NCBI GenBank assembly: GCA_024613925.1
Contig: GCA_024613925.1_4713.1
Reading direction: 5' to 3' (one strand)
Source of the DNA: a phage
DNA length: 64,000 bases
The notes beneath the pieces were generated by a model, which had not been told where the DNA came from, did not search any database, and worked only from the letters and a program-made list of their open reading frames with translations. This document shows positions 1 through 64,000 of the stretch, piece after piece (position 1 is the stretch's first letter; the number at the start of each line of letters is the position of its first letter). Position numbers and translations under genes: made by a program.

Positions 1-1
1 C

Positions 2-667
2 GTAAGCTTTGCGAAGCTCTATCAAGTTGACAACAGCGCAATTACCAAACGTATGCGACAGATCATGACCGAAGGTCCGGTCATGACCGATGAACTTTTG
101 CGTGAGTATGCAAACGAACTGGGTGAAACGAACTCCCGCACGTTGGATCTGTCCGACAACGGTTCTGTTATCATTGAGCTTGAAGTGCCGAAGATTTCAC
201 GACAAATCGCCATGGGTGAACGTTGGTTAAGCGATACCTTGGAAGATCTGCGTGATATTCTATCGCGTCCGTCAATGACCGAAGAAGAGCGTGATCGTGT
301 TATTCGTGAACGTCAGTTCTATAGCTGGATGCGTCAGTATGATGCATGGATCAAATCGATGCATGTGTCAGTAAACGGTACCATGCGTCGTGTAAGCGAT
401 GCGGATACGGCAACGGTATTAGCACAGCTGTCTCGTGACAGCGACCTTCGTGAACGCTATATCGATGGGCTGATGCAATTCATCGGTGATTCGACGATTG
501 CGCTCGCAGCAATGCCTGCCTGGAAATGTCCGAAATGTAATGCCGATATTGCTGACAATCTGCGCGACCAGAAATACTACGATCTGATTGCTTTGGATGT
601 ACCCCAGCTTTTTTTTACCCTAAACTCCGTCCAATCTCTTCAGGAGGGGATGGACGCGGTATTCTAA
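2..667 (+). CDS. hypothetical protein, 5' end outside window (C-terminal CxxC pair WKCPKC)
   Basis: Reading frame open from window edge to TAA 665-667; first ATG at 53. Confidence 0.5.
   Translation, partial: VSFAKLYQVDNSAITKRMRQIMTEGPVMTDELLREYANELGETNSRTLDLSDNGSVIIELEVPKISRQIAMGERWLSDTLEDLRDILSRPSMTEEERDRVIRERQFYSWMRQYDAWIKSMHVSVNGTMRRVSDADTATVLAQLSRDSDLRERYIDGLMQFIGDSTIALAAMPAWKCPKCNADIADNLRDQKYYDLIALDVPQLFFTLNSVQSLQEGMDAVF
609..616 (+). other. T8 homopolymer forming a U_UUU_UUU -1 slippery heptamer (610-616) in the zero frame of ORF 2..667
   Basis: Read directly: codons CTT TTT TTT ACC in frame of ORF 53..667; the -1 frame is open from 556 to 1089. Confidence 0.9.
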
Positions 668-729
668 TCGATCCGCGATACGGGTTACATGACGGACAAC
701 TTGTTCGTAATGATGAAAAAATCTGGGAA

Positions 730-1089
730 TTGCTGTTAGCGCGTAAAGGCGACGGCGGCATGAAACTGAACATCGAAATGGGTATTGCGTACGATACCAT
801 GTTTGGTTTGTACGACCGCGTTAACGAATGGACACCGTTGAAATGGGTGGCTCAGCATCCCGCTGAAGATCCCTGGGACAGATTAGGGATTAAACCCTTA
901 ATCGAGGATTATGTTCGATTCGGTATTAAAGAGTTCATGACGCTGGATGCGTTTTTAAAAGCACCGTATCCTTACGCGCAAACGGTACTCAAAATCGCAC
1001 AAGACGAACTGCGGAAACGTAGTGCGGTACTGGACGACGATGAGGACAAGTTACGACGAGAAGAAGAACGTTTACGAAACGGAAAATAA
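730..1089 (+). CDS. hypothetical protein; possibly the -1 frameshift extension of the upstream ORF rather than an independent gene
   Basis: Frame open from 556; first in-frame start is TTG at 730 with no ATG until M at ~760; TAA at 1087-1089. Confidence 0.4.
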   Translation: MLLARKGDGGMKLNIEMGIAYDTMFGLYDRVNEWTPLKWVAQHPAEDPWDRLGIKPLIEDYVRFGIKEFMTLDAFLKAPYPYAQTVLKIAQDELRKRSAVLDDDEDKLRREEERLRNGK

Positions 1090-1090
1090 A

Positions 1091-1600
1091 ATGGCGAGAT
1101 TTACCAGTTTGATTGGGTTGGATATTTGGGAAACACCGGCTGACGTTCGGGTTATTCCTGTCAACACCGTCGGTGTGATGGGACGCGGTCTTGCCAAGCA
1201 GGCGGCCGATCGTGTACCCGGTCTTCTTGAAGCGTACCGTAAGCAATGTCAAGATGGGTTTAAGGTGGGCGAAGTCGTGTCATATCAGCATGGCGAGAAC
1301 GATCAGCTCACCTACGTGTTGTTTCCATCAAAATCGGATTGGCGCGAAAAAACACGACGTGAGTATATCGTTAATGGTTTACTGGCGTTAAAAGCGTGGT
1401 TATTGGAGCTTCAGTTCGAAAGAGACGGCTTCTCATACCACCGTCCGGCTGAACCGTTGATTGTCGCAATTCCTCCGGTTGGTTCTGGTTGCGGTAATAT
1501 CGGTTACGGACAATCCGAAACAATCCAGCCTCAATGGGTACGCGCACAAATCAAACAGTATCTTGCCACCGTGCCAAACGTTCATTTCTACTTGTTCTAA
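1091..1600 (+). CDS. macro domain protein (ADP-ribose binding/hydrolase fold)
   Basis: Motifs VIPVNTVGVMGRGLAKQ and PPVGSGCGNIGY resemble macrodomain Gly-rich signatures; ATG at 1091 one nt after upstream stop. Confidence 0.55.
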   Translation: MARFTSLIGLDIWETPADVRVIPVNTVGVMGRGLAKQAADRVPGLLEAYRKQCQDGFKVGEVVSYQHGENDQLTYVLFPSKSDWREKTRREYIVNGLLALKAWLLELQFERDGFSYHRPAEPLIVAIPPVGSGCGNIGYGQSETIQPQWVRAQIKQYLATVPNVHFYLF

Positions 1601-1616
1601 TGCAACGGTAACATAA

Positions 1617-1648
1617 CCCTCTCCCTTCCCTTACGGGTTGGGAGAGGG
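1617..1648. terminator. GC-rich hairpin between convergent genes (ccctctccc...gggagaggg), followed by CTTATGCTG
   Basis: 9-bp perfect stem with inner ccc/ggg pairing, read from sequence. Confidence 0.55.
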
Positions 1649-1665
1649 CTTATGCTGTTATGTTA

Positions 1666-2040
1666 TTAATGTTCGTTCCAGATGGCATCTTCCGGTGGAA
1701 CAATAGGATCTTTCTTCGGCATTGATGGCACTTCATGACGATGTTTACGGAACTGCCTATCAATAACCTCACGAAGCCGGTACGCGTCAACCCATGTTGA
1801 TTTATTGAACAGCTCCAACGTCACGGTTAATCGTGTTCTTGACATTGAATAGCTTTTCTTTGCAATCAAATTGGGATAATTCAGTTGAGCGAACCACGCA
1901 CGTATCTGTGCTTCGGTAAAAGCGATGCTGTAATAACTAAGTTTACCGTCATTAAAATCGTGCGCGTGGGTGTAGCGTCCAGCGTAACGCCAGACAAGAT
2001 GCACATTCAGATCGATCCATGGTGGGGTGGTATCAGCCAT
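1666..2040 (-). CDS. hypothetical protein
   Basis: 124-aa ORF, start abuts upstream gene stop. Confidence 0.5.
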   Translation of the reverse strand: MADTTPPWIDLNVHLVWRYAGRYTHAHDFNDGKLSYYSIAFTEAQIRAWFAQLNYPNLIAKKSYSMSRTRLTVTLELFNKSTWVDAYRLREVIDRQFRKHRHEVPSMPKKDPIVPPEDAIWNEH

Positions 2041-2049
2041 GTGTTACCC

Positions 2050-2619
2050 TCAACGATTCTTCATCACTTTACCCAGGCTTTCGATATTATCCCAAAAGCG
2101 ATTTTTACTTGGCGCATCGCCAACGATAACCGACATCAAATCGCGACGTTCACGACTGATGATGCCCTGTGATTTCCAGATCACCATCGTCCAGCAAGCT
2201 GCCAGAACGAACAGATGGTTAATGCTCGGTTTGGTTTGCGCGATGAACGCAAGCCATGCCCAGATACCGGTATATACTAGCGTCACTAAAAAGAGGGAGA
2301 TTGTCGCAATGACAACAACGAAGTTTTGGACAGCGGGTTGATTCGCGTTATCATGAATAGCGGTAAGATCGGGAAGGTTACCTTCAACTGAACTCGTTTC
2401 ATCGATTTCCAATTCTTCGATTTCTTTTCGTGTGTCGGGAGCTAATCCGGCATCATCAAGATGCTTTTTTAACCGCTGTATACTTAATCGTTGACCGACA
2501 GGAATGTTGATGTTGTCGTAACTATTAAGCGCATCAACCAGGGAGCGCCCGTCAACGAGAACCAAGCTCGCAGTACCCATTGTCTGCGGTTTTATTTTGT
2601 AAAGGTCTTTTACTTTCAT
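2050..2619 (-). CDS. membrane protein (C-terminal hydrophobic helices)
   Basis: 189-aa ORF; hydrophobic stretches FVVVIATISLFLVTLVYTGIWAWLAFI. Confidence 0.5.
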   Translation of the reverse strand: MKVKDLYKIKPQTMGTASLVLVDGRSLVDALNSYDNINIPVGQRLSIQRLKKHLDDAGLAPDTRKEIEELEIDETSSVEGNLPDLTAIHDNANQPAVQNFVVVIATISLFLVTLVYTGIWAWLAFIAQTKPSINHLFVLAACWTMVIWKSQGIISRERRDLMSVIVGDAPSKNRFWDNIESLGKVMKNR

Positions 2620-2640
2620 GTAGACACCACCTCCAACGTG

Positions 2641-5253
2641 TTAAGCGTCTGGTGTAAAATCAAAAGGAATGTCCGTACGAATGACATCATAGCGTTTTCC
2701 GAGGAAATAAAACTCTTCGGGAACCTGACCGGGAATAATGCTATCGCCGATGAACTGCGGATACGCCCAGATGTACTGAGTGAGTCCTTCGAACATATCC
2801 AGGTTATTTGCGTGGTTGCCCATGATACGTTTCCAGAGTTCGCGTTTATACGGTGTTTTAACATCGAACCCATAAAGCGGTGCAAGATCTTCACCAGGAA
2901 CAAATCCCAGGTAATAGTGAATCTGACTAACCGGGAAACCAAGCGTATCTCGCGGAATGGTGATCGCTTGCTCTGCCTTGGTGACATGCGTCTCAATAAT
3001 CCAGTCGTAACACTCCGAATAGAACCGATCGAATTTCTCTGGATTATACCACGCTTTGGGAAGATTCAGTTTCTCCGTGAACGCGTTCGACATGATCGTC
3101 GGCAAGAACGGAAGAATACCGGTTTTGATCTGCGTGTATTTCGATTTTACCCGGTTAACCAAATTCCAGCAACTGTATCCTAACTGTTCGTTACAAAACT
3201 CAACGTAGAGATCGTAGTCACCGCCGGATAATGGGTTGTTGATGTCACCGATGTCTGCGGCATATTTGTTGGGATATCGGTTATTGAAAGCCAGTTTGGT
3301 CTGGTAGTCGTAGATACACGGTTTGTTGTTCGCTGTATTGATCCACCACCAAGGTTCACCTACCTGCACACAAATGTCCTGGACATGAGGGTAGATGATA
3401 TCAGCGAATGCCGTTAACACATCCCCTAACCACGCCATCGCCTGTTGGTTACATGGAGACAGCAACCAAGATGGTGGCGTATATCCGGTTGCTGCGATGT
3501 TTCCTTCCCAATCCTGCTGCGCCCACTCGAACGGGCATGCGGTACTCATCAATTCGTAACTTAAACTGATGGTGACAGAGAAATGGTGTTTTGCAGCATA
3601 TGCGGCGAAAGCTTCATGCCACGCAATACAGGCCGGATTTAATACATCCGTGGTGTTTACCAGTAACTTACCTGCACTTGGCGTCCAGACAGTATCGTAG
3701 AAATGCGACATGCCAACATAATGCACTAATTCATCTTGATATCCCGCATAAACCAGGTTCTCAAATACGCGCTCCGGCGTGATGTTGTAATGGTCATCAT
3801 AAGCAGTTATCGCACGAAGTTCGTGTGGTGTACAGTGGTGGCGACTAACCGTCATTTCCTGATACACCCCATCGATAGGAAGAATCTCGAGGGTTAAGCC
3901 GAGGTCGATTGGCGTTTCCAGATAGGTCGTTTCAGTCGCACCTTCCTTATAATGTCGAGAACTCATGCTGAACATCAACGACGCTACCGATTCGAGTTCG
4001 ATAGGCTCGTCAGCATAGAACCCCGCCATTGCGTCATTGAAATCGATCGTCACGATTGCGCTTCTACCGTCTTCAGAGACATCGGTCGCATATCGGGTTA
4101 ATGAGATATACTGACGGCTATCGTCTTTGTGTACGACGGTTAAAACCGGCGGGTGTTCGGTATCTGCAAAGTTACGCTGGTCGCCAGTAAACGTGACCTT
4201 CGCTTTAAAGATCAAACCGAGTAACGATGTCATGGGATCATACGCAATACTGCCGTGATCCAGCGTATCCGTTGTCCGCCATTCTATCCCGACCAACCCG
4301 TTAGCGGTATGGCATCGCATATACGCATTAAGTGTCATGTCCTCACTGACAACCGCGAAGTTCTCTGTTGACTGACCGTTGATAATCCAATACATCGGTT
4401 GCCAGAGGTTACGCGTACCTTTTGCGTAGTGGTAGGTTGGTGCGCCTTTGGGATTGCCATTATTAAGATGAAATACAGCAGTACCTTGATAATGGTCGTT
4501 CGTATTAATCGGAACACTGTAAGCATCACCGAGGTCCGTACGTTCGACCTTCGTGACTGTTGCGTTTTCAAACAACCCACGTAACGCCGGTAAACCGATA
4601 TCTTCAGGTGCGTTTTCTCGACGAATCGCATCCGCGATGCGGTGGGCTAAGGCGGGGTAAATGGCATCACCCTGTTGTAGGTTTGCAAGACCTACAAAGC
4701 GATCGGGGTCGATGCCAGCAATCAATAACTCAACATCACCCTTCGTTCTATCGTTGTGAAGATATTTCAGTCCAGTAAGATCGAGGTGCTGAATAAGCGA
4801 CAACAGGTTGTATTTACGGTTTTCAACAGTTAGTACAAGATCGCCTGCCCAAACCAAACTTCCCTCATCCGCTGTTACTTTAACGGATTGTCGGCCTGTG
4901 GTAGACGTTGTTGTCGTTTTATTTAATTGTCCTTGTAGGAAGTCGGTTGCGAGGTCAAAGGCAATGCCGTAACGGTCAGCGACCGCTTGCATGATTTCAC
5001 GTAACTGGGTATCTTCTTCAATGATAATCTTGACAGGTATTCCCAAGAACGCTTTAGCGAGGTCTCGTTTAACCAACGAGACGAATACGGATTTGTAGTA
5101 TCGACTTCCATCTTTCCCTTTAAAAAGAATGGAGGTTGTTTCGGGTGACGATAGAATACGCGCAAATTCAACATCGTCGAAAGTAAGAGAAAGTCCGTTT
5201 TTCTCGTTGACCAATCTTAGTATTTCATTTTGCGCGGTTTCATGTAACTTCAT
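2641..5253 (-). CDS. tail fibre / tailspike-like receptor-binding protein with shared N-terminal adapter module (paralog A)
   Basis: 870 aa; N-terminal ~160 aa homologous to ORFs 10445..10993, 11128..12957, 52953..54410 (motifs RDLAKAFLGIPVK, DRYGIAFD). Confidence 0.6.
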   Translation of the reverse strand: MKLHETAQNEILRLVNEKNGLSLTFDDVEFARILSSPETTSILFKGKDGSRYYKSVFVSLVKRDLAKAFLGIPVKIIIEEDTQLREIMQAVADRYGIAFDLATDFLQGQLNKTTTTSTTGRQSVKVTADEGSLVWAGDLVLTVENRKYNLLSLIQHLDLTGLKYLHNDRTKGDVELLIAGIDPDRFVGLANLQQGDAIYPALAHRIADAIRRENAPEDIGLPALRGLFENATVTKVERTDLGDAYSVPINTNDHYQGTAVFHLNNGNPKGAPTYHYAKGTRNLWQPMYWIINGQSTENFAVVSEDMTLNAYMRCHTANGLVGIEWRTTDTLDHGSIAYDPMTSLLGLIFKAKVTFTGDQRNFADTEHPPVLTVVHKDDSRQYISLTRYATDVSEDGRSAIVTIDFNDAMAGFYADEPIELESVASLMFSMSSRHYKEGATETTYLETPIDLGLTLEILPIDGVYQEMTVSRHHCTPHELRAITAYDDHYNITPERVFENLVYAGYQDELVHYVGMSHFYDTVWTPSAGKLLVNTTDVLNPACIAWHEAFAAYAAKHHFSVTISLSYELMSTACPFEWAQQDWEGNIAATGYTPPSWLLSPCNQQAMAWLGDVLTAFADIIYPHVQDICVQVGEPWWWINTANNKPCIYDYQTKLAFNNRYPNKYAADIGDINNPLSGGDYDLYVEFCNEQLGYSCWNLVNRVKSKYTQIKTGILPFLPTIMSNAFTEKLNLPKAWYNPEKFDRFYSECYDWIIETHVTKAEQAITIPRDTLGFPVSQIHYYLGFVPGEDLAPLYGFDVKTPYKRELWKRIMGNHANNLDMFEGLTQYIWAYPQFIGDSIIPGQVPEEFYFLGKRYDVIRTDIPFDFTPDA

Positions 5254-5275
5254 TAAAAACCTCAGCCCTTTAGAA

Positions 5276-5917
5276 TTAAATGTACTGCTTACCGCCCACG
5301 AAGGAAGTTAACCAGTTACCCGAAACAAGCTGCGAAGCCCAGCCAGGCACTGCCCTACCATTCTGGCTCATGATGTTACCACACCAACCAGGGAATCCGG
5401 GACGGATGTAATAGAAAGTTAAATTGTAGAGATGGCAATTCCATACCGCAACGTTATGTTTACCAGAAACCGCTTTAAAGACAAACGCAACGGGTAAAGG
5501 CGACGATAACAATTCAGTCACAGGAACAGCTGACCAGTTCGCATTCGCGTTCCACGGCTGCCATGTGTGTTTGCGCGAGTCACAGTTAACGTTACCGTTG
5601 TTACCGCGCCCACCCGCATGCCACCATAGCGACGGACTCATGTTCTTAAGTGAGGTAAATTGCTGCGGTGGAATATTAGGAATGATAACAGGGTTGGTAC
5701 CTTGTCCGTGTTTCTTTTCTTTTGCGTTTACATACCCACTTATCGATTCGAGGTATTTGACACCAGGATAATTGTTCTGGACTTGTGTCGCAATATCACG
5801 AACGTCGAACGTCCAGCAGATCATGGTGTTGTAGTAAGCGTCGGTGTTATCGTGCCATGAGTTACCATCTTGTAAACGTGCGCCGCTATTCGGTGTTTTA
5901 TCTGTACTTATAGCCAT
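5276..5917 (-). CDS. hypothetical protein (Trp/Asn/Gly-rich), in fibre module
   Basis: 213-aa ORF between lipoprotein gene and paralog A. Confidence 0.5.
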   Translation of the reverse strand: MAISTDKTPNSGARLQDGNSWHDNTDAYYNTMICWTFDVRDIATQVQNNYPGVKYLESISGYVNAKEKKHGQGTNPVIIPNIPPQQFTSLKNMSPSLWWHAGGRGNNGNVNCDSRKHTWQPWNANANWSAVPVTELLSSPLPVAFVFKAVSGKHNVAVWNCHLYNLTFYYIRPGFPGWCGNIMSQNGRAVPGWASQLVSGNWLTSFVGGKQYI

Positions 5918-6056
5918 GGTCTTGTCCTATACGTTGGTGGTTGAAATGGCGGATATCGGATGCATGCTGGACGTGAACCCTATAATTCGCGCTATCGCCA
6001 TTTTCTACCTCGTTTCTATTCTCAAAAAGGAAATTTCATACGATGACGCCATAGCA

Positions 6057-6086
6057 GCTCCTCCTTCCCTGACGGGTTGGAGGAGC
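6057..6086 (-). terminator. GC-rich hairpin (gctcctcc...ggaggagc) downstream of lipoprotein gene
   Basis: 8-bp stem plus inner ccc/ggg; core ttccctNacgggttgg shared with hairpin at 1617. Confidence 0.5.
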
Positions 6087-6094
6087 ATACTTAA

Positions 6095-6601
6095 TTACTT
6101 ACTGATAACCTCAACGGAATCCGGGTCGGCGATCAGCGCACGATCGGTAGAACAATTGAAGAAGACCATACCAACACCATCACCGTTCGAGTTCAGGGTT
6201 GAACTTGCGTAAGACAGGGTTGGTTTATTCATGCGGTAGAAGCGTTCGCTGGTTGTGGTATTGAACCCCAGATCAACGTAGTCTTTCACCGTGGTGTACA
6301 ACTGTGTGGACTCGAAAACGGTTACCGGAGAGTCAACGGTAAACTGACTGCCTTCATCCACAACCAGAACTTTATCGTTCCAGATTTCAGTGGTTGAGAA
6401 CTTCGGTTTCCAATGTTCGAATTCCTGGGTTGCACCCCAGCAAGAATACACAGCGAGATTGCTGTTCTTCTCGACAGGTTTCAACCCCACCAGTTGTGTC
6501 AGGTCTTTATCCAGGTTCGGTAAACCTTCCAGCGTAGCACACCCACCCAGAGAAAGCACCATCAACATACCAAGAACGATCGTGCAAAGTTTCTTCATCA
6601 T
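6095..6601 (-). CDS. lipoprotein (signal peptide with lipobox LSLGGC)
   Basis: N-terminus MMKKLCTIVLGMLMVLSLGGCATLEG. Confidence 0.6.
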   Translation of the reverse strand: MMKKLCTIVLGMLMVLSLGGCATLEGLPNLDKDLTQLVGLKPVEKNSNLAVYSCWGATQEFEHWKPKFSTTEIWNDKVLVVDEGSQFTVDSPVTVFESTQLYTTVKDYVDLGFNTTTSERFYRMNKPTLSYASSTLNSNGDGVGMVFFNCSTDRALIADPDSVEVISK

Positions 6602-6641
6602 CGGATTTCCTTATGTGTAACGGGAGTGATCTCCATAGTAA

Positions 6642-7226
6642 TTACACAGTTGTAGGAAATTCCGGCCAATCGATATTTGGTGCTGTTGATGTGTCAACGC
6701 GATGCAGAGCCACCCGATACTTTTTCCATGCCGTCAACATGGACACCTCTTCTTCCGTTGCGATCTCCAGATCCACAGCATCCTGAAGTGGCGTAATATG
6801 ATCATTCGCCGCCTTCATCAGACTGTTTTTTGTTTCTTCCGCCTCCCGGATCCGGAACAGTTTTTCTGCTTCCGTATCCTTCACCCAGGCTGTGCCGTCC
6901 CACTTCTGAAACTCCCCTTCCGGCGATAACCAGGTAACATTTTCCGGTAACGGACCGAGTTCAGAAATAAATAACGCGTCGCCGGAAGCCACGTCATAAA
7001 CCGTTTTACCCCGATGATCTTCAACGAGATGCCACGATTCATTTTCATTGTTAAAAACTGCCACAAAACCAGCAGGAATTTCCGGTGGGGCGATATCTGT
7101 AGAATTAGCTGGCAGACCTGTATGAGGCGGAATATATGCATCACCTTCACCAATAAATTCATTAGTTCCGGCCAGCAGATTATAAATTTTTATGGTCCGT
7201 GGTTGTTCACTCATTCTGAATGCCAT
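6642..7226 (-). CDS. tail fibre assembly protein (Tfa-type chaperone)
   Basis: C-terminal region [45 protein letters not shown] typical of lambda/P2-type Tfa; start ATG overlaps fibre stop (TAATG). Confidence 0.8.
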
Positions 7227-10200
7227 TATGCAAGCCTCACGATGTAGTTAAATGCAATGTTTTTGACGGTGTTTTCCGCGTTACCCGTAGCGTTAACGGT
7301 GATGGTGTGTCCATGTGATCCAATCGCAACCGAGTGCGTATGCGCACCAATACCTACAGTATGTGCATGTGCGCCAGAACTTGCTGCAGTACCAGACAGC
7401 GAGTGGGTATGTGCTCCATCTGATGATGTCTTCCCTGATATACGGGTCATACCTGAGCCACCTTCCAGTGGTACAATTGGTGCTTTGACTGAAACCTGGG
7501 TATAACCGTTAGGAAAGAGTGCACCATTATTAGAATTCGTATATGGTCCAGAACTCCGGTGTTGGTGCCCACCTGCACTATTTGCAGTCCCGCTCACACT
7601 GTGTGTATGTGCCCCGGTGTTATTCGTGGATTTAGTGCCGTAATCAAACGACGATGTGGTTTTCGTCCCCAAATCCGTATTGGATGCGCTGGCGCTATGG
7701 TTGTGCGATTTTATGCCGTCCTGTTCCTGAGACAATACGGCACGACCACTGGCAGGTTTGCCCTTAATCGTCCAGCCACGCATATCAGGAATAACGCCTG
7801 ACGGATAAGCCACTGCAAGTTTCGGGTATACAGATTTGTCAAAAGTCTGCCCTTGCATCAGAGCATAACCAGACGGAACGGTATCTGAAGGCCATGGAAT
7901 AGGCGCGCCAACAGGCAACTCCGGAGGTGCGGTAAACTCACCCAACTCCTTTATTGCCTCAATAAGTAGAGCTATTTGGGCAGAGATAGAGACCGTTAAA
8001 ACGTCCTCACCATTAGCGTCTTTATAAGTAGAAACTGCTTCAGGTAACACTTTTTGTAAGGTTTGTGCTACAACGCCAACCTCACGATGAACATTAGTGG
8101 ATTTAAAGTTCTCCTTTTTGTCGTATATTAAACCTGACAATTTCTTTACCTTCTCCAATGCATTAGTTATTGGAGAGAAATTACTTTTCAGCCGGGCGTC
8201 TGATCGTGTATAAACTTCGTTAAAGTTACCGTTCCCATCACAATCTATATTTCCAGTAACGTTGAGAGGTACATAGCTTTGAACAGCCTCTCTCGTAAAG
8301 CGTAAAACGTGGTCATAATCGGCGTAAACATCTAGAACGCCGTCCCCGTTCTGCTTAAAGCCGGTGTCATCATCCCCTAAAGCTATGGAGTTCTCACCTA
8401 AATGATTCTCGGTTCCAATACCCAGATTATCGCTTAAAATACTATCAATAGCAAATATTGAATGAGAACAATAAAACCCTCGTCCATTGTTAAAATCCAA
8501 AATGGTTTGTGCGTTCGTGCTTTCTGTCGCGGGATTAGTTGCTCCCCACTTATAGGTTGTTTGACCGACGGTATAATTCTTGGTCGGAACACTAACCGAT
8601 AACCCTTCTTCGGCAAAAACTTGAATAGGGAAAGCCCTACCTTCGACGTAAAAAACGCTGCACACATCATCATCTTCCGCACCTGTTACAATGGAATGGA
8701 TTGCGCGCTCATCAGTATCATATATCGAAAAATACCCTGCTGCGTATGAACCACGATCAGTCCAACCGCCCGGCATTACCGTTCCATTGAATTCGCAGTT
8801 ATTCATTGCATAATCACCACTGGCAGATGTGGTTGTAATAACCACTCTGGAAGCCAGTTCGCCAGTGCTACCAGTGGAACGCCGGAAAATAACTGGATAC
8901 CACTTTCCGCCAACGGCTTTAGACGGCGCGTTAAATACGTACTGCCGCATTCCTTTTTTCTTATCCACCTCGTCTTTGCTGTAAACATTAATGTTACTCA
9001 GGAAGCGACCCTTATCAGGAATATCTGCGCCGTTAGAACTGCGTTGCATAGCGCCCGCAGCTTTATCAACAGTGGTTTTCAAACCCAGGAAGTTAATGAT
9101 ATCGGCCGTCGACCCTTTCGCTAACAAATCACGCGCAGTCGAGGTGAAATCCGCTAACCCTACCTGATTACTACCGGTAAAATAAGGGAGTTTATTCGCT
9201 TCTGTTGTTAGGTTAGACCACGCCGTGAGCAGCGCGTTCAAAGGTTGTTTACCCGCCAACGTATTGGTTATTGTCGTTGCGAAATTAGGATCGTTCCCTA
9301 AAGCTTGAGCCAGCTCATTAAGCGTATTTAGCGCTTCTGGAGACGAGTCGATCAGTGATGCGATAGCACGCATCACAAATTCCGTGTTGGCAATCTGTCG
9401 ACTGCTATCGTTCTCTGCAGCCGTAGGCGCTGCCGGGATACCGGTGAACACAGGGCTATTAAGATCTGCCTTGAGAGCGATGAGACGTTTAAGTGCGTCG
9501 ACATCGACTTTCAGGTTTTCCCATCCGATGAGAGAACCACCACTGCTGGCATGGTAACGGTTGTACCAGAAGTCACCGTTAACGCCTAAAAAGAATATTC
9601 CCTTCTCTTCGTTTTGTGGGCCGGAACTATTTCGTGACGAGCTGATGTAATTGATTTCAATGAGGCCGTTAAACGTCACTCCCGGGATGATTTTGTTGTC
9701 TCCAGCCGACTGTGATACCTGGTAAATCCCCGGGGTTGCGGCTTTGACCCATGTTAAGAATTCTGTTACTCCAGCGGTACCGCTGAAATTCTTAACGTCG
9801 GTAAGTATTGCCCCATAACCGAACATACCGGGTAGAGCCACTCGTCCGTTGGTGCGGTCACGAATATCTGTTGCAACAACAGGCAATTGTTTACGAACGG
9901 CATTAACCGCTTTAGGCGTGGCCGATTTTGTCTCGTCGTCGCTATCGGTTTCATTACTTAGAATAGTTAAACCGCGCGTAGCAGTCGTTGCATCAGGAAG
10001 AAATGCGTTATCCAACACCTTAAGCTGTATTGCACTCGTATTACTAACAACGACATGCACCTGACAGTTAAGAACGCTGGTTGCGCCTTCGGTAGGCGTA
10101 GGCTTATATCTTTCTGGCGCACTGCAGACGGCAATCAGAACACCTTGGTCATCATACAAACCGATCTCACGTACCCAGAACCCACCTTGACCAGCAGGAA

Positions 10201-10438
10201 TAATACCCTCAACGATAATCCTGGTTGTGCTGTCACCATCCGCATGGATATTAGAAACTTCCCCACGATAAACTTCGTGAACAAGCGCTGTTTGGCTGGC
10301 GTTCGGGGTTGGGATCGAGCCGTTACCATCACCAACGGCAAAGTGTGTGATTTTTAGTTTCTCACCGTCGGGAAGTAACGCAGCGGTGATACGTTCTGCT
10401 CCTTTATCGGTAACTACCGTTATATATGCTGTACTCAT
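7226..10438 (-). CDS. long tail fibre protein with C-terminal His-x-His repeat tip
   Basis: 1070 aa; repeats [38 protein letters not shown]; Gly/Ser/Thr-rich; followed by Tfa gene. Confidence 0.8.
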
Positions 10439-10444
10439 GGTGTT

Positions 10445-10993
10445 TTATCCTGGATAAATAGTGATGATATCACCAATGACGGTTGTGGCACCGGCGTAAA
10501 GATGAGCCGGGGATACATCGTGTTGGTTTGTCACAGTAAGATCCAATCGACCACGCCAAACCATGGAGGTATTCGCGATGGGGATAGAGATCTTTTTGGA
10601 TATATCGTCACGAAAATCAATAACAGTGGCAAGGGTAACTGCATCAAAATCGACGTCGGGGTCAAAGACGAACCCGTATCGATCTGAAATCGCCCGAATA
10701 ATCGCATGTATAGTTGTTGTCTCAACGGACTCTAAAACGATTTTTACCGGTATTCCTAAAAATGCCTTCGCGATATCGCGTCGAGCGTAAACGATAAAAC
10801 TTTCACCGCACCACTTTGTTCCTTCATTTGCTGTGACGATCACTTTTGCCCTGTTAGCACCAGAACTCCCATCCAATGTTAATGTAAGATCGGAGCTGCT
10901 GAACACGCTACCGTTACGTTGGTTTATCAACGTAATCAGTTCGTCTTTCCATGGCGGGTAAAGTGAACGCATAAGCGCACCCTCCTCCAACAA
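10445..10993 (-). CDS. stand-alone N-terminal adapter module protein (paralog B) immediately upstream of long fibre gene
   Basis: 182 aa, homologous only to the N-terminal module of paralogs A/C/E (RRDIAKAFLGIPVKIV, SDRYGFVFD); stop 6 nt before fibre ATG. Confidence 0.55.
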   Translation of the reverse strand: MLEEGALMRSLYPPWKDELITLINQRNGSVFSSSDLTLTLDGSSGANRAKVIVTANEGTKWCGESFIVYARRDIAKAFLGIPVKIVLESVETTTIHAIIRAISDRYGFVFDPDVDFDAVTLATVIDFRDDISKKISIPIANTSMVWRGRLDLTVTNQHDVSPAHLYAGATTVIGDIITIYPG

Positions 10994-11127
10994 TCAAATT
11001 AAATTGTAAACGCCTCGAGACCGGAGTGCGATTCGAGGTAAACGTAAACAGTCCAGACGACCGCATAAAATTCCGCGCATATTGCCCCTCTATCCCGACA
11101 AAGCGAGATAGAGGGAGGATAATACTT

Positions 11128-12957
11128 TTATGCTGCTACGTATCCCGGCCAACGTTCTCTTGGCCAGTTTGTTGCGCCCTGCCCAACGTTGTCCTTACCA
11201 GAAATTACATTACTTACGTCCCAACCGCTAAGGTCTTGGTTAAATGCGGTGTTATCGCGCATCATGAGATCGATCTCACGTAGTGACTGGGTATTCCAGC
11301 CGGAAATGTCTTGGTTAAATGCTTTATTGGAGGCAAACATGTTAGTCACGTTCTGTAATTTTGATGTGTTCCAACCACCGATATCACTATTGAACGACGT
11401 GTCCGAGAACATGCCTGCGGCGTTAATGAGGCTGTCTGTTTTCCAGTTAATCAGCTTGTCACCATCGAGCGCCCTGCAACCACCGAACATAAAACTCATA
11501 TCGTTAACTTTGGATACATTCCATTTATCTAACCCGTTACCAACGAACGCGTAACAAGACTGGAACATCCAGCTCATATCGGTAACCCGACTCACATTCC
11601 ATTTACTGAAGTCGAGGTTAAGTTTCTGACACCCTAAGAAGGTTTCACACATACTGGTGATACGACTAACATCCCACTCTTGGATGTTGGGGTCGTTAAG
11701 CGTCGTTAAATAGTTGAACAATTTGTCTAACGACGTCCATTTCTCTGGGATACGGTTTGGTACTGTATGAAGCGATGAAAGGTTATTGGTTGATGGAGAG
11801 CGGAACATGCCGTTATCCCAATTTACGATCTCCGTAATTTCGTACCCTCTGATCGTCTGAGTAGCGTAACCATCTTTCACCGTACCTGTAGCGACGATGG
11901 TATATTCACCAGTGTCCGCATAATCGTGGACGTAGGCATTGTTGCTGGCGGTCTCCGTCGTCTTAGTCCCATCACCCCAATCGATATTGACGTTATCCCA
12001 CCCACCTAGTTTGAACTGTACTTTGCCTCCGGTGGCTTTTAGGATGTATTTACCCCCATTGTCTGTATAATAACAGACAACCATTGGACCGTACAGATTA
12101 CCTATCTGCCAATCATCCTTTTGCGTTATTGCGATTTGCGCCGCACCACGCTGTACGAAGAGTACCGTACGATTCTCGGCAGTCTGTAATGTGGTTATTG
12201 CCTGAGCCTTATCGTCCTCGCTAATTTCACCAGACACCACTAAAGCGCTTAACATCCTTTCGAAGTATTCGATCGGTAACTCAGCTCCAACAGACTTATC
12301 AACAGACTGTACAGCAAGATCACCCAATGCTGCAGTGGTAGCCAATGCCAATGAACCCTTGGTCATATCTGTTTCTTGGATGTAATGCAGTCCCGTAAGC
12401 TGGTACGCTTGAATAATAGTAATCAGGTTCAGCGTATCGTTAACGACCTGTACTTGTAAATACCCGGACCACACATAGCTGTCTTCGGCAATTAGTAGAT
12501 CGACTGACTGAATACCTGATGTTTCAAAGGTGATCTTCTCATTAAGATCGGTTTCCAGGAAATCAACCGCGAGGTCGAAATTAATGCCGTACTTTTCAGC
12601 GATGGAATCTACGATATTTCTTAAAGTAACATCTGTGCTTACGATAAAACGTAACGGAATTCCTGTAAACGCTTTAGCAATGTCTCGACGAACATACGTA
12701 AGCGATTGTTCGAAGAAATACGGGCTGTTATCTCCAGGCTTGATGGTTACCTGGCACACTTCAGGATATTCGGCTGGGATGAACGATTCGAATTTAACAT
12801 CGGATTCTTTCAACGAAAGATTGTTATTCCGGTTCACTAACGCCAGAAGATCGGCTTTCCATCCGGGGTAAACTGTAGACATAAGCACTCCAAAGTTCAT
12901 GGGGCGGTAACCGCCCCGTTGGTTAAATTGTTGGTTTAATATCGCGTAATAGGGCAA
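11128..12957 (-). CDS. receptor-binding protein: N-terminal adapter module plus C-terminal BspA-like leucine-rich repeats (paralog C)
   Basis: Repeats WNVSRVTDMSWMFQSC, WNVSKVNDMSFMFGGC, GWNTSKLQNVTNMFAS, SGWNTQSL, SGWDVSNV; true start probably downstream near MSTVYPGWK. Confidence 0.65.
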   Translation of the reverse strand: MPYYAILNQQFNQRGGYRPMNFGVLMSTVYPGWKADLLALVNRNNNLSLKESDVKFESFIPAEYPEVCQVTIKPGDNSPYFFEQSLTYVRRDIAKAFTGIPLRFIVSTDVTLRNIVDSIAEKYGINFDLAVDFLETDLNEKITFETSGIQSVDLLIAEDSYVWSGYLQVQVVNDTLNLITIIQAYQLTGLHYIQETDMTKGSLALATTAALGDLAVQSVDKSVGAELPIEYFERMLSALVVSGEISEDDKAQAITTLQTAENRTVLFVQRGAAQIAITQKDDWQIGNLYGPMVVCYYTDNGGKYILKATGGKVQFKLGGWDNVNIDWGDGTKTTETASNNAYVHDYADTGEYTIVATGTVKDGYATQTIRGYEITEIVNWDNGMFRSPSTNNLSSLHTVPNRIPEKWTSLDKLFNYLTTLNDPNIQEWDVSRITSMCETFLGCQKLNLDFSKWNVSRVTDMSWMFQSCYAFVGNGLDKWNVSKVNDMSFMFGGCRALDGDKLINWKTDSLINAAGMFSDTSFNSDIGGWNTSKLQNVTNMFASNKAFNQDISGWNTQSLREIDLMMRDNTAFNQDLSGWDVSNVISGKDNVGQGATNWPRERWPGYVAA

Positions 12958-15900
12958 TATAATAGCCTAATCCTCGGAGGATCTCTCCACTCCAGAAACC
13001 AAAATACATTCCGTCTCTGCCGAGATTAGCGCTATCTGGTGCAGGACTCCACCCACCATTCATTACGTCATCAACGGTGTAGCGGTTGATGTAGTTCTCA
13101 ACGATTTCGTTATACGCATTAACCGCAACAGAATAGCCTTTATCGTTGGGATGTCCGTACAACATTGCTAACGACGCACCCGCCAACCATAATCCTGCCA
13201 TATGACCAGTAAAATCATTAGGGATAAAAGCAGGGGGTTTATCCATCGGAAAATCCGTAGGAGATTGATAAGCGTTTTCCTGTTGATACGTAAACAAGAA
13301 ATCGATCCAATGGCTGATGTAAGTGGTTAACTTCTCAGGGACGGCTAAACCACGATCGAGCAGTCCAGCATAAAGCCTCACCGCTGAGAAGAAAGCCCTC
13401 GGCTGATAACCAGACCATGCCGTCTGATCGCCGAAGTGGTACATCGTAAAATCATTAACTTTTGATCCGCTTGGCGCATCCCAACGATCCCACACGTACG
13501 CACTTGCCCCTGGCCCTAAAACCCCGAATTTCTGATAATACCACTGCTGCGAGTCATACCAGAAATTCACAACATTCTGAATCATGAGGTCACGTCGTTC
13601 AGCCGATACGTCCATATCCAGGAAGACCCATGGATGTTGGTAGCCGGGATAAGGCTGACCACGCCAACTGTCGAACGTCGGTGCGTTAGGGACATAGTTG
13701 TTCGAGAACGGAATAATACCCGGAGTATAAGGCAATGGATCCAGACGTTGGTTGACAATCGTACAATCGCCAACACGCAGTGTGCCCTCCGCCTCAAAGG
13801 TTGCTTTTAACGTAAACAGCATGGTATATCCGTCATCCGTGGTGTAAGTTGACGGTGGATTGTTGATGGCGTAAAGCTTAAATACCCCTTCAGCGATATC
13901 GCCGTCGTCAGGCAAGAACAGAATTTCAGTTGAACCATCGCCCCACACAGGTGCAGAAGGTTTAGGGTCAGTATCAGCGTGGCCCGGTTGATACCCTGAG
14001 AGCGTCCATCCGTTCGCCGAAAGCGTCAATGTATTTCTTGCTGTGGTGGCCGGTAGCATATACCACCATCGCCAGCCGTTTGTATCTTCTACACGAACGT
14101 TGTAGTCAATCGACGCGAAATAACTGACCTGCCTTACGATCTGTTTTGCGGTCGGATTGAATTCAAATTGCCCGCCTGCCGCAGTAAGCTGCGCTTTTAG
14201 GAACAACCCATCCCAGGAATCTTCCACCGCTTCGCTGAATTCTGTTGTGATGGCGACATCATCTTTCCAGCCGACTTTATCAGCCGATATCAACACAGAA
14301 CCTGTAACAGCATCGCCGGTTGGCGTTGAAGCTTCATCAACCGCATCAGCAGGAATCAACGAGCCTATTTTGAAATCCCATTCTTTCGGCTCGGCACTGG
14401 AAGGTAACACCAGCTTGTACGTTTTGGCTTTCGCTTCGGTTTTGTCCAAAGAAAGCGATAATGAGATCTCAACCGGAATTGCAATACCCGCTGTATCTTT
14501 ACCACCGCAGGTTACACGAAGAATTGAATCACGATTGACGCGGAACGGAATAGCCTGCTGTTCAAGGTAAATTTGTGCTGAGGATGCTTGAATCACGATC
14601 CAGCCGTCAGTATCACGTGTAATTGTGAACGGTGCTTTCGATGGATAGGTATACGTGTAAGCGATACCGTCGGTGTCGTAACGATCGGTTCCTTTTACCT
14701 GACGGAAGAACTTATCGTTGGCGTCGATACGAGTATATTCTTCAATCGTAAACAACGATGCCTTGTACGCTTTCTGATAGCGCTCCTGCTGCGTTAAACT
14801 GTATAAGGTGTAGGCTGCTTCACAAAACCACTGTTCAGCGTCTGACGCGTTTCCCATGTAGTCTCTGGTGACCGGCACCTGGATCGGTCGGTTATGCTGA
14901 CACTCGTTCGTTTTGATGAGGTATCCGCCATATTCAACAGGAACGCGGGGTGCCCACGCAACCAAATAAGAACCGCTGACGGACTTATCTTTGAGTACGA
15001 TGGTGCCCACCTCATCGTCAGTACACGCTTCAAGATCGTCCCCGCCCACACTTACGTATCGTTTTGTGCGTAACGCAACTTTCTCGATAGGGAACACCGT
15101 ACCCTTTGTATCCCAGTCAATCGTCCCATCATCATTGGTTTTGAACACATCGGCGTTCAAATTCTGCCAGCCGAGTTTACCCTCATAGACCTGAACAACA
15201 AGATCCATGTATTCCCCGAACGTTGGTGCCCCATGTGTTATTTTCCCGATACCGTTGGTGAATGTAACCGCGGTGTCATGGAAACCGCCATGTGTCGGGT
15301 AATCGTTTTTTGCAAGAGGATAATGGGCCAACACCGGCTGTTTACCATTAACAATCCAGTTAGCGATCCAGCGTGCCGGTGTATCCGGTGGTTCAAGACC
15401 CGCATAGAACGCTTTTATATACGCATCGAACGATGCCTCCGCTAATGTGAGATAGTGCGCTTTAAGCTTGGTATCATCCGTTGTATGACTGAATATACCC
15501 GCACCCAGAATTAACAACGACTGTCCTTCTGTTGTTGCGTCACCATCCGGTTGTGCTTCTTGTCGTGTTGCTGCAATGAAATGACGGTTGTTTACCATGA
15601 CCCCGCTTTCATTTAACACGTAATGATCGGTTTCTGGATCGGTAAACGTTCCTGTGTTTCGGGTTAAGAATCTTGCATGGCCATAACCAACGAAATTAAC
15701 CGGCGACGCTGTAATCATCCATTTACCGATAAGTTGAGCAACATCATTATAACGCTCGGATGCGGTGATTTGTTTCACGTACCAGTCTTTACGGTTAAAT
15801 GTCCAAAGCAGGAAGTAATAAGTTGTATCGATTTCCATCACTGGGAACGTCGGCGTTAACGGCTCCAGCATTAAGTAGTTGCTCCAGTCAATCTGTCCGC

Positions 15901-16519
15901 CAACAACCGATGGGGTAATCTCTAATAACTGACACCATTCATAACGGTCCGGTACACTACTGGACGTTGTTGGTAAAGGTAACTTGTATACGCCGGTACG
16001 ATTCAGATCGAACGCTTTTCTAGCCGATCCTAAATCAACATAAATACTCGATGATGCGCTTGCACTATACGCTCCCAAAGCACCTAGCGTTGACCGATAC
16101 ATTGAGATGAACAACGTATCTTTCCAGTACGGGTTATCCTTGGTTGGTTCTAAAGCGATTTGTGCGGAGATGCTGTTCTGTGTCCCTAACTGGTATGTTG
16201 CATTTAAAGATTCTTCCGTGAAATAACTTTCTGCAATTGCCAGATGGAACTGCTCGTTCAATAATGCGAGTGCGGCGCGTCCAGTAACATCCTCATTACC
16301 GGTTTCTTTTTTCATGATCGCGCCGAACGGAAACAATGTCGCGAATGACCGTTTTGGTTTATTAACCGTAACCGTCCCTGTGTAATTTCCAACACCATCA
16401 AGTTTTTGACTATCGCCAACAGCAGTGACTGCGATACCATCAGCCGGGATATCTGTTTTATTTAGTATATTGAGTTGGTCAACCAGATCCTGCTTATCGT
16501 CAGGTAAGAATGTCGCCAT
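12923..16519 (-). CDS. large (1198 aa) virion-associated protein of unknown function, possibly enzymatic tailspike
   Basis: Long ORF with SD GGTGGAG upstream of ATG; preceded by adapter-only ORF 16533..17363. Confidence 0.5.
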   Translation of the reverse strand: MATFLPDDKQDLVDQLNILNKTDIPADGIAVTAVGDSQKLDGVGNYTGTVTVNKPKRSFATLFPFGAIMKKETGNEDVTGRAALALLNEQFHLAIAESYFTEESLNATYQLGTQNSISAQIALEPTKDNPYWKDTLFISMYRSTLGALGAYSASASSSIYVDLGSARKAFDLNRTGVYKLPLPTTSSSVPDRYEWCQLLEITPSVVGGQIDWSNYLMLEPLTPTFPVMEIDTTYYFLLWTFNRKDWYVKQITASERYNDVAQLIGKWMITASPVNFVGYGHARFLTRNTGTFTDPETDHYVLNESGVMVNNRHFIAATRQEAQPDGDATTEGQSLLILGAGIFSHTTDDTKLKAHYLTLAEASFDAYIKAFYAGLEPPDTPARWIANWIVNGKQPVLAHYPLAKNDYPTHGGFHDTAVTFTNGIGKITHGAPTFGEYMDLVVQVYEGKLGWQNLNADVFKTNDDGTIDWDTKGTVFPIEKVALRTKRYVSVGGDDLEACTDDEVGTIVLKDKSVSGSYLVAWAPRVPVEYGGYLIKTNECQHNRPIQVPVTRDYMGNASDAEQWFCEAAYTLYSLTQQERYQKAYKASLFTIEEYTRIDANDKFFRQVKGTDRYDTDGIAYTYTYPSKAPFTITRDTDGWIVIQASSAQIYLEQQAIPFRVNRDSILRVTCGGKDTAGIAIPVEISLSLSLDKTEAKAKTYKLVLPSSAEPKEWDFKIGSLIPADAVDEASTPTGDAVTGSVLISADKVGWKDDVAITTEFSEAVEDSWDGLFLKAQLTAAGGQFEFNPTAKQIVRQVSYFASIDYNVRVEDTNGWRWWYMLPATTARNTLTLSANGWTLSGYQPGHADTDPKPSAPVWGDGSTEILFLPDDGDIAEGVFKLYAINNPPSTYTTDDGYTMLFTLKATFEAEGTLRVGDCTIVNQRLDPLPYTPGIIPFSNNYVPNAPTFDSWRGQPYPGYQHPWVFLDMDVSAERRDLMIQNVVNFWYDSQQWYYQKFGVLGPGASAYVWDRWDAPSGSKVNDFTMYHFGDQTAWSGYQPRAFFSAVRLYAGLLDRGLAVPEKLTTYISHWIDFLFTYQQENAYQSPTDFPMDKPPAFIPNDFTGHMAGLWLAGASLAMLYGHPNDKGYSVAVNAYNEIVENYINRYTVDDVMNGGWSPAPDSANLGRDGMYFGFWSGEILRGLGYYIALLRDIKPTI

Positions 16520-16532
16520 TATTTACTCCACC

Positions 16533-17363
16533 TTAATCGTAACTAAAATAAAGTTTGCTGCTGACGCCGCTATCGGAATGAGGTTTTAACACCAGAACAG
16601 AGCTTCCGAACGACGGAAGTATTGGAACATCTAAATCGTTCGCGTCAGCAACTTTTCCATTATAAACGACACTGGCTGTTGTGATGAGTTCCCAAGCTGA
16701 GGTATAACTCATTGAAATCAGCGATGAGGCTAAACGGAATGCGTTGTATCCTTCTGGACTATCTCCAACCGACATCGAACGTATCGCATCTTGCGGCGGT
16801 AAATTTAGCTTGATACCGTAAGTGCTGAATGTGTGGAAATCCCCTTGTTTACTATCTTCTGGATAGTACGAGGTTAGTGGTTCTCGCACCGTAAACAGTT
16901 CGCTAATATCGGTACTTACCGCTTTTCGTGCGAGGAATTGAAACGTACCGTACCACGATGCCGATGCATCAGAACGAACGGGAACAGATATGGTTTTCTC
17001 GCCGCTTTCAAATTTAACCTGTGATGCTAACGCTGAAGAATCAAAGATCGTTAAATCGATCTTCAACCCATACTTCTTAAACAGCTGCGTTAAGCAATCT
17101 GCTATCGTCGTCTTATCAGCAACGACAATAAAAGGTTGGTGTTTGATAAAGAGCTTATTAATGTCTCGACGTTGAAGATAAACCTGTACGGGGTCTTCGA
17201 CGTAGTAAACCGATTGTGGTGCGGGGGCTATAGAAAGGCGTAACCGACCCGATGCACCATACCAGGCTGGCGTTAACGTAATGTCTGACAGGGATAACGG
17301 ATGCTGGAGATAGGTGTTTATTTTAGATAACACTTCCTCCTGCCATGATGCTTCAGGATACAT
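16533..17363 (-). CDS. divergent adapter module protein (paralog D)
   Basis: 276 aa; weaker similarity to adapter module (RRDINKLFIKHQP, FKKYGLKIDL). Confidence 0.5.
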   Translation of the reverse strand: MYPEASWQEEVLSKINTYLQHPLSLSDITLTPAWYGASGRLRLSIAPAPQSVYYVEDPVQVYLQRRDINKLFIKHQPFIVVADKTTIADCLTQLFKKYGLKIDLTIFDSSALASQVKFESGEKTISVPVRSDASASWYGTFQFLARKAVSTDISELFTVREPLTSYYPEDSKQGDFHTFSTYGIKLNLPPQDAIRSMSVGDSPEGYNAFRLASSLISMSYTSAWELITTASVVYNGKVADANDLDVPILPSFGSSVLVLKPHSDSGVSSKLYFSYD

Positions 17364-17421
17364 GCTGACCTCATAGATGATCGTTGATAGGAAAGAGACC
17401 TAATTCATACCATGGGAACCT

Positions 17422-17475
17422 TAAAAAAAAGAAAAATAGGAAAACGGTGTTCATCCTTTTAGGGATGAACACCGT
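17422..17475 (-). terminator. intrinsic terminator: 13-bp perfect stem followed by U-rich tract on minus strand
   Basis: acggtgttcatcc/ggatgaacaccgt stem 17444-17475; minus strand then reads TTTCCTATTTTTCTTTTTTTT. Confidence 0.7.
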
Positions 17476-17494
17476 GTACCGTTATATCGAACGA

Positions 17495-18070
17495 TTAATG
17501 AGGAATCAGATCGTTAAGCTTTTCTTCTTCAATGACAAAGAAGTTGTTCTGGTCGTCTAAATCTGTTAACAGGACTTGCCCAACAGTAAAGCAAGTTCCG
17601 CCTTTCTTAGGCACCCATACAGGCTCGTTCGTTACCTTATCGGGATACCATTTGAAACGATTGGTATCTAAGAAGAACGCTGCTTTGTTCGCTTTATCGG
17701 TTGAACGATAGCTAACTAGCGCAGGCCACTCAATCCAGGTGTTTGTGCACGGCACATGTAAAGGATACCATGCGCGCCAGCGTTTGCCTGGCCTGTTAGG
17801 ATCAACCCAATACTCGGCAGTCAATACAGCATCTTTATAATGTTTCTGCATTAACATTTCGAGCACAAGCTCATTGCCTTTTGATGCGTCTAAAGTCACT
17901 TCCGTCATATAAAGAGATTTAGGTAATTCAGACTGTTTTGCGGGTGTTACAACACCGGTAACCAACGGTCTGCTCGGTTTACGTTTCTGTTCTTTCCGAC
18001 GTGTGTAAAAGAATAGTCCGATAGATACAGCAACAAGTATAATAAACAACACTACCTTAATCCAACTCAT
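17495..18070 (-). CDS. membrane-anchored protein (N-terminal TM helix)
   Basis: N-terminus MSWIKVVLFIILVAVSIGLFFY then basic stretch. Confidence 0.5.
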   Translation of the reverse strand: MSWIKVVLFIILVAVSIGLFFYTRRKEQKRKPSRPLVTGVVTPAKQSELPKSLYMTEVTLDASKGNELVLEMLMQKHYKDAVLTAEYWVDPNRPGKRWRAWYPLHVPCTNTWIEWPALVSYRSTDKANKAAFFLDTNRFKWYPDKVTNEPVWVPKKGGTCFTVGQVLLTDLDDQNNFFVIEEEKLNDLIPH

Positions 18071-18855
18071 TCGTCAATATCTCCTTCCACAAACAGAGTC
18101 AATTTGATTTCAGGGTCATAGAACATGGTAATCACATCATCTTGCTCTACTGAACGCTGTGCTGTCCATATTAACTGTTCATCCCGAATATCAAATTTAT
18201 GTCGTTCGTCACTCACCACAGCTTCCGCATCAACGTAGTGGTAAACATCACCGAGAGGATTCTCAATCCAGCCGCGTACCATCAAACGTTCTTTTTGTTT
18301 ACGTGTAAAGAAGCGATAAGGATCTTCGCACGTGCGCCACACGTCCCCGTTCTCGTTAACCAACTCATCATAAACTTTAGAGAGTTCGTCGGGTACCGGA
18401 ATCAAAATGTTATCTTGATAGTTCGACCAGAAACAACGTACATCTTGGATCAACTCATCGCCTGGGAGTTTAGTCGCTATGTTACTATAATCGATTTCAA
18501 CAGTATCGATATCAGGACGGGTAAACGGAAGAGCGTCTAGGTTTCCCACCATGACCTCGATACTATCATGATGAACACGAATCCATCCATCGAACCATCT
18601 GTACCCATCAGCTTGATATAACGTTGTGTGATAAGTGACGACGTTAATATCCTCGAACGATTCTAATAAGGCTTTAGCGGCTAAAAGCGGCGAAAAGTTC
18701 TTTGATTGTCCTGGTTTACGTATTTCTTCTTTGATGAACAATTTACCAAGCGCCGGGTGTTCGATAACAAAACCACAGGAGAGCATGATGCTTCCTTGAT
18801 AACGTGCTTCTTGCATTTTCCATTCCTTAAACAAAGTGTGTCTTTTACGCGACAT
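18067..18855 (-). CDS. hypothetical protein
   Basis: 262-aa ORF, 4-nt overlap with downstream gene. Confidence 0.5.
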   Translation of the reverse strand: MSRKRHTLFKEWKMQEARYQGSIMLSCGFVIEHPALGKLFIKEEIRKPGQSKNFSPLLAAKALLESFEDINVVTYHTTLYQADGYRWFDGWIRVHHDSIEVMVGNLDALPFTRPDIDTVEIDYSNIATKLPGDELIQDVRCFWSNYQDNILIPVPDELSKVYDELVNENGDVWRTCEDPYRFFTRKQKERLMVRGWIENPLGDVYHYVDAEAVVSDERHKFDIRDEQLIWTAQRSVEQDDVITMFYDPEIKLTLFVEGDIDE

Positions 18856-18892
18856 GATTACTAGTACACAGGTTACTGAATTTCTGTAAAAG

Positions 18893-19423
18893 TTAATGTT
18901 TGTTCTTTACGAACTCTATCGCCTCCAGAATACCAGCGTTTAATCGTTGACCGCGTTCCTCCATTGTCCCGCCATCGCGATGTTTGAAATTAACCGAGTG
19001 GATATCCCAAGCCCAGTAATGTGTCTCCGGCGTGTCGTCTTCTTTGGTGGGATCGCTCAATCTGTTAACCCCAATTCGCCAAATATAATCAGCGGGTTGT
19101 CGTCGTAAGCATTCACCTATAGCGTCTATATAAGACAACCCTTCGGTCGTCACAGCGACGACAACGTGTGGGTGTTTTTTGACTTCTTTGGTTGTTTGTT
19201 TGCCGTCCAATGTCACGCTGATCTTTTGAATTTCGTGTCCTTCGCACGACCATATCGGTGCAATACCTGGCGCATCTAACAACGCCTGGCATGCGGGTAA
19301 TATACCAGGTTCAATGACTCCTTCCTTGATAGCCATCCGTGCGCGTTCTTTGAATATCGCTAATTGTTCTTCGGTGACAACAAAAGAAAACATAATTACT
19401 CCTTTCTGGTTCTTCCCCTCCAC
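18893..19423 (-). CDS. hypothetical protein
   Basis: 176-aa ORF. Confidence 0.5.
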   Translation of the reverse strand: MEGKNQKGVIMFSFVVTEEQLAIFKERARMAIKEGVIEPGILPACQALLDAPGIAPIWSCEGHEIQKISVTLDGKQTTKEVKKHPHVVVAVTTEGLSYIDAIGECLRRQPADYIWRIGVNRLSDPTKEDDTPETHYWAWDIHSVNFKHRDGGTMEERGQRLNAGILEAIEFVKNKH

Positions 19424-19465
19424 AGCTTCAGGAAGAGAAGAACCGTTTGTTACGTTGCTAAGTAA

Positions 19466-19723
19466 TTAAAAGGCGTTGATTGGATTGTTCAATGCTTTAT
19501 CGCGGATTTGAATTGCTGCTCGCATTGCTTTCTGATACGAATCGTAAGCATCAACAGAAACCGTCATATCAACCAATTTCTCTAATACGGATTCAGCCGC
19601 TTTTACGCGGATGCGGAACTTGGTGATGGCGTTATCTTTGTTACGATAAACCGTGATATGGTGCAGCGGTTGAACGTTAGTTTTATTTGTTTTAACGGAT
19701 TTAGTTGCTTTGATCGTTTTCAT
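19466..19723 (-). CDS. hypothetical small protein
   Basis: 85-aa ORF. Confidence 0.4.
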   Translation of the reverse strand: MKTIKATKSVKTNKTNVQPLHHITVYRNKDNAITKFRIRVKAAESVLEKLVDMTVSVDAYDSYQKAMRAAIQIRDKALNNPINAF

Positions 19724-19778
19724 GATGATTTCCTTCTTTATTAGGATAATTACGTTTTAGTCAGTTTAACAGCATAAA

Positions 19779-19803
19779 CCCTTCCTGCGTAAGGCAGGAA
19801 GGG
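19779..19803 (-). terminator. GC-rich hairpin (cccttcctgc...gcaggaaggg) followed on minus strand by TTTATGCTG
   Basis: 10-bp stem read from sequence. Confidence 0.55.
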
Positions 19804-19817
19804 CATACGGATTTGTT

Positions 19818-20315
19818 TTACGTGTGTCGTCGTTTACCAAAGAAAATGTGGCTGTCTACCACGGTGATATTGGTAGCATGTTTTCTGAAATGTTTAGGGC
19901 GAAGATGTTTCGTGTTAAAGAATACGGCTCCTCGTGTTGGGTCGGCTTTATGGTAAGCCGCAATGTCAGTATAACGTAATGTTGCGACCTCTCGTGCTAT
20001 TGCTCTTGCTCGCTCAAAAGCAGCATGATCGCGTATGATAATACGCCTTTGTTTTGTCCAGGGGAATTGACCTCTTTGCAGTACGACGTCTTTGACGTTC
20101 GTAGGGAATCGGTAGTCCATAGATCGATTATGTATTAAAAACGCCACGGAGTATTGCCCTTTTACAGATTCGCCTCTGGCTTCCATATACACGGCGCATG
20201 CGACGATCTCTTTCCGGCAATCGATTCTAGGTCCTGCGTTCACTGATGCTTGACTGAACGGTGTGATAAGCAACATAACAAGCCCTAAAATCAACGTGTG
20301 TAAAATACCTTGCAT
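19818..20315 (-). CDS. SleB-like cell wall hydrolase with N-terminal signal peptide (candidate lysis enzyme)
   Basis: Motif CAVYMEARGE typical of SleB/Hydrolase_2 family; signal peptide ending SQA; SD GAGGT. Confidence 0.6.
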   Translation of the reverse strand: MQGILHTLILGLVMLLITPFSQASVNAGPRIDCRKEIVACAVYMEARGESVKGQYSVAFLIHNRSMDYRFPTNVKDVVLQRGQFPWTKQRRIIIRDHAAFERARAIAREVATLRYTDIAAYHKADPTRGAVFFNTKHLRPKHFRKHATNITVVDSHIFFGKRRHT

Positions 20316-20856
20316 CTTAATAACCTCACGATAAGGTGCTGTCCACTGGCGTCTTGATAACGCATCCCGTCATCGGGTTGTTCTATTCAGCGGGCAGCAG
20401 GTTAGCGTCAGATGTTTGCCCGACATCCACGACAGAAATAAACGGTACTGAAAATACGGTCTCCTCTGGTTTGGCAATAAACATAACGTTGGATAACAGA
20501 ACCCATTTCCCGCATCCAACGCGGTAAAGGTGTACATCGTTTGAATTCATATAGTTTCTCAAAGATGTTAACCTCTACCGTCGAGCCATAGGTTGTATTT
20601 ATCCCGAACATACGGATCGCGATAAATACGTCGATAGACTTGATGTGGTATAAACTCGCAATGTACGAGTTCGTCGCTTAATTTATGACGTCGTTCCATA
20701 ACGTTGTGAATACGACGTATCTCCCGGATATTAAAGGTTGTTTTATTCAAGAGAATAGACATAATGGCGGATCGATGATCCAGATTAAAGATCGCCATCA
20801 CGCTTCGTATCTCGCGTAAAACAACTTCCCTATCGACAAGGATGCGATTAGTTAAC

Positions 20857-21249
20857 TTAAGATTCTCCGTGATACCCATAACCTTCATCCTCGACACGTC
20901 GACACCTCGGTAAAAATAAACACCAGCTTGTTGCACTGAGGATCGCCGTTGCGATGATACTTGCGATATCACCCAGTCGAGCATCGACCTGCCACATAAC
21001 AAGCATAAAAAGCCACATAACAAGCATAAAAAGAACGTACGCGAACCCATACACGATAAACCGTTTGATGTTGCGCGTCGACCCCGTACAAATATACAAA
21101 AGGGGAAGCTGCCCTATAACACAAACGATGGTTCGGATAACGTAATAAACGCGTTCCGTCGTTGTTTCAAAATCGATATTCGTTGCAGAAATCCCGATCA
21201 TTATAAAAGTGAAAAAGAAATAGATTTTTGCGTATGTCTTTAAACTCAT
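20857..21249 (-). CDS. multi-pass membrane protein containing a 21-bp in-frame tandem duplication
   Basis: Hydrophobic segments; duplication 20991-21032 encodes repeated MLVMW. Confidence 0.45.
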   Translation of the reverse strand: MSLKTYAKIYFFFTFIMIGISATNIDFETTTERVYYVIRTIVCVIGQLPLLYICTGSTRNIKRFIVYGFAYVLFMLVMWLFMLVMWQVDARLGDIASIIATAILSATSWCLFLPRCRRVEDEGYGYHGES

Positions 21250-21265
21250 GGCTTTTCCCGATCGT

Positions 21266-21499
21266 TTATTTGTGTTTTCCTACATTCCTCAACAAGGTAA
21301 CGATAACGAATACCGCTATCATCAAGAAGACGAACCATAACCCTACGTTAATTCGAGCAGCAGGTTCATCGACCATGAAGAACATCATCCCACAAAACCC
21401 AATGACCATCCATGCTAGAACCATCCCCGTTAATCCCCGTAGTAGCATATGTCCCATCATGAACTCCTTCTTACTTTTTCTGATAAAGCGATGATTCAA
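21266..21499 (-). CDS. small two-TM membrane protein (holin-like)
   Basis: 77 aa with two hydrophobic helices and basic C-terminus. Confidence 0.4.
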   Translation of the reverse strand: MNHRFIRKSKKEFMMGHMLLRGLTGMVLAWMVIGFCGMMFFMVDEPAARINVGLWFVFLMIAVFVIVTLLRNVGKHK

Positions 21500-21633
21500 A
21501 TTTTAGAAACATCCCTAATGCGAATGCGAGTAATATCGCACGTACCCACATACCTCCTTGACAACTGTTGTACAACATAAAGACCAGAGCGATGCCGCCC
21601 ATATGCAGGCGGCACTTATCGAACAGTGTTGGT

Positions 21634-21861
21634 TTATACATAAGAGATCAATCGTTGAATGATTTTTACTTTGCCTTTACCTGGACCTTTCTTGCGGCGA
21701 TTCAACAGACGGATACTGTTTCCAGTTACGGTGTCGCCATCATAATCAGCCTGGAACTGTGATAAAAAAGCAGGCTGTATCGGATCGACACCAGGATTGC
21801 TATAGAAAGGATTGAGACTTAAAAGAGGATTAGCTGGAATCATCGTATTGTCCTTACTCAA
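21634..21861 (-). CDS. small basic protein with RRKKGPGKGK motif
   Basis: 75-aa ORF; motif shared with ORF 38457..38648. Confidence 0.35.
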   Translation of the reverse strand: MSKDNTMIPANPLLSLNPFYSNPGVDPIQPAFLSQFQADYDGDTVTGNSIRLLNRRKKGPGKGKVKIIQRLISYV

Positions 21862-22212
21862 TTATTTACCCAGATAGAGGTATTCACCACCCTGAACAAC
21901 CCCGGTTGCTGGATCAACAAGTATACGAACCCGCGCGTAGGTCTTGAAAGAGGGGTTGAAAACTTCGAAGTCTGCCACTTTCAATTTCACGCTGGGGTTG
22001 GTAGGGTTCTTAACTCCGGGAAGTTCTTTCGGGGTACCAAAATCAACACCACATTCTTCAAGGTCTGCTGGTGTCATGCTCTCCATGGCCATGTAGATTG
22101 CTTTTGCTTTATCGTAAACTTCTGGGCTATCCAGCAACCCAGCCTGTGCTGAACCGACAACACTACCGAACAGAATAGCAATAGCAACAAACAATTTAGT
22201 TAACGTTTTCAT
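21862..22212 (-). CDS. secreted protein (signal peptide)
   Basis: N-terminus MKTLTKLFVAIAILFGSVVGSAQA. Confidence 0.5.
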   Translation of the reverse strand: MKTLTKLFVAIAILFGSVVGSAQAGLLDSPEVYDKAKAIYMAMESMTPADLEECGVDFGTPKELPGVKNPTNPSVKLKVADFEVFNPSFKTYARVRILVDPATGVVQGGEYLYLGK

Positions 22213-22248
22213 GATATTTTCCTCGAAAGTAAAATGTTACAATACCTA

Positions 22249-22671
22249 TTAACGTACGGCCGCTACGCTGTTAGCGCATGCCTGAATATCATCGGTATTT
22301 ACGATGATGGTTTCGTTAAACGCACGAATACGCGCACGACGTGCTTCTTTAAGGCTGGCGATTGCGCTAGCAGCTTGATCTGTATTCGCAAGGCTAATAA
22401 CCGGGATCAAACGCATGTCAGGACTGCAGATATTCAATGCTTGGTATACACGCCCATTGATTCCTACGGTATCAGACATCGGATAGTGCGCGCTGCATTG
22501 AAATTGACCCATGACAACAAGCGAACGATCGGAGATACCAATCTGATAACGCCCGTCTTCGCTGTAGGCGTAGCAGTTATTCCCACGAGCCATCCAGTTA
22601 GCCTGTGCTTGCGTGCTAACAAAAGCCAGAGTGGTAACGATAGCGAATACGATATTTTTGAGCAGTTTCAT
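22249..22671 (-). CDS. secreted protein (signal peptide)
   Basis: Start placed at MKLLKNIVFAIVTTLAFVSTQAQA because hairpin 22706-22727 lies inside the longer ORF extension; SD GAGGA upstream. Confidence 0.5.
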   Translation of the reverse strand: MKLLKNIVFAIVTTLAFVSTQAQANWMARGNNCYAYSEDGRYQIGISDRSLVVMGQFQCSAHYPMSDTVGINGRVYQALNICSPDMRLIPVISLANTDQAASAIASLKEARRARIRAFNETIIVNTDDIQACANSVAAVR

Positions 22672-22705
22672 GATAAAGATCCTCGTTGAAATAAAATCGG
22701 TATAA

Positions 22706-22727
22706 AGGCCCCCATTTAGGGGGACCT
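22706..22727 (-). terminator. GC-rich hairpin (ccccc/ggggg core)
   Basis: aggccccc atttag gggggacct. Confidence 0.45.
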
Positions 22728-22729
22728 GA

Positions 22730-23047
22730 TTAGTTTGCACGTAAGAAATGACCCAGAACCGTTACGATTGGAAACAGTCCTGTAACAGTACCATCGCCCG
22801 AAAACATCATCATTGTTCCGTTAACGGTGATGAAACGGATGTCGGTTGCGGACCCATCGATAGCGACAAAACGCATCGAGTTCGGTGGAAGGTCCTCAAC
22901 CACTTCCACGAGATACTCGCGATTATCAAAGGCTTCTTTAACACGACGCATGAAACGAATCAATGTTCCTTCAGCGTCGGCTTCCAAATGGCCTAAGATA
23001 TCGCGATTATTACGAACAGCGAATACAGCCATTTTAAACATACACAT
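22730..23047 (-). CDS. hypothetical protein
   Basis: 105-aa ORF downstream of 24-nt conserved motif. Confidence 0.45.
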   Translation of the reverse strand: MCMFKMAVFAVRNNRDILGHLEADAEGTLIRFMRRVKEAFDNREYLVEVVEDLPPNSMRFVAIDGSATDIRFITVNGTMMMFSGDGTVTGLFPIVTVLGHFLRAN

Positions 23048-23113
23048 CTTGACATCCTTTTATATTGGATTGATTGCTAATAATTCAAGGTGAAGCTGAT
23101 TACTGCATTGCTT

Positions 23114-23137
23114 CACCTAAGTAATATAGCCGTGAAA
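23114..23137 (-). promoter_or_regulatory. conserved 24-nt intergenic motif, copy 1 (minus-strand reading TTTCACGGCTATATTACTTAGGTG), adjacent to hairpin 23088-23118
   Basis: 23/24 identical to 50604-50627; both upstream of minus-strand genes. Confidence 0.35.
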
Positions 23138-23155
23138 ATTAATGTATTAACCCAT

Positions 23156-24112
23156 TCACGCTTTTGCTAAGTAGGGTTGGATCTCATTAATCCGTTTAAC
23201 CACAACCTCAGGGAAAAGTTTGAGTATTTCATCAGGTGGTATCGCACCTTCTGTCCAACGATAGCGTTCAACCATCTCGATGCGTGGACTCCCTCCGACG
23301 TCAGCGATACGAAAGATGCAGGCGATGCCTAAATCGAAACATACGCTGTATATATCTTCCGTGCCTCCTTTATCAGCAAGTATTTTCGCAAAATGCTCGT
23401 TATCGGGAAGAATGGCTAAATTACGGATACACCAAACATTATTCCCCATTTCTTCAAGTTTTGGGTAGGTTAAAGTGTGCCCGTATTGTGTCAACCATCG
23501 ATGATTTTCGAGGTAGAAGTCCTTATCCCCTGGCCGATAACCCAGTATCACTCCCGTGTAGAAGAGATTGGGCATATCGAGCAGTTCTTGAATCGTTGGA
23601 CCCGTATGCTCCCAAAGACAGATTTGTTTACGGTCTATATCGTAATCTGTGACGTTACTCACCTCCCAACTTATCGTAAGTTCGTCGACAACGTGCCAAC
23701 CTAAAGCATGTTCGCCACCAAGCAGATTAACAATGGCTGATATTTCATACTTGTCAAATACGCCTAAATTACGCGGTGGTTGCATCGTACGTAATGGCTC
23801 CCACAGCACACTGTAATCATAGAGCAAATGGCGACATAAACTTTTTGTTAGCGGTGTCTGTTCGGTGAACAGCGGAAGAATTACCGTATCTAACAGTGGA
23901 CGTAATGGATGGTTGTCAGGTGGTAGAGGAGAAACCAGACGACCTCCTTCTTTGGGGTAATCGAGACCAAACCCGTAACGCTCCGAAATGAGCGCAATCA
24001 ACACTTTTGCTACGCGGTTACGTAGCATGCGATGGATATCATCACTGTAACTGAATTTCGGTTTATTACCGCAAACGAAGGTGAAGTATCTGGGCGTTAG
24101 CACAGCCATCAT
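23156..24112 (-). CDS. hypothetical protein
   Basis: 318-aa ORF. Confidence 0.5.
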   Translation of the reverse strand: MMAVLTPRYFTFVCGNKPKFSYSDDIHRMLRNRVAKVLIALISERYGFGLDYPKEGGRLVSPLPPDNHPLRPLLDTVILPLFTEQTPLTKSLCRHLLYDYSVLWEPLRTMQPPRNLGVFDKYEISAIVNLLGGEHALGWHVVDELTISWEVSNVTDYDIDRKQICLWEHTGPTIQELLDMPNLFYTGVILGYRPGDKDFYLENHRWLTQYGHTLTYPKLEEMGNNVWCIRNLAILPDNEHFAKILADKGGTEDIYSVCFDLGIACIFRIADVGGSPRIEMVERYRWTEGAIPPDEILKLFPEVVVKRINEIQPYLAKA

Positions 24113-24119
24113 CTTTCCC

Positions 24120-24566
24120 TCAATCTAAATAGTACGTGATGGATAGGTCTTTTCCATCGAATACGATATCCGTGCAATCGTGGATCGTCGGTAATACCAT
24201 TTTTGCCGCTATTGGGACGTACGCCTGCAGCTCCACGAAGTTATTCATGCGGAACGCACGACGTACCATCAGCGGTGTTAGTGTAAACGTTACGCTAACG
24301 TTACCGCTTGGGAGCAGGTGCATTATCGCATGCCCGTGATCGCACCAGCAATGGTTTTCGATCCATCCGGTGTAAATCAGAATGTCTTTATCTTCGTCGT
24401 AATAAGCAATGCCGGTCTGCTTTAAGTGGCTGGTAAATCGAGAGGCTTGCTCGTAGCCTGCACGCAACATTCGAGCAACCAGTCGAGTATTGTTAGCGAT
24501 TCGATTCTGTTCGTTGGTTTTTGTGGTTTTGAAAATTTCGATACGTTCTGCTTTTGTAATTTGCAT
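24120..24566 (-). CDS. hypothetical protein
   Basis: 148-aa ORF. Confidence 0.5.
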   Translation of the reverse strand: MQITKAERIEIFKTTKTNEQNRIANNTRLVARMLRAGYEQASRFTSHLKQTGIAYYDEDKDILIYTGWIENHCWCDHGHAIMHLLPSGNVSVTFTLTPLMVRRAFRMNNFVELQAYVPIAAKMVLPTIHDCTDIVFDGKDLSITYYLD

Positions 24567-24571
24567 GATTA

Positions 24572-24985
24572 CTAACCTAATGAATTGCGTTTAAATAATT
24601 GGATGTATGGGGTACCAAATAAAGGGCTATATGAATGTATTCGGTTCTCCTCCGATTCGTAATACTCGATAGGCCACGATATTGGTTTAGGTAGACGATC
24701 TAATGCTTGCAACACAGCAAGTTTAACATCATTACTTTCGATCGGATACGGAAGTACCGTCGACGAACAGAACACACGTGTTCGATGTAAATAAATGAGA
24801 TGCTGCTGTAGCTTAGACAAACGCCTACGTTTGATTAAGAAACCGATTACGCGGCAATCGGGGTGATCGTAGTGATAACGTGCGCTATCGAAATAAACCT
24901 GTTCTCCTCTAACAATGAGGTACTTTATTGCACGTATGAAAGAGTAACGGCGTAATTCTCCATTAGCCAACATAACACGAATCAT
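24572..24985 (-). CDS. hypothetical protein
   Basis: 137-aa ORF. Confidence 0.45.
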   Translation of the reverse strand: MIRVMLANGELRRYSFIRAIKYLIVRGEQVYFDSARYHYDHPDCRVIGFLIKRRRLSKLQQHLIYLHRTRVFCSSTVLPYPIESNDVKLAVLQALDRLPKPISWPIEYYESEENRIHSYSPLFGTPYIQLFKRNSLG

Positions 24986-25584
24986 TACTTAGGTTCCAGT
25001 GTTGGTCCAAACAACCAGAATGTCAGGCGCTGATAGACCTGCTCAACGACTGCGGCTTCTGTTTGCTCTTCCAGTGCTTTCCCTTTCTTATGTTGTATTT
25101 CTGGCGGGATGTCTCCGCTGTAAACATACTCTGTTGAGAAGTCCCACGCCAACCGTTTACCGAAAGTGGGTAAGAACACCTCTTCGAATCGGAACGCTTT
25201 CGAATTCCAATGAAGTAGCTGATCGGATTCAACATGTAAAGCTTTATTACGTTTGCTTGGCACGTTTCCGAAGTACTGAACGATAGCTGATTTCATAACC
25301 CGATCTGCGAAGTCTTTGGCTTCGGCCTCATCGAGGGGAGGCAGACGATGCGACAGATTCAGCTTGCGTTGTTCAACATCGATCTTACGCATCGCTTTAA
25401 TCAAATCACCAGGAACGATTTTACCTTTATGTCCTTCCTGTCGATGTACGAAACACCCCTGGAATAACACGCAAAGCTCTTGAGGCGCGCTGCTTTCCAT
25501 TCGTCCGTAAGCAACGATCACCGATCGACGACGATCGATAACTTCGCGGATAAACCGCGGCTCAGTAATACTCACCACTGTCAT
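24985..25584 (-). CDS. hypothetical protein
   Basis: 199-aa ORF; 1-nt stop/start overlap with downstream gene. Confidence 0.5.
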   Translation of the reverse strand: MTVVSITEPRFIREVIDRRRSVIVAYGRMESSAPQELCVLFQGCFVHRQEGHKGKIVPGDLIKAMRKIDVEQRKLNLSHRLPPLDEAEAKDFADRVMKSAIVQYFGNVPSKRNKALHVESDQLLHWNSKAFRFEEVFLPTFGKRLAWDFSTEYVYSGDIPPEIQHKKGKALEEQTEAAVVEQVYQRLTFWLFGPTLEPK

Positions 25585-25629
25585 TTAAAGCCCTCTTTAT
25601 CTTTTTTCCATTTCTCTTTACATAACCAC

Positions 25630-26355
25630 TTAAGACGTTGCCATCTTATCTTCCAGAGACTTCTTCGGTAAACCATGGATAACTCCTTCCGGGGTTAAGA
25701 ACACGCAGTCTGGATTCTGCGTTCGTGAACGGTCGTCTGGACTGTTCAACGAAAACAACAACGCAGAAATACCTTTTGTCCGGTTTAACGTCGCTACGAT
25801 CACGTCAAGCTGCCGTAGCGCATCCGATACGGTTCGATGCGGAACGATTCGTGACTGTTTGAAGCTGGCTAACCGCCAAGTCTCGAACAAACAACGCAGT
25901 TTAAACACGTCGGACGGAATAGCTGTAGATCCCTGTTCGATAACCTCAACCCGATCCGCTTCAGGATAACCTACAGCAACCGCACTAAAGTGTCTTACCC
26001 CATTATGAAAATCATCGATAGACGCTTCAGCGTATTTACATACCGTACCAGAAACGACCATCACTTTTGCTAAACCGCGATAATTGATCGTTAACGGAAT
26101 ACGAAATACGCGTAAAGCATGTTCCGGATTTAATGAGACGTCATTCACTTTCGCAGATACCAGCGCACCTCGTTCATATCGAGCTTTGAACGGCAGTCCA
26201 TTATAAACGGGATTGATCACAACGCCCCCTGGGGAGGCGTTAGCGTTAAGATGAATGTTAAGCCAATCGGATACTTCCTGTCTGCTGGTTACGATTAACA
26301 TAAAACGGTCCTCCATTTCTTTTCCTTCATTCATGGCGCATATCTTCCAAATCAT
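25630..26355 (-). CDS. hypothetical protein
   Basis: 241-aa ORF. Confidence 0.5.
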   Translation of the reverse strand: MIWKICAMNEGKEMEDRFMLIVTSRQEVSDWLNIHLNANASPGGVVINPVYNGLPFKARYERGALVSAKVNDVSLNPEHALRVFRIPLTINYRGLAKVMVVSGTVCKYAEASIDDFHNGVRHFSAVAVGYPEADRVEVIEQGSTAIPSDVFKLRCLFETWRLASFKQSRIVPHRTVSDALRQLDVIVATLNRTKGISALLFSLNSPDDRSRTQNPDCVFLTPEGVIHGLPKKSLEDKMATS

Positions 26356-26977
26356 CCTTTTGTTTTGTAAATTCTGATTGCTTGCGATAAACCGTCCATG
26401 AGTCGTATATACCGTAAAAGTTCAAATGACGTGCATTTAAGTTCACAGTAAATTCTTCCACAGAGGCAAAATCAGAACGAAGCATCGAATGGAAGGTGTC
26501 GTCTCCGGTACAGCCTCCGTATCCTTCACCCTGATAGACCAAAAGCTGGTGAGGTTGGATACGTGCGGTAACCAATGCCGCTTGTGGTTTGTCGTAAGGC
26601 GGCCACGACAGTAAAATAACGTCGTACTGTGAAAGATCGATGTTTGTATAGTCGGCTTGCTGGATATCATCGATAAACGGATGGGGATGTACTGTAACAT
26701 CGTACGCGGTAATATCCTCCACGCCGAGTTTGCGTAACACGTATGTCAGGTAACCTGTCCCACAACCCAAGTCAGCGACACGTCGTCCGTAACAGATGTT
26801 CGCCAACTGGAGCGCGGTATCCATGGTTAACAACGACCATCCGACATGCTGAGTATATTCTTCACGCACAATCCATTGTTGATGGTGCGTCATCGGTTCT
26901 AAGATAGCAGCAAGCTGCTGGTACGGCAACGGCATTTTGGTTTCGCCTTGCGTGAGTAATGCGATAACATCGTTCAT
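26327..26977 (-). CDS. SAM-dependent methyltransferase with xPPY motif (amino-methyltransferase family)
   Basis: Motif I VADLGCGTGYL and motif IV-like ILLSWPPY; start set at MNDVIAL (SD AAGGAA) since hairpin 27003-27021 lies in the longer extension. Confidence 0.55.
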   Translation of the reverse strand: MNDVIALLTQGETKMPLPYQQLAAILEPMTHHQQWIVREEYTQHVGWSLLTMDTALQLANICYGRRVADLGCGTGYLTYVLRKLGVEDITAYDVTVHPHPFIDDIQQADYTNIDLSQYDVILLSWPPYDKPQAALVTARIQPHQLLVYQGEGYGGCTGDDTFHSMLRSDFASVEEFTVNLNARHLNFYGIYDSWTVYRKQSEFTKQKDDLEDMRHE

Positions 26978-27002
26978 TCTGTTTCCTTTTATCGGCATAA
27001 GC

Positions 27003-27021
27003 CCTCCCGGCATGGGAGGGT
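27003..27021 (-). terminator. GC-rich hairpin ccctccc ggcat gggaggg
   Basis: 7-bp stem; followed on minus strand by TTATGCC. Confidence 0.5.
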
Positions 27022-27118
27022 ACAATTATTCATTTATGTGGGTAAAGGTGTGGATCGGCGGCCGTTGAGGCGATAACGCAATAGAACGGCCGTTCATTAA
27101 TAACTACGGTTTTGATGT

Positions 27119-27625
27119 TCATGCTAAAATTCCTTCATTACCTAACAGTCGATTACGATGACGTCGGTACATTTGACAAAGTGTTGTGATTTGATAATGT
27201 TTGTTGTAACGTACCTCGATACGTTTTTGCACCTCTTTCCATGGAAGTTTATCGTATTGCCGATAACGATGGATTTCATTTAACATACGAAGACGAGTAG
27301 GATCGGTGTTCTTTATCGTCGTGAGCTTCACGCGTTGATATCCACGCTGTAGTCCCGATTCGGAATACGTGACGTCAAACTCATCCTGAATGATGGTGAT
27401 GATCTCCCGCCACCGACGGTTCTCGCCGTCACGTAAATGGACAACCCGCGATAAGATATCGTTCCGATTACGATGACTCAGTTTGATGTTAAGCATTGAA
27501 GCAATCGCGCTAATTGCTCTCTGACTCCGTCCTAACGCTTCACCGATTTCTTTCGATGTCATGACGCCCGCGTTTCGGCGTATGAATGCGATTTCGGTTG
27601 TTGTGTATTCTTTACCTGCTGCCAT
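27119..27625 (-). CDS. HTH DNA-binding protein, tandem paralog 1 of 6 (GcrA/Myb-like HTH)
   Basis: TTTEIAFIRRNAGVMTSKEIGEALGRSQRAISAIASMLNIKL; C-terminal W/YQR motif shared with neighbours. Confidence 0.55.
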   Translation of the reverse strand: MAAGKEYTTTEIAFIRRNAGVMTSKEIGEALGRSQRAISAIASMLNIKLSHRNRNDILSRVVHLRDGENRRWREIITIIQDEFDVTYSESGLQRGYQRVKLTTIKNTDPTRLRMLNEIHRYRQYDKLPWKEVQKRIEVRYNKHYQITTLCQMYRRHRNRLLGNEGILA

Positions 27626-28191
27626 TTCTTACCACGTGTGTTATAATAGTAACGCTGACAAAGATGTGTGTGACGATACTCCCGTTTGAACTCGACGCTG
27701 ATAATGCGAGCAACTTCTCTCCAGTTAACCCCTTCACGTCGAAGTGCTGTAATACGGTCTGAAATTCTGCACCATTCATCCGGGTCGTATCGTCGTAGCT
27801 TGAGTCGTCGTATTACGGAGGCGACACTCGCTCTCGATCGGCCAAGATGATTTGACAGCTGTTTAACCGAGTATCTGTGGATATTGTCACGAATATAGGA
27901 AATCTCGTTGTCCGTATATGCCTCATTGGTTCTCGACGAAGGGAACAGCATATACAGCTTATTCTTAATCGCGCTTTCTGTGCGTTGAAATACAGCAGCC
28001 AGCTCACTAACCGGTGGTCTGGGTATCCGGTCCGCGTAATCCTCGAGGCGTGAGAGTTCCTCATCTGTCCAGCGATGGTACTTGCGCATGGGCAACTCCT
28101 TTGTTTTTCGTGTAGTAACACCAACGTTGATACAACGCATGTTTATTCGTTGTAATCCCAAATTTAACAACAACGTCGTAGGTAATAACAT
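27559..28191 (-). CDS. HTH DNA-binding protein, tandem paralog 2 of 6
   Basis: WTDEELSRLEDYADRIPRPPVSELAAVFQRTESAIKNKLY plus second HTH; true start likely downstream (MRKYHRW). Confidence 0.55.
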   Translation of the reverse strand: MLLPTTLLLNLGLQRINMRCINVGVTTRKTKELPMRKYHRWTDEELSRLEDYADRIPRPPVSELAAVFQRTESAIKNKLYMLFPSSRTNEAYTDNEISYIRDNIHRYSVKQLSNHLGRSRASVASVIRRLKLRRYDPDEWCRISDRITALRREGVNWREVARIISVEFKREYRHTHLCQRYYYNTRGKKWQQVKNTQQPKSHSYAETRAS

Positions 28192-28564
28192 CCCAATTTT
28201 GGGTGACGTTAAGTCGTTCCGCGATAAACGCGATAATCGCTTCCCGTTCTTGCTTGGTTAGCGCACGACGAATTCCGTTAAGCCGTATAAACTGACGAAC
28301 CGAGTCATACGAACGGTTTAAATCGTACGCAATCTCCCGCAGCGATTTTTGTCTGATTACCGACTTGATGTATGTGCGTTCTTCTTCCGTATACGGCCGA
28401 TGCTTTTGACGTTGACGTATTCCCAAACGCCCCAGACGCGCGTCGACGCTGGCGCGTGTTCGCCCTGTCCGTTGCGCGATTTCATCAATCGTCATCGATG
28501 TGTTCAAATACAGATGCGTAACATCTTTCAGCTCGTCGTCACGCCACGGTCGAGATCGTCCCAT
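28061..28564 (-). CDS. HTH DNA-binding protein, tandem paralog 3 of 6
   Basis: WRDDELKDVTHLYLNTSMTIDEIAQRTGRTRASVDARLGRLGI; C-terminal ALYQRW. Confidence 0.55.
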   Translation of the reverse strand: MGRSRPWRDDELKDVTHLYLNTSMTIDEIAQRTGRTRASVDARLGRLGIRQRQKHRPYTEEERTYIKSVIRQKSLREIAYDLNRSYDSVRQFIRLNGIRRALTKQEREAIIAFIAERLNVTQNWDVITYDVVVKFGITTNKHALYQRWCYYTKNKGVAHAQVPSLDR

Positions 28565-29042
28565 CTTGTATCCCTCTTTTCTTTCTATGATGCCACCAAC
28601 GCTGATAGACAGCTTGCTTCGTACGTGTTATACCGAAATGCGCATTAACCCGTTCAGCAATGTGGTGCCAATCCTGCGTTTCTTCCAACAATGTATCAAC
28701 GAAGGCTATGAAGATCTTAGTATCAGCCTCGCTTAACCGCTTGAAACCATGACGATGTGCTATCGTTCTGATACTGTTTGGATCCCTGTTTAAATCGCGT
28801 GCGAGTTGTTTGTAACTTTTGTGTTTGCAGTGTGCTCTGATATATTCCAACTCATCGACGCTGAAACGTTTATGTGGTTTACGACGTTCAACATTTAAGT
28901 ATACCAACCTCGATTTAATTGCACCGTACGTTGTTTCCATGATTTCTGCGATTTCACGGATTTTTAATTTCGGGTGACGATAGTACAATTCCAGCAACTG
29001 TTCATCATCCTTACGATTCCATCGTCGTACTGGAGGTTTCAC
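28539..29042 (-). CDS. HTH DNA-binding protein, tandem paralog 4 of 6
   Basis: WNRKDDEQLLELYYRHPKLKIREIAEIMETTYGAIKSRL; C-terminal AVYQRWW. Confidence 0.55.
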   Translation of the reverse strand: MKPPVRRWNRKDDEQLLELYYRHPKLKIREIAEIMETTYGAIKSRLVYLNVERRKPHKRFSVDELEYIRAHCKHKSYKQLARDLNRDPNSIRTIAHRHGFKRLSEADTKIFIAFVDTLLEETQDWHHIAERVNAHFGITRTKQAVYQRWWHHRKKRGIQDGTISTVA

Positions 29043-29055
29043 AACGAGATTTCTC

Positions 29056-29523
29056 CTATTCTACGCGTTTTAATGCTTGAGTGTAGTAGAGGCTATGAAC
29101 ACCGCTTAACGTGTAATGGGTGTTAAATTCGTTATTGATGATATTCCGTATTCTCTCCCAGGTGTTATTCTCTTTTCTAAGGGTGTGTATTCGATAATAA
29201 ATCATCTCTCGACGTTGCGCTTTGCATGCAACAATGCCATAACGGTAGCAGAGTTTAGCGATTGCGTCCACGCTACGATTGAACATCGCTGCAGCTTCTT
29301 TTACGCTATGCGTCTTAAGATAATCAGCTAACATCACACGTTCTTCGAAACAGCAATAGCGGTGACGCGACATGAGTTTCCAGCGCTTGCGATTGCGGTT
29401 AATTCGACCTTGAACAGAGCCTTCTGTTCGGTCAAGCCGTGCCGCAATCTCTTGCATCGGGATACCGTTTCGGTACAGGGTAATCAATATCGCGTCTTCT
29501 TCGGGTGTCCAGTCCTTGACCAT
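29056..29523 (-). CDS. HTH DNA-binding protein, tandem paralog 5 of 6
   Basis: WTPEEDAILITLYRNGIPMQEIAARLDRTEGSVQGRINR. Confidence 0.55.
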   Translation of the reverse strand: MVKDWTPEEDAILITLYRNGIPMQEIAARLDRTEGSVQGRINRNRKRWKLMSRHRYCCFEERVMLADYLKTHSVKEAAAMFNRSVDAIAKLCYRYGIVACKAQRREMIYYRIHTLRKENNTWERIRNIINNEFNTHYTLSGVHSLYYTQALKRVE

Positions 29524-29535
29524 AGCGCCACCCCA

Positions 29536-32271
<2,736 letters not shown>

Positions 32272-32306
32272 GATGGGAGGGACACAGGCAATACACTTTT
32301 ATTTCG

Positions 32307-32939
32307 TCAAGACTTCACGACGCATTCGACTTCGTCGTTCATATAAGCTTCGTATAACGACAGCACTTCCTTCATTTTAATTTCAGGTAACGCAACGGAA
32401 CGAATCGCTTTCAGGATATTCCGTGTTTGATGGTGTTTAACCTTCGCTTCACGGGATTTACAGAATTGACGAATACAGGTATTAACCTTACCGCCTTCTG
32501 CACGTTCGAGGGCGACATGCAGTTTCAGGTCAAGTAATACTTCCGTGAGTTCCTGGGTGGCAGGATCGTTACGAATAAGCCGCACCGTCCGTTCATCTGG
32601 ATTCAGCATCTCGAGGAACTGAAGCTTGATCTGTTCGGGTACGGGTTTCGTGTTCATCATGATGGCATCAAGCTGTTCCTTAACACCCGGCTCATTGAAC
32701 ACGTAACGTTCGATGCTTACGACGTGTGCTTTTCCTGACTCGCCATAAACCGCCATCGCACGATAGTCATCAAACAACACAGCATACAACAAATCCTGTT
32801 CCGGTCCGATGGTACCATCCATGAGCTTCGGCGCATGCTTCTTCAGGAAGCCATAGCGAACAGCCTCATCCGGCATGAGCGTCCACGCATTAACGGGTTG
32901 CTTTACGAGTTCCATGTAACACCTCATCAAGATTATCAC
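32307..32939 (-). CDS. hypothetical protein
   Basis: 210-aa ORF. Confidence 0.5.
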   Translation of the reverse strand: MIILMRCYMELVKQPVNAWTLMPDEAVRYGFLKKHAPKLMDGTIGPEQDLLYAVLFDDYRAMAVYGESGKAHVVSIERYVFNEPGVKEQLDAIMMNTKPVPEQIKLQFLEMLNPDERTVRLIRNDPATQELTEVLLDLKLHVALERAEGGKVNTCIRQFCKSREAKVKHHQTRNILKAIRSVALPEIKMKEVLSLYEAYMNDEVECVVKS

Positions 32940-33210
32940 TTACACCTGGCGGTACCACGATACCAGTACGAATCACAGCAGCAACTTCCTGCATGCCTTT
33001 ACCCTTCAACGCATAGGTTTCATATACCGTATTACGACGCGTCGTTAACCCAACAAATTTACATACAACCATGTTGTTTTCTGAAAGGTAGGCGGTGTCG
33101 AGTTCACCGTGCAACAATTCTTTTTCTTTGGTGTCAATACCCAATAACGCAATTTGATAAGCTGAAAGTTTCCAATAACGCATGTTATCACCCAAACTGT
33201 TAAGAAGCAT
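32890..33210 (-). CDS. hypothetical protein (start probably downstream of track start)
   Basis: 106-aa ORF overlapping neighbour by 50 nt. Confidence 0.35.
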   Translation of the reverse strand: MLLNSLGDNMRYWKLSAYQIALLGIDTKEKELLHGELDTAYLSENNMVVCKFVGLTTRRNTVYETYALKGKGMQEVAAVIRTGIVVPPGVSDNLDEVLHGTRKATR

Positions 33211-33616
33211 CCTGTTTAATGTTGATGAGTATTTCCGTTCGAACCGGATTAGTCAGCACGGCACGCATGCGTTCAAGCATCATTGGGTTATCCGTAACCA
33301 CCACATCGGCGTAACACAACGGATGACTTTCGAACGCTTCGGTGTCACTTACTAACAGAACACCCATCACATTTACGTATTGCGGTATGCGACCACGAAT
33401 GCGTTGCCACATGTCTTGAGTAAGGTCCTCGCTTTCTAATGCAACCACGACAACAGGACTGATATTTACCGGGAAACGCGGATGCACCGTGCGGCGAAAG
33501 GTTACCCAGCTTTCGACGTGGGATAATGCAAGTTCGAGAGAACAGCACTTTGGAGAAATCTGTATGTTTATTTGCTGAATCAATGAAAGGGGGTTTTGTA
33601 CAGTCGCTTCAGCCAT
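33200..33616 (-). CDS. hypothetical protein
   Basis: 138-aa ORF, 1-nt gap to upstream gene. Confidence 0.45.
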   Translation of the reverse strand: MAEATVQNPLSLIQQINIQISPKCCSLELALSHVESWVTFRRTVHPRFPVNISPVVVVALESEDLTQDMWQRIRGRIPQYVNVMGVLLVSDTEAFESHPLCYADVVVTDNPMMLERMRAVLTNPVRTEILINIKQDAS

Positions 33617-34594
33617 TTACTTTTTCCTGAAAATTAATGTCGGTAAGCCGTTTCTTACAGCATAATACAACACTAAGAGGTTAATCTTGCCAGCGGATAC
33701 CGTAAGCATTTTACGACGACGTGGTAAACTAACCGGTACGGTAGATGCCATCGTTGCGCTGTTCTTGAACGTTTGGGAATAACGTCGCAGCGATGCTTCA
33801 CCTAACAATGGAAGGAACAGATCCTCAGTAAGAATATCATCGCAGATATACGTAATCGCAAGTAACGGCGGATTCCACTCGTTCAGGAACTCGAAAATCT
33901 CGTTTGCGATACCCAGCGCGTTATTGGGAAGCGGAACCTCACGAACGTATTTCTGATTGCCTTTATCCAGCAGGATTCTTGACATACAGTAATCGTGGAT
34001 TATACCCGAAATATCATCCGCTGTTTCTGCGCTCTGCATCAACGCCTGTGCTTCTTCCCAGGTCAGTTGACGTTTTGTTTCGTAGTAGGTTGGTTTCAAA
34101 ACCGCGTAAAAATCGTGGATTAAGCGACCAACGTCCCCGCGGGTTTTCTCCGCCAACGCGATCGCGTATGCTTTCTTCTCCGCATCCGTTAAGATCTGAT
34201 TGCGCCACAGCTCGTATTCGTCTAACAGCTCGGTATATTTAGCTGTCCATTCAGAGGAAAGATAATAACCAATACTGTCAATCAATGCGTGCGTTAAAAC
34301 ACCCAGACGCTCCCGTCTTGGATCGACCGACGGCTCATAGACAAAAGGTAGCTTCGGTTTTTCAAAGCCGCTGGCTACGACGGTATCTGAAAAAGCGTTA
34401 GCGAAAACACCCATCGGTTTCCACGACGTAAGGAGATCCTGATACAGCATTGGATGAACGTTATTAATCGCTGTGAGTTTGTCATCGAAAAGACTCACGC
34501 TTGGATGTTCGGCATTCGCAAGCTCAAAATAAATTCTTTCGAGCAATGCCTTTACCGCATCGCGTGTCTTATCGATTGGGCCAACAGAAGCCAT
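33617..34594 (-). CDS. hypothetical protein
   Basis: 325-aa ORF. Confidence 0.5.
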   Translation of the reverse strand: MASVGPIDKTRDAVKALLERIYFELANAEHPSVSLFDDKLTAINNVHPMLYQDLLTSWKPMGVFANAFSDTVVASGFEKPKLPFVYEPSVDPRRERLGVLTHALIDSIGYYLSSEWTAKYTELLDEYELWRNQILTDAEKKAYAIALAEKTRGDVGRLIHDFYAVLKPTYYETKRQLTWEEAQALMQSAETADDISGIIHDYCMSRILLDKGNQKYVREVPLPNNALGIANEIFEFLNEWNPPLLAITYICDDILTEDLFLPLLGEASLRRYSQTFKNSATMASTVPVSLPRRRKMLTVSAGKINLLVLYYAVRNGLPTLIFRKK

Positions 34595-34608
34595 GTAAAT
34601 TATCCTCG

Positions 34609-34875
34609 TTAAAAAGTACCCATGATCGATAGGGCAATATGGTCTTTGTTCGCACGCGCTTGTAACGACATATCAAGACCGCTTTTCTTAATATGCCAAC
34701 GTGCCACCAGTTCCGGTTGGTCAACGGAATACAGCCCTTCTCGATGTTGATTCAACCATTTAGCAATTGGATGCAATTTATCAGGATCGACCACACCCAA
34801 TTCCAACCCACCGGGTGTTAATGGTTTAGAATAAAAGTCAAGTGCGTTCCGTAAAAAGTCATCCTCGATGCTCAT
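34609..34875 (-). CDS. hypothetical protein
   Basis: 88-aa ORF; ATG overlaps stop of small upstream ORF (ATGA). Confidence 0.45.
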   Translation of the reverse strand: MSIEDDFLRNALDFYSKPLTPGGLELGVVDPDKLHPIAKWLNQHREGLYSVDQPELVARWHIKKSGLDMSLQARANKDHIALSIMGTF

Positions 34876-34988
34876 CGTAGCATACCTACCATGCCGATTA
34901 CAGCAAACAGTACGCCGACAGCGCTATACGCAAGCAGCGCTTTAGCAACCCAAGTTTTTATTTCTGTATACTCTTCATTATTCACCAT
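34872..34988 (-). CDS. small hydrophobic peptide (38 aa), below ORF-track size cutoff
   Basis: Hand translation MVNNEEYTEIKTWVAKALLAYSAVGVLFAVIGMVGMLR; stop overlaps next ATG. Confidence 0.35.
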   Translation of the reverse strand: MVNNEEYTEIKTWVAKALLAYSAVGVLFAVIGMVGMLR

Positions 34989-35065
34989 GTTTCACCTCGT
35001 TCGGCTGTTGTCTGATCTCATACCTTTACTTAAGCGTATCCCCCGTCATTAAGACGGGGTGTTTA

Positions 35066-35440
35066 TCACCAGAGACGATTACCTTCCTCGTCCCACCAAG
35101 CAATCGCTCGTGTCGACTCGAATGTGTTAGGGCGTAACGTCATGCCCTTGTGGTCAACGATTAACCGCAACTCAGTACCGAACCATTCAATCGAGATAAA
35201 CAAACCCTTCCGAATGATTGCTTGATAACCTGATAGCCGCTCAAAGAGTCGTTGAAAGATCTCATCGTGCCCACACGACACTAATGCTTCTGAATAGCGT
35301 CGCATCGATATTGCATCGCTAGGTAAGCGTGTTTTACAGTCCCACCATAACACAGCGTACATCAGTGCAGCATTACGCAATCGTAGCGATTGAACCGGTG
35401 TTAATTGTCGTCCTTCAACATCGTCGATAATAACGTACAT
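35066..35440 (-). CDS. hypothetical protein
   Basis: 124-aa ORF. Confidence 0.45.
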   Translation of the reverse strand: MYVIIDDVEGRQLTPVQSLRLRNAALMYAVLWWDCKTRLPSDAISMRRYSEALVSCGHDEIFQRLFERLSGYQAIIRKGLFISIEWFGTELRLIVDHKGMTLRPNTFESTRAIAWWDEEGNRLW

Positions 35441-35674
35441 TGCGTCTTATTCCGCACTTGTTTCCTTAACATGGACACATTCCGCATCGATAGTCACACC
35501 GGTAGAACGACTGGTCTCGTGGGTAGAATCAAATCCGCTGTTGAACAACATGGCGAACGTGTTATTATCCATACGAGCAAAGGTCTCCGCAATACGATCG
35601 GGATGAAAATCGGTGCGGTTGATGGTCGATTTCACAAAAACTCCTATAAACAATTTAATTATTGGTATTAAAGA

Positions 35675-36160
35675 TTAAAGCAGGATCTGCGGACAGCAGC
35701 ATGATTCGTAACCGCCTTCATGTGGTAACGTATTGCTGGTGTCAGGCCAAACAAGCTGAATACCTGCAACTTTTTTACCATATCGAGCGAAAGCCGCTAT
35801 CGCATACACTTCGTTGAAGGATTCAATATCCTCGATTTCGCGTACGTCAAGACGCAAGGTTTCACCCGTACCTTTCAGAGTTAGATTACCATCGAACGCG
35901 CCTAACGGGATGGTCTTTGCCTTCACCATGAAGTTACCCAGTTTGTTGATTGCTGAACCGAGGGCAGGGCAGTAACCGGATACGAAGATTTCCGGCATTC
36001 CGTATTCGGTTAGACCAACAGTATACATAAAGCCAGGCTCGTCGCTTCCCTCATCAGGAGCGACACTGATAATAGCCCATTGCTTTTTCTCGATATATTC
36101 TTCGATAAAATCGTCCAGTTTTGAAAAATTGTTTTCATTAAGTTTAACAGTGTTACTCAT
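35675..36160 (-). CDS. hypothetical protein
   Basis: 161-aa ORF. Confidence 0.5.
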   Translation of the reverse strand: MSNTVKLNENNFSKLDDFIEEYIEKKQWAIISVAPDEGSDEPGFMYTVGLTEYGMPEIFVSGYCPALGSAINKLGNFMVKAKTIPLGAFDGNLTLKGTGETLRLDVREIEDIESFNEVYAIAAFARYGKKVAGIQLVWPDTSNTLPHEGGYESCCCPQILL

Positions 36161-36446
36161 GTTCTTTATCCTTTAATGCGTTTTCTAACCAGCGGACATA
36201 ACTTTCACGATAAAGGTGAATGTGTCTTTTACCGTCGCGAAAGTTAGGGTCAATAAGATGAATCGCAGCATGGGTTGAAGTCATCGCATGCTGTAAATGT
36301 TTTCGTGTTAATCGCCCAAGTTTTACCCAGCGTTGAATATACCGTGCGTCTGCTGCTAAACAGGTACGTTCATCGATGAAGGGTACCAATACCTGAACGA
36401 TACTACCGTAATACACCATCGAGCTGTTGAACATCTGCGTCTCCAT
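36153..36446 (-). CDS. hypothetical protein
   Basis: 97-aa ORF. Confidence 0.45.
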   Translation of the reverse strand: METQMFNSSMVYYGSIVQVLVPFIDERTCLAADARYIQRWVKLGRLTRKHLQHAMTSTHAAIHLIDPNFRDGKRHIHLYRESYVRWLENALKDKEHE

Positions 36447-36464
36447 GCAAATGGATGGGGTGGA

Positions 36465-36773
36465 TTAGTGAAGAATTACTGTTTGCGACCCTTTCTCGTA
36501 TTCGGTAAGTAACTCGTCGTACCGACGATCAACTGCCTTGATTGCATTATCGATCTCTGTCATGTCTGATGCAACAGATCGTTTCGCTTCCAGTCGATAT
36601 ACTAACGCATCACGCATACCCTCGGCTGCAGCGAGTTCACAGGTTGCTTGATGTTTATTATCCGAAAAGATGAAGAATGGTTTGTTCTCTTCATCAGCCA
36701 GGAAGTAGTTACGAATCTCAACCAACCTTTCATCTGGAACCAGATCGCAATTGTTTTCGTTCATTCTCATCAT
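36465..36773 (-). CDS. hypothetical protein
   Basis: 102-aa ORF. Confidence 0.45.
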   Translation of the reverse strand: MMRMNENNCDLVPDERLVEIRNYFLADEENKPFFIFSDNKHQATCELAAAEGMRDALVYRLEAKRSVASDMTEIDNAIKAVDRRYDELLTEYEKGSQTVILH

Positions 36774-36778
36774 CTCTC

Positions 36779-37105
36779 TTAAAGTTTTAACGTGTTGACG
36801 CCGCTTATAAAGGCGTTGATTTCATTGTCGATGTCGCCAGTTTGCTCGATAATCTTCTCCACCATCAATCTTGGTTTGTTGTAAGCAATACTTACAGCAT
36901 CGGGACCATTTCCATACATGCTCGCGACGTAAATTCGAAGTTCTTTTAAACGATCGAGCAACAACTGCGCGATTTCCAGAACTTCTTCTGTGGCGGTCTG
37001 TGTGTTGCATTCGCGTAACTTGTGCTCTAACAGCGAAGTCGCAGCATCGAGCATGGATGTGTATTTACGATAGTTATAAATATCAATTATAGCTGTCTGA
37101 TTCAT
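36779..37105 (-). CDS. hypothetical protein
   Basis: 108-aa ORF. Confidence 0.45.
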   Translation of the reverse strand: MNQTAIIDIYNYRKYTSMLDAATSLLEHKLRECNTQTATEEVLEIAQLLLDRLKELRIYVASMYGNGPDAVSIAYNKPRLMVEKIIEQTGDIDNEINAFISGVNTLKL

Positions 37106-37116
37106 ACATACGCTAC

Positions 37117-37485
37117 TTATTTGTTAGGGTCTATTAGCGTCAGATACAACGTATACAGATCGGTAATCCCTTTTCTAATATACCGTGCTTGAAGACGTCT
37201 CATATCCCGGGTTTTATAAGGGAAATCAGGATCCATATACAAACGATAATTCGCTTTCATTAAAACCAACACATCCTCTATAAACCGAAGATATTGCTTG
37301 ATAGCTGGGTCTGTATCATACGCGTAATGGCGCGCCCCACCGAATCCCAATTCCCTGTTCAGCTCTCTTAGTCGTATCGATACTAATCCGAAATCAACAA
37401 GCTCGACGAGCTGACGTAAATTACGATTAAACCAATATCGATACCAAAATGACTGTATACCCCAACCAGTTCTATTTAACTTCAT
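37117..37485 (-). CDS. hypothetical protein
   Basis: 122-aa ORF. Confidence 0.45.
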   Translation of the reverse strand: MKLNRTGWGIQSFWYRYWFNRNLRQLVELVDFGLVSIRLRELNRELGFGGARHYAYDTDPAIKQYLRFIEDVLVLMKANYRLYMDPDFPYKTRDMRRLQARYIRKGITDLYTLYLTLIDPNK

Positions 37486-38116
37486 TGATACCTTCTATTA
37501 GTTGTACAGCAACTTCTTTTTCGGTGCTATAAAAGAACTTGCGGTGGAACTGAACAAGAAGCTTTTCGAATTTACATTGAACGATCTTTTTGCGTTCGAT
37601 GTGACCCAGGGAGAGCAAAGCACCCATGCAACGTACCGCTTGTTCGAGAACCTGTTTCGCGGTATCGTGATCGTCCGGTAACGGTAAATCTTCCTCGTCA
37701 TCTTTAGCGATAAGACGTCTAATGATGTTATCGATACGTATCTCATCACCGTTAATGAAAGCGCCTTTCTCCCACTCTTCAAATCGTTGATGGATTCGAC
37801 GTTGTAAGTTGGCCCTGTCTTCCATTAACTCTTTCAACTGGCTTTCTAAGTGGGATACGGTACGACGGTCGGTATCAGTGAAGTTTTCCGATTCTTTATA
37901 CCACCAATCATTACGCGCTTGTAGGTCATTGATGCGAGAAATCGTCCGACGACACTCGTTAACAAACACATCACCGTTCGATAGCCCCGTACCGAAATAG
38001 CATTTGTATTTATAACGCATAACACGGATTAAACGTTTCGCTAGAAAACCTTGTTTCTCCAGTTTCTTCTTCAGTTGTGCGTATTTCTCTTCTTTTGTTT
38101 CCGCGATATCTTTCAT
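37472..38116 (-). CDS. hypothetical protein (charged, probably coiled-coil)
   Basis: 214-aa ORF. Confidence 0.5.
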   Translation of the reverse strand: MKDIAETKEEKYAQLKKKLEKQGFLAKRLIRVMRYKYKCYFGTGLSNGDVFVNECRRTISRINDLQARNDWWYKESENFTDTDRRTVSHLESQLKELMEDRANLQRRIHQRFEEWEKGAFINGDEIRIDNIIRRLIAKDDEEDLPLPDDHDTAKQVLEQAVRCMGALLSLGHIERKKIVQCKFEKLLVQFHRKFFYSTEKEVAVQLIEGINEVK

Positions 38117-38460
38117 GCCATATTCTCCGTTATATGCTCTAAACTGTTACGTATACTTTTCAATCGATGGTTAAATCCGGAACGATAACATTTCCGTACA
38201 ACCCTTGGCGCTCGCACTTTATTCGCCTGATGAAGCTGTTCATTCACCTGCGACGCTATACGTAAACGTTCTAATAAAGACCTCAACCGAACGACAACCA
38301 ACGGTTGTTCTTTCACCTTCTCTAGTTTGAGTAAAGAGTCAATATGAAACTTTATATCGATAATCTGATTCCTGTTTTTGCGGTACTGATGAATATACCA
38401 GCATCGACGAAAATAAGTGATGCTAAGCATAGGGTAGATCCTCTTCAACGCTATCTTCAA
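38113..38460 (-). CDS. hypothetical protein
   Basis: 115-aa ORF, 4-nt overlaps both sides. Confidence 0.45.
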   Translation of the reverse strand: MKIALKRIYPMLSITYFRRCWYIHQYRKNRNQIIDIKFHIDSLLKLEKVKEQPLVVVRLRSLLERLRIASQVNEQLHQANKVRAPRVVRKCYRSGFNHRLKSIRNSLEHITENMA

Positions 38461-38648
38461 TAATACACCGGATTAGGCGCTTTATGGCATTTATAAATAC
38501 TTACTTTCTTCTGTCTGCCTTTACCTGGGCCACGTTTAACGCGTTTGTTATAAACACGATCCAAATATCGAGTGGCGATAAATCGGGATGAATATATCGG
38601 GTCGATATATTCTAGCGTACCTGCTTCTGTCACTTCGAGACATTGCAT
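38457..38648 (-). CDS. small basic protein with KRGPGKGRQKK motif
   Basis: 63-aa ORF; motif shared with ORF 21634..21861. Confidence 0.4.
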   Translation of the reverse strand: MQCLEVTEAGTLEYIDPIYSSRFIATRYLDRVYNKRVKRGPGKGRQKKVSIYKCHKAPNPVYY

Positions 38649-38673
38649 GCGTAACCTCTCTTTCCACTAAAAG

Positions 38674-38880
38674 TCAGTCCAACATAAGCCATGGCATCGC
38701 TTTCGCGATAGAATCCACCGCAGCATTTGCGATCCTTCGTTCAGTCGTTGGTACCACATGCGCCACGAACCGTTTTCCTTTATTGCAACCTTTCTTGTGT
38801 TTTCCTTTGACCAAACGAACACCAATCATGTCGTTGATAACATGATTTAGTATATGGCGCTGTAGAGAATTAATCATCAC
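38674..38880 (-). CDS. hypothetical small protein
   Basis: 68-aa ORF. Confidence 0.3.
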   Translation of the reverse strand: MMINSLQRHILNHVINDMIGVRLVKGKHKKGCNKGKRFVAHVVPTTERRIANAAVDSIAKAMPWLMLD

Positions 38881-39046
38881 TTTTACTCCAGGCAGAGAAG
38901 ATTCTCGGTTTTAGTTCTATCTGTCCGCATATCCAGGTGTATCTCCATTTACCTTTACGGGGACCTTTCTTATTTTTAACACCTATCAGAATACGATAGG
39001 GGTATGACCAGGCCATTCTAAACTCCTAAAATAAATCTCGATATTC

Positions 39047-39340
39047 TTAATGCAATTGCTTCTTAAAACCTAATTTAAGAAGCGTCATTCTCTTGTCGAT
39101 GGTATCCAATGCTTCCAGCAAGGATTCACGCTGTTCTTTCGTAAGCGTATCGACGCGTAGACGCTCGTTAATTCTCGTCTTAAGCTGTATATGCATGGTT
39201 TGTGTAAGTATGCTATCAGCTTCTATCTCGTAACTATTCTTCGGTGGGGGTAATGCTGCAATAACACCAACGAGATAACAACCGAGAATGGTCATTCGTT
39301 TATCCATTGCTTCTAGCAGCTCAGAACTTACTTCATCCAT
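39047..39340 (-). CDS. hypothetical protein
   Basis: 97-aa ORF. Confidence 0.45.
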   Translation of the reverse strand: MDEVSSELLEAMDKRMTILGCYLVGVIAALPPPKNSYEIEADSILTQTMHIQLKTRINERLRVDTLTKEQRESLLEALDTIDKRMTLLKLGFKKQLH

Positions 39341-39341
39341 G

Positions 39342-39617
39342 TTAATCCTCCATGAGTTCCTTTATTTCTTTTACGATCTGTGTAATACGCGACGGTGTAA
39401 AGCCGTACCGTTTAGCTATTTCCTTATTGCTCGTGCCATTTAAATGGTCGCGATATATCATTGCACGATTTAGTATTTTGATATCGTCAGAAAGTTCTAA
39501 TAGTCTAGCGACCTCACGATCGTCAAGTTTGTTTTTCGTGTTTAAGCTATGTTCTATTACGCTTAACTCAGCCTTACAACTCTTGATAAAATCACCAACG
39601 GTGGTAATAACTTGCAT
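39342..39617 (-). CDS. small HTH DNA-binding protein
   Basis: HLNGTSNKEIAKRYGFTPSRITQIVKEIK resembles sigma-70 region-4 / LuxR-type HTH; SD AGGTGA. Confidence 0.5.
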   Translation of the reverse strand: MQVITTVGDFIKSCKAELSVIEHSLNTKNKLDDREVARLLELSDDIKILNRAMIYRDHLNGTSNKEIAKRYGFTPSRITQIVKEIKELMED

Positions 39618-39636
39618 AAATCACCTATTTCCGTGT

Positions 39637-39660
39637 TGCGGGTGGATGCGCCCACCCGCA
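39637..39660 (-). terminator. hairpin tgcgggtgg atgcgc ccacccgca downstream of thyA-like gene
   Basis: 9-bp perfect stem. Confidence 0.55.
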
Positions 39661-39668
39661 TCGTTAAT

Positions 39669-40688
39669 TTACACCGCCACCTTAGCCTTGATAGCCGGAT
39701 GTGATTGATATCCAACGAACACAAAGTCTTCGTAACGGTAATCCGTAATACTTTCCGGTTTACGTACGATTGTTAGCTTCGGTAATGGGTACGGCTCACG
39801 ACCGAGCTGCTCTTTAACCTGTTCGAAGTGGTTGTGATAGATGTGGCAATCCCCACCCGTCCACACGAACTCACCAACGTCCATATTCAGCTGTTGGGCA
39901 AGCATATGCGTCAGCAACGAATATGATGCGATGTTGAACGGTGTTCCGAGCAACACGTCCTGTGATCTGGCTAACAGCATACAAGACAAGGCACGTGTTG
40001 GTACGTTATGCGCATTCAACCAAAGTTCCGTTTCACTATGTCGTACATCATCCGTAACCCACTGAGTTCTTAATACGTCGTTGCGTTGAACATAATCAAC
40101 GCGTTCATCGACTGTGAGTTCGTGGGTATAGAACTGATAGAAACTGTGGCATGCGGGAAGCGCCATATCGTCTAAATCGCCTACGTTCCACGCGCTAACG
40201 ATGATCCGTCGAGAATCAGGATCTTCTTTAAGCTGATGTATCACGTTTGCAATCTGATCGTGAGGTTTAACATACACGAGGTGTTTTAGCATACCGTCAT
40301 TAAGAATGCCGCAATACTCATAGCCGCGTTGCATCAACTCACGAGTACGTTCTGTATCGTGCGGAACAACCACTTTGTAGTCGATCCATTCCCGCCATTG
40401 TTTGCCGTAAATCGGTCCTAGATTCCCTTCTTCGTCAGCCCATTCATTCCAGATACGAACACCGTTATCTTGAAGATAAACAACGTTTGTGTCACCGTTA
40501 AGAAACCAGAGCAGTTCGTGGATAACGCTCTTAAGGTGAATCTTCTTGGTGGTTACCAGCGGGAATCCTTTCTTCAAGTCAAAACGCATTTGACGCCCGA
40601 ATACGGAACGGGTTCCGGTACCTGTACGATCGGCCTTATCGCGACCATTATCCATGATGTCTTGCAAAAGGTCCAAATACTGTTTCAT
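39669..40688 (-). CDS. thyA: thymidylate synthase family protein with ~55-aa insertion after the active-site Cys motif
   Basis: [21 protein letters not shown] (PCH active site), [31 protein letters not shown]; 339 aa vs ~264 aa typical. Confidence 0.7.
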
Positions 40689-40897
40689 TTTAATCCTCTA
40701 AGTGTTTCGAGTAGTTCCTGAAATTTATAACGATATTTAGGATTGCTTAACGTGTAACAGCAACCATGTAACACGTTATACGCGTAATCAACTTGTAAAC
40801 CACGAACCTTCGGATCCAATGATAGATTCAACGGCGCATTATCAAAAATCCATGCTTCAATGTTCTTCTTGGATTCCTTCGTTAACATCGTTTTCAC
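40685..40897 (-). CDS. hypothetical small protein
   Basis: 70-aa ORF; 4-nt overlap with thyA start. Confidence 0.45.
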
Positions 40898-41019
40898 CTC
40901 GTCGTAAAAGTAAATAGAGTTTTGTCGAGACGCCCTAATTACTTACAACGTCGGTTCTCCTGGCTTCAGAGAATTCTTAAAATCCGTTAGTTTTGATGGA
41001 CGGGATATGGCAGCATAAA

Positions 41020-41040
41020 AGCCTCCCATTACGGGAGGCT
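41020..41040 (-). terminator. GC-rich hairpin agcctccc atta gggaggct, followed on minus strand by TTTTATGCTG
   Basis: 8-bp stem. Confidence 0.55.
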
Positions 41041-41052
41041 CCATCAATCAAC

Positions 41053-41601
41053 TTATTTCACGAGAACAGCGAATTCGAGAACGTAAATAATTTCGTCATC
41101 CATCGGATTTGTTGTGGTATAGCCAGCAAATTGATAACCCATATCCGCGATAAAATCGCTAAGTTTATCAATATCGCCTACATTGATACGATCGTCAACA
41201 GACAGACGACATTTACGGGTTATGCCGCATCCGCGAGGAACGCAAGATAACACAGTTAGGAAATGCGCGATCTGGTTATTGGTTGCGAACTGTGCATAAT
41301 CGTCGTAGCGTTTAAGGTCTTTCATCACAGACTCTACTGTCATACGGCGACCAGGTGACACGTACTCAGAATAAGAATAAGCTGCGATCGTGCGGCGGTC
41401 TTCAGTTAAGTAAGTGTTCCCTTCAGGATGATAACTCTCGATTGTTCCGTCTTCATAGGCGACGGTCACAACAGGTGCGCCGTACTCGTCGCGACCAAAA
41501 TCAATTTTACATTTATCCGAAAGCGGTAGAACTGTACAAGGCTTTGCGTTGTTCTCATCTGGAAGATCGTAACCGCTCATCATTTTCAAAAACATAGACA
41601 T
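41053..41601 (-). CDS. hypothetical protein, paralog of 41688..42221
   Basis: Shared motifs NNAKP and TIAAYSYS/TIATYAYS. Confidence 0.5.
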   Translation of the reverse strand: MSMFLKMMSGYDLPDENNAKPCTVLPLSDKCKIDFGRDEYGAPVVTVAYEDGTIESYHPEGNTYLTEDRRTIAAYSYSEYVSPGRRMTVESVMKDLKRYDDYAQFATNNQIAHFLTVLSCVPRGCGITRKCRLSVDDRINVGDIDKLSDFIADMGYQFAGYTTTNPMDDEIIYVLEFAVLVK

Positions 41602-41653
41602 AATAGAACCTCATGATAATAGATAATAGAAATGATAGATAGTACAACAAATT

Positions 41654-41677
41654 GAGGGGGTATTATCCCACCCCCTC
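41654..41677 (-). terminator. hairpin gagggggt attatccc accccctc
   Basis: 8-bp stem. Confidence 0.5.
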
Positions 41678-41687
41678 GTAGGGATTA

Positions 41688-42221
41688 TTATCTGACGACT
41701 GCGGTGATTTTGCCATCCATGCCGTCGTAATATGCTGTTAACTTACCAGTAAACAACTCTTCTAAAAGATGATTTACATCACTAACAAAGTTAGGATTGC
41801 CCGCTTTTACAAACTCGATATGACGCGTTTGTTTTACATCACGATCGATTAAACGGATTTCCAACAACGCACAAATAAGGCTATCGTTAAGTTTGCCATT
41901 CAAATCCAACGCTTTCCCATACGTCGTAGCACGGACGTCTGCATACATACGGTCAACATCATCCTTCCCAAAACCACAGGAATAGGCATACGTTGCGATG
42001 GTGTTACCATTGTCCATCACATAAACGTTACCACCTGGGTAATCGATAAATCGTTGATCCTTATCACCATGAGCGACGAACTCCAGTGTCGGTCTACCCA
42101 TCGAATCACGGTTGAATTCAATTGTGGTCAAGCGATCTGGTACCACATGCAACGTAAACGGTTTCGCATTGTTACGATCACTGGTATCGCAGTTGCCCAT
42201 TACTTTTACAATAACACTCAT
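41688..42221 (-). CDS. hypothetical protein, paralog of 41053..41601
   Basis: 177-aa ORF; shared motifs with neighbour. Confidence 0.5.
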   Translation of the reverse strand: MSVIVKVMGNCDTSDRNNAKPFTLHVVPDRLTTIEFNRDSMGRPTLEFVAHGDKDQRFIDYPGGNVYVMDNGNTIATYAYSCGFGKDDVDRMYADVRATTYGKALDLNGKLNDSLICALLEIRLIDRDVKQTRHIEFVKAGNPNFVSDVNHLLEELFTGKLTAYYDGMDGKITAVVR

Positions 42222-42330
42222 GTTTTATTCCTTAGTAGTCCTAGTAGTAGTATTGAGGAATTTCACCTCATTAGATAGTCTAATTTAGTAATGTTTTACT
42301 GAGCTATTGTTAACCCCAATACGAGCATAA

Positions 42331-42362
42331 CCCTCCTCCAACCCAACAGGGAAGGAGGAGGG
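42331..42362 (-). terminator. GC-rich hairpin ccctcctcc...ggaggaggg with inner ccc/ggg; followed on minus strand by TTATGCTCG
   Basis: 9-bp stem. Confidence 0.55.
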
Positions 42363-42371
42363 AATATGCTG

Positions 42372-42686
42372 TTATTCTGTTTTCGGTGTTGAACCGTTCT
42401 TCTTGAAGTCGGATTCGTATTTCACGTTAGAATCGAGAACCTCACGAACGGTTTTATCTGTACAACCACGAGCGATGTACGCATTAAGATCGTCGCGTAA
42501 TTTACGCATCGTTGTTTTATTAGCATCAGAAATATCTGACTTGGTAAGACGGAATGCAATTGCATCACGAACTTTATTCAGCGTTGCTGGGTTATTACGC
42601 TGTTCTGCAAATACCGCTTTGATGAATGTACCGCTATCTTTCGAAGCGATGGCTGCATCAAGAATTTCAATATGCTTTTCAGACAT
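42372..42686 (-). CDS. hypothetical protein
   Basis: 104-aa ORF. Confidence 0.5.
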   Translation of the reverse strand: MSEKHIEILDAAIASKDSGTFIKAVFAEQRNNPATLNKVRDAIAFRLTKSDISDANKTTMRKLRDDLNAYIARGCTDKTVREVLDSNVKYESDFKKNGSTPKTE

Positions 42687-42737
42687 CTTCTTTCCTTTAA
42701 TAAACGATCATCGTCATATTCATTGCGCAGGGTGCTA

Positions 42738-44063
42738 TCACTTCAGTAGCTTAGACGTCGCCATGCTTCGCGCTAACGCAACGTCATACGCATCCATGAT
42801 TGCGTCACCGATAGCGGTATGACGGATCAGCGGAATACCCATGTCTGGATACTCTTTGGTGCCTAAGATGGATACCGGTTTGTCTTGATACGCAGCAATC
42901 ATCGAACGAATATCCTGAACCTGGTTATAACGACAAACTGGCTTAAAGCCCGCTTTACGGAACCAATGCTCTAATTGAGGCCAATCTGTTTCACCGCGAG
43001 CAAGATAATAGAAGGTATCTTTACCGTAGTATTCGGTCATTTTGTCACGAATACTGTTGACGAACGCATTTACTTCGGCGATGGCTTCTTTATAACCCAT
43101 TGCCTTACAATGTTGAAAACAATAGTCGCGCGCTTCCTTTGGTGCTTTGGTTTGCCACCATTCTACTGTTGATTCACTGATACGACCACCGTCAGCGATT
43201 TGACCATGAACGTCAGGGAAGATATCTATACGCGGACCGTTAACAATGGATTCTGGATTAGCCAGATCGAAGAACACGATACCGATTTCCAGCAATACTC
43301 CATTCTTTTCCAGACTAAGGTTTTCAACATCTAAACAAAATGCAGGCTTCTCTACCGCTAACGGCTCGAACGAATGGTTGCTGGTATCCGATTCGGTTTT
43401 AAGTTCGACGACAACCGGATCGGTATCCGTAGGTTTCAGTTCTACTACAGCATCATCGAGTCCCGATAATGAAAAATAGTCTTCGAAGAAATCGGGTATC
43501 GTCATACCATGCAAATTGATATCGCAATCTTCCAACCATTGCTTCAACTGGTGCTCACCGGCATGAATCGCTAAACGGCATGGTCCGGAACGATCATCTA
43601 GCGCTGCATCGATCCAGAAGAAAGCACGTATAAGTAAGTAAGGATTATACTCCGCGATGATTTCTTGGCTAGCCGAGAAATCGTACACCATTAGTTGTAT
43701 TATTCCCTTACGTGTGTTATACGGATCAACTTTCAATCGACGCACTATTTCTTCTACGAATTCCAGCGCACGCGTGTACGATGTGGACCCACCTTGTTCA
43801 TACGAACATATACCCGTCAAAAGTTCCTTATAGGACGCATATGGAACCATAGGCGATAATTTGTACGACAGTTCAGTATTGTAATTATCGCATAATTTCT
43901 TCGGGGCGATAGCATCCTGTATCGCTGTAATAAACGCCGGTCCATCAATATCAAACAACCATCCTTGACGCCGGTATGCAGTGTATCGTAATAACGCACC
44001 GATAACTGCCTGGGGCGGTGTATATTCTTTCCCGTTAATTTCAAACAGTAGTTTGCTCATCAT
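42738..44063 (-). CDS. protein with C-terminal DEDDh-type 3'-5' exonuclease domain and unknown N-terminal domain
   Basis: FCLDVENLS (Exo I D-x-E) and HTAIGDAIMDA (Exo III H-x-A-x-x-D-A). Confidence 0.5.
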   Translation of the reverse strand: MMSKLLFEINGKEYTPPQAVIGALLRYTAYRRQGWLFDIDGPAFITAIQDAIAPKKLCDNYNTELSYKLSPMVPYASYKELLTGICSYEQGGSTSYTRALEFVEEIVRRLKVDPYNTRKGIIQLMVYDFSASQEIIAEYNPYLLIRAFFWIDAALDDRSGPCRLAIHAGEHQLKQWLEDCDINLHGMTIPDFFEDYFSLSGLDDAVVELKPTDTDPVVVELKTESDTSNHSFEPLAVEKPAFCLDVENLSLEKNGVLLEIGIVFFDLANPESIVNGPRIDIFPDVHGQIADGGRISESTVEWWQTKAPKEARDYCFQHCKAMGYKEAIAEVNAFVNSIRDKMTEYYGKDTFYYLARGETDWPQLEHWFRKAGFKPVCRYNQVQDIRSMIAAYQDKPVSILGTKEYPDMGIPLIRHTAIGDAIMDAYDVALARSMATSKLLK

Positions 44064-44075
44064 AACACCTTTTCA

Positions 44076-44411
44076 TTATTCTGGTTTATCTGTTGTCAGG
44101 CCGAGTCCAGCCAATATCACGTAGTCGTACCAAGCTTTTACTTTTGCTTTCGCTTCATCTAAACTATCAGCGTTGATGTGCGGAAACTCCTCGTTGATTG
44201 GGAAAGGTAAATCGCAGTCGTAGCTGGTATAATCCTTCCAGCCTTTCCATTCGATAGTTAGAGAACCAAAAACGGTCTCAGCGACAACATGGTTATAGCG
44301 ACAGTTTTCACATGGCGCGCGCTCTTCCGACCAAACAAGCTCATGCTGCGCTAAAAGTTGTTGTACGACCGATAATGGCTGCTCTTCATTAAGTTCGATA
44401 CTGTCTATCAT
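44076..44411 (-). CDS. hypothetical protein
   Basis: 111-aa ORF. Confidence 0.45.
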   Translation of the reverse strand: MIDSIELNEEQPLSVVQQLLAQHELVWSEERAPCENCRYNHVVAETVFGSLTIEWKGWKDYTSYDCDLPFPINEEFPHINADSLDEAKAKVKAWYDYVILAGLGLTTDKPE

Positions 44412-45004
44412 CGCATACCCTCCTTTTCCTTATCGTAATCGCTGCAAATATTGACAAACGCCGTATTATCAGACAGCCTGCTGACCATCTGACGTATTGC
44501 GGCCAATGGTTCAAGTTTAGGATTGATTGATTCACCGGTCAACGCGCTTATTGCTCGTGTGATCTCAACCAAATTAACGTTCGGGTCTTTGTCATCAATA
44601 ATGAGCAGATTCTTCGCTGGTTTCTGACGACGTTTGATGATCAACAAATACGTGATGAGGTTCTCACGCCAAGCATCAGAATCCAGATTACGTATTACGG
44701 TTAACGCGCGACGTTCTTCCGCCCATGATGGTTTCTCACGGATAACGGGCATGTAAGATAATTGCTCAGCAAGCCCTTTCAAACTGACACGGTTGGTGCC
44801 ACCAGGATGCTCACTAATCCGCAACATCTCGGTTAACAAACGGACGTAGGCGGCCGTTGTCGAAACACCCCGCAGCGGCAGGAACAAATTATGTCCTGGA
44901 ACCCCATCATGACTCAGCGGTGCGATATATGCCATGAATCGCCGAATATCATCGTCGGTCTGTTCTCCAGCAACGAACTTAAACGCTTCACGTAAAACGC
45001 TCAC
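44408..45004 (-). CDS. hypothetical protein
   Basis: 198-aa ORF. Confidence 0.5.
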   Translation of the reverse strand: MSVLREAFKFVAGEQTDDDIRRFMAYIAPLSHDGVPGHNLFLPLRGVSTTAAYVRLLTEMLRISEHPGGTNRVSLKGLAEQLSYMPVIREKPSWAEERRALTVIRNLDSDAWRENLITYLLIIKRRQKPAKNLLIIDDKDPNVNLVEITRAISALTGESINPKLEPLAAIRQMVSRLSDNTAFVNICSDYDKEKEGMR

Positions 45005-45290
45005 TATGACGTCTCCTTAATGTTTCTTGTATATGCAGTCTCTCCGGCAGGTACAGACGTTTGTACAGATCAACTAACAGATAACGCATAACGGAAGCAA
45101 CCACCAGGTATTCGCCTTCAGCTTCCGAATAACGTATCATGTTAATCGGGTAGTTCAAATAAGAATAAGAAAAGAGATCATCGTTGGTGAGGCGATGATC
45201 TTCAAGATACTGACGAAACAATTTTGCTAAGGCATCGTACTCCATTCCGTAGTAACACAACGACACCTGTCTTGCAGATAGTCGTTTCAT
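44988..45290 (-). CDS. hypothetical protein
   Basis: 100-aa ORF. Confidence 0.45.
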   Translation of the reverse strand: MKRLSARQVSLCYYGMEYDALAKLFRQYLEDHRLTNDDLFSYSYLNYPINMIRYSEAEGEYLVVASVMRYLLVDLYKRLYLPERLHIQETLRRRHSERFT

Positions 45291-46129
45291 GCTGGGTTAC
45301 CTTTTAGTTTTCCACGTACCATGTCGACAACGCGTGAGGGATCAGAAATAACAGTGGCGATAAGATGATCGATAGGTAAGTCGAGAATGATATTCTTCAG
45401 CTGGAAAGCCGTATCTTTACGACGCACGCCGTAGAACACGCCATCTTTAAACACAACCTCGTACGAAATGGGGAGCTGGCTAATAACCGTGTTAGCGTAA
45501 TCACCCAACCACATCGACCCCGCCATCAGATGCGCACAAACCGCATGACTAATACGCACATCTTTGTTCTTCCGGCTAACGTCTTTGGTTTTCGACATGG
45601 TGACCAGAAGCTCACCGATCTTACTCAGCATATCGTCGTATACCCCAAAGAACTTAATCAGTTGTCGGGCACCTAACGATATATATGTTTCTCGCGGTAA
45701 GACACAACACACCTGCGGTAACGTTCCAACCCCATAGACACAACTGTGTGGTGATAATGGGAGCAAATCAGCAACCGCGTTCTTGATGTTGTTATACTCA
45801 ACGATGTCGTTGAACGGTGAAAGACCTTTCGTAATCGGTTTATCGATCGCCACATCGAACTCCGCGAACGTCCATGCTGCTTTACGGGGTTTCCCTTTCT
45901 GGTACGGTGGAGCCAGTACCGCGACAACACGAAGTCGATGTTCATGGGTATCACGTAGCTTAAGTTGGATACCCTCATCGCCACCCTCACGCACAAGCGA
46001 GTAGCGGCTTGCGCAGTCATCACATACCACCGTTGGTTCGTGTTGACCGTATGCTGCAAGCATCGGTTTACTAAGATCTTTATCACAGTGTTTACAGCGA
46101 TGATCCTGTTCCTGATAACTGATTTTCAC
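45287..46129 (-). CDS. hypothetical protein with N-terminal zinc ribbon
   Basis: CKHCDK...CDDC. Confidence 0.5.
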   Translation of the reverse strand: MKISYQEQDHRCKHCDKDLSKPMLAAYGQHEPTVVCDDCASRYSLVREGGDEGIQLKLRDTHEHRLRVVAVLAPPYQKGKPRKAAWTFAEFDVAIDKPITKGLSPFNDIVEYNNIKNAVADLLPLSPHSCVYGVGTLPQVCCVLPRETYISLGARQLIKFFGVYDDMLSKIGELLVTMSKTKDVSRKNKDVRISHAVCAHLMAGSMWLGDYANTVISQLPISYEVVFKDGVFYGVRRKDTAFQLKNIILDLPIDHLIATVISDPSRVVDMVRGKLKGNPA

Positions 46130-46144
46130 ACCGAGACCCCTTTG

Positions 46145-47101
46145 TTAATGCAAGACACGATCTGCCGGAATTATCGAGGCATTGCTGTCGGACAGATTCG
46201 TCGCTTTACGATCAGGACTGAATCGACGCGCATTCTCTTCATGGTGGTTGACAGGGTTATCCTGTTTTAACAGTTCCATTGCCTCATCAAACGTTAGTTC
46301 CCGAAATCCTCTTGGATAGAGGAACAGGGGTTCATCAACATCCAACCCTTTAACAAACCCGTGCGACAACCAGACGCTACCATCAGCACTGTAAAGAACC
46401 GGCTCAACGTCATAATCCAAGACGTATTGATACCAATAATTAAACAGTTGAGCAATCCACCGATTACGTAATAAGTAATCGATCACAACCGCACTACGCA
46501 CGCTGTGACACCAGCCCATCTTACCATCGACTTTCTGCAACAACGTACCCTCATTTGCTTGATGAATAACCGCATTAAATAACCACGCAAGATCGGTTGC
46601 GAAAAGTGCGGCTTCTTGAATATCGCTAATGTAACGCACGGGTATCGTCAGATGCGTGCGGTAATGCGACATCGCCTCTTCGTAGTTGTCTCCTTCGATG
46701 CAGAGAGTCCCGTTTGGTGACAGATGCCCTTGATTCAACGACTGACCAATATAAAGATCGGCGATCGCGTTAATATGTTCGACGGTGCCCAAGGTTAACT
46801 CGGACATAAAACAATCGACATCAACAGCCATCGATGTACTGGAAACAAACGGATTGGCTGGGCGAGTTGTATTAGAGAAAATAATCGACCAAATCGCTTC
46901 ATGCTTTTCATCCGATGGCAAAAACGAAATATGGCGTTCTGCGCTGTTATCGACAACAAATACCTTTACGGTTTTCAAGCAGTTAGTACAAACGTAGCAC
47001 GTGTTCGGCAACGGCATATCCGAAAACATATCGTAACGAATCGATGCCAGCGAAATGTCATGTCCGCAATGAGGGCATGTCGTATCAATAAGCGTTTTCA
47101 T
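46145..47101 (-). CDS. hypothetical protein with N-terminal zinc ribbon
   Basis: CPHCGH...CYVCTNC. Confidence 0.5.
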   Translation of the reverse strand: MKTLIDTTCPHCGHDISLASIRYDMFSDMPLPNTCYVCTNCLKTVKVFVVDNSAERHISFLPSDEKHEAIWSIIFSNTTRPANPFVSSTSMAVDVDCFMSELTLGTVEHINAIADLYIGQSLNQGHLSPNGTLCIEGDNYEEAMSHYRTHLTIPVRYISDIQEAALFATDLAWLFNAVIHQANEGTLLQKVDGKMGWCHSVRSAVVIDYLLRNRWIAQLFNYWYQYVLDYDVEPVLYSADGSVWLSHGFVKGLDVDEPLFLYPRGFRELTFDEAMELLKQDNPVNHHEENARRFSPDRKATNLSDSNASIIPADRVLH

Positions 47102-47331
47102 TATTGAATTCCTTTTGATAAGAATAACTGAATATCGGTAAACTGTTCTTCAGGAACATCGTCAGCAGCCGTTAGAACCTTATGGCCGTGTTCATTGAGG
47201 TAAGCTTCCCGTAGACAACGATGACGTCGATTGGCTTCCTGGAACTCAGTGTCCGTCATGTAAACCAGCGTAAACTTCGAACGTTTATTCGGATTATATC
47301 TCTTATTACGTTTCTTTGGTTTCTTCGCCAT
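47101..47331 (-). CDS. small basic protein
   Basis: Start placed at MAKKPKKRNKRY (SD GAGG); hairpin 47343-47372 lies in longer extension. Confidence 0.4.
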   Translation of the reverse strand: MAKKPKKRNKRYNPNKRSKFTLVYMTDTEFQEANRRHRCLREAYLNEHGHKVLTAADDVPEEQFTDIQLFLSKGIQ

Positions 47332-47342
47332 AATAGCCTCGT

Positions 47343-47372
47343 GAAGGTGGATGGGCACACCCATCCACCTTC
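47343..47372 (-). terminator. hairpin with 13-bp perfect stem gaaggtggatggg caca cccatccaccttc
   Basis: Read from sequence. Confidence 0.6.
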
Positions 47373-47379
47373 CTCCATG

Positions 47380-47901
47380 TTAAAGTGCGTTCATTTCTTC
47401 AGGTGTGCGTACAGTACGCGTGTTGGGATCAACCATTGCTGGCACGCCCGCTGGGCATTTACGGACATCGATTCGCATCTCCGGTTCGATCGGACGAACG
47501 CGATACGTTTTGCCGTCATCGGTTAACACCGAAATGGTCAACGCCTGATTCAATTCACTAACGAAGTTCACCAAACGTTGTTGTCCGCCCTTCGACCAGA
47601 AGTTAAGATCGGTTTCTCCATTGAAATAACTGATTCCATCAGCGGTTCCAATCGTGATTTTAACGATACCTGGATAGTCACGAAGAAGAGGTGCCTGATA
47701 ACCTTCATCTTCCGTATCCAGTTTTACCCACGCGCCTCCCGTAGACAAGCAGTTAACTTCCAGGGCGGTTGGTGCACTGACTTCTGCTGATGACCAGGTA
47801 TACATCGTGCCTAGTTTAGCGTGCCCAGTTTCCAGTTCGCTATAATCCCAAGCATGTGCTGAAGCCGTAATAAACAAAGTCGCAAGAAACAACTTTTTCA
47901 T
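47380..47901 (-). CDS. secreted protein (signal peptide)
   Basis: MKKLFLATLFITASAHA. Confidence 0.5.
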   Translation of the reverse strand: MKKLFLATLFITASAHAWDYSELETGHAKLGTMYTWSSAEVSAPTALEVNCLSTGGAWVKLDTEDEGYQAPLLRDYPGIVKITIGTADGISYFNGETDLNFWSKGGQQRLVNFVSELNQALTISVLTDDGKTYRVRPIEPEMRIDVRKCPAGVPAMVDPNTRTVRTPEEMNAL

Positions 47902-47955
47902 TCTTTCGATTCCTATTAAAAGTGACCGATTTCTGTGGTCGAGATTGCTAATAAA

Positions 47956-48417
47956 TTAATTCCGGTTTTGTTTCCGTATTGCACGGTTACGTTTACGTTC
48001 TTGGTCTTTGATGACACCAAGAAACTTCTTTAATTCTGACGGTTCGAGTGTACCCTCACGTACCACACCGTTTTGTTCGATATGGTACGACCAATAACCA
48101 ACTTCAGCCGTTAAGGATAACGTTGTCGGTTGCTCATCGGGTAACGATCGGGGTGAGAAAATAAAGAGTAATTCAAAAGGCATTTCTCGGCTGATGGTGG
48201 GACGGATACTAACGTCAAGCCCCTCCCATCGCTGAGGTTTAAATATTCCTCCGGCGGCGATGATTGTCTCCGAGCGCTGGTCTACAAGCTCAGCTAATTC
48301 ACGATCATCATTGAAATAAATATCGTGAAGGATATCCGTATCGATAAAAAACCCGCGATCCGAATCGTGACGAACAATGGAATTCTTCATTCTAACGCCT
48401 TTATTGTTTGTTTTCAT
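47956..48417 (-). CDS. hypothetical protein
   Basis: 153-aa ORF. Confidence 0.5.
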   Translation of the reverse strand: MKTNNKGVRMKNSIVRHDSDRGFFIDTDILHDIYFNDDRELAELVDQRSETIIAAGGIFKPQRWEGLDVSIRPTISREMPFELLFIFSPRSLPDEQPTTLSLTAEVGYWSYHIEQNGVVREGTLEPSELKKFLGVIKDQERKRNRAIRKQNRN

Positions 48418-48466
48418 GTCCTATACGAACATGAAAAACCGTTAATTTTTACCATAGCCGCGTGTG

Positions 48467-48742
48467 TTAAAAATCCACACCGCGACCCGTCATCGACGAA
48501 GGAACCGCGCGATAATAGAAGTAGATGTAATGGTCACGATGGCTAAAATAGTTTTTGCAAGCATAGAACTCTCCAGATCCAATGAATGATTTAATACGTG
48601 TAACTTGAGGGTGTCGTGTGAGTAACGCCTGTAGAACGATTTCCATTTGGTGTGCGCTCAAACCCGGTCGAGCTGCGACATGATAATGAAGCTCCTTAAG
48701 AAATCGCTTCCAGGGGTCAGGTTGTGTCGATGATCGAGACAT
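48467..48742 (-). CDS. hypothetical protein
   Basis: 91-aa ORF. Confidence 0.45.
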   Translation of the reverse strand: MSRSSTQPDPWKRFLKELHYHVAARPGLSAHQMEIVLQALLTRHPQVTRIKSFIGSGEFYACKNYFSHRDHYIYFYYRAVPSSMTGRGVDF

Positions 48743-48779
48743 CTTTATCTCCTTAACAGGTGCTGGTAACGCAGCATAA

Positions 48780-48799
48780 GCCCTCCCCGAAGGGAGGGC
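48780..48799 (-). terminator. GC-rich hairpin gccctccc cgaa gggagggc, followed on minus strand by TTATGCTG
   Basis: 8-bp stem. Confidence 0.55.
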
Positions 48800-48808
48800 G
48801 GTTAACGA

Positions 48809-49366
48809 TCACTCCATCCATACTTCTTCGTCGTAATGATTTTCTATCGCATTACGCCAAAAACGCACGGTGTCCAAACTAATCGGTGCGTAAAAGTGTT
48901 GGTCAACGCCTACGTTAAGTCCGTTGGCCTTCGCTAACATACAACGATGAATATGCCCGAATAGATTAAAGTAGCCTGGATTTCTTTCGCTGGGCTTATG
49001 GCATAGCCAGTAGGATTCGTCATTGCTAATCGGCAACACCAACGGGTGTTCATAAACAGCAGCAAACCCCATACCGAGCAGTTTATCACGCCACGCTTCG
49101 AAGCTTAATCCTGTCGCTTTGTATGCGTCTTCGTCCCAATTCCCCAATACCAATTGAACCTGGATATCAGAACGAATGGCTTCCACGAACTCGAACTTAC
49201 CCCAATCACCTAAATGCCACAACACACTGTTCTTTGGAAGCTTGTTGATGGCTTTCAGCATATGCTGGTTCATATCGGCGACGCTTGCGAACGGACGGCG
49301 TGAATACGTCCATGTACGCTCGCTATCAAAATGGGTATCCGACATAAAGAAGATGGGTGGGGTCAT
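48809..49366 (-). CDS. metallophosphoesterase (calcineurin-like phosphatase)
   Basis: SDTHFD, LGDWGK, GNWDE, FGHIH motifs. Confidence 0.7.
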   Translation of the reverse strand: MTPPIFFMSDTHFDSERTWTYSRRPFASVADMNQHMLKAINKLPKNSVLWHLGDWGKFEFVEAIRSDIQVQLVLGNWDEDAYKATGLSFEAWRDKLLGMGFAAVYEHPLVLPISNDESYWLCHKPSERNPGYFNLFGHIHRCMLAKANGLNVGVDQHFYAPISLDTVRFWRNAIENHYDEEVWME

Positions 49367-49845
49367 TGATCTAATTGCTCCAGAAACGCACGACCCGATT
49401 TACTTGCTTTTAAATGCTGTTCTGCGGAAGTAAGCAGAAGATCGGTTGGTGTGAATGCAGCGCTACCTTTCCACGCTGTTTTCAGTTTGCCCTTTTCGAT
49501 ACTGAACTGAATCAGTTGCTGGGTACCGAAGTTAAGCGTGTTCGTCGCGGCGCTAAATACACCACCCATCATGCTGTAACCAAAGACTTTCACGTTTTCC
49601 GTGTAGAAGTCATTGTCGATCAATTTGTTCTGGAGCTCGAGTTGGTCGGACGGCAGCAATCCCCCATCAAAGATGCTTAAAATACCAGCCAGGCGATACA
49701 TACTCACCTTTCCTGAAACACCCACCACGTAATTGCCGTACACGGTTTCTTCCAGTTTAGCAACAACGGTGCGATCGTCGGAGGTTTTCATCGAAACCTC
49801 AATACCATCACCAACTTCTGTTAATGTTAAATCAACGATACTCAT
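49363..49845 (-). CDS. hypothetical protein
   Basis: 160-aa ORF, 4-nt overlap. Confidence 0.5.
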   Translation of the reverse strand: MSIVDLTLTEVGDGIEVSMKTSDDRTVVAKLEETVYGNYVVGVSGKVSMYRLAGILSIFDGGLLPSDQLELQNKLIDNDFYTENVKVFGYSMMGGVFSAATNTLNFGTQQLIQFSIEKGKLKTAWKGSAAFTPTDLLLTSAEQHLKASKSGRAFLEQLDQ

Positions 49846-49867
49846 TCATTATTCTCCGCTTTCATGT

Positions 49868-50554
49868 TTAACACATGATTTCACCATGTTTCTTTTCAAC
49901 ATACGTATAAACGTCATCCAAATAAGCAATGAGTTTATCACGATCCGCACACAGCGATTTAATCACCGCAATCTCTTTCATATAAAGCTGCTGACCTAAC
50001 GCCGGATAGGTAATCCAAGCGTAGCCGTCAGGCGCAAATTTAGAAATAAGATAATCAGCGGTTTCCTGCAAGGCGAACTCTTTGCTCATCTGGCCGTAAC
50101 GGTGTTCGATTGCACGGATACCAAAACGTTCGCTATCAAGACGACCCATATCCGCCAGACGAAGCACCTGAGAAGCAACCGAGCTACGTGGACCAGAGTA
50201 CGAGGCGCGGTGTTCAGCAATAAGTACGCGTATCTCCTCGATGTCTTCCGGTGTGAAAATATGCTGCTCGTTACGAAGCAGGATAACCGATGCACGAATA
50301 CCCCCGATAAGGTGGTGGTATGTTCTGTTTTCGTGGCAAGCGATATCATGCATAAAAGCAGCGGTTAATAGACGACGACGTTCCGTAGGTCTGATGATCC
50401 CAACCACATCAGCAAGTTCATTTGCCAGTTCAACAACAGCAAGCACATGTTCTTCTTGATGGGCAAGATCGTTCTTCCGAATATTTTCAATTACTTCAGC
50501 GCGAGTTTCCTGAGATAAGAAATTTAAACAATCCAACGAATATAAAGATTTCAT
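49868..50554 (-). CDS. HD-domain phosphohydrolase
   Basis: EEH...AAFMHDIACH...D pattern. Confidence 0.5.
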   Translation of the reverse strand: MKSLYSLDCLNFLSQETRAEVIENIRKNDLAHQEEHVLAVVELANELADVVGIIRPTERRRLLTAAFMHDIACHENRTYHHLIGGIRASVILLRNEQHIFTPEDIEEIRVLIAEHRASYSGPRSSVASQVLRLADMGRLDSERFGIRAIEHRYGQMSKEFALQETADYLISKFAPDGYAWITYPALGQQLYMKEIAVIKSLCADRDKLIAYLDDVYTYVEKKHGEIMC

Positions 50555-50603
50555 CGCACGTACCTCTTTGAATCGGTAGATAGATTAATAGATATTGATT
50601 ACT

Positions 50604-50627
50604 CACGTAAGTAATATAGCCGTGAAA
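50604..50627 (-). promoter_or_regulatory. conserved 24-nt intergenic motif, copy 2 (minus-strand reading TTTCACGGCTATATTACTTACGTG), ~50 nt upstream of HD-domain gene start
   Basis: 23/24 identical to 23114-23137. Confidence 0.35.
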
Positions 50628-50706
50628 GGATTTGTGTTGGTCCGTTTCGATGCCTATCGTATTTTATGGATTGTCGAATGACGTCATTTTAAGGGACATC
50701 CCCGGC

Positions 50707-50740
50707 CTCCTCCCCAGGAAAGGTGTGGGGAGGAGTTTTT
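50707..50740 (+). promoter_or_regulatory. GC-rich hairpin ctcctcccca...tggggaggag followed by TTTTT, in divergent intergenic region upstream of helicase gene
   Basis: 10-bp stem plus T5 on plus strand; no plus-strand gene upstream within window. Confidence 0.4.
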
Positions 50741-50770
50741 ATCATACATTCTATTAAATCGAGCGCGATT

Positions 50771-52852
50771 ATGTTGGATAGAATCAATCGTTTAATGAAC
50801 CGAATAACGGTTAAAAATCAGAGTAACAATACCGTGCATATCGGGGGTATCGATGCCTGGCGTCTTTCAGATGACATTCAGCGAATATGGGGTACCTCCC
50901 GATTTATGAAACATATGTTTCGTAATTTCTCTTCTAGTGGACTCAGTCTCCACAACTTTTACCTTCCCGATTTCGTTTATATTCTCGAAACGATCATCGA
51001 GGCAAAGAATACTCGCAGTAATAAACGCATGCTGAAACACCTTATTGAGGTACTGCTGCAGGAAACCTGGTTGCAAAATACCACAATCGAGCAACCTGCA
51101 ATCCTCGATAAAGCACGCATGAACAAAATGCTAACGCTCTCCCTGTTCGATTATCAAGATGAGTTTATCGACATCTATAACCGTAACGTACCTAAATATC
51201 GACTGAAAGGATACGTGTGCGCGATGGGTGCGGGTGCGGGTAAAACAATCACCGCATTGGCTTTAAGCGCCGCAATGAACGTCGATGTATTTGTGGTTTG
51301 CTGTCCTAAGAACACCATGCGTTCAGCATGGCAATCCGATGTAAACAAAGCCATCGTTGACCCTGCAACAGAAACCGCGTTCTGGTCAGATACAATGCCC
51401 CCATCACAGCTGCAGAAAAGCGATAAGTATTATTTTCTGCATTACGAGTCGATGGGTTTATTAAACGAAGTAATGATCAAGCATAAACGCACAGCGAAGC
51501 GCGTGTTGATCGTGGTTGACGAAAGCCATAACTTCAACGACAAGAACAGCCAACGTTCCCAACGACTGGTTGATCTCGTACAGACGATGCGTCAGACCAT
51601 GAATGCGGATGTGCATGTCTTGTTTATGTCGGGTACGCCTGTTAAACAGATGGGTTCTGAGATGATCCCCTGTTTAGGTTGTATCGACCCGATGTTCCAA
51701 GGACAGGTGGTCGATAGCTTCAAAGCAATTTACGGTTTAACCAGCAGTCGCGCTAACGATATCCTCAGACATCGTCTTGGGTTCATGATGCATGTCGTAC
51801 CTAAAGAGGCTTACCGTAAAACCCGTCCGGAAGTTCAGGATGTTTACGTGAAGCTTCCTAACGGTAGCGATTATACCATCTCGAGCATTCGTGACGATAT
51901 GGCGATATTTGTACGCGATCGGGCGAAGTATTACAAGGATAACTGGGGGCATTACAGAAAGATTTTTGATGACGCGTTGGACTACTATCGCAAGACTATT
52001 CGTACCGATGGTGAACGTAAAGAGCTATCTCGATACGAATCGATTGTTGCTCGTTTCCAGAAAGGTTACGACCCCGTCAGAGACAAAGAAGATGCGATGT
52101 TCTGCAACACGTTTGAAAAACGAGCGATCATGCCGGTTCTTCCTTCCGATTTAAGGGTTGCTTTCAAAGACGCCAAGAGCGTCATCAAGTACGTTGGGTT
52201 GAAAATTCAGGGTGAAGCGTTGGCGCGTGTTCTAGGTGCAGCCCGCATTCGGTGTCATGTCGACATGGTGGAATACATCGACTTCGAAGGGTACATCAAC
52301 AACGCTGAAGCCAAGGTGTTGATCTTCACGTCGTATGTTCAGGTGGTTGAGCGCGTCGACAACCTGCTTCGTGATGCGGGTTTCTTACCTGAACCCATTT
52401 ACGGGAAGACCAACAAGAACATCAACCAGATACTTGTTCGTCTACGGGACGATCCTGACAGCGGTCCCGCTATCGCAACATTTGATAGCTTAGCTGAAGG
52501 GGTTCCGATGCTGATGTGTAATGTGGGTCTTTTCCTGAACAACCCGTGGCGTTCGTCCGATGAAATCCAAGCCATCAGCCGTCTCGATCGTGTAGGGCAA
52601 ACGCAACCTGTTCGGATTTATCGTTTCATGTTGGATACAGGAAGCGAGGGTAACGTTTCTACACGTAGCCACGAAATCATGGAGTTAAGTCGGCAGCTTG
52701 TTGAAGAAATCACGGGTGTCAAATACGTGGTGAACAAGCAAGACGATGTTAACTTGCAAGAAACGTTGGCGATGGAAGGATACGATCAATACGTTACCGT
52801 AAACACCACGGAATACGATATTAAACCGCGACCTGCGTTCTTGGAATGGTAA
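50771..52852 (+). CDS. SNF2-family (SF2) helicase/ATPase
   Basis: Walker A GAGAGKT, DExH VVDESHN, C-terminal QAISRLDRVGQ; start set at ATG 50771 downstream of hairpin. Confidence 0.7.
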   Translation: MLDRINRLMNRITVKNQSNNTVHIGGIDAWRLSDDIQRIWGTSRFMKHMFRNFSSSGLSLHNFYLPDFVYILETIIEAKNTRSNKRMLKHLIEVLLQETWLQNTTIEQPAILDKARMNKMLTLSLFDYQDEFIDIYNRNVPKYRLKGYVCAMGAGAGKTITALALSAAMNVDVFVVCCPKNTMRSAWQSDVNKAIVDPATETAFWSDTMPPSQLQKSDKYYFLHYESMGLLNEVMIKHKRTAKRVLIVVDESHNFNDKNSQRSQRLVDLVQTMRQTMNADVHVLFMSGTPVKQMGSEMIPCLGCIDPMFQGQVVDSFKAIYGLTSSRANDILRHRLGFMMHVVPKEAYRKTRPEVQDVYVKLPNGSDYTISSIRDDMAIFVRDRAKYYKDNWGHYRKIFDDALDYYRKTIRTDGERKELSRYESIVARFQKGYDPVRDKEDAMFCNTFEKRAIMPVLPSDLRVAFKDAKSVIKYVGLKIQGEALARVLGAARIRCHVDMVEYIDFEGYINNAEAKVLIFTSYVQVVERVDNLLRDAGFLPEPIYGKTNKNINQILVRLRDDPDSGPAIATFDSLAEGVPMLMCNVGLFLNNPWRSSDEIQAISRLDRVGQTQPVRIYRFMLDTGSEGNVSTRSHEIMELSRQLVEEITGVKYVVNKQDDVNLQETLAMEGYDQYVTVNTTEYDIKPRPAFLEW

Positions 52853-52860
52853 TTAAGAAG

Positions 52861-52886
52861 CTCTGCCTGATGTCAGGCAGAGCTTT
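52861..52886 (+). terminator. hairpin ctctgcct gatgtc aggcagag followed by CTTTATGCTG
   Basis: 8-bp stem 9 nt after helicase stop. Confidence 0.55.
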
Positions 52887-52912
52887 ATGCTGCGTTCGCT
52901 GCAAAATCGTAT

Positions 52913-52926
52913 GACGTATATACGTC
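52913..52926 (+). promoter_or_regulatory. perfect 14-bp palindrome gacgtatatacgtc, 27 nt upstream of fibre gene start
   Basis: Read from sequence. Confidence 0.3.
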
Positions 52927-52952
52927 GTAATTATTAAAATAGGGCAGAATAC

Positions 52953-54410
52953 ATGAAACTCAAACAAAGCTGGAAAGACGAACTTCTCGCGTTAGTAAAT
53001 AGCAAAAACGGTTTACAGCTGACATTAGCCGACGTAAAATTTGAACTAACTGAACCGGTAAGCGAAGTGCCCGGAACGGTTGTTGTTACGATCAAACCGA
53101 ACGATAATAGCCGTTACTTTAACGAGCAGTCTCTGACCTACATCCGTCGAGACATCGCTAAAAACTTCACCGGGATCCCGTTACGGGTTATCGTTAAAAA
53201 TGATACTGCTGTACGGGATATCATCAACACGATCGCCGAACGTTACGGATTAGTATTTGACACAACCGTCGACTTCCTCGAATCCGAGCTGAATAAACAA
53301 ATTACGTTCGAAGACACCGGTATTAAAGACATTACGGTTCCGGTTGCAAACACGTCTTATGTTTGGGCTGGTAATCTTCAGTTCAATATCGCTAACGATA
53401 CGTTGAGCTTGATTACAATCATCAAGCAAACCAATCTTACGAATCTGGTTTATCTGGATGGTGTTGAAGCTGACACATCGGGTTCGTTACTATTAGCGAC
53501 GGCCTCGATTATTGACGATACCGGAAATACCGAAGCGGCTGAAGGTATCCTTGACGCCGCGTACTTCCAGAATGTCCTGAACGTCATGGTTCGTTATGGT
53601 GATATTACCAGCGAACAAATGCAACAAGCAATGCAGACAATTAACCAAAGCGAAGACGCACGTAAAGTAGTGACGAGGTCATACGGTGACGTCGAATTAC
53701 TGGTAACCGCCAAGAAAGATTGGGTTATCGGTAGCCTTAAGGGTGTTATGGCTGTTGTTCGCGTTCTACCTAAACCAATCCAATACGTTTTTAAAACAAA
53801 AGGCGGCAGCGTTGCAATGTCATTAGCAGGTTGGAAAAATGTTTCCATCGATTGGGGTGATGGGACTAAGACGACGGAGACCGCCAGCAATAATGAATAT
53901 CGGCACTACTATGCGGACGGTGACACTACAGAACGTACGGTCGTCGCTACGGGTACTCCCTCCATAATCGTCGATACATCCGCAATGCATGGCTTCATTG
54001 GTGAAAACATCACTGAAATCGTTGACTGGAACAACGGATTACCTTACGCCCCAGTATACCTTTCGAGGTACAATTTAATTAAGGTTCCCGATTATATCCC
54101 GTCATATTGGACATCGTTAAATGGTATGTTTATGCAATGCCGCGCTCTTAACGACGTGAACATCACCAAATGGAACACCAGCAACATTACTTCAATGGAT
54201 AACCTCTTCTACAATTGCGCTGCGTTCAATCAGCCGATCGGTTCGTGGGATGTTTCGTCTGTTAAGAGTGTAAACAATATGTTGTCTGGGTGCTCCGCGT
54301 TCAATCAGGATCTGAGTGGTTGGACATTCCCGGCAGGCACTTCACACATCGACTACGACAACACTACCCACGCATGGCAGTCCGATTACAAACCACACTT
54401 CACCGAGTAA
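52953..54410 (+). CDS. receptor-binding protein: N-terminal adapter module plus C-terminal BspA-like leucine-rich repeats (paralog E)
   Basis: N-terminus closely matches paralog C (SLTYIRRDIAKNFTGIPLRVIV, AERYGLVFD); repeats KWNTSNITSMDNLFYNCAAFNQPIGSWDVSSVKSVNNMLSGCSAFNQDLSGW. Confidence 0.65.
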   Translation: MKLKQSWKDELLALVNSKNGLQLTLADVKFELTEPVSEVPGTVVVTIKPNDNSRYFNEQSLTYIRRDIAKNFTGIPLRVIVKNDTAVRDIINTIAERYGLVFDTTVDFLESELNKQITFEDTGIKDITVPVANTSYVWAGNLQFNIANDTLSLITIIKQTNLTNLVYLDGVEADTSGSLLLATASIIDDTGNTEAAEGILDAAYFQNVLNVMVRYGDITSEQMQQAMQTINQSEDARKVVTRSYGDVELLVTAKKDWVIGSLKGVMAVVRVLPKPIQYVFKTKGGSVAMSLAGWKNVSIDWGDGTKTTETASNNEYRHYYADGDTTERTVVATGTPSIIVDTSAMHGFIGENITEIVDWNNGLPYAPVYLSRYNLIKVPDYIPSYWTSLNGMFMQCRALNDVNITKWNTSNITSMDNLFYNCAAFNQPIGSWDVSSVKSVNNMLSGCSAFNQDLSGWTFPAGTSHIDYDNTTHAWQSDYKPHFTE

Positions 54411-54431
54411 AAAAAAAAATAGTTAGCACAT

Positions 54432-54464
54432 CTTCCTCCCTACCCATAACGGGCGGGGAGGAAG
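54432..54464. terminator. GC-rich hairpin cttcctccc...gggaggaag between convergent genes; A9 run at 54411-54419
   Basis: 9-bp stem with inner ccc/ggg; followed on plus strand by TTTATGTC. Confidence 0.55.
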
Positions 54465-54481
54465 GTTTATGTCAATTTAAT

Positions 54482-54820
54482 TTAGAACCAGAGTTCTTTC
54501 ATGAGATAGGCTTCCATATCGTAGATAAGCCATTCGTCAGGGATTTCTAAAGGATCGTCTTCGGTTAAGGTCAGCATGTGCAGAGCGAACGCACGCTTAA
54601 TATCGTTCAGCAGTTTCTCGTCGTCGTAACCTTCGGGTAGTTTACGGTCAACCAGCTGGGTTTGTTTATAGACGTCGCGGAACGCTTCAGGGCTGTGTTT
54701 ATCCATCGGGAATTGTTCAGCAGCCTGAACCATCGAAAGCGTCCAGCTTACAACATTGTAACGCTCACCGTTAATTTCACTGAACTGATCATCGATTAAA
54801 CAGATTTGTTGTACGTTCAT
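54482..54820 (-). CDS. hypothetical protein
   Basis: 112-aa ORF. Confidence 0.45.
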   Translation of the reverse strand: MNVQQICLIDDQFSEINGERYNVVSWTLSMVQAAEQFPMDKHSPEAFRDVYKQTQLVDRKLPEGYDDEKLLNDIKRAFALHMLTLTEDDPLEIPDEWLIYDMEAYLMKELWF

Positions 54821-55710
54821 TCATTTTCTCCATTCTTATCTTGGTCGCAATCACACTCTTCGATGTCTTTCTTACTTAAACGTAAGACACTGAGTGCAGC
54901 ATGCTTAAGTTCTTGCAACGCGCTTTTCAGCTGACCTTCTTCATCGAAATCAAAATACTTCTCGTTGTAGCTTAACGCTGGAATCATATTTACGAGAGGT
55001 TCGATGGCGGGCATCAGCATTTCAATGACGACCTTAGGATCAACAAAGCGATCGAACCCTTCAGGAAGTTTGCTCGCTACAACCTTATCGTTTTTGATGT
55101 AGAATTTGTTCTTGAACAAATCGTCAAGAATAGCATTCTCTTCATCCGTACGTTTTGCGTAAGGACGATCGATCATCTGCACAAACACACCGCTCAACGC
55201 TTCAGGCAACGTCGGATTTTCACGAAGATAAGTTCCAGCCGGAATTTCAATATCGATCTTCGTCCACTCAACAACCTGATGGTCTCGCGTATAGATGACG
55301 TCAACTTCCCATGCCAGGCCATCAGCGCTTTCTACGGTGTAACGTGTTTTCGCCTGTCCTTCAGGAGCCATGCGTTCGATCGCGTCAAACATCTCGACTG
55401 GAATTTCGACTTCGCTTTCCGTTGCGTCACCTGGACCACGATACACCTTCGTGGTCATGATGTATTTCGGTTCTTCGTTATCGATCTGTATCGCACGTGC
55501 TCGTACTTGACCTTTCACACCACCAACAGCCGTGTTATCAAACAACCATTGATGTTGCACCATATGTTCGATTTTTGATGCGACTTGACGAAGACGTTCA
55601 ACACCGTCTTCAGCCAGTTTGCCAAAGAAGACCAGCTCACGTTCCTGCTGTGTCTCACCACTTAACATCATTAAATTGGCGATTTGTTTCACGCCTCTTA
55701 CTTGTGACAT
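54817..55710 (-). CDS. hypothetical protein
   Basis: 297-aa ORF. Confidence 0.5.
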   Translation of the reverse strand: MSQVRGVKQIANLMMLSGETQQERELVFFGKLAEDGVERLRQVASKIEHMVQHQWLFDNTAVGGVKGQVRARAIQIDNEEPKYIMTTKVYRGPGDATESEVEIPVEMFDAIERMAPEGQAKTRYTVESADGLAWEVDVIYTRDHQVVEWTKIDIEIPAGTYLRENPTLPEALSGVFVQMIDRPYAKRTDEENAILDDLFKNKFYIKNDKVVASKLPEGFDRFVDPKVVIEMLMPAIEPLVNMIPALSYNEKYFDFDEEGQLKSALQELKHAALSVLRLSKKDIEECDCDQDKNGENE

Positions 55711-55779
55711 ACATGCTCCGGTTATAAGGGCCTACATCGAGGCCCCTCATTGATTTTTTGATTCCATCAAACGCTATCG

Positions 55780-57354
55780 TTACAATTCAAAATCTTCATC
55801 GATAACGCGCTGGGTAAGCACTTTGTCGCTGAAGAACTCCACCTTGCGCTGATGGTATTTACGGTGCGCTTCAATAGAAGTACATACCAGATACCAGAAC
55901 GTTGGTGTCATTCCTTCAAACTTCCCTTTCAGCTGACGCAGTCGCCCCAACACCTGAATGTTACCGGTTCGTGACCCCATCGCTAATGTCATGAACGTCA
56001 TCACCAAGTCAGGAAGGTCGATACCTGTACCTGCCGATTTCACGGTTGTAACGCTGATATCGTTATCCAACAAGACCATGAAATCTTCTTCAGCAGTATA
56101 AGGACCAATCTCTAACTCAGGAATACGTTCACTGAGATAATGCGATAACGACTTACACATATCAACGGTTGCACAATACACCAGCATCTTCATACCTTCC
56201 TGATACTGGTTCATGAAACCTTTGATGATAACCGTATAGATAAAGTTGAAATAGGCGAGTTTGAGTTGCTTGTTCTTCATGATAGACTGTTCGAATATCG
56301 TGTGAGAATAAGAACCCCCAAACCCTTTGTATCTGACTTTATCTGTACTGCGTAGTCGATACGTCACGGCATTTACCGCAATGTATTTCTTGTATTCGCA
56401 TTTCGCATAACGCGCTTCTTTCGGATACATCAAATACAACATCCGCTCGATGAACGGATCGTCAGACACCGCTGTTGCCGACAGATAGATGATTTCCGGA
56501 ATATTTGCATAGCACTTCACTTTGAACAAGAAATGCAAGGCTTCATGGCATTCATCGTGGATCAACAACCCAATACCTGTTTTCTCCCAGAACTCGGCGG
56601 GATGGAAAACATAAGGTGCGACACAATTGTTCTTTTCATAATCGGTTATGTATCTCTGAAACATGTTCAGCGAGAATAACGCAATTTTGAAATCCAGCTC
56701 ACCTTGTTCCACCAACGTCTGGAATTCCAGCATGCTGTAACGAGGAATGTCTGGATGCGGTGGGTCAGATTGGGCTGTACCGCGTATCTCGATAACATCG
56801 CCTGGTTCCATACCGAAGAAACTTAGCAACGAGCTGCGCCATCCAGGCATGTATCTCGGTGACAGAATAATGCCCGTCCGTACACCACGTCGGAAGGTGA
56901 TCTCCTGCGACATGGCTGTTTTACCACTGCCCGTGCCTGCGGTGTTTAGGCTCATTCTGAAGGGGGTATCCTTACCCCCATCCATGTACTCCAACCATTC
57001 TTGCTGATCTTCGCGCCACGGGAACTTCCATTTCTTTACGAACTCCACTTCCTTACCTGGCACCGGATCGTGATAAACGATTTCCAACCACTCTTTTCGG
57101 ATTCCTCGAGAGAAGATAAAATCCAAAAACGATTTCAACTGTTCACGGAGTAAGTATACCTCGCTATAATCGCTTCTTGCCGCGGCATACGTGTTTATGG
57201 TATCGGTAACCATTCTCCGTGTACGAGGGTCACGTCGTTTCCTCAGATGCAAACAACGGTCTCGAAGGTAATGGCCGATAAGATGGGCAAATCGAAGTCC
57301 GTATCCGCTCAGCCTCATGCCATGCGAGAAGACGTCGATACGAGCTAACTTCAT
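55780..57354 (-). CDS. DEAD/DEAH-box-like SF2 helicase
   Basis: Walker A GTGSGKT, motif II LIHDECHE, motif III SAT, TAT... GRLRQ. Confidence 0.65.
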   Translation of the reverse strand: MKLARIDVFSHGMRLSGYGLRFAHLIGHYLRDRCLHLRKRRDPRTRRMVTDTINTYAAARSDYSEVYLLREQLKSFLDFIFSRGIRKEWLEIVYHDPVPGKEVEFVKKWKFPWREDQQEWLEYMDGGKDTPFRMSLNTAGTGSGKTAMSQEITFRRGVRTGIILSPRYMPGWRSSLLSFFGMEPGDVIEIRGTAQSDPPHPDIPRYSMLEFQTLVEQGELDFKIALFSLNMFQRYITDYEKNNCVAPYVFHPAEFWEKTGIGLLIHDECHEALHFLFKVKCYANIPEIIYLSATAVSDDPFIERMLYLMYPKEARYAKCEYKKYIAVNAVTYRLRSTDKVRYKGFGGSYSHTIFEQSIMKNKQLKLAYFNFIYTVIIKGFMNQYQEGMKMLVYCATVDMCKSLSHYLSERIPELEIGPYTAEEDFMVLLDNDISVTTVKSAGTGIDLPDLVMTFMTLAMGSRTGNIQVLGRLRQLKGKFEGMTPTFWYLVCTSIEAHRKYHQRKVEFFSDKVLTQRVIDEDFEL

Positions 57355-59357
57355 AACGTGATTACATCCTCCGGTTTAGGTTCTTTACGCGGTAACAGCA
57401 TGTAGTCGATCGGATGATCCGGCTTCATGGTTGGGATATAACTGTTCGGGTTTTGGAACGCATCCAGCTGCTCTTGGTGAGCGAACTTCATACTCAAGGA
57501 GCGCATGTTCATGTTCTTCTTGAAGGTACTGAAGTATCGTGTTGTTCCCTGTTTCGGCATGCGATAATCTTTCGTGTGTGGCGAACGAATCATGCTGGCG
57601 TAGAGAATAACATCGAGATGCGAAAGGTTCATTCGCAGACGCTGGGCACACAGACGATGCCAATAGTACAGCACGTTTGCAACTTCCTCCGGTGTTGCTT
57701 CGTCTTCCGAGAGGAATCCGGCACTGAAAGAACATTTCCCGAATTTGAACTCACGTTCGATTTCTTTTGCGTACTCCATCATGTTTTTGTGGATTAACGG
57801 CATCTGGAATAACGTACGTGAATTGTCCCAGTGTTTCAAGTCGAAAATCACAATCCCGTCAGACGTCACTTCCCAGCTATGGCGTTTGAGGTAACGGATA
57901 AACGCTTTACTCGGTACAACAGGACGACCACAGAAATCGAAATTGACTTTGAGCTTACGATAGCTTTCATCTTTCCTGTCGTAAATCTCCATATCGCAAA
58001 GCGTCATGTTAAACAGACGTTGCGGTATCAGCGAACTGATTTCTTCCGCTTCCGCTACGTCATACAACATGTTCGCAAGACCTAACTTCATCTTAATCAA
58101 CACGTGTTTACCTTTCAGCTCACGTGCGAGTTTGATGTCGTTCATGTTCTGGCTGTAGCGAAGGATATGTTGATATTCCGGTGGGATTGGTGCTGTGGAT
58201 ACCGTTGACGAACCATCGTGATGTTTGGTAGAAAGAATGTTCTGCGTTACCTGTTGCGAACAGGTACGTGCTGCACCATCACCGACATTATCAGTCAATG
58301 CGAAGTTATGACTTAATTCACCGTAACACGTCGTACATACCCCAGCAGGATCGGGATGATGACAATAGTTAACGGAGCGCATGCGTACCGTCGTACCAAT
58401 CAATTCTTTCATGTGTGGCTGTATCGCTACCAACGAACCGTCATCACGAATAATGAATCGACCGTGGAAGCCACGCAGGTCGGTCTCATCACGGATTGGC
58501 ATCGGGATGGTCTCTTTACTACCACAATCACCAGGATGGAGTCGCTGTACAACCGCCGTCGCTATCTGAAGTTCACGACCGAAATATTCAGACTTTTTAA
58601 TCTGCTCTTTGTTGAACAGCAACGATTTCGCCGCAGAACGACTTTCTTTCAAGCTGTCAGGAAGAGAGATCAAACCGGCTGCATACGACCGCATTACCGG
58701 ATCGCGGAATATCTCGGAGTTAATATCGGTCAAGAATCCACGCATCCCAATACACTGCAGCACCTGCCCAATCGAAACGTGTTCGGTTCTTACCGCACGT
58801 GCAATAGGGTTTGCATGTAGCGTTTTATCGGTGCTCAGTACCTTCGTCAGTTTCTTGTATGCGCTTTCAATGCCTTCGCGGGTGGGTTCCGCTTCGGCGA
58901 TGATTTTCTTAACTTCGGGATGTACGGTAATCTGATAAAAATCGTCCGCGCAAATCGTTGTTACGTATTCCTCCAACGCATACGTAAAGAAGTTATATAC
59001 ATTGTTAAACATATCGAACAATGCTTTCCAGAGAACCTCACGATTCTCTTGCGGATAAGCATACATGCATTGACGATACGCGGCGCTTTGCAACGCAACC
59101 GATGAACCCGCTGTGAACTTGCGTTTATCAACCAGGTTCTCTTTTGTCAGTGGGGTCTCAGGATACATGCGATGCACAGACCAGTGCATGTAACTAAAGA
59201 AAATGCGTCGCGCACGCAATTCATGAACGCCATCGTCCATCTCGATATACACACGGTCATTAGGCTGTGCCCACTCGAACACCTCATCAACCGGCCAATG
59301 CATAAGCTCGCGTGCCCTCACACGACGTTTCGTGGTGGTTGTCTGTGTTGTAATCAT
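57351..59357 (-). CDS. RNA polymerase beta-prime-like subunit, C-terminal portion (bridge helix and trigger-loop region)
   Basis: By-eye alignment to bacterial RpoC: GMRG (bridge helix) and RSVNYCHHPDPAGVCTTCYGEL...GDGAARTCSQQVTQNILSTKHHDG vs RSVVSCDTDFGVCAHCYG...IGEPGTQLTMRTFHIGG. Confidence 0.6.
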   Translation of the reverse strand: MITTQTTTTKRRVRARELMHWPVDEVFEWAQPNDRVYIEMDDGVHELRARRIFFSYMHWSVHRMYPETPLTKENLVDKRKFTAGSSVALQSAAYRQCMYAYPQENREVLWKALFDMFNNVYNFFTYALEEYVTTICADDFYQITVHPEVKKIIAEAEPTREGIESAYKKLTKVLSTDKTLHANPIARAVRTEHVSIGQVLQCIGMRGFLTDINSEIFRDPVMRSYAAGLISLPDSLKESRSAAKSLLFNKEQIKKSEYFGRELQIATAVVQRLHPGDCGSKETIPMPIRDETDLRGFHGRFIIRDDGSLVAIQPHMKELIGTTVRMRSVNYCHHPDPAGVCTTCYGELSHNFALTDNVGDGAARTCSQQVTQNILSTKHHDGSSTVSTAPIPPEYQHILRYSQNMNDIKLARELKGKHVLIKMKLGLANMLYDVAEAEEISSLIPQRLFNMTLCDMEIYDRKDESYRKLKVNFDFCGRPVVPSKAFIRYLKRHSWEVTSDGIVIFDLKHWDNSRTLFQMPLIHKNMMEYAKEIEREFKFGKCSFSAGFLSEDEATPEEVANVLYYWHRLCAQRLRMNLSHLDVILYASMIRSPHTKDYRMPKQGTTRYFSTFKKNMNMRSLSMKFAHQEQLDAFQNPNSYIPTMKPDHPIDYMLLPRKEPKPEDVITL

Positions 59358-59502
59358 TATTACTTTCCGATTTAAATGGTTTTATCATACGGTTTACCAA
59401 TTCCGTTGGAATTTACTATCATCATGATAGCATCGGGAATCCCTTCTCTTAGGTTATGTAGGTGTTAATATATCTCCACTACCGGAGTAAAAGTCGGCAA
59501 CA

Positions 59503-59988
59503 TTACCCGGCTTTCTGTCGTAGAGCGTACGGATCCATAGCGTCTGATATATCCGAAACAACCGTGAGAATGAAGCCCTTTATCTGTCTCACTTCGGTCA
59601 CACGCAATCCTTTATCGTTACGATATACGTTTTCTTCACCAACCAACTTTGGTCGGATAACATAAACGCCATCAACAAACGGGAATGTCGAATACGGATA
59701 AACACCAATAGAAATGATGTTTGGATAATCGCCTCGAAGGTCACGTCCGAACTTATCGACTCGACCATAAATCGTTCCATCCGCACCCTCCACTTCAATG
59801 AGGTCGTTACGAATATCCTGAAATAGCTGTTCTAAGGTGTCGACAGGATACGTATATGCGACGCCTAACGCAGGATCCTCGATCGTTTTGACATTGAATC
59901 CGTTAAGCCAAACAATCCGTTCATTCGCCCATGTTTCTTCATATACCGTTAACCCATCGCCGTATATGTTGGCGTGTACTATCTCCAT
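59503..59988 (-). CDS. hypothetical protein
   Basis: 161-aa ORF. Confidence 0.45.
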   Translation of the reverse strand: MEIVHANIYGDGLTVYEETWANERIVWLNGFNVKTIEDPALGVAYTYPVDTLEQLFQDIRNDLIEVEGADGTIYGRVDKFGRDLRGDYPNIISIGVYPYSTFPFVDGVYVIRPKLVGEENVYRNDKGLRVTEVRQIKGFILTVVSDISDAMDPYALRQKAG

Positions 59989-60102
59989 AATCTCATTTCC
60001 TCTTCTACGTAGAAATAGATGACATGTTGGATATACGTTGCCTTTGCATATATTGCTTTATTTCCGTCAGAAATAACGGAAAATAAAAACAACGACATAA
60101 TT

Positions 60103-60132
60103 CCCTCCCACCTCCACATGGGAGAGGGAGGG
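60103..60132 (-). terminator. GC-rich hairpin ccctccc...cacatggg...gggaggg, followed on minus strand by AATTATGTC
   Basis: Imperfect stem read from sequence. Confidence 0.5.
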
Positions 60133-60145
60133 TTATTCGTGTTTA

Positions 60146-60508
60146 TTATTCTACGCTGTCTTCTTCCGTATCGTCCTCTTCAGAACCATCGAATGTTTTC
60201 ATTGTGACGGTGGTATCCCAGTTAGCTGCGTAATCGGCCATCGCTTCACGCAATGCTTCTTCACCAGCATCACCAGCCAGGTCAAGTACAACCAAACCCT
60301 GTGCGACGTTTTGAGCAACGGTATCAATAACGGTTGCATCTTCTTCAAAACTACGTACGGGTTCAATGGTACCTACATCAACAGCGTAGTTCGTGGTTGC
60401 TGTAAACACGGCGACTTGTAGCGCATTGCTATCTTCATCATGCAGTGCTGCTTCAATACCGATTGGACGAGCCAGTTCTTGCAGTGTTAATTTGCGAATT
60501 AAGTTCAT
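60146..60508 (-). CDS. hypothetical acidic protein
   Basis: 120-aa ORF. Confidence 0.45.
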   Translation of the reverse strand: MNLIRKLTLQELARPIGIEAALHDEDSNALQVAVFTATTNYAVDVGTIEPVRSFEEDATVIDTVAQNVAQGLVVLDLAGDAGEEALREAMADYAANWDTTVTMKTFDGSEEDDTEEDSVE

Positions 60509-60530
60509 TATGTTTTTCCTCAGGTGAATG

Positions 60531-60881
60531 TTAGCAATCGTTTAAAACTTTTTCGATACGATGGTTGACGAATTCATTGAACGACTCTTCGGCTTGTTCG
60601 ATAATTTCATCAACATCGATATCTAATTGTTGGGGTTGGATAACATGCTCTTTCATGGTTTCCAGCCAGTATTCAGCTTTAACCATAACGTTAGCGACGT
60701 GTTCGACCTGGCTGCGTATGTCGACGATCTGGCAATCAGGATTGTTAATATCGATGATGTGTCCGTGGTGTTTGATAAACCCTAACTTATTCGACGCCCT
60801 TACCGCATCGCGGGCAAGGTCTTGCAAGATTAAATTATTGACGTAGTTCACTGCTATGGAACGATTTTCTTTATCACTCAT
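60531..60881 (-). CDS. hypothetical protein
   Basis: 116-aa ORF. Confidence 0.45.
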   Translation of the reverse strand: MSDKENRSIAVNYVNNLILQDLARDAVRASNKLGFIKHHGHIIDINNPDCQIVDIRSQVEHVANVMVKAEYWLETMKEHVIQPQQLDIDVDEIIEQAEESFNEFVNHRIEKVLNDC

Positions 60882-60960
60882 ACCAGGGATCCTCTTTTAA
60901 GTGTTCACATTCTAGTGTTAAGCAGTTAAAATAAACCGTCCCTTTAATCAGCATAAACAT

Positions 60961-60989
60961 CCTCCTCCCACCACATGGGCAGGAGGAGG
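60961..60989 (-). terminator. GC-rich hairpin cctcctcc...cacatggg...ggaggagg, followed on minus strand by TGTTTATGCTG
   Basis: 8-bp stem. Confidence 0.55.
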
Positions 60990-61000
60990 CGTAATATGCA

Positions 61001-61411
61001 TCAGAAAGGAGGACGATCTTTAAATTCTAGCAATGTATCTTCGAAGCAAGCGATAAGTTCAGACTGCAATTCGGTACGGCCTTGTTCACCGAAGAGTTCC
61101 AGCAACATTAACCCCCGAGCGGTCTTCGTAGCAACCTCTTCGCAGATGCGGAGATCGCGAACTTCATCATCGCCGACATCTTTACGTAACTGCGCTGCAA
61201 TGGGCTTAAGATTGCCGTTTTCATCGTGTTCGTCACGAAATGCATCATAAGCCGCATCGATGTTCGCGATCCGTGTCAATCCTTCAGAATCCCGCCAGTC
61301 TCGATATAATCCAAGCAGACGGTTATGATTCTTCGTTTTGACGTTCGGTGCTGGAAGGTTGCGCAACAGATGTGGTGTAATCATTGCTATCACGCTATCC
61401 GAATGATCCAT
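61001..61411 (-). CDS. hypothetical protein
   Basis: 136-aa ORF. Confidence 0.45.
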   Translation of the reverse strand: MDHSDSVIAMITPHLLRNLPAPNVKTKNHNRLLGLYRDWRDSEGLTRIANIDAAYDAFRDEHDENGNLKPIAAQLRKDVGDDEVRDLRICEEVATKTARGLMLLELFGEQGRTELQSELIACFEDTLLEFKDRPPF

Positions 61412-61422
61412 CGTATACCTCG

Positions 61423-63591
61423 TTAGCTTTCGCAGTCATCTGCGTCGATGATTTGTCCGCCAGCAACGTTCAGTTGATGATACAGAATCCTCAACGCACG
61501 GTTGCCGCCAATTGGATACTTCTCGAAGTTGGTCGCAATAGGAATCGCTGACGGTTTATCGGTCGCATAGATGCTTTCAGTGATGCTATCCACCTGTTTT
61601 GGATTGTTCGCATAATCCATAAAGACGCTTGCGAACCATCCGCCAGCAAAGGCGGTAACTTCGCGATGCTCAGATTCACCACAGTAACGAGTTGGTTGCT
61701 CTTTACCCGGAGAACTGTATTTATCGCTATTACTGAGTTTCGACGGTAATCCGTGCGCTTGCAGTTTAGGAATACCCACCGCTGACCAATCGTTCGCCGT
61801 CTTCTCCAGCATCATGATGTACGTGTCACCGATCGCAATATCGTTCTTGGTTGTCCGCCACTGCCCGGAACGCCCACGATACCGTACAGGACCTTTCTTC
61901 AACGGGAACTCACGAATCAGATTCTCCATACGTTCTGAACCTGCTGCGATACTGTCCGTCGGGATATAAACTTCCGTACCGTGGCGTTGTACGTACCGTA
62001 AATGATCCCATTTATCCTCATCCGTGATACAGTATTTTTCAACAACCTGTTCCACGAATTCAGGACTGACGATATAGTAGTAGCGCATCAGTGTGTTCCA
62101 AGCGGTCTCCAGATCGCCTGCATCCATCACCGGTTTCAGTTCACGCATGATCTGATCACCAACGCCGTTGATGTACGGTGCGTTAACACGACTTAAACTC
62201 ATCCTTTTGATTACCGTACTATCGTCGAACATGAAGTCCGCAACATTACCCCATTGGTCAACCGGCATTTCATCGTCTTCCATGATGTCGGTTACAACGA
62301 ATTTATCACCCGCCATACCGGTGAATTTAAACCCGATACCTGGAACAACGTCATACGTGTACGTGATGGTCACACGCCAATCATCGAGATTCTCTTTGCG
62401 GTAATCGCGGGTCGGTAGCACATGACGTAGCTGTCCGTTGGGATTGCGGATATCAATACCATGTTCAGCATCAGCCAGGTTCAACCACCACATCACCGTT
62501 TGATGATGACGTATCGGCGTACCAACGCGTTCACGTTCGTACTTACGAACAGCATCCTGAATTCGGGTGTAAAGCAAACCGATCGCGTTCTCGTATTTCA
62601 GGAATTGACGATACGGAGGACGCATCTTCTCTTCCATCATAATCGCACGCTCGCGGGCTTGACGTCCAGAACGACGATGTCGATCGCTGACAACATCGAT
62701 ATCCGTTACACGCGCATTCGGTTCCGCGTAAGTGAGATCATCGTAAACATAATCCACACGCTGAAGGTTACACGTCATCATGTCAACAACGCTGAGGATA
62801 GGATCGATTTCGCGTGTTGCTGCAAGCAACCCATCTTTACGAATACGCTCGCCGTTCTCGGGTATTGCTTGGTATACTTCGTCATCACCGTAGAGATTGA
62901 TTGGGTATCGCGATTTACCTGACGTGATTGTTCGCTTCTCAATACCTGTGCTGGTGAAATGCTTCAATACACCACGACGGGCAACGCCACCATCTTCAAT
63001 ACATTGGTAGAAGCTACCGAAACACACCTTGCAATCGCGACCGTAACCCCACTCACGTGTTTCTTGATTGATCGCTGGGCTTTCCATCAAACGAGAATAT
63101 CGCGGTACGATCTGGCCTCGACGGAGGGAATGGAACAAGTTGGTTGGTCGAAAACGGAAACCGTACTGCTGATGCATGATGTGATGCTCAGGCACTTCAA
63201 GCAAGCGTAGCTCGTGACGGTTACCATCCTCTTGGTTTTCGTACAGCACGTAATGCATCGTGTTTGTTTTGATGCTGTTTGCTGTATGCCCCGGTTGGAA
63301 ACGTGGGATGATATCTATGATGCGAGATTCGACTGGAAACTCTACTGACCACGTGTTCTGTCCGTACTGGTATTCGATCCCCGTCGTCAGTCGGGACGGT
63401 TTCGCATCTTTGATAACCAACGCTTGGCTAAGATGTCCACCAAACATCGCAGCGCGCTGTGCTGAGTTATAATGCAATAGCCCGTTAAGTCCAGTCCCTA
63501 CGCCAGTATACTCCTGTTTAATGGGAATGATTTTACCTTCAGCGATTGCCTGCTTCACAGATTCATAAAGAGGTTTTTCTTTATAATGCAT
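61423..63591 (-). CDS. RNA polymerase beta-like subunit (C-terminal portion homologue)
   Basis: Weak by-eye similarity to RpoB C-terminal regions (GMAGDKFVVTDIMEDDEMPVDQWGNVADFMFD; YIMMLEKTANDWSA...GESEHREVTAFAGGWFASVFMDY); start set at MHYKEK (SD AGGAAG) rather than track start 63756. Confidence 0.45.
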   Translation of the reverse strand: MHYKEKPLYESVKQAIAEGKIIPIKQEYTGVGTGLNGLLHYNSAQRAAMFGGHLSQALVIKDAKPSRLTTGIEYQYGQNTWSVEFPVESRIIDIIPRFQPGHTANSIKTNTMHYVLYENQEDGNRHELRLLEVPEHHIMHQQYGFRFRPTNLFHSLRRGQIVPRYSRLMESPAINQETREWGYGRDCKVCFGSFYQCIEDGGVARRGVLKHFTSTGIEKRTITSGKSRYPINLYGDDEVYQAIPENGERIRKDGLLAATREIDPILSVVDMMTCNLQRVDYVYDDLTYAEPNARVTDIDVVSDRHRRSGRQARERAIMMEEKMRPPYRQFLKYENAIGLLYTRIQDAVRKYERERVGTPIRHHQTVMWWLNLADAEHGIDIRNPNGQLRHVLPTRDYRKENLDDWRVTITYTYDVVPGIGFKFTGMAGDKFVVTDIMEDDEMPVDQWGNVADFMFDDSTVIKRMSLSRVNAPYINGVGDQIMRELKPVMDAGDLETAWNTLMRYYYIVSPEFVEQVVEKYCITDEDKWDHLRYVQRHGTEVYIPTDSIAAGSERMENLIREFPLKKGPVRYRGRSGQWRTTKNDIAIGDTYIMMLEKTANDWSAVGIPKLQAHGLPSKLSNSDKYSSPGKEQPTRYCGESEHREVTAFAGGWFASVFMDYANNPKQVDSITESIYATDKPSAIPIATNFEKYPIGGNRALRILYHQLNVAGGQIIDADDCES

Positions 63592-63622
63592 AGGACTTCC
63601 TATTATCGAATTGAGGTACGTC

Positions 63623-63976
63623 ATGTCTAACACGCCCCTGAACGACTTTCTTAAGACAAACCCCGATGACCTCATCCACGATCTTGATTTCAGGAACGTT
63701 GTTGAGATGCATCTGGAATATTTCAAAAATGCCGGACTGGTCTCTACGATAGACATACCACCCGAACGTGCCTACGAATTCGATGGTAACTTTTATGGAT
63801 TGTGCCGTGTTCTGCTCGGTGAGGGCAGTGAACCAATGCACTGGATAACCATGAGACTCAATGGCTATCGTGACCCCACGGAATACACCGCCGATGTTCT
63901 AACCATGAAGATTGTCGATACAAGCGCAATCAACACATTAAAACAACAGTACCGCACAATCCACTACAGCGCTTAA
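63623..63976 (+). CDS. hypothetical protein (plus strand)
   Basis: ATG at 63623 with SD GAGGT; ORF runs to 63976. Confidence 0.35.
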   Translation: MSNTPLNDFLKTNPDDLIHDLDFRNVVEMHLEYFKNAGLVSTIDIPPERAYEFDGNFYGLCRVLLGEGSEPMHWITMRLNGYRDPTEYTADVLTMKIVDTSAINTLKQQYRTIHYSA

Positions 63977-64000
63977 GATAACCCTCCCACAGCGTAAAGC

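Follow-up and report, generated by a model that had tools for sequence, protein, structure and literature searches.

A probable programmed −1 ribosomal frameshift in cg18, a core gene of nucleus-forming jumbo phages

Introduction

A tail-assembly-chaperone frameshift conserved among long-tailed phages, with G and GT of phage lambda as its example, was reportedly described by Xu, Hendrix and Duda in 2004. The lambda system is characterized by a −1 slip that takes place within a morphogenesis gene, a few codons ahead of its stop; an abundant short form and a scarcer long form with a common N-terminus result. The extension measures about 150 aa, a strong stimulatory structure is dispensable and annotations routinely mistake the downstream ORF for a hypothetical gene of its own. 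The locus described here, core gene cg18 of nucleus-forming jumbo phages, appears alike in all these traits. In contrast, the upstream cg18 protein is 554 aa long versus ~100–150 aa, the gene does not lie between those for the tail tube and the tape measure, and the site is U_UUU_UUU rather than G_GGA_AAG. Furthermore, the cg18 protein shows no significant Foldseek match to named tail assembly chaperones (E at least 0.88) and does not display their small fold.

The same frameshift of long-tailed phages is also treated in PMC10885494 and PMC12846349. In the Vandenendeviridae/Andersonviridae tail assembly chaperone of phage Adele (PMC12846349), an invariant GTTTTT, a poly-T slippery motif, marks the 3′ end of the short-form gene, and in all relatives the −1 frame continues without a stop across an "intergenic" stretch. 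Both traits recur at cg18 and the comparative argument is of the same kind; however, the Adele chaperone represents another gene family in another phage lineage, and its gene lies directly upstream of the tape measure gene.

A −1 slip on an X_XXY_YYZ heptamer in bacterial translation is likewise the basis of tau/gamma synthesis from Escherichia coli dnaX and of expression of IS3-family transposases. The dnaX site, A_AAA_AAG, is accompanied by an upstream Shine–Dalgarno-like element and a downstream hairpin, whereas no conserved stimulators were found at cg18, and the dnaX shift shortens the protein whereas that of cg18 would lengthen it. IS elements make use of U_UUU_UUC among other heptamers. 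Ranked by shift-proneness in E. coli, the tetramers U_UUC and U_UUU come second and third, and H_HH.U_UU.Y heptamers belong to the most efficient ones (PMC4066793). Literature searches on PhiKZ gp77, Goslar gp81/82 and jumbo phages retrieved no publication on a frameshift at cg18, and no annotation of one was found either; the mechanism itself is not new.

The cg18 locus and its slip site

The window, namely the whole stretch of 64,000 nucleotides of phage DNA that was analysed, is related to Escherichia jumbo phage Goslar at a level of 96.6%. Its leftmost frame-2 ORF runs off the left end and is the orthologue of Goslar gp081, whose full gene comprises 554 codons and whose start lies to the left of the window. 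The assignment of this gene to cg18 is taken from the supplement of PMC10299810, where cg18 is listed with unknown function among the ~70 core genes that define the nucleus-forming jumbo phages. The features of the locus are as follows.

2–667, + strand: 3′ part of the zero-frame gene, 221 codons plus stop; orthologue of Goslar gp081, Chimalliviridae core gene cg18 and PhiKZ gp77
610–616, + strand: slippery heptamer U_UUU_UUU (X_XXY_YYZ, zero-frame phase) inside the T8 run 609–616, with two Phe codons at 611–613 and 614–616
616–1089, + strand: −1 frame extension, read after the predicted slip; 157 codons (YPKLRPISSGG...RLRNGK) plus TAA 1087–1089
617–667, + strand: dual-coding overlap; zero-frame tail TLNSVQSLQEGMDAVF followed by its stop, plus the first 17 codons of the −1 extension
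626–654, + strand: putative stimulatory hairpin; UCCGUCC 626–632 pairs with GGAUGGA 648–654 (7 bp, 15-nt loop, 9-nt spacer)
655–677, + strand: second hairpin, following the candidate hairpin
668–759, + strand: stretch called intergenic in Goslar (gp081 stop to gp082 ATG), which evolves as −1-frame coding sequence
760–1089, + strand: ORF of 109 aa, annotated as the separate gene gp082 in Goslar

A sequence-only reading of this DNA had reported a T8 run at 609–616 read as CTT TTT TTT ACC in the zero frame, a 112-nt overlap between two ORFs and TTG 730 as the first start codon of the second ORF, and had proposed either a programmed −1 frameshift or an indel in the homopolymer. Its description of the site is accurate in every particular. 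The CTT codon occupies 608–610, so that T_TTT_TTT spans 610–616; the frame-2 ORF ends with TAA at 665–667 and frame 1 is open from 556 to TAA 1087–1089. The first start codon in frame 1 is indeed TTG 730, and the next, ATG 760, is the one used in the Goslar annotation. The fusion sequence anticipated for a −1 slip, ...PQLFFYPKLRP..., is also the one obtained here.

Of the two proposals, the programmed −1 ribosomal frameshift is very probably the correct one, judging from comparison of homologous sequences, and would endow a conserved jumbo-phage morphogenesis gene with products of 554 aa and ~695 aa. Most ribosomes on the cg18 (gp081) mRNA would read UUU UUU (611–616) in frame and reach the stop 16 codons further on, at 665–667, releasing the 554-aa protein. 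A minority would move back one base on U_UUU_UUU, with the two tRNA-Phe re-pairing at 610–615; the next codon would then be UAC 616–618 and the −1 frame would be read to 1089. The long product of ~695 aa (~79 kDa, an estimate) would share its first 538 residues with gp081 and carry a 157-aa helical C-terminal extension, which AF2 models as all-alpha, its C-terminal helix being long. The slip is probably inefficient, between a few percent and about 15%. We infer the slip itself from the anatomy of the site, its deep conservation, the evolution of the gap and the absence of fused or independently initiated versions.

Conservation of the site across jumbo phages

The heptamer of the window has the zero-frame phase in which the two tRNAs could both re-pair after a −1 slip. 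A lone heptamer proves nothing, and its significance comes from conservation in homologues. Thirty-one non-redundant homologous loci were compared, from phages whose hosts include Pseudomonas, Erwinia, Ralstonia, Vibrio, Xanthomonas and Bacillus. [T/G]_TTT_TT[T/C/A] is present in the same phase at 31 of 31 loci, as T_TTT_TTT (16), T_TTT_TTC (7), T_TTT_TTA (1), G_TTT_TTT (4) or G_TTT_TTC (3). A full X_XXY_YYZ heptamer is found in 24 of the 31, and the U_UUY A-site tetramer in 30, the exception being U_UUA in one. The remaining seven loci harbour G instead of T at heptamer position 1, and because of this their P-site re-pairing would be imperfect. At all 31 loci the zero-frame stop follows 8–16 codons past the site and a −1 extension of 150–179 aa is open from the site; the downstream domain, wherever detectable, sits in the −1 frame. 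The zero-frame tail is itself conserved, with the pattern xLxxx[Q/H]R.

Transcriptional slippage is an improbable alternative: on the T8 run (A8 template) RNA polymerase would add one U, or two fewer, in some mRNAs, leading to the same fusion. T8 is near the length at which bacterial polymerases start slipping, and UUUUUUU is depleted in all frames of E. coli genes, possibly for this reason (Sharma et al., PMC4066793). Runs of at least seven T are depleted in the window too, with 9 overlapping matches at 3 loci versus 23.8 ± 6.2 in shuffles, and the two loci other than the slip site lie outside any ORF of at least 150 aa. Moreover, transcription in these phages relies on phage-encoded, non-canonical multisubunit RNA polymerases. 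Either mechanism would yield an identical protein, and comparisons within the Goslar clade fit both. Across the wider family, however, the run is only T5 (G_TTT_TTC: L024, L034, L040) or T6 (L019, L035, L037, L038) in seven of the 31 loci, and T6 followed by another base in eight more (seven with T_TTT_TTC, and T_TTT_TTA in AgentSmith), and the split architecture of the seven is kept. Runs of T5 or T6 are poor substrates for polymerase slippage, and the conserved unit is the codon-phased U_UUY A-site tetramer.

Codon choice at the site deviates from that of the surrounding genes. The first Phe codon is TTT in 31 of 31 loci, whereas elsewhere in the same genes TTT accounts for 202 of 537 Phe codons (38%); in two GC-rich relatives it is used for none of 14 and none of 12 Phe codons elsewhere in the gene. 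A naive product of probabilities for this choice is 1e-16, a figure that treats related sequences as independent and is uncorrected for shared ancestry. The wobble base before the first Phe is T in 24 of 31. The FF dipeptide is conserved in the protein, T4 gp26 included, and part of the conservation of the site is therefore at the amino-acid level; nevertheless, the nucleotides appear to be conserved beyond the amino-acid requirement.

Evolution of the −1 extension

The start codons available to the extension are erratic: the first ATG, GTG or TTG occurs anywhere from codon 9 to codon 102. The late first starts, as in the phiKZ-like L029, RAY, AgentSmith and L025, lie downstream of a conserved GH..FG motif and in some loci also of AY..G. 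When the fused protein was used in tblastn searches, 98 phage records were matched, and nearly all matches end exactly at the slip-site residue. The sequence-only reading had suggested establishing whether homologues are single or split ORFs. They are never single ORFs, and they do not behave as independent genes either, as no start is conserved in the extension, and residues that are conserved come before the earliest start that could be used.

A closer view is afforded by the Goslar clade, represented by the window, GenBank Goslar, two IMG/VR contigs, one Salmonella assembly and five Logan contigs that reach down to about 50% aa identity. The heptamer and the 12 nt that follow are invariant in these 10 sequences, ACCCTAAACTCC being the stretch after the heptamer. 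Among six close relatives, the overlap 617–667 is variable at 5 of 51 sites versus 114 of 540 upstream. In the gap 668–759, 18 of 24 variable sites are third positions of −1-frame codons, a pattern matching that of the annotated gp082 (49 of 62); by this measure the gap evolves like coding sequence in the −1 frame. The annotated gp082 is read here as the likely C-terminal part of a trans-frame protein, and not as a gene of its own.

Two independent genes, with the downstream ORF translated from TTG 730 or ATG 760, or through re-initiation by ribosomes that have terminated at 667, and with the heptamer merely reflecting the conserved Phe-Phe, would be the conventional interpretation, and a very improbable one. 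All public annotations treat the locus in this manner, PHROGs splits it into separate families (phrog_4585 for the upstream and phrog_12109 for the downstream ORF), and FF is conserved even in T4 gp26, where it is encoded by TTC TTT and no extension follows. Against this stand the variable first start, late enough in some loci to exclude conserved motifs, the coding-type evolution of the sequence upstream of the annotated ATG, the invariable location of the downstream ORF in the −1 frame and the codon choice at and before the first Phe. In addition, inspection of the window sequence disclosed no strong Shine–Dalgarno upstream of 760, and none precedes 730.

If the programmed frameshift is real, the annotations inspected (Goslar, 201phi2-1, RAY, AgentSmith and SNUABM_48 among others) need correcting to one gene with two products, and the gp082-like ORFs, seemingly orphan and poorly conserved, belong to a core protein. 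Data from knock-outs, antisense tools or transposons aimed at either ORF would also be read differently, as hits in "gp082" would touch the long form only.

Fused single-ORF versions were sought in large collections. An HMM of the extension searched against 1.84 billion representative proteins gave 48 matches, all of 92–160 aa, and a profile of the upstream part gave 11, all of 509–561 aa and none fused. The exact fused protein is absent from a collection of 15 billion proteins. A word-indexed protein search with the extension retrieved two proteins only, and with the window fragment none. The other proposal of the sequence-only reading was a homopolymer indel. Whether taken as a mistake of sequencing or assembly, or as a recent mutation that inactivated what would truly be one 695-codon ORF, it is effectively refuted: such runs are error-prone and T9 would restore a single ORF, but T8 and the split ORFs are identical in the window and in all nine Goslar-clade relatives whose site was read, >700 contigs of E. 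coli, Salmonella and Shigella assemblies carry a separately called 109-aa gp082, the split is kept across ~30 lineages at <30% aa identity, the zero-frame tail is conserved and no fused homologue emerged from the 1.84 billion representatives. The 31/31 conservation of site, phase and −1 extension, together with the lack of a fused homologue, supports the programmed −1 frameshift that had been put forward as a candidate.

RNA elements around the heptamer

A stimulatory hairpin or pseudoknot 5–9 nt past the heptamer is a frequent but dispensable companion of such sites. Folding of the RNA 3′ of the heptamer, where the sequence-only reading had advocated a pseudoknot search, predicts a local hairpin in the Goslar group and no structure conserved across the family. 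The local fold of the Goslar group ranks in the lowest 1% of same-gene windows (z = −2.2). The hairpin at 626–654 loses its register beyond close relatives, and for the Goslar clade RNAalifold returned −2.26 kcal/mol with no covariation support. Family-wide, downstream folds have a mean z of +0.16 (30 loci against same-gene background windows). A stimulatory RNA structure common to the family was rejected on the basis of the 30-locus folding and the Goslar-clade RNAalifold. Upstream of the heptamer, no Shine–Dalgarno-like stimulator was seen in the window sequence.

Predicted fold and relationship to T4 gp26 and gp51

Pfam and NCBIfam searches with the upstream and fused proteins disclosed no family matching more than one of 26 members, and none for the Goslar sequence even at E ≤ 10; no T4 baseplate family was among the matches, and a near-threshold SbsC_C match in one homologue was treated as spurious. 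An HMM of the fused alignment found no match among PDB sequences. An AF2 model of the cg18 protein (pTM 0.67) was more informative. Foldseek against BFVD, a comparison of predicted with predicted models, returned a "Baseplate protein" (E 3.3e-5) together with three entries named "Baseplate hub assembly protein, bacteriophage T4-like" (E 2.2e-4 to 5.7e-4), with a probability of 1.00 and target TM-scores of 0.48–0.56 for the baseplate matches. In hhalign comparisons with T4 gp26 and with the gp51 family, the probability was 29–30% (P about 6e-4) and the alignment co-linear, with a shared C-terminal ...VP.KCP.C...FF.L-end. T4 gp28 and cg18 show no similarity. The predicted fold thus suggests that the cg18 protein is distantly related to the T4 baseplate-hub proteins gp26 and gp51, with weak support from the sequence. 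For a core gene of unknown function, this link provides a testable hypothesis: a role in baseplate-hub or tail assembly.

Besides the shared predicted fold and the co-linear alignment, T4 gp26 resembles Goslar gp081 in being absent from the cryo-EM baseplate model. T4 gene 26 also has two products, gp26 and 26′. The latter is made by internal initiation; it stems from a shorter CDS annotated within the gene and not from a frameshift, which sets T4 apart. Moreover, the codons of the T4 FF, TTC TTT, do not form a slippery site, and gene 25 comes immediately afterwards; an equivalent slip site at the end of gene 26 was looked for and is absent. The cg18 protein is also 2.5 times longer, with ~300 extra N-terminal residues.

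By analogy with lambda G and GT, and in view of the modelled fold, the short and long forms may act together, at a fixed ratio, in baseplate-hub or tail assembly. If the frameshift holds true, cg18 becomes a deep-branching example of how, as a rule, long-tailed phages use recoding to fix the ratio between two isoforms of an assembly factor. A more ambitious scenario is speculative and rather unlikely as a whole. According to it, the cg18 frameshift would be the long-missing tail-assembly-chaperone system of nucleus-forming jumbo phages, residing in a gp26/gp51-like protein 2.5 times the T4 size. It would be ancestral to a lineage that unites Chimalliviridae with AgentSmith and would have been replaced in T4 by the shorter gene-26 product; the fixed ratio would be essential for the baseplate, and the trans-frame protein would be an unrecognised core protein. 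Were this scenario true, the gp26/gp51 hub-assembly family and the G/GT-type frameshift strategy would be linked.

Products and genomic neighbourhood

Mass spectrometry detected gp081 in a virion preparation that also holds chimallin and PhuZ. In the Goslar LC-MS/MS dataset (Table S4, 10.64898/2026.04.21.720040), gp081 is represented by 24 peptides with an area of 147000, and gp082 by one peptide with an area of 4340, ~3% of the gp081 area. This lone gp082 peptide fits a fusion and a separate protein equally. The tryptic peptide spanning the predicted junction is YYDLIALDVPQLFFYPK; the database searched contained gp081 and gp082 as separate entries, and a junction peptide could therefore not be matched. 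The gp081 protein has no place in the Goslar cryo-EM model, though all hub and inner-baseplate density is assigned.

In the Goslar genome, gp081 and gp082 are flanked by gp078 (a virion RNA polymerase subunit), gp079, gp080 and the macro-domain gene gp083, and the tube and sheath genes, gp217 and gp218, are not beside gp081. AgentSmith is a related 200-kb Bacillus phage, and the jumbo baseplate is 100 nm wide.

Anatomy of the probable slip site

The first 2.1 kb of the window share 96.6% identity with Escherichia phage vB_EcoM_Goslar, a jumbo phage of 237 kb. Upstream lies the counterpart of Goslar gp081 (554 aa), equivalent to PhiKZ gp077 and RAY gp267: this is core gene cg18 of the nucleus-forming phages, listed as a "hypothetical protein" (Prichard et al., supplement of PMC10299810). 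The downstream ORF is annotated in Goslar as gp082, 109 aa, from the ATG at 760, and is followed by a macro-domain gene, gp083. The sequence-only reading had proposed that a -1 slip on a run of Ts may join the two ORFs, and every element of the layout was found where it had been placed:

ending at TAA 665-667 (+), left-truncated upstream ORF in frame 2 (zero frame), reading CTT TTT TTT ACC at the T run
556-1089 (+), frame 1 (-1 frame), open from 556 to TAA 1087-1089
609-616 (+), run of eight Ts
610-616 (+), T_TTT_TTT heptamer, a -1 slip on which yields ...PQLFFYPKLRP...
730 (+), TTG, the earliest frame-1 start, with an ATG also present at 760

Runs of at least seven Ts are rarer than expected in the window, with 9 overlapping matches (3 loci) against 23.8 ± 6.2 in shuffled sequences. 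The only others in the 64 kb, at 17423-17430 (T8) and 54409-54419 (T11), lie on the minus strand outside any ORF of at least 150 aa; both adjoin ORF ends and may be terminator or promoter elements.

Conservation in relatives

A tblastn search with the fused protein matched 98 phage records, from hosts that include Pseudomonas, Erwinia, Ralstonia, Vibrio, Xanthomonas, Burkholderia, Proteus, Salmonella and Bacillus. Almost all of the matches end exactly at the slip-site residue, and the downstream domain lies in the -1 frame wherever it is detected. Loci from a phage collection, IMG/VR and Logan were clustered at 80% identity into 31 clusters. The question of whether homologues are single or split ORFs was thereby answered: all 31 loci have the split, -1-frame layout, with a zero-frame stop 8-16 codons past the site and a -1 ORF of 150-179 codons open through it. 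The aligned Phe-Phe is TTT TT[T/C/A] in every locus; the base before it is T in 24 loci and G in the other 7. Re-pairing of the A-site tRNA requires TTT as the first Phe codon. TTT stands there in 31/31 loci, whereas it accounts for 202/537 of the remaining Phe codons of these genes, and for 0/14 and 0/12 in two GC-rich relatives. The naive probability product for this choice, 1e-16, is overstated as the sequences are related; its direction is clear. Profile searches returned no fusion: the extension had 48 relatives among 1.84 billion representative proteins, all of 92-160 aa, and a profile of the upstream protein found 11, all of 509-561 aa. The split is kept in all lineages surveyed, down to ~20% amino-acid identity, which is the signature of a recoding site and not of decay.

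The downstream ORF as a probable extension

Several features suggest that the gp082-region ORF is not a gene in its own right. Within the extension, the position of the earliest ATG, GTG or TTG varies from codon 9 to codon 102 across loci. A PhiKZ-like phage has it at codon 86 and the Bacillus phage AgentSmith at codon 88; RAY has a GTG at codon 69 and its earliest ATG at codon 115. Such late starts come after the GH..FG motif and, at some of the loci, after an AY..G motif too. Among six close relatives, 18/24 variable sites between the gp081 stop and the gp082 ATG are at third positions of the -1 frame, the same pattern as in annotated gp082 (49/62). In the 51-nt overlap only 5/51 sites vary, compared with 114/540 upstream, as expected for dual coding. 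The zero-frame tail has a conserved pattern of its own; taken with the coding-type evolution of the -1 frame, this makes both products appear selected.

The annotated start of gp083 (window 1040-1600, plus strand) is equivalent to 1040 and gives a 50-nt overlap with the extension. An ATG at 1091 immediately follows the extension stop (TAAAATG); counted from this ATG, the match to the PHROG phosphatase/macro family starts at residue 7, and 1091 is probably the real start.

Mechanism

The feature is very probably a real, programmed -1 frameshift, and at the level of sequence comparison the data fit a ribosomal slip. Among A-site tetramers in E. coli, U_UUC ranks second and U_UUU third in proneness to shift; heptamers of the form H_HH.U_UU.Y belong to the most efficient ones, and genes avoid UUUUUUU (Sharma et al. 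2014, PMC4066793). Transcriptional slippage at the T8 of the Goslar clade would yield an identical protein; relatives in which the run is just T5 or T6 make it a poor fit, and it is improbable.

The sequence-only reading had also offered a homopolymer indel, an alternative ruled out by an identical T8 in every Goslar-clade sequence read, by the split product on >700 contigs and by the absence of the exact fused 695-aa sequence from a 15-billion-protein collection. Goslar has the same T8 and surroundings, and so do two IMG/VR contigs, one assembly of a Salmonella isolate and five contigs from Logan, a set that reaches down to ~50% amino-acid identity with the window protein. The contigs on which the separate 109-aa product is called are mostly ~240 kb, from E. 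coli, Salmonella and Shigella assemblies.

Members of the gp081/gp082 protein clusters occur on Goslar-like contigs of ~235-259 kb; the assemblies concerned number in the hundreds and come from isolates of E. coli, Salmonella enterica and Shigella (NCBI, ENA, Logan). Three of the single sequence variants, for example, are present on 226, 225 and 143 contigs. Such numbers point to wide carriage of Goslar-like jumbo phages (by pseudolysogeny or in a carrier state) in clinical and food isolates, or to contamination by them.

As to a stimulator of the frameshift, the Goslar group has a candidate hairpin of 7 bp (626-632 with 648-654), 9 nt after the heptamer, in a region that folds more stably than 99% of same-gene windows. 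Its pairing register shifts in relatives at ~50% identity, RNAalifold found no consensus structure downstream of the site, and folding of 30 loci gave no more structure past the heptamer than in background windows. Lambda-type G/GT sites are not known to need strong stimulators either. A strong Shine-Dalgarno-like AGGAGG with a zero-frame ATG at 650-652 (643-652, plus strand) lies 27 nt 3' of the slip site and contributes to the 3' arm region of that hairpin; only the close Goslar group has it (GGGAGGGGATGG in two compared loci, L042 and L043), and it may pause ribosomes or be incidental.

Relationship to T4 gp26 and gp51

Sequence-library searches with cg18 proteins gave nothing usable, and the structure that AF2 predicts for the zero-frame protein (pTM 0.67, with residues 1-106 disordered) had no neighbour in the PDB. 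In BFVD, orthologues ranked top, followed at probability 1.0 by entries named "Baseplate protein" (E 3e-5) and by others named "Baseplate hub assembly protein, bacteriophage T4-like" (E 2e-4 to 6e-4). In T4, the baseplate-hub protein gp26 and the hub assembly protein gp51 are paralogues (hhalign probability 98%, E 1.5e-13, 180 columns; T4 locus L047, 7803-9229), which explains why both names occur among the fold matches; the paralogy is probably already known. T4 gp28 has no similarity to either. The cg18 profile aligns with gp26 and gp51 co-linearly but weakly (probability ~30%, P ~6e-4). Its consensus C-terminus, ...AIPxYxCPxC...PLDV..FFTL plus 6-14 residues, matches in detail the end of gp26, ...LAVPIKCPECGKTHAHVIRGLKEFFELL*. 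The zero-frame product thus terminates at about the same point as gp26, and the conserved FF is the slip site; in T4 gp26 this FF is TTC TTT, with no extension beyond it. The extension is predicted to be a helical domain with a long terminal helix; its structural matches are its own orthologues only, all annotated as separate small proteins. Fold matches, weak alignment and shared C-terminus together would place cg18, with moderate confidence, in the gp26/gp51 hub-assembly superfamily, and we infer a putative role in baseplate-hub or tail assembly.

Evidence of expression from mass spectrometry

LC-MS/MS of Goslar virions, in a preparation that also contains chimallin and PhuZ, detected gp081 with 24 peptides (49% coverage, area 147000, an estimated 15-35 copies) and gp082 with one peptide (area 4340, ~3% of the gp081 area) (Table S4 of preprint 10.64898/2026.04.21.720040). 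The search database, in which gp081 and gp082 are separate entries, could not have matched a junction peptide. The single peptide, which would be the same for a fusion or a separate protein, demonstrates low-level translation of the gp082 region, in keeping with an inefficient shift. Both proteins are absent from the Goslar cryo-EM model, where all hub and inner-baseplate density is assigned.

Comparison with known frameshifts

The proposed system shares its logic with lambda G/GT and the frameshifts of other tail assembly chaperones: the short form predominates, the C-terminally extended form is minor, and the ORF downstream is routinely annotated wrongly. For the Pakpunavirus tail assembly chaperone, with a GTTTTT motif, much the same comparative case was recently made (PMC12846349). 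Canonical chaperones, however, adjoin the tape measure gene and have a small chaperone fold, neither of which applies to cg18; it is therefore described as working like G/GT and not as a G/GT homologue. No description of the cg18 frameshift was found in the literature or in database annotations of the locus: the mechanism is classical, and its instance in a Chimalliviridae core gene appears unreported. Should the genes treated by Vladimirov et al. include gp26 or gp51, their description and that of cg18 would converge. The slip site is conserved in every relative surveyed, including the 200-kb Bacillus phage.

Elsewhere in the window, the tail-fibre module (6642-10438, minus strand) is unlike that of Goslar, with ORFs of 194 and 1070 aa versus gp089 (138 aa) and gp090 (1324 aa), and looks like a host-range cassette exchange. 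Within its tail-fibre-assembly ORF (6642..7226) lies a full-length match to Rfam IS009 (6685-6883, minus strand; 163 bits against a gathering score of 117), which points to the 'IS009 sRNA' family being in reality part of a phage tfa gene.

Follow-up and report, generated by a model that had tools for sequence, protein, structure and literature searches.

The locus examined here raises the question of whether a small phage gene encodes an enzyme that removes ADP-ribose and, if it does, from which substrate. The gene lies in a 64,000-nt stretch of phage DNA (GenBank assembly GCA_024613925.1, contig GCA_024613925.1_4713.1), the whole of which we refer to as the window, and an earlier note on this DNA had read its product as a macrodomain protein that could reverse ADP-ribosylation. 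Positions 1-6683 of the window are 96.2% identical at the nucleotide level to Escherichia phage vB_EcoM_Goslar, a 237-kb nucleus-forming jumbo phage. The remainder is collinear with 91.8-156 kb of Goslar at 91-96% identity with few indels, and includes the genes of the multisubunit RNA polymerase.

ORF calling returns a real ORF of 169 codons, with an ATG at 1091 and a TAA at 1598-1600 (Table 1). Its product shares 97.6% of its amino acids with Goslar gp83 (YP_009820768.1), from which it differs by four conservative or surface substitutions (D40E, Q54R, K58T, and K87R), and it comes from a different isolate, in which its gene closes the gp080-gp083 operon just as gp83 does in Goslar. At the codon level, 15 synonymous versus 4 non-synonymous differences separate the two genes, which points to purifying selection on the window gene relative to Goslar. 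The RefSeq record places the start of gp83 at the equivalent of window position 1040, that is, 51 nt (17 codons) upstream of 1091. We rejected this start, which would overlap the upstream gene gp082 by 50 nt and would add 17 residues that are absent from PhiKZ gp104, from PhiPA3 gp108, and from the approximately 47%-identical relatives. The N-termini of PhiKZ gp104 and PhiPA3 gp108 (MAEF) align to MARF at 1091, and of the six nearest relatives in the databases, four have a start equivalent to 1091, both of the approximately 47%-identical ones among them. Judged from these alignments, 1091 is a better start than the one annotated for Goslar in RefSeq.

Table 1. Features of the macrodomain gene and its immediate 3' flank (window positions).
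Feature	Position	Strand	Basis
CDS, 169 aa; stand-alone DarG-type macrodomain, Goslar gp83 orthologue (chimallivirus AdfM)	1091..1600	+	ORF, profiles, AF2
Loop 1, first Gly-rich motif VNTVGVMGRGLA, aa 24-35	1160..1195	+	N25, R32; alignments A1, A2
FPSKSDW motif with K81 and W84	1322..1342	+	Alignment A2
Loop 2, second Gly-rich motif PPVGSGCGNIGY, aa 128-139	1472..1507	+	G131, G133, G135; alignments
8-aa insertion peculiar to the Goslar clade, aa 141-148, 3' of loop 2	1511-1534	+	Alignment A2
Strong hairpin, likely bidirectional transcription terminator	1611..1660	.	Folding; Goslar terminator annotation

Profile searches place the product among the macrodomains, with a similarity that exceeds chance by a wide margin. 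Pfam Macro (PF01661) matches aa 23-141, corresponding to profile positions 3-113 of 118, with E=9.2e-6 and 26 bits, where the gathering score is 22; a weak match to Pfam DUF7242, whose 17.8 bits fall short of the cut-off of 27, was set aside. DarG is the sole meaningful match in PADLOC (E=1.7e-22), and in NCBIfam the DarG antitoxin equivalog (antitoxin_DarG) is matched at E=3e-23, the family ranked second reaching only 0.08. Both DarG matches are confined to the macrodomain part, positions 7-146 of profiles with 329 and 338 positions, and the NCBIfam score of 82.6 lies far under the 250-bit equivalog cut-off. When PDB sequences are searched with phmmer, the best match is the DarG macrodomain of T. 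aquaticus (5M31/5M3E, E=4.8e-15), followed by M. tuberculosis DarG (5M3I, E=1.8e-11). A family profile built from 15 relatives (alignment A1) matches the same two proteins in the PDB at 6e-42 and 2.5e-41, respectively, and T. africanus DarTG at 2.6e-35, with TARG1 at approximately 1e-13 and Poa1p (6LFQ-6LFU) at approximately 5e-5 to 1e-4.

The predicted structure leads to the same subfamily. The AF2 model of the window protein (pLDDT 86.4, pTM 0.85) has a macro fold, a mixed beta-sheet between helices, and in a fold search with this model ranks 1-4 are taken by DarG structures, namely the macrodomains from T. aquaticus and M. tuberculosis and the DarTG complex from T. africanus, with a TM of 0.86 upon normalisation to the DarG macrodomain targets. 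Next after DarG comes TARG1, and Poa1p (rank 16 or lower) and viral macrodomains are found further down. More than 200 PDB folds match at E<=0.001, and the 50 matches listed are macrodomains or designed macro-fold proteins. The model drops to a pLDDT of <50 at aa 135-142, a segment whose equivalent loop in T. aquaticus DarG (TaqDarG) shifts upon ligand binding (PMC5179494). The protein is a macrodomain of the DarG type, within the TARG1/DarG class. The macrodomain reading of the earlier note is therefore borne out by a PF01661 match above the gathering score, by both Gly-rich loops, and by the predicted fold. The searches and the structure prediction it had proposed gave concordant results, the Pfam and profile searches finding a macrodomain that PADLOC, NCBIfam, and the PDB profile comparison assign to the DarG type, and the structure prediction returning a macro fold with DarG structures on top. 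DarG, which the note had offered as an example of a macrodomain hydrolase, was an apt choice, since DarG macrodomains rank best by sequence, profile, and predicted fold alike.

In order to compare active sites we used a second alignment (A2), which contains the window protein, Goslar gp83, PhiKZ gp104, PhiPA3 gp108, the Noxifer homologue, and two solved DarG macrodomains; TaqDarG numbering is given here as the PDB chain index minus 10, in agreement with the N22/K80 of PMC13309987. The two Gly-rich motifs that had been quoted as macrodomain signatures, VNTVGVMGRGLA and PPVGSGCGNIGY, are both found in the translated 169-aa ORF. Invariant in A2 are V24, N25, G28, M30, G31, G33, A35, F78, P79, K81, W84, P128, P129, G131, and G135, and four of these (N25, G28, G31, and G33) are invariant in A1 as well. 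The conserved loops sought in an alignment are hence present, with glycines G28/G31/G33 and G131/G135 invariant and G133 matching TaqDarG G119. The flanking glycines G131 and G135 correspond to G117 and G121 of TaqDarG. N25 is equivalent to TaqDarG N22 and PhiKZ AdfM N23, R32 conservatively replaces TaqDarG K29, K81 takes the position of the catalytic lysine (TaqDarG K80, PhiKZ K78), and W84 that of TaqDarG W83. TaqDarG loses its activity with K80A and is severely impaired by N22A, K29E, and G119E (PMC5179494); in PhiKZ AdfM, activity is lowered by N23A (PMC13309987). The TaqDarG mutants map to N25, R32, K81, and G133 of the window protein, and therefore all residues known to matter are kept or conservatively replaced. 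TaqDarG W83, which lies beside the distal ribose, has been proposed to stack on the modified thymine, and its mutation has little effect (PMC5179494).

The genomic setting differs from that of a bacterial toxin-antitoxin pair. Four rightward genes (homologues of gp080-gp083) form an operon that ends with the macrodomain gene, and the gp082 homologue upstream of it stops at 1089, abutting the ATG at 1091. Downstream, a convergent leftward gp084 homologue has its stop at 1666 and is separated from the stop of the macrodomain gene at 1600 by the hairpin listed in Table 1, which folds with an MFE of -33.3 kcal/mol (z=-6.4 vs shuffles) and coincides with a site annotated as a terminator in the Goslar record. 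A simple terminator scan missed this hairpin because it has neither a T-run nor a short loop. The scan of positions 1-2200 for sigma-70 promoters and simple terminators gave nothing meaningful and fewer matches than in shuffles; few sigma-70 matches are expected, since the phage transcribes with its own RNA polymerases. The earlier note had placed the gene at the edge of the tail-fibre module, a placement that does not hold: it ends a rightward operon that converges on the leftward tail and tail-fibre block, and it lies outside that module for this reason. The neighbouring ORFs (53-667, 760-1089, 1666-2040, and 2050-2619) have no Pfam match, and the gene that comes after them codes for a structural protein resembling a tail sheath. 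No darT stands next to the macrodomain gene, none being found by Pfam in these ORFs and none being annotated in the corresponding region of Goslar. A conserved partner upstream was considered and rejected, as the gp082 homologue (760-1089, plus strand, 109-119 aa) has no BLASTP similarity to the upstream genes in Noxifer or PhiPA3; it is kept within the Goslar lineage only, including the approximately 47%-identical relative.

Bacterial DarG2 (Taq 5M31/5M3E, Mtb 5M3I, and T. africanus DarTG 7OMU) belongs to the same macrodomain subfamily and has the same fold and active-site residues. It differs in architecture and in context: DarG2 has approximately 330-350 aa with a C-terminal DarT-binding domain and is encoded beside its cognate darT, whereas the window protein has 169 aa, no such domain, and a phage gene with no adjacent darT. 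Because both the DarT-binding domain and the adjacent toxin gene are missing, we regard the protein as an orphan antitoxin-like enzyme and not as a DarG. Unlike bacterial DarG2, it would by analogy act in trans, on a toxin of the host. The DarG macrodomain alone suffices as an antitoxin for DarT (PMC5179494).

Relatives in other nucleus-forming phages suggest what such an orphan may do. AdfM (anti-DarT factor macro) is the name given to PhiKZ gp104, a DarG2-like macrodomain (PMC13309987). Orthology to this protein is established by an alignment over its full length (31% identity, E=3e-24), and PhiKZ gp104 and PhiPA3 gp108 are both stand-alone DarG-type macrodomains of approximately 160 aa that align end to end from the initiator Met, at 31-34% identity, and have the catalytic Asn and Lys in common with the window protein. 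By this comparison the latter is a PhiKZ gp104 homologue in a nucleus-forming phage, and as such a chimallivirus AdfM homologue. It is further from DarG than the two Pseudomonas phage proteins are (78 bits vs 131-133 for PADLOC DarG), has 8 extra aa after loop 2, and lacks their short C-terminal tail. The RefSeq entry for gp83 reads "macro domain-containing protein" and "weakly similar to ORF104 [phiKZ]", and Figure 1 of Morgan et al. (2026, Cell Rep) includes gp83 among the chimallivirus AdfM proteins (PMC13309987). Our literature search found no experiment on Goslar gp83, which appears only in the schematic and the alignment of PMC13309987.

Taking these observations together, we consider it likely that the product, as the AdfM orthologue of Goslar-type phages, is an orphan antitoxin-like DNA ADP-ribosyl glycohydrolase that reverses DarT2 damage on phage DNA. 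The evidence for activity comes from PhiKZ gp104, which strips the ADP-ribose made by DarT2 from an ssDNA oligonucleotide and rescues E. coli from DarT2 toxicity; PhiKZ and PhiPA3 both need AdfM against DarTG2, and deletion mutants lose 3-6 log of titre (PMC13309987). It has thus been published for these two phages that a nucleus-forming phage still needs an enzymatic eraser (PMC13309987), which it does because DarT2 leaks past the protein shell. Substrate, role against DarTG2, and nuclear import are carried over by us from the 31%-identical PhiKZ protein and would apply here by analogy. Upon infection, DarT2 of a host DarTG2 system would ADP-ribosylate thymidines in single-stranded phage DNA. 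The ADP-ribose would be held in the pocket between the two Gly-rich loops of the macrodomain, where N25 would position the substrate and K81 would cleave the thymine-ribose bond. The unmodified DNA restored in this way could then be replicated and packaged.

For this the enzyme would have to reach the phage DNA, and its import into the phage nucleus, where that DNA resides, is probable by analogy with the AdfM proteins of PhiKZ, PhiPA3, and Asesino, for which import has been shown (PMC13309987). The PicA pathway would be the route. In PhiKZ gp104, residues 77-95 form the surface patch that determines import, a process that depends on PicA and is specific to the phage; Goslar, too, carries an essential PicA (PMC11087766). 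The patch corresponds to aa 80-98 of the window protein, with no recognisable motif. The earlier note had suggested an anti-defence function, and this part stands insofar as it fits the experiments on PhiKZ gp104/AdfM (PMC13309987) and the catalytic residues, the function being assigned by homology only; the claim to novelty does not stand, as the family is already known, AdfM having been named and characterised in 2025-2026 with the Goslar orthologue gp83 already in the AdfM list. What results for the gene is a firm annotation as a DarG-type, AdfM-family anti-DarTG2 factor, in a close relative of Goslar, the E. coli model that is amenable to genetics.

Sequence alone leaves some latitude as to the substrate, because related macrodomains such as TARG1 act on protein ADP-ribosylation. 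The window protein might accordingly be a TARG1-like hydrolase that takes mono-ADP-ribose off proteins or RNA, undoing the modifications of other host defence ARTs (e.g., the mRNA-targeting CmdT) or tuning an ART of the phage itself, with DNA not its main substrate. Human TARG1/OARD1 (4J5S) is of the same macrodomain class, has its catalytic lysine at the same position, and ranks directly after DarG by structure and by profile, and both ARTs and macrodomains are common in jumbo phages (PMC9503650). TARG1 is, however, a protein Glu/Asp-ADPr hydrolase, and the family profile separates it from DarG by approximately 28 orders of magnitude in E-value (approximately 1e-13 vs 6e-42). W84, at the DarG-specific Trp position for which stacking on thymine has been proposed, is conserved in DarG and AdfM, whereas TARG1 carries Ala at this position (PMC5179494). 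No ART is annotated in the approximately 77 kb of Goslar that correspond to the window, and the homologue that has been assayed, PhiKZ gp104, acts on DNA (PMC13309987). We therefore regard a TARG1-like activity as improbable.

Two insertions count against a plain DarG-like specificity of the proposed glycohydrolase, as they could alter it. One (aa 108-121) precedes the loop-2 strand; it is absent from bacterial DarG, present in the window protein, PhiKZ gp104, and PhiPA3 gp108, and partly common to other chimalliviruses. The other, of 8 residues (aa 141-148), directly follows loop 2, which grasps the ADP-ribose, and is found in the Goslar clade alone (A1 and A2). They may confer a different or broader substrate range, or form a Goslar-specific import surface, and so define a functionally distinct AdfM subtype; we hold this to be unlikely. 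Were the substrate range to differ, it could include further ADP-ribosyl linkages, on DNA or RNA, that the ARTs of enterobacterial defence systems produce.

An enzyme of small molecules, which would process ADP-ribose-1''-phosphate or O-acetyl-ADP-ribose or degrade ADPr-derived immune signals, is suggested mainly by names. PHROG 335 bears the label "phosphatase", "Appr-1-p processing" occurs among older annotations, JGI calls relatives "O-acetyl-ADP-ribose deacetylase", and the RefSeq note for Goslar cites CDD Macro_Poa1p_like (cd02901); Poa1p itself is among the weaker fold and profile matches. These labels are, however, inherited generic macrodomain names, and Poa1p is not the closest relative (approximately 5e-5 vs 6e-42 for DarG). 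NCBIfam and PADLOC give DarG only, and the protein has the Lys that is catalytic in the TARG1/DarG mechanism, so that we consider a small-molecule substrate very unlikely. Annotation gains from replacing the inherited "phosphatase" label, as it does from correcting the start codon in the Goslar RefSeq record. That the protein is a non-catalytic ADP-ribose reader, or that its gene is decaying and plays no role in infection, could be read from the presence of a macrodomain protein in only approximately half of chimalliviruses (PMC13309987), but is extremely unlikely, given that the residues needed for activity are all intact, that the gene is under purifying selection relative to Goslar, and that gene and operon are kept in a 47%-identical relative.

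The proposed AdfM function has counterparts in phages of E. coli. E. coli phages are among the targets of DarTG2, and T4 uses against it the macrodomain protein Tk.4, which is required for resistance to E. coli DarTG2 and was independently named AdfM in a 2025 HIDEN-SEQ preprint (10.1101/2025.11.20.689424). Tk.4 is, like the window protein, phage-encoded and stand-alone; a pairwise comparison aligns 114 aa of the two at 25% identity with E=2e-5, and hhalign gives the match a probability of 94%. At the FP[ST]K position our alignments show no Lys in Tk.4, which reaches only 36 bits with PADLOC DarG. Orthology was rejected on these grounds: Tk.4 is a remote macrodomain relative whose catalytic Lys is not aligned, and the T4 macrodomain was probably acquired independently. 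AdfN (T4 30.3 and other phage NADAR proteins) follows the same strategy of an orphan antitoxin-like eraser of DarT marks; its NADAR fold is, however, unrelated, and it is specific for the guanine-ADPr made by DarT1 and inactive against DarTG2 (PMC11825919). One relative, of 318 aa (P0042), carries a DarG-type macrodomain (aa 6-153) fused to NADAR (aa 165-309). Such a fusion might in principle remove ADP-ribose from thymine and from guanine alike and thereby counter DarT2 as well as DarT1.

By tblastn, homologues of the window protein occur in 167 phage records, mainly of nucleus-forming jumbo phages (PhiKZ-like, PhiPA3, Psa21, Noxifer, SPN3US-like, and Erwinia jumbo phages), with phiEco32-like podophages also among the main carriers. 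When 1.8 billion cluster representatives were searched exhaustively, 2,948 proteins matched at E<=0.001. Within that set the Goslar clade is isolated, a single representative being better than 1e-30 and the next standing at 1.8e-24. Near relatives are mostly stand-alone proteins of approximately 150 aa, and some are full-length DarG. On the metagenomic contig of 46.8 kb that encodes the 47%-identical relative, the same rightward four-gene operon is kept (150, 536, 119, and 169 aa). Salmonella enterica serovar Muenchen is the label of an 809-nt contig that carries a 99%-identical copy (P0001), and a 96%-identical cluster (P0002) holds 232 member sequences from public sequencing runs. Because of this copy and this cluster, Goslar-like phages seem to be common in enterobacterial samples, and they may infect Salmonella or contaminate Salmonella assemblies.

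Apart from the macrodomain gene, the window departs from Goslar at several places. On the minus strand, within 6642-10438, the segment 6684-9173 has no Goslar match. It involves a tail-fibre gene (ORF 7226..10438, 1069 aa) with tail-collar, Peptidase_S74 chaperone, and Collar domains, the distal part of which is absent from Goslar, and a Caudo_TAP assembly gene (6642..7226) that likewise has no Goslar match. Lambdoid phages of E. coli and Salmonella carry side-tail-fibre/tfa cassettes to which the distal part of the tail fibre and the Caudo_TAP gene are 87-91% identical at the nucleotide level. By this comparison the receptor-binding module of the window is one that has been swapped horizontally, probably with a change in host range. 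Also on the minus strand, at 11128-12957, there is a 608-aa ORF that is missing at the matching Goslar position. It combines an N-terminal DUF7941, a domain that also occurs in the gp086 homologue (2641-5253), with C-terminal DUF285/BspA-like repeats, and its nucleotide sequence is only 68-76% similar to part of Goslar gp161. This ORF looks like an extra adhesin-like protein, possibly a tail-associated one.

Smaller differences consist of losses and of one replacement. Relative to Goslar, the window lacks approximately 0.86 kb in the gp112/gp113 region (including an acetyltransferase), approximately 0.71 kb (gp120), and approximately 0.29 kb (gp145). The junctions lie at approximately 27030, 29859, and 42302-42308. 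At 43357-44072, a stretch of approximately 0.7 kb is replaced within or beside the homologue of the gp147 exoribonuclease. Finally, the 870-aa gp086 homologue (2641-5253, minus strand), a "hypothetical protein" in Goslar, matches Pfam TIM-barrel_NCTSP (1e-84), NCTSP_N, and DUF7941, and a possible upgrade of its annotation would be to non-contractile tail sheath protein.

Follow-up and report, generated by a model that had tools for sequence, protein, structure and literature searches.

The window analysed here, a stretch of 64,000 nucleotides of phage DNA, encodes six predicted members of the chimallivirus DUF7941 family, of 276, 1198, 584, 175, 870 and 485 aa. We think it likely that such proteins join head-to-tail in baseplate-anchored filaments, with the 276-aa protein holding the N-terminal domain (NTD) of the 1198-aa protein, and the 175-aa protein acting as a low-copy link or cap. 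Judged by nucleotide alignment, the source is an E. coli jumbo phage, Goslar-like and of the Chimalliviridae: Goslarvirus goslar matches window positions 1-24000 at ~96% nucleotide identity (blastn/megablast alignment of the scanned stretches), which assigns the window's DUF7941 genes to a chimallivirus, or nucleus-forming jumbo phage. The domain has also been reported in cellular Spiroplasma proteins (PMC13375240; P0089).

An earlier note had described a shared N-terminal module in five receptor-binding proteins. That finding is right but not new. The family had been named in a preprint of April 2026, together with its effector domains and a filament model; there, Goslar DUF7941 is presented as the link of long, host-sensing filaments anchored at the baseplate, and the members listed are gp86, gp91, gp92, gp93 and gp161 (Basu et al., bioRxiv 10.64898/2026.04.21.720040). 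These are direct orthologues of window genes, at ~96% nucleotide identity, with matching order, junctions and lengths (870, 175, 1198, 276 and 483-485 aa). Unlike Goslar, the window has an additional DUF7941-LRR gene, of 584 aa, lying between the orthologues of gp92 and gp91, and lambdoid-type sequence in place of the distal ~585 aa of the tail fibre and its chaperone (Tfa). What is new here is that Goslar has deleted the 584-aa gene and that paralogues have recombined at the RRDIAKAF motif.

Table 1. Features of the DUF7941 genes and their surroundings (window coordinates; CTD, C-terminal domain).
Feature	Position	Strand	Matches
870-aa protein: full DUF7941 (2-277) + NCTSP_N + TIM barrel; Goslar gp86 orthologue	2641..5253	-	PF25613 E 5.7e-45, profile positions 2-275 of 276; other Pfam E 1.5e-10, 1e-84
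Tail fibre assembly chaperone (Tfa), 194 aa	6642..7226	-	PF02413 E 8.8e-43
P2/lambda-type tail fibre, 1070 aa	7226..10438	-	PF12571 from residue 1, PF03406, PF13884, PF07484
175-aa 'adapter-only' protein: NTD (1-150) + disordered 25-aa tail; Goslar gp91 orthologue	10445..10972	-	PF25613 E 6.9e-16, profile positions 7-154 (175/182-aa ORF)
RRDIAKAF codons, 175-aa gene, partner crossover site	10760..10783	-	
584-aa DUF7941 + BspA/DUF285 LRR protein	11128..12882	-	Pfam; PF25613 E 4.1e-24, profile positions 12-187 (584/609-aa ORF)
RRDIAKAF codons, 584-aa gene, crossover site	12667..12690	-	
1198-aa protein: divergent DUF7941 NTD, then podophage-type tail-protein domain; Goslar gp92 orthologue	12923..16519	-	
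276-aa protein, DUF7941 only (NTD + linker + CTD); Goslar gp93 orthologue	16533..17363	-	PF25613 E 2e-8, profile positions 63-274
Terminator-like hairpin, 13-bp stem, directly upstream of 276-aa gene, marks cluster start	17444..17475	-	
485-aa DUF7941 + BspA/DUF285 LRR protein; Goslar gp161 orthologue	52953..54410	+	Pfam; PF25613 E 3.9e-25, profile positions 5-187

All five ORFs of the earlier note are present, strands and coordinates included, and they do share a homologous N-terminal module: each matches Pfam PF25613 (DUF7941) with 34.5-154 bits, the gathering score being 27 bits for a profile of 276 positions. Window DUF7941 ORFs also match phrog_1037 and phrog_2935 ('virion structural protein'). 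Aligning the N-termini, as the note had proposed, gives pairwise NTD identities of 20-56% and places its core motifs, (R/K)RD(I/L)AKAF-GIP and (R/K)YG-x-FD, in invariant columns (R63, D64, K67, F69, Y95, G96 and D100). On these identities, motif columns and Pfam matches, we reject the possibility that the similarity is one of low complexity. The module is larger than the ~160 aa originally proposed, consisting of a ~150-aa globular NTD, then a linker and, in many cases, a CTD of ~100 aa, ~276 aa in full; this extent is seen by Pfam in the 870-aa and 276-aa proteins, and by our own alignment in the 584-aa and 485-aa proteins too. It begins within residues 1-15 in 6/6 window copies and is N-terminal in nearly all of the best 150 family representatives. 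The domains that follow it are an NCTSP TIM barrel, a BspA/DUF285 LRR or a podophage-type tail-protein domain, so that the module precedes exchangeable host-recognition domains, as had been claimed (Pfam and PHROG matches). Values of dN/dS of 0.06-0.16 across the genes indicate purifying selection on all of them.

The sixth copy, missing from the earlier count of five, is the N-terminus of the 1198-aa ORF (residues 2-137, window 16109-16516). This ORF had been read as a module-less partner of the small gene upstream, a description that fails because it carries a divergent DUF7941 NTD of its own, ahead of the podophage-type domain (residues 279-1193; phrog_2871, E 1e-295). Against a family HMM built from 138 sequences the N-terminus has an E value of 4.3e-7, the next window ORF having 0.68, and the orthologue in the relative L002 reaches 7.8e-12; in Pfam PF25613 it is sub-threshold, at 18.6 bits. 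Its alignment is collinear with the family, KRSFATLF standing where RRDIAKAF would. The AF2 model of this region is of low confidence (pLDDT 52), and its sole PDB match is 9xqd_0 (E 4.8e-4). The orthologue gp92 is likewise counted among the DUF7941 proteins (bioRxiv 10.64898/2026.04.21.720040).

The same PDB entry was found with the 175-aa protein. The earlier note had started this ORF and that of the 584-aa protein at upstream TTG codons (10445..10993 and 11128..12957); the true starts are likely ATG 10972 and ATG 12882, since the orthologues are all 175 aa and all 584 aa, respectively, and a Shine-Dalgarno sequence stands before each ATG. The smaller ORF had also been said to consist of the module alone: it does comprise an NTD with no effector, but this is only the NTD of the ~276-aa module, and is followed by a 25-aa tail that ends in an invariant GDxITIYPG (window 10448-10474), the last nine residues being invariant in 27 orthologues. 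In the AF2 model (pLDDT 80), residues 1-150 are globular and pLDDT is <50 after residue 152. Foldseek matches the model to 9xqd_0 (E 1.9e-7, probability 1.00, TM 0.59/0.67), the only significant PDB match, with the next at E 0.2. This 150-residue chain is the NTD of phiKZ gp127, which sits where the gp139 band of the outer peripheral baseplate ends (PMC13250141; bioRxiv 10.64898/2026.04.21.720040). Structure prediction, which the note had suggested for the adapter-only proteins, thus supports a baseplate-linked multi-protein apparatus. Homologues of the 175-aa protein fall into 35 clusters, in which intact members have 175-176 aa and the others are truncated fragments; dN/dS for the gene is 0.10-0.13.

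The present analysis supplies homology, domain layout, the gp127 fold match, conservation, synteny and recombination; the literature supplies the presence of the proteins in virions and their copy numbers, the filaments of gp22 and the fit to phiKZ density; which DUF7941 protein binds which, we infer. In the model that we favour, each ~150-aa globular NTD would be a docking platform, and the linker/CTD of one protomer would bind the NTD of the next to give flexible heteropolymeric filaments, the first NTD sitting at the tip of a spoke (Goslar gp32, phiKZ gp139) of the peripheral baseplate. Host-binding or host-degrading modules would be presented along the filaments by those members that have an extra C-terminal part (podophage tail-protein domain, BspA-type LRR, TIM-barrel glycosidase-like), and the order of the chain would be mirrored by gene order. 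In the most probable arrangement, the 276-aa protein grips the NTD of the 1198-aa enzyme, whose gene lies 13 nt downstream, in the way that phiKZ gp127 holds gp126; for the 175-aa protein, whose gene ends 6 nt before that of the fibre, a role as chain link or cap in low copy number is the most probable, rather than that of a stoichiometric fibre adapter. Because NTDs would be neighbours in the chain, tandem covalent NTDs in single proteins are to be expected, and they occur in single metagenomic proteins (P0070, for example, has three).

In the preprint's proposal, baseplate-anchored filaments are built head-to-tail and bear LRR domains and glycan-binding or hydrolase domains. Support for the docking comes from AlphaFold3 predictions, a single negative-stain experiment and a fit at low resolution; gp22 alone forms filaments in negative stain, and no DUF7941 density was seen in the Goslar baseplate itself (bioRxiv 10.64898/2026.04.21.720040). 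Copies per Goslar virion are given there as 4.5 for gp86, 1.2 for gp91, 4.9 for gp92, 4.8 for gp93, ~111 for gp161, ~112 for gp33, ~580 for gp22 and ~2140 for gp23, gp93, gp92 and gp86 thus being present at about one per six-fold site. The modular docking and branched multi-receptor apparatus envisaged by the earlier note holds as regards the shared module and a baseplate-linked multi-protein system (9xqd fold match, Goslar preprint), but the model in print is of a polymer assembled head-to-tail ('fibre cloud') rather than a fixed, branched adapter tree. The great divergence of the 1198-aa NTD, with its sub-threshold Pfam score and low pLDDT, counts against our preferred explanation.

The gap between the 276-aa and 1198-aa genes is as had been described, a TAA followed by 13 nt containing GGTGGAG and then ATG. 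Given that the 1198-aa ORF has its own module, the 276-aa protein would be a neighbouring chain link that docks module-to-module, not the adapter of a module-less enzyme, and the two genes have the look of a genuine cassette of connector and enzyme. The 276-aa protein matches the family HMM at E 1.3e-46, and its gene has 96% nucleotide identity to that of Goslar, with dN/dS 0.16. In Goslar virions, gp93 and gp92 are present at ~1:1 by mass spectrometry, and low-resolution phiKZ density has been fitted with a gp127 linker+CTD / gp126 dimer (both bioRxiv 10.64898/2026.04.21.720040). The phiKZ proteins gp126, gp127 and gp143 match the family HMM at E 2e-14, 3e-24 and 9e-13, and gp127 precedes gp126 by 8 nt. 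As in the window pair, a full DUF7941 gene is followed by one that starts with an NTD, with NTD fold and HMM family in common, although sequence identity is only 12-14% and gp126 is a bare NTD without an enzyme. Salmonella phage SPLA10 has a small DUF7941 gene (257 aa, E 8e-39) and then a ~1200-aa tail protein, joined by a TAATG overlap, the enzyme part being 48% identical.

Anchor-and-branch receptor-binding systems (CBA120 TSP1-4, Klebsiella phage PhiK64-1, KP32-type depolymerases, G7C gp66/gp63.1, the SP6/K1-5 adapter gp37) have a conserved N-terminal attachment module common to several receptor-binding proteins or enzymes; small adapters give multiple specificities per virion, and C-terminal parts are swapped horizontally. 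The DUF7941 set resembles them in its shared attachment module, but the resemblance is functional only: Pfam, PDB-sequence and fold searches of the window proteins gave no homology to anchor or XD/gp10-like domains, and DUF7941 proteins are proposed to form long chains in which effector-less subunits number hundreds to thousands, not a fixed trimeric branch. Were DUF7941 a classical N-terminal anchor without polymerisation, each NTD would occupy its own peripheral baseplate site and the paralogues would be alternative receptor-binding proteins, side by side. The direct contact of the phiKZ gp127 NTD with the gp139 band (PMC13250141) and the near six-fold occupancy implied by ~5 copies each of gp86, gp92 and gp93 agree with this. 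We nevertheless regard it as highly improbable, given that the copy numbers of gp22, gp23, gp161 and gp33 lie far above plausible baseplate sites, that gp22 alone forms filaments, that covalent tandem NTDs occur, and that 48/148 of the best family representatives are effector-less proteins of 150-210 aa, which would be purposeless as receptor-binding proteins.

To the idea that the small ORFs were cut off the 5' ends of the genes after them by frameshift or nonsense errors in sequencing, we give practically no credence, even though the 175-aa ORF is in the frame of the fibre ORF with only a single TAA and 6 nt between them (TAA, AACACC, ATG, as the earlier note had it). The identical split is found in the Goslar reference, three metagenomic relatives and the 35 protein clusters; PF12571 is matched from the fibre's own residue 1; the 1198-aa ORF does not share the frame of its small neighbour and has its own GGTGGAG ribosome-binding site; both small genes have dN/dS of 0.10-0.16; and phiKZ and SPLA10 share the two-gene layout. 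Conserved split ORFs under purifying selection, with their own ribosome-binding sites, refute the artefact.

The 1070-aa fibre is of the P2 gpH / lambda Stf type, having a PF12571 N-terminus, PF03406, PF07484, fibre repeats, a collar/HxH tip with HxH repeats visible in the translation, and an adjoining PF02413 Tfa (fibre Pfam E values 6e-41, 2e-8 and 9e-11; phrog_295, E 9e-212). Unlike P2, its context is that of a chimallivirus, with no P2-type baseplate; phiKZ fibres, by contrast, are gp131-family proteins (PMC13250141). The window fibre gave no DUF7941 match (family HMM E 8.5). Residues 1 to ~485 are common to Goslar gp90 (blastp), while the distal part and chaperone have been swapped for lambdoid stf/tfa-like sequence, the tip having 87-91% nucleotide identity to lambdoid phages (megablast).

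A dedicated adapter, whose NTD would enter the DUF7941 network or baseplate and whose GDxITIYPG peptide would bind the fibre's P2-type N-terminal domain, seems to us unlikely, though it would allow the phage to mount fibres captured from temperate phages. The two genes adjoin, 6-8 nt apart, in 5/5 loci (Goslar, the window, L002, L003 and L004), and the pair is kept in L004, which has lost the 276-aa and 1198-aa genes and most of the 584-aa gene; adapter and first ~485 aa of fibre are inherited as a single block while the distal fibre is exchanged; the end of the predicted disordered tail is invariant; and the fibre has neither DUF7941 nor a known docking partner in the window phage. Against this, Goslar virions contain ~1.2 copies of gp91 (0.8-1.9) and ~43 of gp90 by mass spectrometry (bioRxiv 10.64898/2026.04.21.720040), a label-free gp91 figure that is rough, coming from two peptides only, but not low through small size alone, since the similarly small gp23 is at ~2140. 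Further, no intact homologue in the 35 clusters exceeds 176 aa, although the ORFs are in frame, TAA and two codons apart; PF12571, PF03406, PF07484 and PF13884 occur in 0/56 long DUF7941 representatives; and the alignment likens the tail motif D-I-I-T-I-Y to the family linker motif [DN]-L-x-x-I-I, suggesting a DUF7941 partner. Only conserved adjacency favours the adapter role put forward by the earlier note, and the copy numbers oppose that role; we consider it unproven and disfavoured. Quite unlikely, too, is a universal coupler in which GDxITIYPG clamps P2/lambda-type fibre N-terminal domains onto the DUF7941/baseplate network. Such a coupler would account for the capture and exchange of fibre tips of temperate E. 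coli phages by a jumbo phage whose baseplate is unrelated, and the low Goslar copy number would then reflect loss on purification or catalytic, assembly-only use. The link or cap reading that we prefer leaves unexplained why the 175-aa gene stays beside the fibre gene where all other DUF7941 genes of the cluster are deleted.

The 584-aa and 485-aa proteins are paralogues (47% identity, blastp), the latter encoded alone between helicase genes, away from the main cluster; the 870-aa protein matches 9lc0 Gp64 and non-contractile tail sheath among PDB sequences. The 584-aa gene is present in L002 and L003 and absent from the Goslar reference through a clean deletion (blastn breakpoints at window 11140-12885) that retains its RBS and last codons. 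Recombination between paralogues at RRDIAKAF is seen in relatives, as chimeric proteins (P0030 and P0033), as the breakpoints of L004 and as a crossover at the nucleotide level. The terminator-like hairpin upstream of the 276-aa gene is also found at the edge of the L004 deletion.

The segment 2641-17363 aligns by megablast to vB_EcoM_Goslar (NC_048170), a nucleus-forming jumbo Escherichia phage (Goslarvirus, Chimalliviridae), at 96% identity over 71% of the query, and blastn of window positions 1-24000 against the Goslar locus gives collinear blocks at 1-6683, 9174-11139 and 12886-23372 (95-96% identity). All the genes considered here lie on the minus strand, with the sole exception of 52953-54410. 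By position and length, the Goslar orthologues are gp86 (870 aa), gp91 (175 aa), gp92 (1198 aa), gp93 (276 aa) and gp161 (485 aa), with gp90 and gp89 corresponding to the 1070-aa P2/lambda-type tail fibre and its chaperone Tfa. Ten Goslar proteins carrying DUF7941 (gp22, gp23, gp31, gp33, gp34, gp86, gp91, gp92, gp93 and gp161) have been described by Basu et al. (bioRxiv, April 2026, 10.64898/2026.04.21.720040), with carbohydrate-binding, glycoside-hydrolase and LRR domains behind the module in gp86, gp92 and gp161. The same preprint predicts head-to-tail oligomers in which the linker and C-terminal domain (CTD) of one protomer sit on the next N-terminal domain (NTD), shows by negative stain that gp22 forms filaments, places a dimer of gp127 and gp126 in phiKZ density that had been unassigned, and proposes a baseplate-anchored 'DUF7941 fibre cloud' for recognising the host. 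DUF7941 proteins are the apparatus with which nucleus-forming jumbo phages are proposed to make first contact with a host and recognise it. Since the preprint covers a phage 96% identical to this one, the paralogy and the link to host recognition were already known; with the family, sister-phage members and a mechanism published in 2026, novelty is low.

Five paralogous ORFs sharing an N-terminal module had been described in the earlier note, and we confirm that observation: the five can be aligned collinearly, 14 columns being invariant (among them R63, D64, K67, F69, Y95, G96 and D100), and each matches PF25613 (DUF7941) above the gathering score (E 2e-8 to 5.7e-45) as well as PHROG 1037 and 2935 ('virion structural protein'). 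Five is not the total, however, as a sixth copy lies in the 1198-aa ORF. A family HMM of 138 cluster representatives, obtained by searching 1.84 billion proteins exhaustively, matches residues 2-137 of this ORF at E 4.3e-7 (the next window ORF scores 0.68) and its orthologue in a relative at 7.8e-12. In Pfam alone this N-terminus reaches a sub-threshold 18.6 bits, and in the alignment it reads KRSFATLF in place of RRDIAKAF. A profile built from the five window copies alone detected neither the sixth copy nor any PDB relative, and thus the deeper 138-sequence profile was needed. The module, put at about 160 aa, is actually about 276 aa, comprising an NTD of about 150 aa, then a linker whose motif is [DN]LxxII...LxGLxY, and finally a CTD. 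Pfam finds it complete in the 870-aa and 276-aa proteins, our own alignment finds it complete in the 584-aa and 485-aa proteins too, and the 175-aa protein ends after a short tail. The genes stand as called, but not the upstream starts assigned to two of them: the real starts are likely ATG 10972 (175 aa) and ATG 12882 (584 aa), given that all orthologues are 175 and 584 aa long and that a Shine-Dalgarno sequence precedes both.

The 175-aa protein, modelled with AlphaFold2 from a 14-sequence alignment (mean pLDDT 80), is predicted to form a globular alpha/beta domain at residues 1-150, with a disordered tail at 153-175. In a Foldseek search of the PDB a single hit is significant, a 150-residue chain of 9xqd (E 1.9e-7, TM 0.59/0.67; runner-up E 0.2), an entry titled 'outer peripheral region in the phage phiKZ baseplate complex'. 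The phiKZ structural atlas (PMC13250141) puts gp127 where, in each outer-baseplate star lobe, the band of five gp139 dimers ends, and the family HMM matches gp127 (3e-24), gp126 (2e-14) and gp143 (9e-13). Little weight is given to a fold match for the 1198-aa N-terminus, modelled from a shallow alignment at pLDDT 52; a word-indexed homologue search with it returned two fragments only. There is also a partial HMM match (E 1.8e-6, HMM positions 91-179) to phiKZ gp158 (44454-45416 in our phiKZ locus), whose gene adjoins that of the outer-baseplate brace-ring protein gp157 and which is absent from the preprint's DUF7941 list (10.64898/2026.04.21.720040).

The exhaustive search yielded 363 cluster representatives at E ≤ 1e-3. 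Among the best 148 of these 363, 48 are 150-210 aa long (NTD with or without linker), 36 are 260-330 aa (the full unit) and the others are longer, so that the forms termed 'adapter-only' in the earlier note (the 175-aa and 276-aa ORFs) represent the commonest architecture. Two or three tandem NTDs occur in the metagenomic proteins P0070, P0077, P0082, P0122, P0160 and P0167, as would be expected if NTDs adjoin in the assembled chain. Because Goslar was the only tblastn match of the 175-aa protein among 50,697 phage genomes, context in distant phages was drawn from searches with the 870-aa N-terminus; a homologue search queried with the alignment gave close relatives only. In Erwinia phage Huxley (NC_031127, 117.4-131.8 kb), ten DUF7941 genes are packed into 18 kb. 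Seven are full-length units in tandem (275-303 aa); the next three encode an NTD plus extension, and behind each of these come two genes for a non-DUF7941 'virion structural protein', making a repeated three-gene cassette. A Pfam scan of 56 long representatives recognised as partners DUF285 (11), LRR_5, DUF5122 (2) and an NCTSP TIM barrel. In a Spiralin-domain lipoprotein of Spiroplasma type (P0089, P0178), at least five repeats of a helix and hairpin ('sWKdrVvdaiN...') match the module in its first ~65 residues only. The commonest partner, DUF285/BspA LRR, is a Mollicutes surface-protein domain, which is notable beside this occurrence. DUF7941 has been noted in Spiroplasma Spaid-like proteins in a paper of 2026 (PMC13375240), and the Spiroplasma occurrence is at odds with the preprint's claim that only chimalliviruses have the domain (10.64898/2026.04.21.720040).

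That the small ORFs are artefacts is refuted by their conservation, by dN/dS (0.10-0.16 for the 175-aa and 276-aa genes), and by the PF12571 match of the fibre, which begins at the fibre's own first residue. Homologues of the 175-aa protein, 59-97% identical, fall into 35 clusters; intact members are 175-176 aa, the others are truncated fragments, and none is fused to a fibre. The same split recurs in Goslar and three metagenomic relatives. Both junctions match the earlier description: the fibre is preceded by TAA-AACACC-ATG, and the 1198-aa ORF by TAA and 13 nt that include GGTGGAG. The 175-aa and fibre ORFs share a frame (10439-10447 is TAA plus two codons, AAC ACC), and one stop-codon change would merge them. 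TAA is an efficient stop codon; given this, an AGGA ribosome-binding site (RBS) before the fibre ATG and the lack of a fused homologue, we rejected stop-codon readthrough. In other Goslar-like contigs the 870-aa gene is truncated or has internal deletions, giving P0039 (195 aa, module-only), P0186 (421 aa) and P0040 (317 aa), with module identity of 87-97%, suggesting that 'adapter-only' forms may come from truncation of effector-bearing genes, unless these three are assembly errors.

The 276-aa protein is a complete DUF7941 unit, and the 1198-aa protein is an NTD followed by a phrog_2871 'tail protein' domain (E 1e-295). The 276-aa protein is therefore not an adapter for a module-less partner, as had been supposed. 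The layout resembles that of phiKZ, where gp127 (290 aa, full unit) is followed after 8 nt by gp126 (147 aa, NTD only), and of Salmonella phage SPLA10, where a 257-aa DUF7941 gene (E 8e-39) overlaps at TAATG with that of a 1209-aa tail protein sharing 48% identity with the window protein over residues 280-1192 of the latter; BLAST does not detect the SPLA10 257-aa and window 276-aa proteins with one another. Goslar virions contain gp93 and gp92 in equimolar amounts (4.8 and 4.9 copies), and gp86 at 4.5 copies, about one per six-fold position. From the shared DUF7941, the phiKZ and SPLA10 layouts and the equimolar gp93 and gp92, we infer that the 276-aa protein is a connector holding the 1198-aa enzyme by module-to-module docking, and the window gives comparative support for such a two-gene connector-plus-enzyme cassette. 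In L003, a 79-kb metagenomic relative, the pair is cut (6635-8054) to a 215-aa truncated DUF7941 ORF and a 255-aa ORF that is the C-terminal end of the enzyme, owing either to loss of a large internal stretch or to misassembly.

Whether the 175-aa protein acts as the adapter for the P2-type fibre encoded downstream is a different matter, and we consider this unlikely. The two genes do lie 6-8 nt apart in all five loci, including that of the metagenomic relative L004, which has lost the 276-aa and 1198-aa genes and the effector part of the 584-aa gene; the 175-aa gene forms one inherited block with the part encoding fibre residues up to ~485 while the distal fibre varies; and GDxITIYPG, the nine-residue end of the disordered tail, is invariant in 27 orthologues. 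Yet Goslar virions hold ~1.2 copies of gp91 against ~43 of gp90, with the equally small gp23 at ~2140, the absence of DUF7941-fibre fusions extends from the 35 clusters to the 56 long representatives, and the tail motif is like the family's own linker motif. We prefer to regard the 175-aa protein as a low-copy chain link or cap. It may be a strict chain terminator, since the tail did not align to the linker in two alignments, although its D-I-I-T-I-Y can also be aligned to the linker motif [DN]-L-x-x-I-I. The original interpretation is thus partly supported: a shared docking module and a multi-receptor apparatus hold up, while dedicated adapters for unrelated downstream fibres are conjectural. 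What interest remains is modest and centres on the mode of attachment of the P2-type fibre, which the window sharpens as a testable question.

New in the window, though modest in extent, are the 584-aa family member missing from Goslar, natural chimeras and a swapped fibre tip. Goslar keeps the RBS and last codons of the 584-aa gene (ggagtg, then tagtagcataa), so the gene was deleted there; its product shares 47% identity with the 485-aa orthologue of gp161, a protein present at about 111 copies in Goslar virions. In relatives, the chimeric 176-aa proteins P0030 and P0033 take their first ~72 residues from the 584-aa gene and the remainder from the 175-aa gene, crossing over within the codons for VRRDIAKAF-GIP, so that the conserved motif serves for recombination between paralogues and NTD halves are interchangeable. 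L004 carries such a chimera at 5426-5956. P0030 and P0033 have different C-terminal-half haplotypes; either the event recurred or further recombination came after it. The distal ~585 aa of the fibre (residues ~486-1070) and Tfa (6642-7226), window 6684-9173 on the minus strand, have no Goslar counterpart, and the fibre tip plus tfa (6664-7915) is 87-91% identical in nucleotides to lambdoid E. coli stf/tfa (ev099, mEp332, PhiR30_1 and others). The fibre has an internal Peptidase_S74 intramolecular-chaperone domain (746-802) ahead of its Collar and HxH tip, in addition to the separate Tfa. Nucleus-forming jumbo phages resist many bacterial defences and are hence candidates for phage therapy; knowing how subunits link and recombine at the motif would allow enzyme or LRR cargo to be swapped rationally and host range retargeted.

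Features within and beside the DUF7941 cluster, in window coordinates
Feature	Position	Strand	Remarks
213-aa Trp/Asn/Gly-rich ORF	5276-5917	-	Goslar gp87 orthologue; between lipoprotein gene and 870-aa gene
168-aa ORF, lipoprotein signal peptide and lipobox (MMKKLCTIVLGMLMVLSLGG, then C)	6095-6601	-	Directly after fibre and Tfa genes; Goslar gp88 orthologue
Perfect short hairpin CCCTCTATC...GATAGAGGG	~11087-11113	-	After 584-aa gene
584-aa DUF7941-LRR gene	11128-12882	-	Absent from Goslar reference; present in L002 and L003 (metagenomic relatives)
Perfect short hairpin GGGGCGG-TTA-CCGCCCC	12905-12921	-	After 1198-aa gene
Terminator-like hairpin, 13-bp stem	17444-17475	-	Just upstream of 276-aa gene

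The hairpins in the table may subdivide the DUF7941 cluster transcriptionally. A sigma-70 promoter scan gave no guidance, with 19 sites against 27.6 expected, and phages of this kind also use their own RNA polymerases. The sole match of the 168-aa ORF is phrog_9559 (unknown function); lying beside receptor-binding genes, it would recall receptor-masking lipoproteins such as T5 Llp. The 213-aa ORF is without a Pfam or PHROG match, and is kept as a 213-aa gene in L002 and L003.

Follow-up and report, generated by a model that had tools for sequence, protein, structure and literature searches.

A mosaic tail fibre with a prophage-type tip and chaperone in a jumbo coliphage related to Goslar

Gene content of the fibre locus

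The locus lies in a 64-kb stretch of phage DNA, referred to throughout as the window, and comprises three minus-strand genes for a long tail fibre, a tail fibre assembly chaperone (Tfa) and a predicted outer-membrane lipoprotein. A sequence-only reading of the DNA had named an HxH fibre, a Tfa and a lipoprotein here, and all three genes were confirmed in place. Most of the 64 kb consists of blocks collinear with the genome of the nucleus-forming jumbo phage Goslar (NC_048170), with a few indels and 95-96% nucleotide identity in blastn, the exception being positions 6684-9173. This identity, measured over one window, is that of genus Goslarvirus (Chimalliviridae) and makes the phage a near relation of Goslar. 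The features of the locus are as follows.

7226..10438, minus strand: long tail fibre gene (1070 aa), homologue of Goslar gp090 and a four-part mosaic (open reading frame, Pfam, blastn and blastp)
9174..10438, minus strand: module A, native Goslar-type N-terminal part (aa 1-421), containing the baseplate-attachment domain, 96.0-96.3% identical to Goslar in nucleotides
9035..9173, minus strand: right-hand recombination zone (aa 422-468), with the junction motif 'NDPNFATT...LPYFTG'
8425..9034, minus strand: module B, globular shaft domain (aa 469-672), common in E. coli prophage fibres
7942..8424, minus strand: module C, T2/S16-type gp37 stem and Peptidase_S74 (aa 672-833), internal and not C-terminal
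7916..7941, minus strand: C/D joint, in which GEFTAPPEL takes the place of the chaperone domain's final 8 codons and leads in frame into the start of the collar domain
7226..7915, minus strand: module D, collar and His-x-His needle tip of lambda-Stf/T4-gp37 type (aa 842-1070), predicted receptor-binding end
6642..7226, minus strand: tfa, lambda/Qin-type tail fibre assembly chaperone (194 aa; Caudo_TAP)
6095..6601, minus strand: predicted outer-membrane lipoprotein (168 aa), orthologue of Goslar gp088, adjoining the exchanged cassette yet outside it

Pfam recognizes a Phage_tail_fib N-terminus (aa 1-141), Phage_fiber_2 (aa 151-182), Peptidase_S74 (aa 746-802) and Collar (aa 844-891) in the fibre. 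All four joins are in frame within a single 1070-aa open reading frame, with neither frameshift nor stop, and the fibre stop and tfa start codons overlap as TAATG, as in lambda.

Extent and origins of the exchanged segment

Window positions 6684-9173 stand in for 3084 bp of Goslar that specify its fibre tip and chaperone. The exchanged part is thus the C-terminal two-thirds of the fibre together with tfa, and not the whole of 6095-10438. Alignment with Goslar places the left crossover at 6664-6683, within the last 14 codons of tfa, which are of Goslar type; since this join falls in the conserved 3' end of the gene, the incoming Tfa retains the stretch that goes together with the cognate tip. 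On the right, blastn identity to Goslar stops at 9174 and prophage matches start at 9034. The junction motif found here is common to the fibres of P2, Mu, lambda and Goslar, and fibre aa 390-452 are 52% identical to aa 1-63 of lambda Stf (C-terminal ORF). Collinear Goslar backbone resumes on either side of the segment, and the block at 769-6683 (96% nucleotide identity, blastn) includes the lipoprotein gene.

Codon usage sets off the same interval. The swapped part has an RSCU distance of 0.427 against a null of 0.230±0.028, a value reached by 0 of 500 null values, and a GC3 of 0.410 against 0.485±0.023. Among the parts tested, tfa has the most atypical codon usage, and the fibre N-terminus, the lipoprotein and an extra DUF7941 gene look native. 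Of the two comparisons proposed in the sequence-only reading, that of GC showed an unremarkable base composition (0.463 for the swapped part versus 0.456 for the window), and that of codon usage showed the swapped part to be clearly atypical. Module A, backbone-typical in codon usage, has a dN/dS of 0.24 relative to Goslar gp090.

Sequence matches resolve the incoming DNA into a patchwork of a prophage-type shaft, a T2/S16-type stem with its S74 domain, and a Qin/lambda-type needle tip with tfa. Module B is 91% identical in nucleotides to the tail fibre gene of P2-like prophages (e.g., in E. coli C7) and 74% to lambdoid Stf, and blastp aligns fibre aa 453-721 with a P2-like fibre protein at 80% identity. 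Module C is 90-95% identical in nucleotides to the C-terminal end of a 1541-aa fibre from the 222-kb E. coli replicon p98232-contig_4; at the amino acid level it shares 93% identity with P0001 and 92% with P0002, both of which stop 8 aa past 'AIKEL'. It also matches S16 gp37 (PDB 6F45) and, in one piece, RB18-type T-even gp37 (53% amino acid identity). The tip and tfa together are 90.2% identical in nucleotides, over 98% of their length, to the stfQ/tfaQ/pinQ locus of the Qin cryptic prophage, and a match covering at least 80% is present in 3477 of 5426 complete E. coli genomes. Module D, 87-92% identical in nucleotides to lambdoid phages, shares 91.3% amino acid identity with the StfQ C-terminus of E. 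coli MB53, variable tip included, and 63% with lambda Stf. Tfa was recognized by the Caudo_TAP (PF02413, E=8.8e-43) and phrog_105 (E=4e-98) profiles. Its close kinship to chaperones of E. coli cryptic prophages, suggested in the sequence-only reading, was upheld at 87.4% amino acid identity to TfaQ of Qin and 86.5% to lambda Tfa. Module B, the chaperone domain, module D and tfa have dN/dS values of 0.17-0.30, and the tip and tfa, at 0.17-0.18 relative to stfQ/tfaQ, show no decay.

A mosaic of this kind might arise in assembly, if reads from a prophage of the propagation host or from a co-occurring phage were stitched onto a Goslar-like backbone wherever the two share short motifs. Lambdoid and P2-like prophage fibre donors do occur in most E. 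coli genomes, and the exact fibre protein and its C/D joint were found nowhere else: no protein spanning the joint exists among 5.8 billion proteins, and the back-translated joint pattern had no match in IMG/VR, GTDB genomes or JGI metagenomes. Host contamination would, however, give about 100% identity, and the modules are 87-95% identical to their best matches. The four in-frame joins and the preserved TAATG overlap also argue against a chimera, as does the return to collinear backbone on either flank. Moreover, only ~20 bp are shared at the left join and nothing at the C/D joint, which is not enough to lead an assembler astray. We consider an artefact scarcely credible.

It is highly probable that a jumbo phage swapped the distal part of its fibre and the adjacent tfa for counterparts from the E. 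coli prophage pool and kept its own lipoprotein gene. At such a Goslar-like long-tail-fibre locus, the distal, receptor-determining part would have been exchanged through recombination. The best database identity for any module is ~91-95%, none higher, which points either to unsampled donors or to transfers that are not especially recent; the events can be neither ordered nor counted. Goslar's own tip and chaperone are atypical in codon usage too; neither state is clearly ancestral, and replacement here denotes a difference, not a direction. The wide occurrence of module D and tfa in prophages nevertheless argues for entry into the jumbo phage rather than exit from it.

The lipoprotein gene beside a variable slot

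Comparison with Goslar-like relatives indicates that the fibre/chaperone slot is variable and the lipoprotein constant. In Goslar and L009, a Gly-rich tip goes with a chaperone of 138 aa, and in L010 the tip differs and the chaperone is of DUF4376 type. L018 encodes a 1174-aa fibre but lacks a chaperone gene, and L016, a Goslar-like contig, lacks the fibre gene itself, a hint that some settings may not require the fibre. Throughout relatives with four other fibre/chaperone configurations, the lipoprotein remains 86-98% identical (97-98% in L016 and L018). It therefore does not covary with the receptor-binding tip, unlike T5 llp. On the favoured reading, its function is independent of the tip present.

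The protein carries a lipoprotein signal peptide with the lipobox LGG|C, Cys21 and Ala at +2, for which outer-membrane sorting is predicted. The lipobox Cys21, Cys54 and Cys150 are invariant in 14 of 14 aligned family members, none of which has Asp at +2. It shares 97.6% amino acid identity with Goslar gp088 (dN/dS 0.06) and belongs to phrog_9559, whose homologues are confined to ~240-kb jumbo phages; no prophage relatives of the family were found. The AF2 model has a beta-barrel-like core. On this evidence, we view the lipoprotein as a conserved backbone gene of the jumbo lineage under strong purifying selection, predicted to be exported and lipid-anchored to the outer membrane.

The sequence-only reading had taken fibre, Tfa and lipoprotein as one acquired module, the lipoprotein masking the receptor for superinfection exclusion, as T5 Llp does. 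Its position directly after the fibre/chaperone genes in the window, Goslar, L009, L010, L018 and L011, and a genuine lipobox with outer-membrane sorting residues, fit this view, as do the adjacency of the Llp and Cor lipoprotein genes to receptor-binding genes (PMC9586334) and the abundance of Goslar gp88 in late-infection material (bioRxiv 10.64898/2026.04.21.720040). Against it, the crossover lies inside tfa, upstream of the lipoprotein gene, and Goslar backbone extends beyond it; the lipoprotein is nearly identical to Goslar's despite unrelated tips and has native codon usage, and its homologues in SPN3US and ChrisDB are not adjacent to the fibre gene. The jumbo-phage-only family is also unlike Llp in size, and comparison with T5 Llp revealed neither sequence nor fold similarity. 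Sequence comparison has thus already refuted cassette membership of the lipoprotein, and the three-gene module with its exclusion role is very improbable; in a weaker form of the idea, the lipoprotein would block some receptor conserved for Goslar-like phages. The proposed exchange with temperate coliphages stands for the C-terminal two-thirds of the fibre and tfa, on the Goslar comparison and codon usage, and falls for the lipoprotein.

Another reading, in which the lipoprotein acts in lysis like an o-spanin or is a true part of the virion and has no role in exclusion, we find unlikely. Mass spectrometry of purified particles led to an estimate of >200 copies of Goslar gp88 per virion (bioRxiv 10.64898/2026.04.21.720040), and the SPN3US homologue gp159 lies three genes from the endolysin. 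In the window, however, the endolysin is 13 kb away (19821-20315), and the predicted ~147-aa disulphide-containing, beta-barrel-like domain would be unlike short proline-rich o-spanins. An exported lipidated protein is not easily built into virions assembled in the cytoplasm, and the main text of two proteome papers does not name SPN3US gp159 among virion proteins. The Goslar preparation also contained phage-nucleus and PhuZ material (bioRxiv 10.64898/2026.04.21.720040), which makes co-purifying membrane fragments plausible.

An internal S74 domain ahead of a needle tip

The last 232 residues of the fibre (aa 839-1070) match the solved T4 gp37 needle 2XGF (E=1.1e-81). They include a Collar domain (PF07484, E=9e-11), seven H-x-H motifs at aa 912, 944, 958, 1010, 1024, 1033 and 1042, and an 11-residue C-terminal stretch identical in lambda, StfQ and T4. 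By these marks, the tip belongs to the lambda Stf/T4 gp37 needle class. HxH motifs are metal-binding in T4 gp37. Characterised relatives of StfQ-type tips recognise an outer-membrane protein, LPS or both. In the T4/lambda receptor-binding family, tip and chaperone are known to move as a unit, and the needle-type tips are followed directly by a cognate chaperone gene of 184-207 aa (PMC9659904); the 194-aa Tfa, beginning at the fibre stop codon, fits this arrangement. Homology and gene order suggest that Tfa would fold and trimerise the needle tip from its C-terminus, as in lambda and T4. The tip would retarget the fibre to the surface structure bound by StfQ-type tips, and host range would change relative to Goslar with its glycine-rich adhesin tip and short Caudo_TAP chaperone.

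The Peptidase_S74 domain upstream of this tip (PF13884, E=2.7e-15, profile positions 1-57 of 58) retains the motif SDARLK, with its i/i+5 dyad of Ser746 (codon 8201-8203) and Lys751 (codon 8186-8188) intact and spaced as S911/K916 of endoNF (PMC8326128). The chaperone domain, which lacks its last 8 residues (C-terminal helix), ends at ~aa 832, and 238 more residues follow, so that its location is not C-terminal. Published work describes S74 and needle endings of phage fibres as alternatives and notes that assembled fibres lack the S74 domain (PMC12143355). None of the databases searched contained another needle tip preceded by an S74 domain whose Ser-Lys dyad is intact.

The intact internal dyad means that the acquired tip may be cut off and be useless on the virion. 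We regard self-cleavage before Ser746 as about evenly balanced. If it occurs, the needle tip and Tfa could be baggage: the 325 C-terminal residues would be lost, leaving a T2/S16-type stub, and other fibres, such as the DUF7941 proteins, would recognise the host. The residues just upstream of the dyad are intact as well, the domain is 91% identical to C-terminal versions, and the internal MyRF domain cleaves despite a large downstream region (PMC8326128). Assembled fibres without S74 domains (PMC12143355) and the relative without a fibre gene (L016) point the same way, and the analysis likewise counts in its favour that the window has no gp38-like gene to cap the stub. On the other side, the fusion keeps the reading frame and coincides exactly with natural domain boundaries, tip and tfa are undecayed, the chaperone's C-terminal helix has had its final 8 residues replaced, and phage cleavage needs a correctly folded upstream beta-helix (PMC8326128), which is itself mosaic here. 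The baggage reading is tenable, yet on balance we doubt it.

Possible, if somewhat doubtful, is also that the S74 domain stays uncleaved in the shaft and serves there as a lasting trimerisation node, or is cleaved to release a free trimeric StfQ-type receptor-binding fragment at lysis. Without cleavage, a single fibre would rely on two folding systems, its stem being served by the intramolecular chaperone and its needle tip by Tfa; either outcome would be an assembly arrangement not described for phage fibres. The locus offers a natural test case for whether an S74 chaperone placed away from the protein end can function or is obliged to cleave.

Relation to known systems

Exchange of fibre tip and chaperone is a classical route of host-range change, described mainly in temperate and T-even phages. 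Here, this familiar swap is met in one of the nucleus-forming jumbo phages, whose DNA is shielded by a protein shell, with breakpoints mapped to the base and a donor pool of cryptic prophages residing in most E. coli genomes. Positions 6684-9173 provide a natural template for re-targeting Goslar-type phages, and two conserved motifs delimit a defined variable slot. The lipoprotein is separated from this host-range module as the orthologue of Goslar gp88, reported to be an unexplained high-copy protein of virion preparations, and its predicted exported lipoprotein nature bears on the reading of that mass-spectrometry result.

The lipoprotein resembles T5 Llp and T1/phi80 Cor in being small, exported and encoded beside a receptor-binding gene, with a conserved disulphide pair (PMC9586334). 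Its mature form (~147 aa) is more than twice the size of Llp (61 aa) (PMC9586334), and, unlike Llp and Cor, it does not covary with the tip and belongs to a jumbo-phage-only family whose distant members are not fibre-adjacent. It resembles neither Llp nor Cor in sequence or fold.

T2/S16/RB18-type gp37 and T5 pb1 share with the window fibre a stem and S74 domain with the SDxRxK dyad, and module C is 91-93% identical to fibres of ~222-kb replicons. In those proteins, the S74 domain is C-terminal and cleaved off, whereas here it is internal and followed by a needle tip. A separate gp38 adhesin binds after S74 cleavage in the T2/S16 type, and no gp38-like adhesin gene was found in the 64-kb window. 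Like the window S74 domain, the MyRF ICA domain is internal, with a large downstream polypeptide and an i/i+5 Ser-Lys dyad (PMC8326128); MyRF is a eukaryotic membrane transcription factor and serves solely as a precedent for self-cleavage from an internal position.

The gp090-gp089-gp088 locus of Goslar has the same gene order and position as in the window, and identity is 95-98% for the first 421 aa of the fibre, for the lipoprotein and for the DUF7941 genes on the flanks. The Goslar fibre is longer (1324 aa versus 1070 aa), with Phage_fiber_2 repeats and a glycine-rich tip resembling an adhesin at its end, and its 138-aa chaperone gp089 shares 31.8% amino acid identity with the window Tfa. 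L009, whose fibre has a PF21722 Gly_rich_2 ending, follows the Goslar-type arrangement as well. With lambda Stf-Tfa, Qin StfQ-TfaQ and T4 gp37, the window has in common the collar, the seven HxH motifs, the C-terminal end and the overlapping 194-aa chaperone gene. Unlike in the lambdoid side fibre or T4 gp37, this unit sits on the fibre of a 240-kb nucleus-forming myovirus, its needle tip is preceded by an S74 chaperone domain, and the last 14 codons of its Tfa are Goslar-type.

A fibre locus on a Goslar backbone

A close relative of the window is Escherichia phage vB_EcoM_Goslar, a nucleus-forming jumbo phage of 237 kb. By Megablast, the window's first 25 kb match it at 95.6% identity over 83% of their length, and local blastn aligns the two across the 64 kb in collinear blocks of 95-96% identity, interrupted by a few indels. 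A sequence-only reading had described a tail fibre, a Tfa chaperone and a lipoprotein at 6095-10438 and taken all three for an acquired host-range cassette. Its description of the locus is correct, as ORFs, Pfam domains, His-x-His motifs (seven, from fibre aa 912 to 1044) and lipobox were all found. The three genes are co-directional on the minus strand, and the tfa ATG overlaps the fibre stop (TAATG), as in lambda stf-tfa. The exact fibre protein has no database record.

Features of the fibre locus and its surroundings
7226-10438, minus: tail fibre, 1070 aa (ORF and Pfam domains)
fibre aa 1-141, minus: Phage_tail_fib N-terminal domain (Pfam)
fibre aa 151-182, minus: Phage_fiber_2 repeat (Pfam)
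fibre aa 746-802, minus: Peptidase_S74 domain (Pfam)
fibre aa 844-891, minus: Collar domain (Pfam)
6642-7226, minus: tail fibre assembly protein (Tfa), 194 aa (Caudo_TAP, E=9e-43; phrog_105, E=4e-98)
6095-6601, minus: predicted lipoprotein, 168 aa (signal peptide and lipobox LGG|C21, Ala at +2)
5276-5917, minus: orthologue of Goslar gp087, 213 aa, between the lipoprotein and the gp86 homologue (no family match in Pfam or PHROG)
11128-12957, minus: extra DUF7941 gene, 609 aa (1746-bp insertion relative to Goslar, 11140-12885)

The extent claimed for the cassette is wrong. The 96% match to Goslar covers 769-6683 and 9174-11139, and the intervening 6684-9173 (2490 bp) stands in place of 3084 bp in Goslar. 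Since the exchange is limited to this segment, fibre aa 1-421 and everything downstream of the last 14 tfa codons, including the lipoprotein gene, are native. At the left edge, lambda-type tfa sequence runs to a short shared stretch (...GCACC), past which the window is identical to Goslar-like sequence through the tfa stop and the intergenic region; lambdoid matches start at 6664 and Goslar identity stops at 6683. At the right edge, near-identity to Goslar stops at 9174 and prophage-like sequence runs from 9034. Between these two limits lies the motif 'NDPNFATT...LPYFTG', common to Goslar, lambda and P2-type fibres, which we take to be a classical site of recombination between fibres; the first part of lambda's C-terminal Stf ORF shares 52% identity with fibre aa 390-452.

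GC content and codon usage gave a divided answer. GC content carries no signal of foreign origin (0.463 in the swapped part versus 0.456 in the window), but codon usage marks fibre aa 422-1070 and tfa as atypical, with an RSCU distance of 0.427 from the window's other genes (null 0.230+-0.028, reached by 0 of 500 samples) and a GC3 of 0.410 versus 0.485+-0.023. Against the codon-usage null, the extra DUF7941 gene, the lipoprotein and the N-terminal part of the fibre are unremarkable. Codon usage is independent support for a foreign origin of the exchanged segment and, because Goslar's own tip and chaperone are likewise atypical against the Goslar backbone, cannot settle which state is ancestral and which acquired.

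The genes flanking the fibre locus correspond to the Goslar DUF7941 proteins gp86, gp91 and gp92, a family proposed to form a 'fibre cloud' at the baseplate (2026 preprint, bioRxiv 10.64898/2026.04.21.720040). The 609-aa protein, which combines an N-terminal DUF7941 domain with DUF285 (BspA-like) repeats and has a 584-aa counterpart in the Goslar-like contig L010, would be an additional member. The codon usage of its gene is typical of the backbone; thus, Goslar probably lost this gene. Elsewhere in the 64 kb, the window differs from Goslar at ~27030, ~29860, 39352-39650, ~42305 and 43358-44070: it is without Goslar-only segments of 861, 711 and 292 bp, has a segment of 299 bp that Goslar lacks, and carries a replacement of ~700 bp.

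An exchangeable slot and the closest matches of its modules

In the Goslar lineage, the distal fibre and its chaperone are best regarded as a slot that is exchangeable in general, as relatives confirm.

Distal fibre and chaperone in Goslar-like phages
Goslar and L009: glycine-rich tip; 138-aa Caudo_TAP chaperone
L010: different tip; DUF4376 chaperone
L018: 1174-aa fibre with a Gp34_trimer domain; without a chaperone gene
L016: without a fibre gene; Goslar-type Tfa present

The last of these, L016 (IMGVR_UViG_3300045988_173921), is a 183-kb contig in which the tail fibre gene is absent. Its stretch 3871-5391 has a hybrid 182-aa DUF7941 ORF, N-terminally like the window's extra gene and C-terminally like gp91, and immediately after it the Goslar-type Tfa and the lipoprotein. 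Either a natural variant that lost its fibre by deletion or a collapsed assembly may account for this contig.

The incoming DNA is itself a mosaic, with three modules in the fibre.

Modules of the exchanged fibre segment
8425-9034 (fibre aa 469-672), minus: module B, prophage-type shaft domain, 91% nucleotide identity to a P2-like prophage fibre gene, e.g., that of E. coli C7
7942-8424 (fibre aa 672-833), minus: module C, stem and Peptidase_S74, 90-95% nucleotide identity to the C-terminus of the 1541-aa fibre of a 222-kb E. coli replicon
7226-7915 (fibre aa 842-1070), minus: module D, needle tip, together with tfa 87-92% nucleotide identity to many lambdoid phages

Module B is 74% identical to a lambdoid Stf at the nucleotide level, and the P2-like fibre protein matches window fibre aa 453-721 at 80% amino acid identity. 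Module C shares 93% and 92% amino acid identity with the database fibre proteins P0001 and P0002 (from assemblies of Salmonella and of a sequencing run, respectively), both of which end eight residues past 'AIKEL' and contain a ~90-aa knob that the window version is without. Without the knob, the module gives one uninterrupted alignment with RB18-type T-even gp37 (53% amino acid identity) and matches S16 gp37 (6F45), and is therefore a natural T2/S16-type ending. Its stem before the S74 domain (8246-8437, fibre aa 668-731) differs from the fibre of the E. coli 98232 replicon by 21 nonsynonymous and 5 synonymous changes (dN/dS 1.28); taken with the P2-like match up to aa 721, these changes point to either another recombination join or diversifying change within module C. 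The nearest source found for the module is a pair of ~222-225-kb replicons, p98232-contig_4 (221,873 bp, deposited as a plasmid) and the 224,826-bp Salmonella contig with P0001. Each encodes the 1541-aa fibre with its S74 end, then a glycine-rich gp38-like 'receptor-recognizing protein', among mostly hypothetical neighbours; both have the appearance of jumbo-phage or phage-plasmid genomes.

Module D matches the solved T4 gp37 needle (E=1e-81). With tfa, it is most similar to the Qin cryptic-prophage stfQ(frameshifted)-tfaQ-pinQ locus of E. coli MB53 (90.2% over 98% of the query), and a match covering at least 80% is present in 3477 of 5426 complete E. coli genomes. The tip is 91.3% identical to MB53 StfQ, including the variable subdomain, and 63% to lambda Stf, while Tfa reaches 87.4% identity with TfaQ and 86.5% with its lambda counterpart. 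The suspected closeness of Tfa to E. coli cryptic-prophage proteins and the proposed exchange with temperate coliphages are thus both borne out; what falls from the sequence-only reading is the extent of the cassette and the membership of the lipoprotein.

A lipoprotein native to the backbone

The lipoprotein lies downstream of the left edge, has native codon usage and is the orthologue of Goslar gp088 (97.6% amino acid identity, dN/dS 0.06). The tblastn matches of its family (phrog_9559), in ~55 records of about 197-250 kb, are all to jumbo phages from Erwinia, Salmonella, Escherichia and Proteus. Among 5.8 billion proteins, a word-based search returned six clusters; the exhaustive profile search, run against 1.84 billion representatives, gave 15 hits and no bacterial lipoprotein family; and Pfam (E up to 10) and NCBIfam yielded nothing. 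The lipobox Cys and two further Cys are kept in all 14 aligned family members. In SPN3US and ChrisDB the homologue does not adjoin a fibre gene, and the gene is 97-98% identical among genomes with unrelated fibre tips or without a fibre. The lipoprotein is not tied to the fibre tip.

AlphaFold reached a pLDDT of 76.6 with a 12-row alignment (33.6 with seven sequences), and the model matched only generic small beta-barrels in the PDB, so no function is taken from the fold. Scans around the gene gave no sigma-70 promoter and no convincing terminator, which says little since these phages use their own RNA polymerases. Just past the lipoprotein stop, on the minus strand at 6041-6077, is a 7-bp inverted repeat (CTCCTCC...GGAGGAG) enclosing a long loop; it lacks a T-run and was not called in the terminator scan.

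Goslar gp88 is listed in the preprint among ten unexplained proteins at >200 copies per virion, its lipobox not remarked on, and the same preparation carried phage-nucleus and PhuZ material (bioRxiv 10.64898/2026.04.21.720040); the preprint's gene numbers agree with RefSeq for gp86, gp90, gp91 and gp92. The main text of the SPN3US proteome papers does not mention the homologue gp159. We read the lipoprotein as an abundant, late, predicted outer-membrane-anchored protein of conserved function. The simplest reading of gp88 in virion preparations is that it may reflect co-purifying (outer) membrane. A putative role in protecting progeny or excluding superinfection via a conserved receptor is possible.

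An internal S74 chaperone joined to a needle tip

In the window fibre, the S74 intramolecular chaperone is internal and retains the Ser746/Lys751 pair (motif SDARLK), which matches the catalytic dyad described for endoNF (S911/K916) and MyRF (PMC8326128). At the joint of modules C and D (7916-7941), the last eight residues of the S74 domain are replaced and GEFTAPPEL leads straight into the beginning of the collar domain. Among 5.8 billion proteins none crosses this joint, the best matches covering either half, and a back-translated degenerate pattern for it found nothing in IMG/VR, GTDB genomes or JGI metagenomes. In a fibre-structure atlas, S74 and needle endings are alternatives, and the S74 domain is not seen in assembled fibres (PMC12143355). 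Internal placement per se does not prevent cleavage, as MyRF shows, but in phage proteins cleavage needs a properly folded upstream beta-helix (PMC8326128). No gp38-like adhesin able to cap a cleaved T2-type stub was found in the window.

The fibre and tfa genes contain no frameshifts or stops. Compared with their nearest relatives, module B, the chaperone domain, module D and tfa have a dN/dS of 0.17-0.30, which blends pre- and post-transfer evolution, with divergence mostly older than the fusion, and is therefore silent on current selection on the tip in the window phage.

Modular exchange of a fibre tip with its chaperone is a known kind of event (PMC9659904). What is new here is the setting, a jumbo phage, and one unprecedented join, that of an S74 chaperone to a needle tip behind it. 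Like MyRF, the window fibre has an internal S74-family domain with a Ser-Lys dyad; in P0001 and P0002 this domain forms the C-terminal end, whereas in the window fibre it is internal and a needle tip follows.
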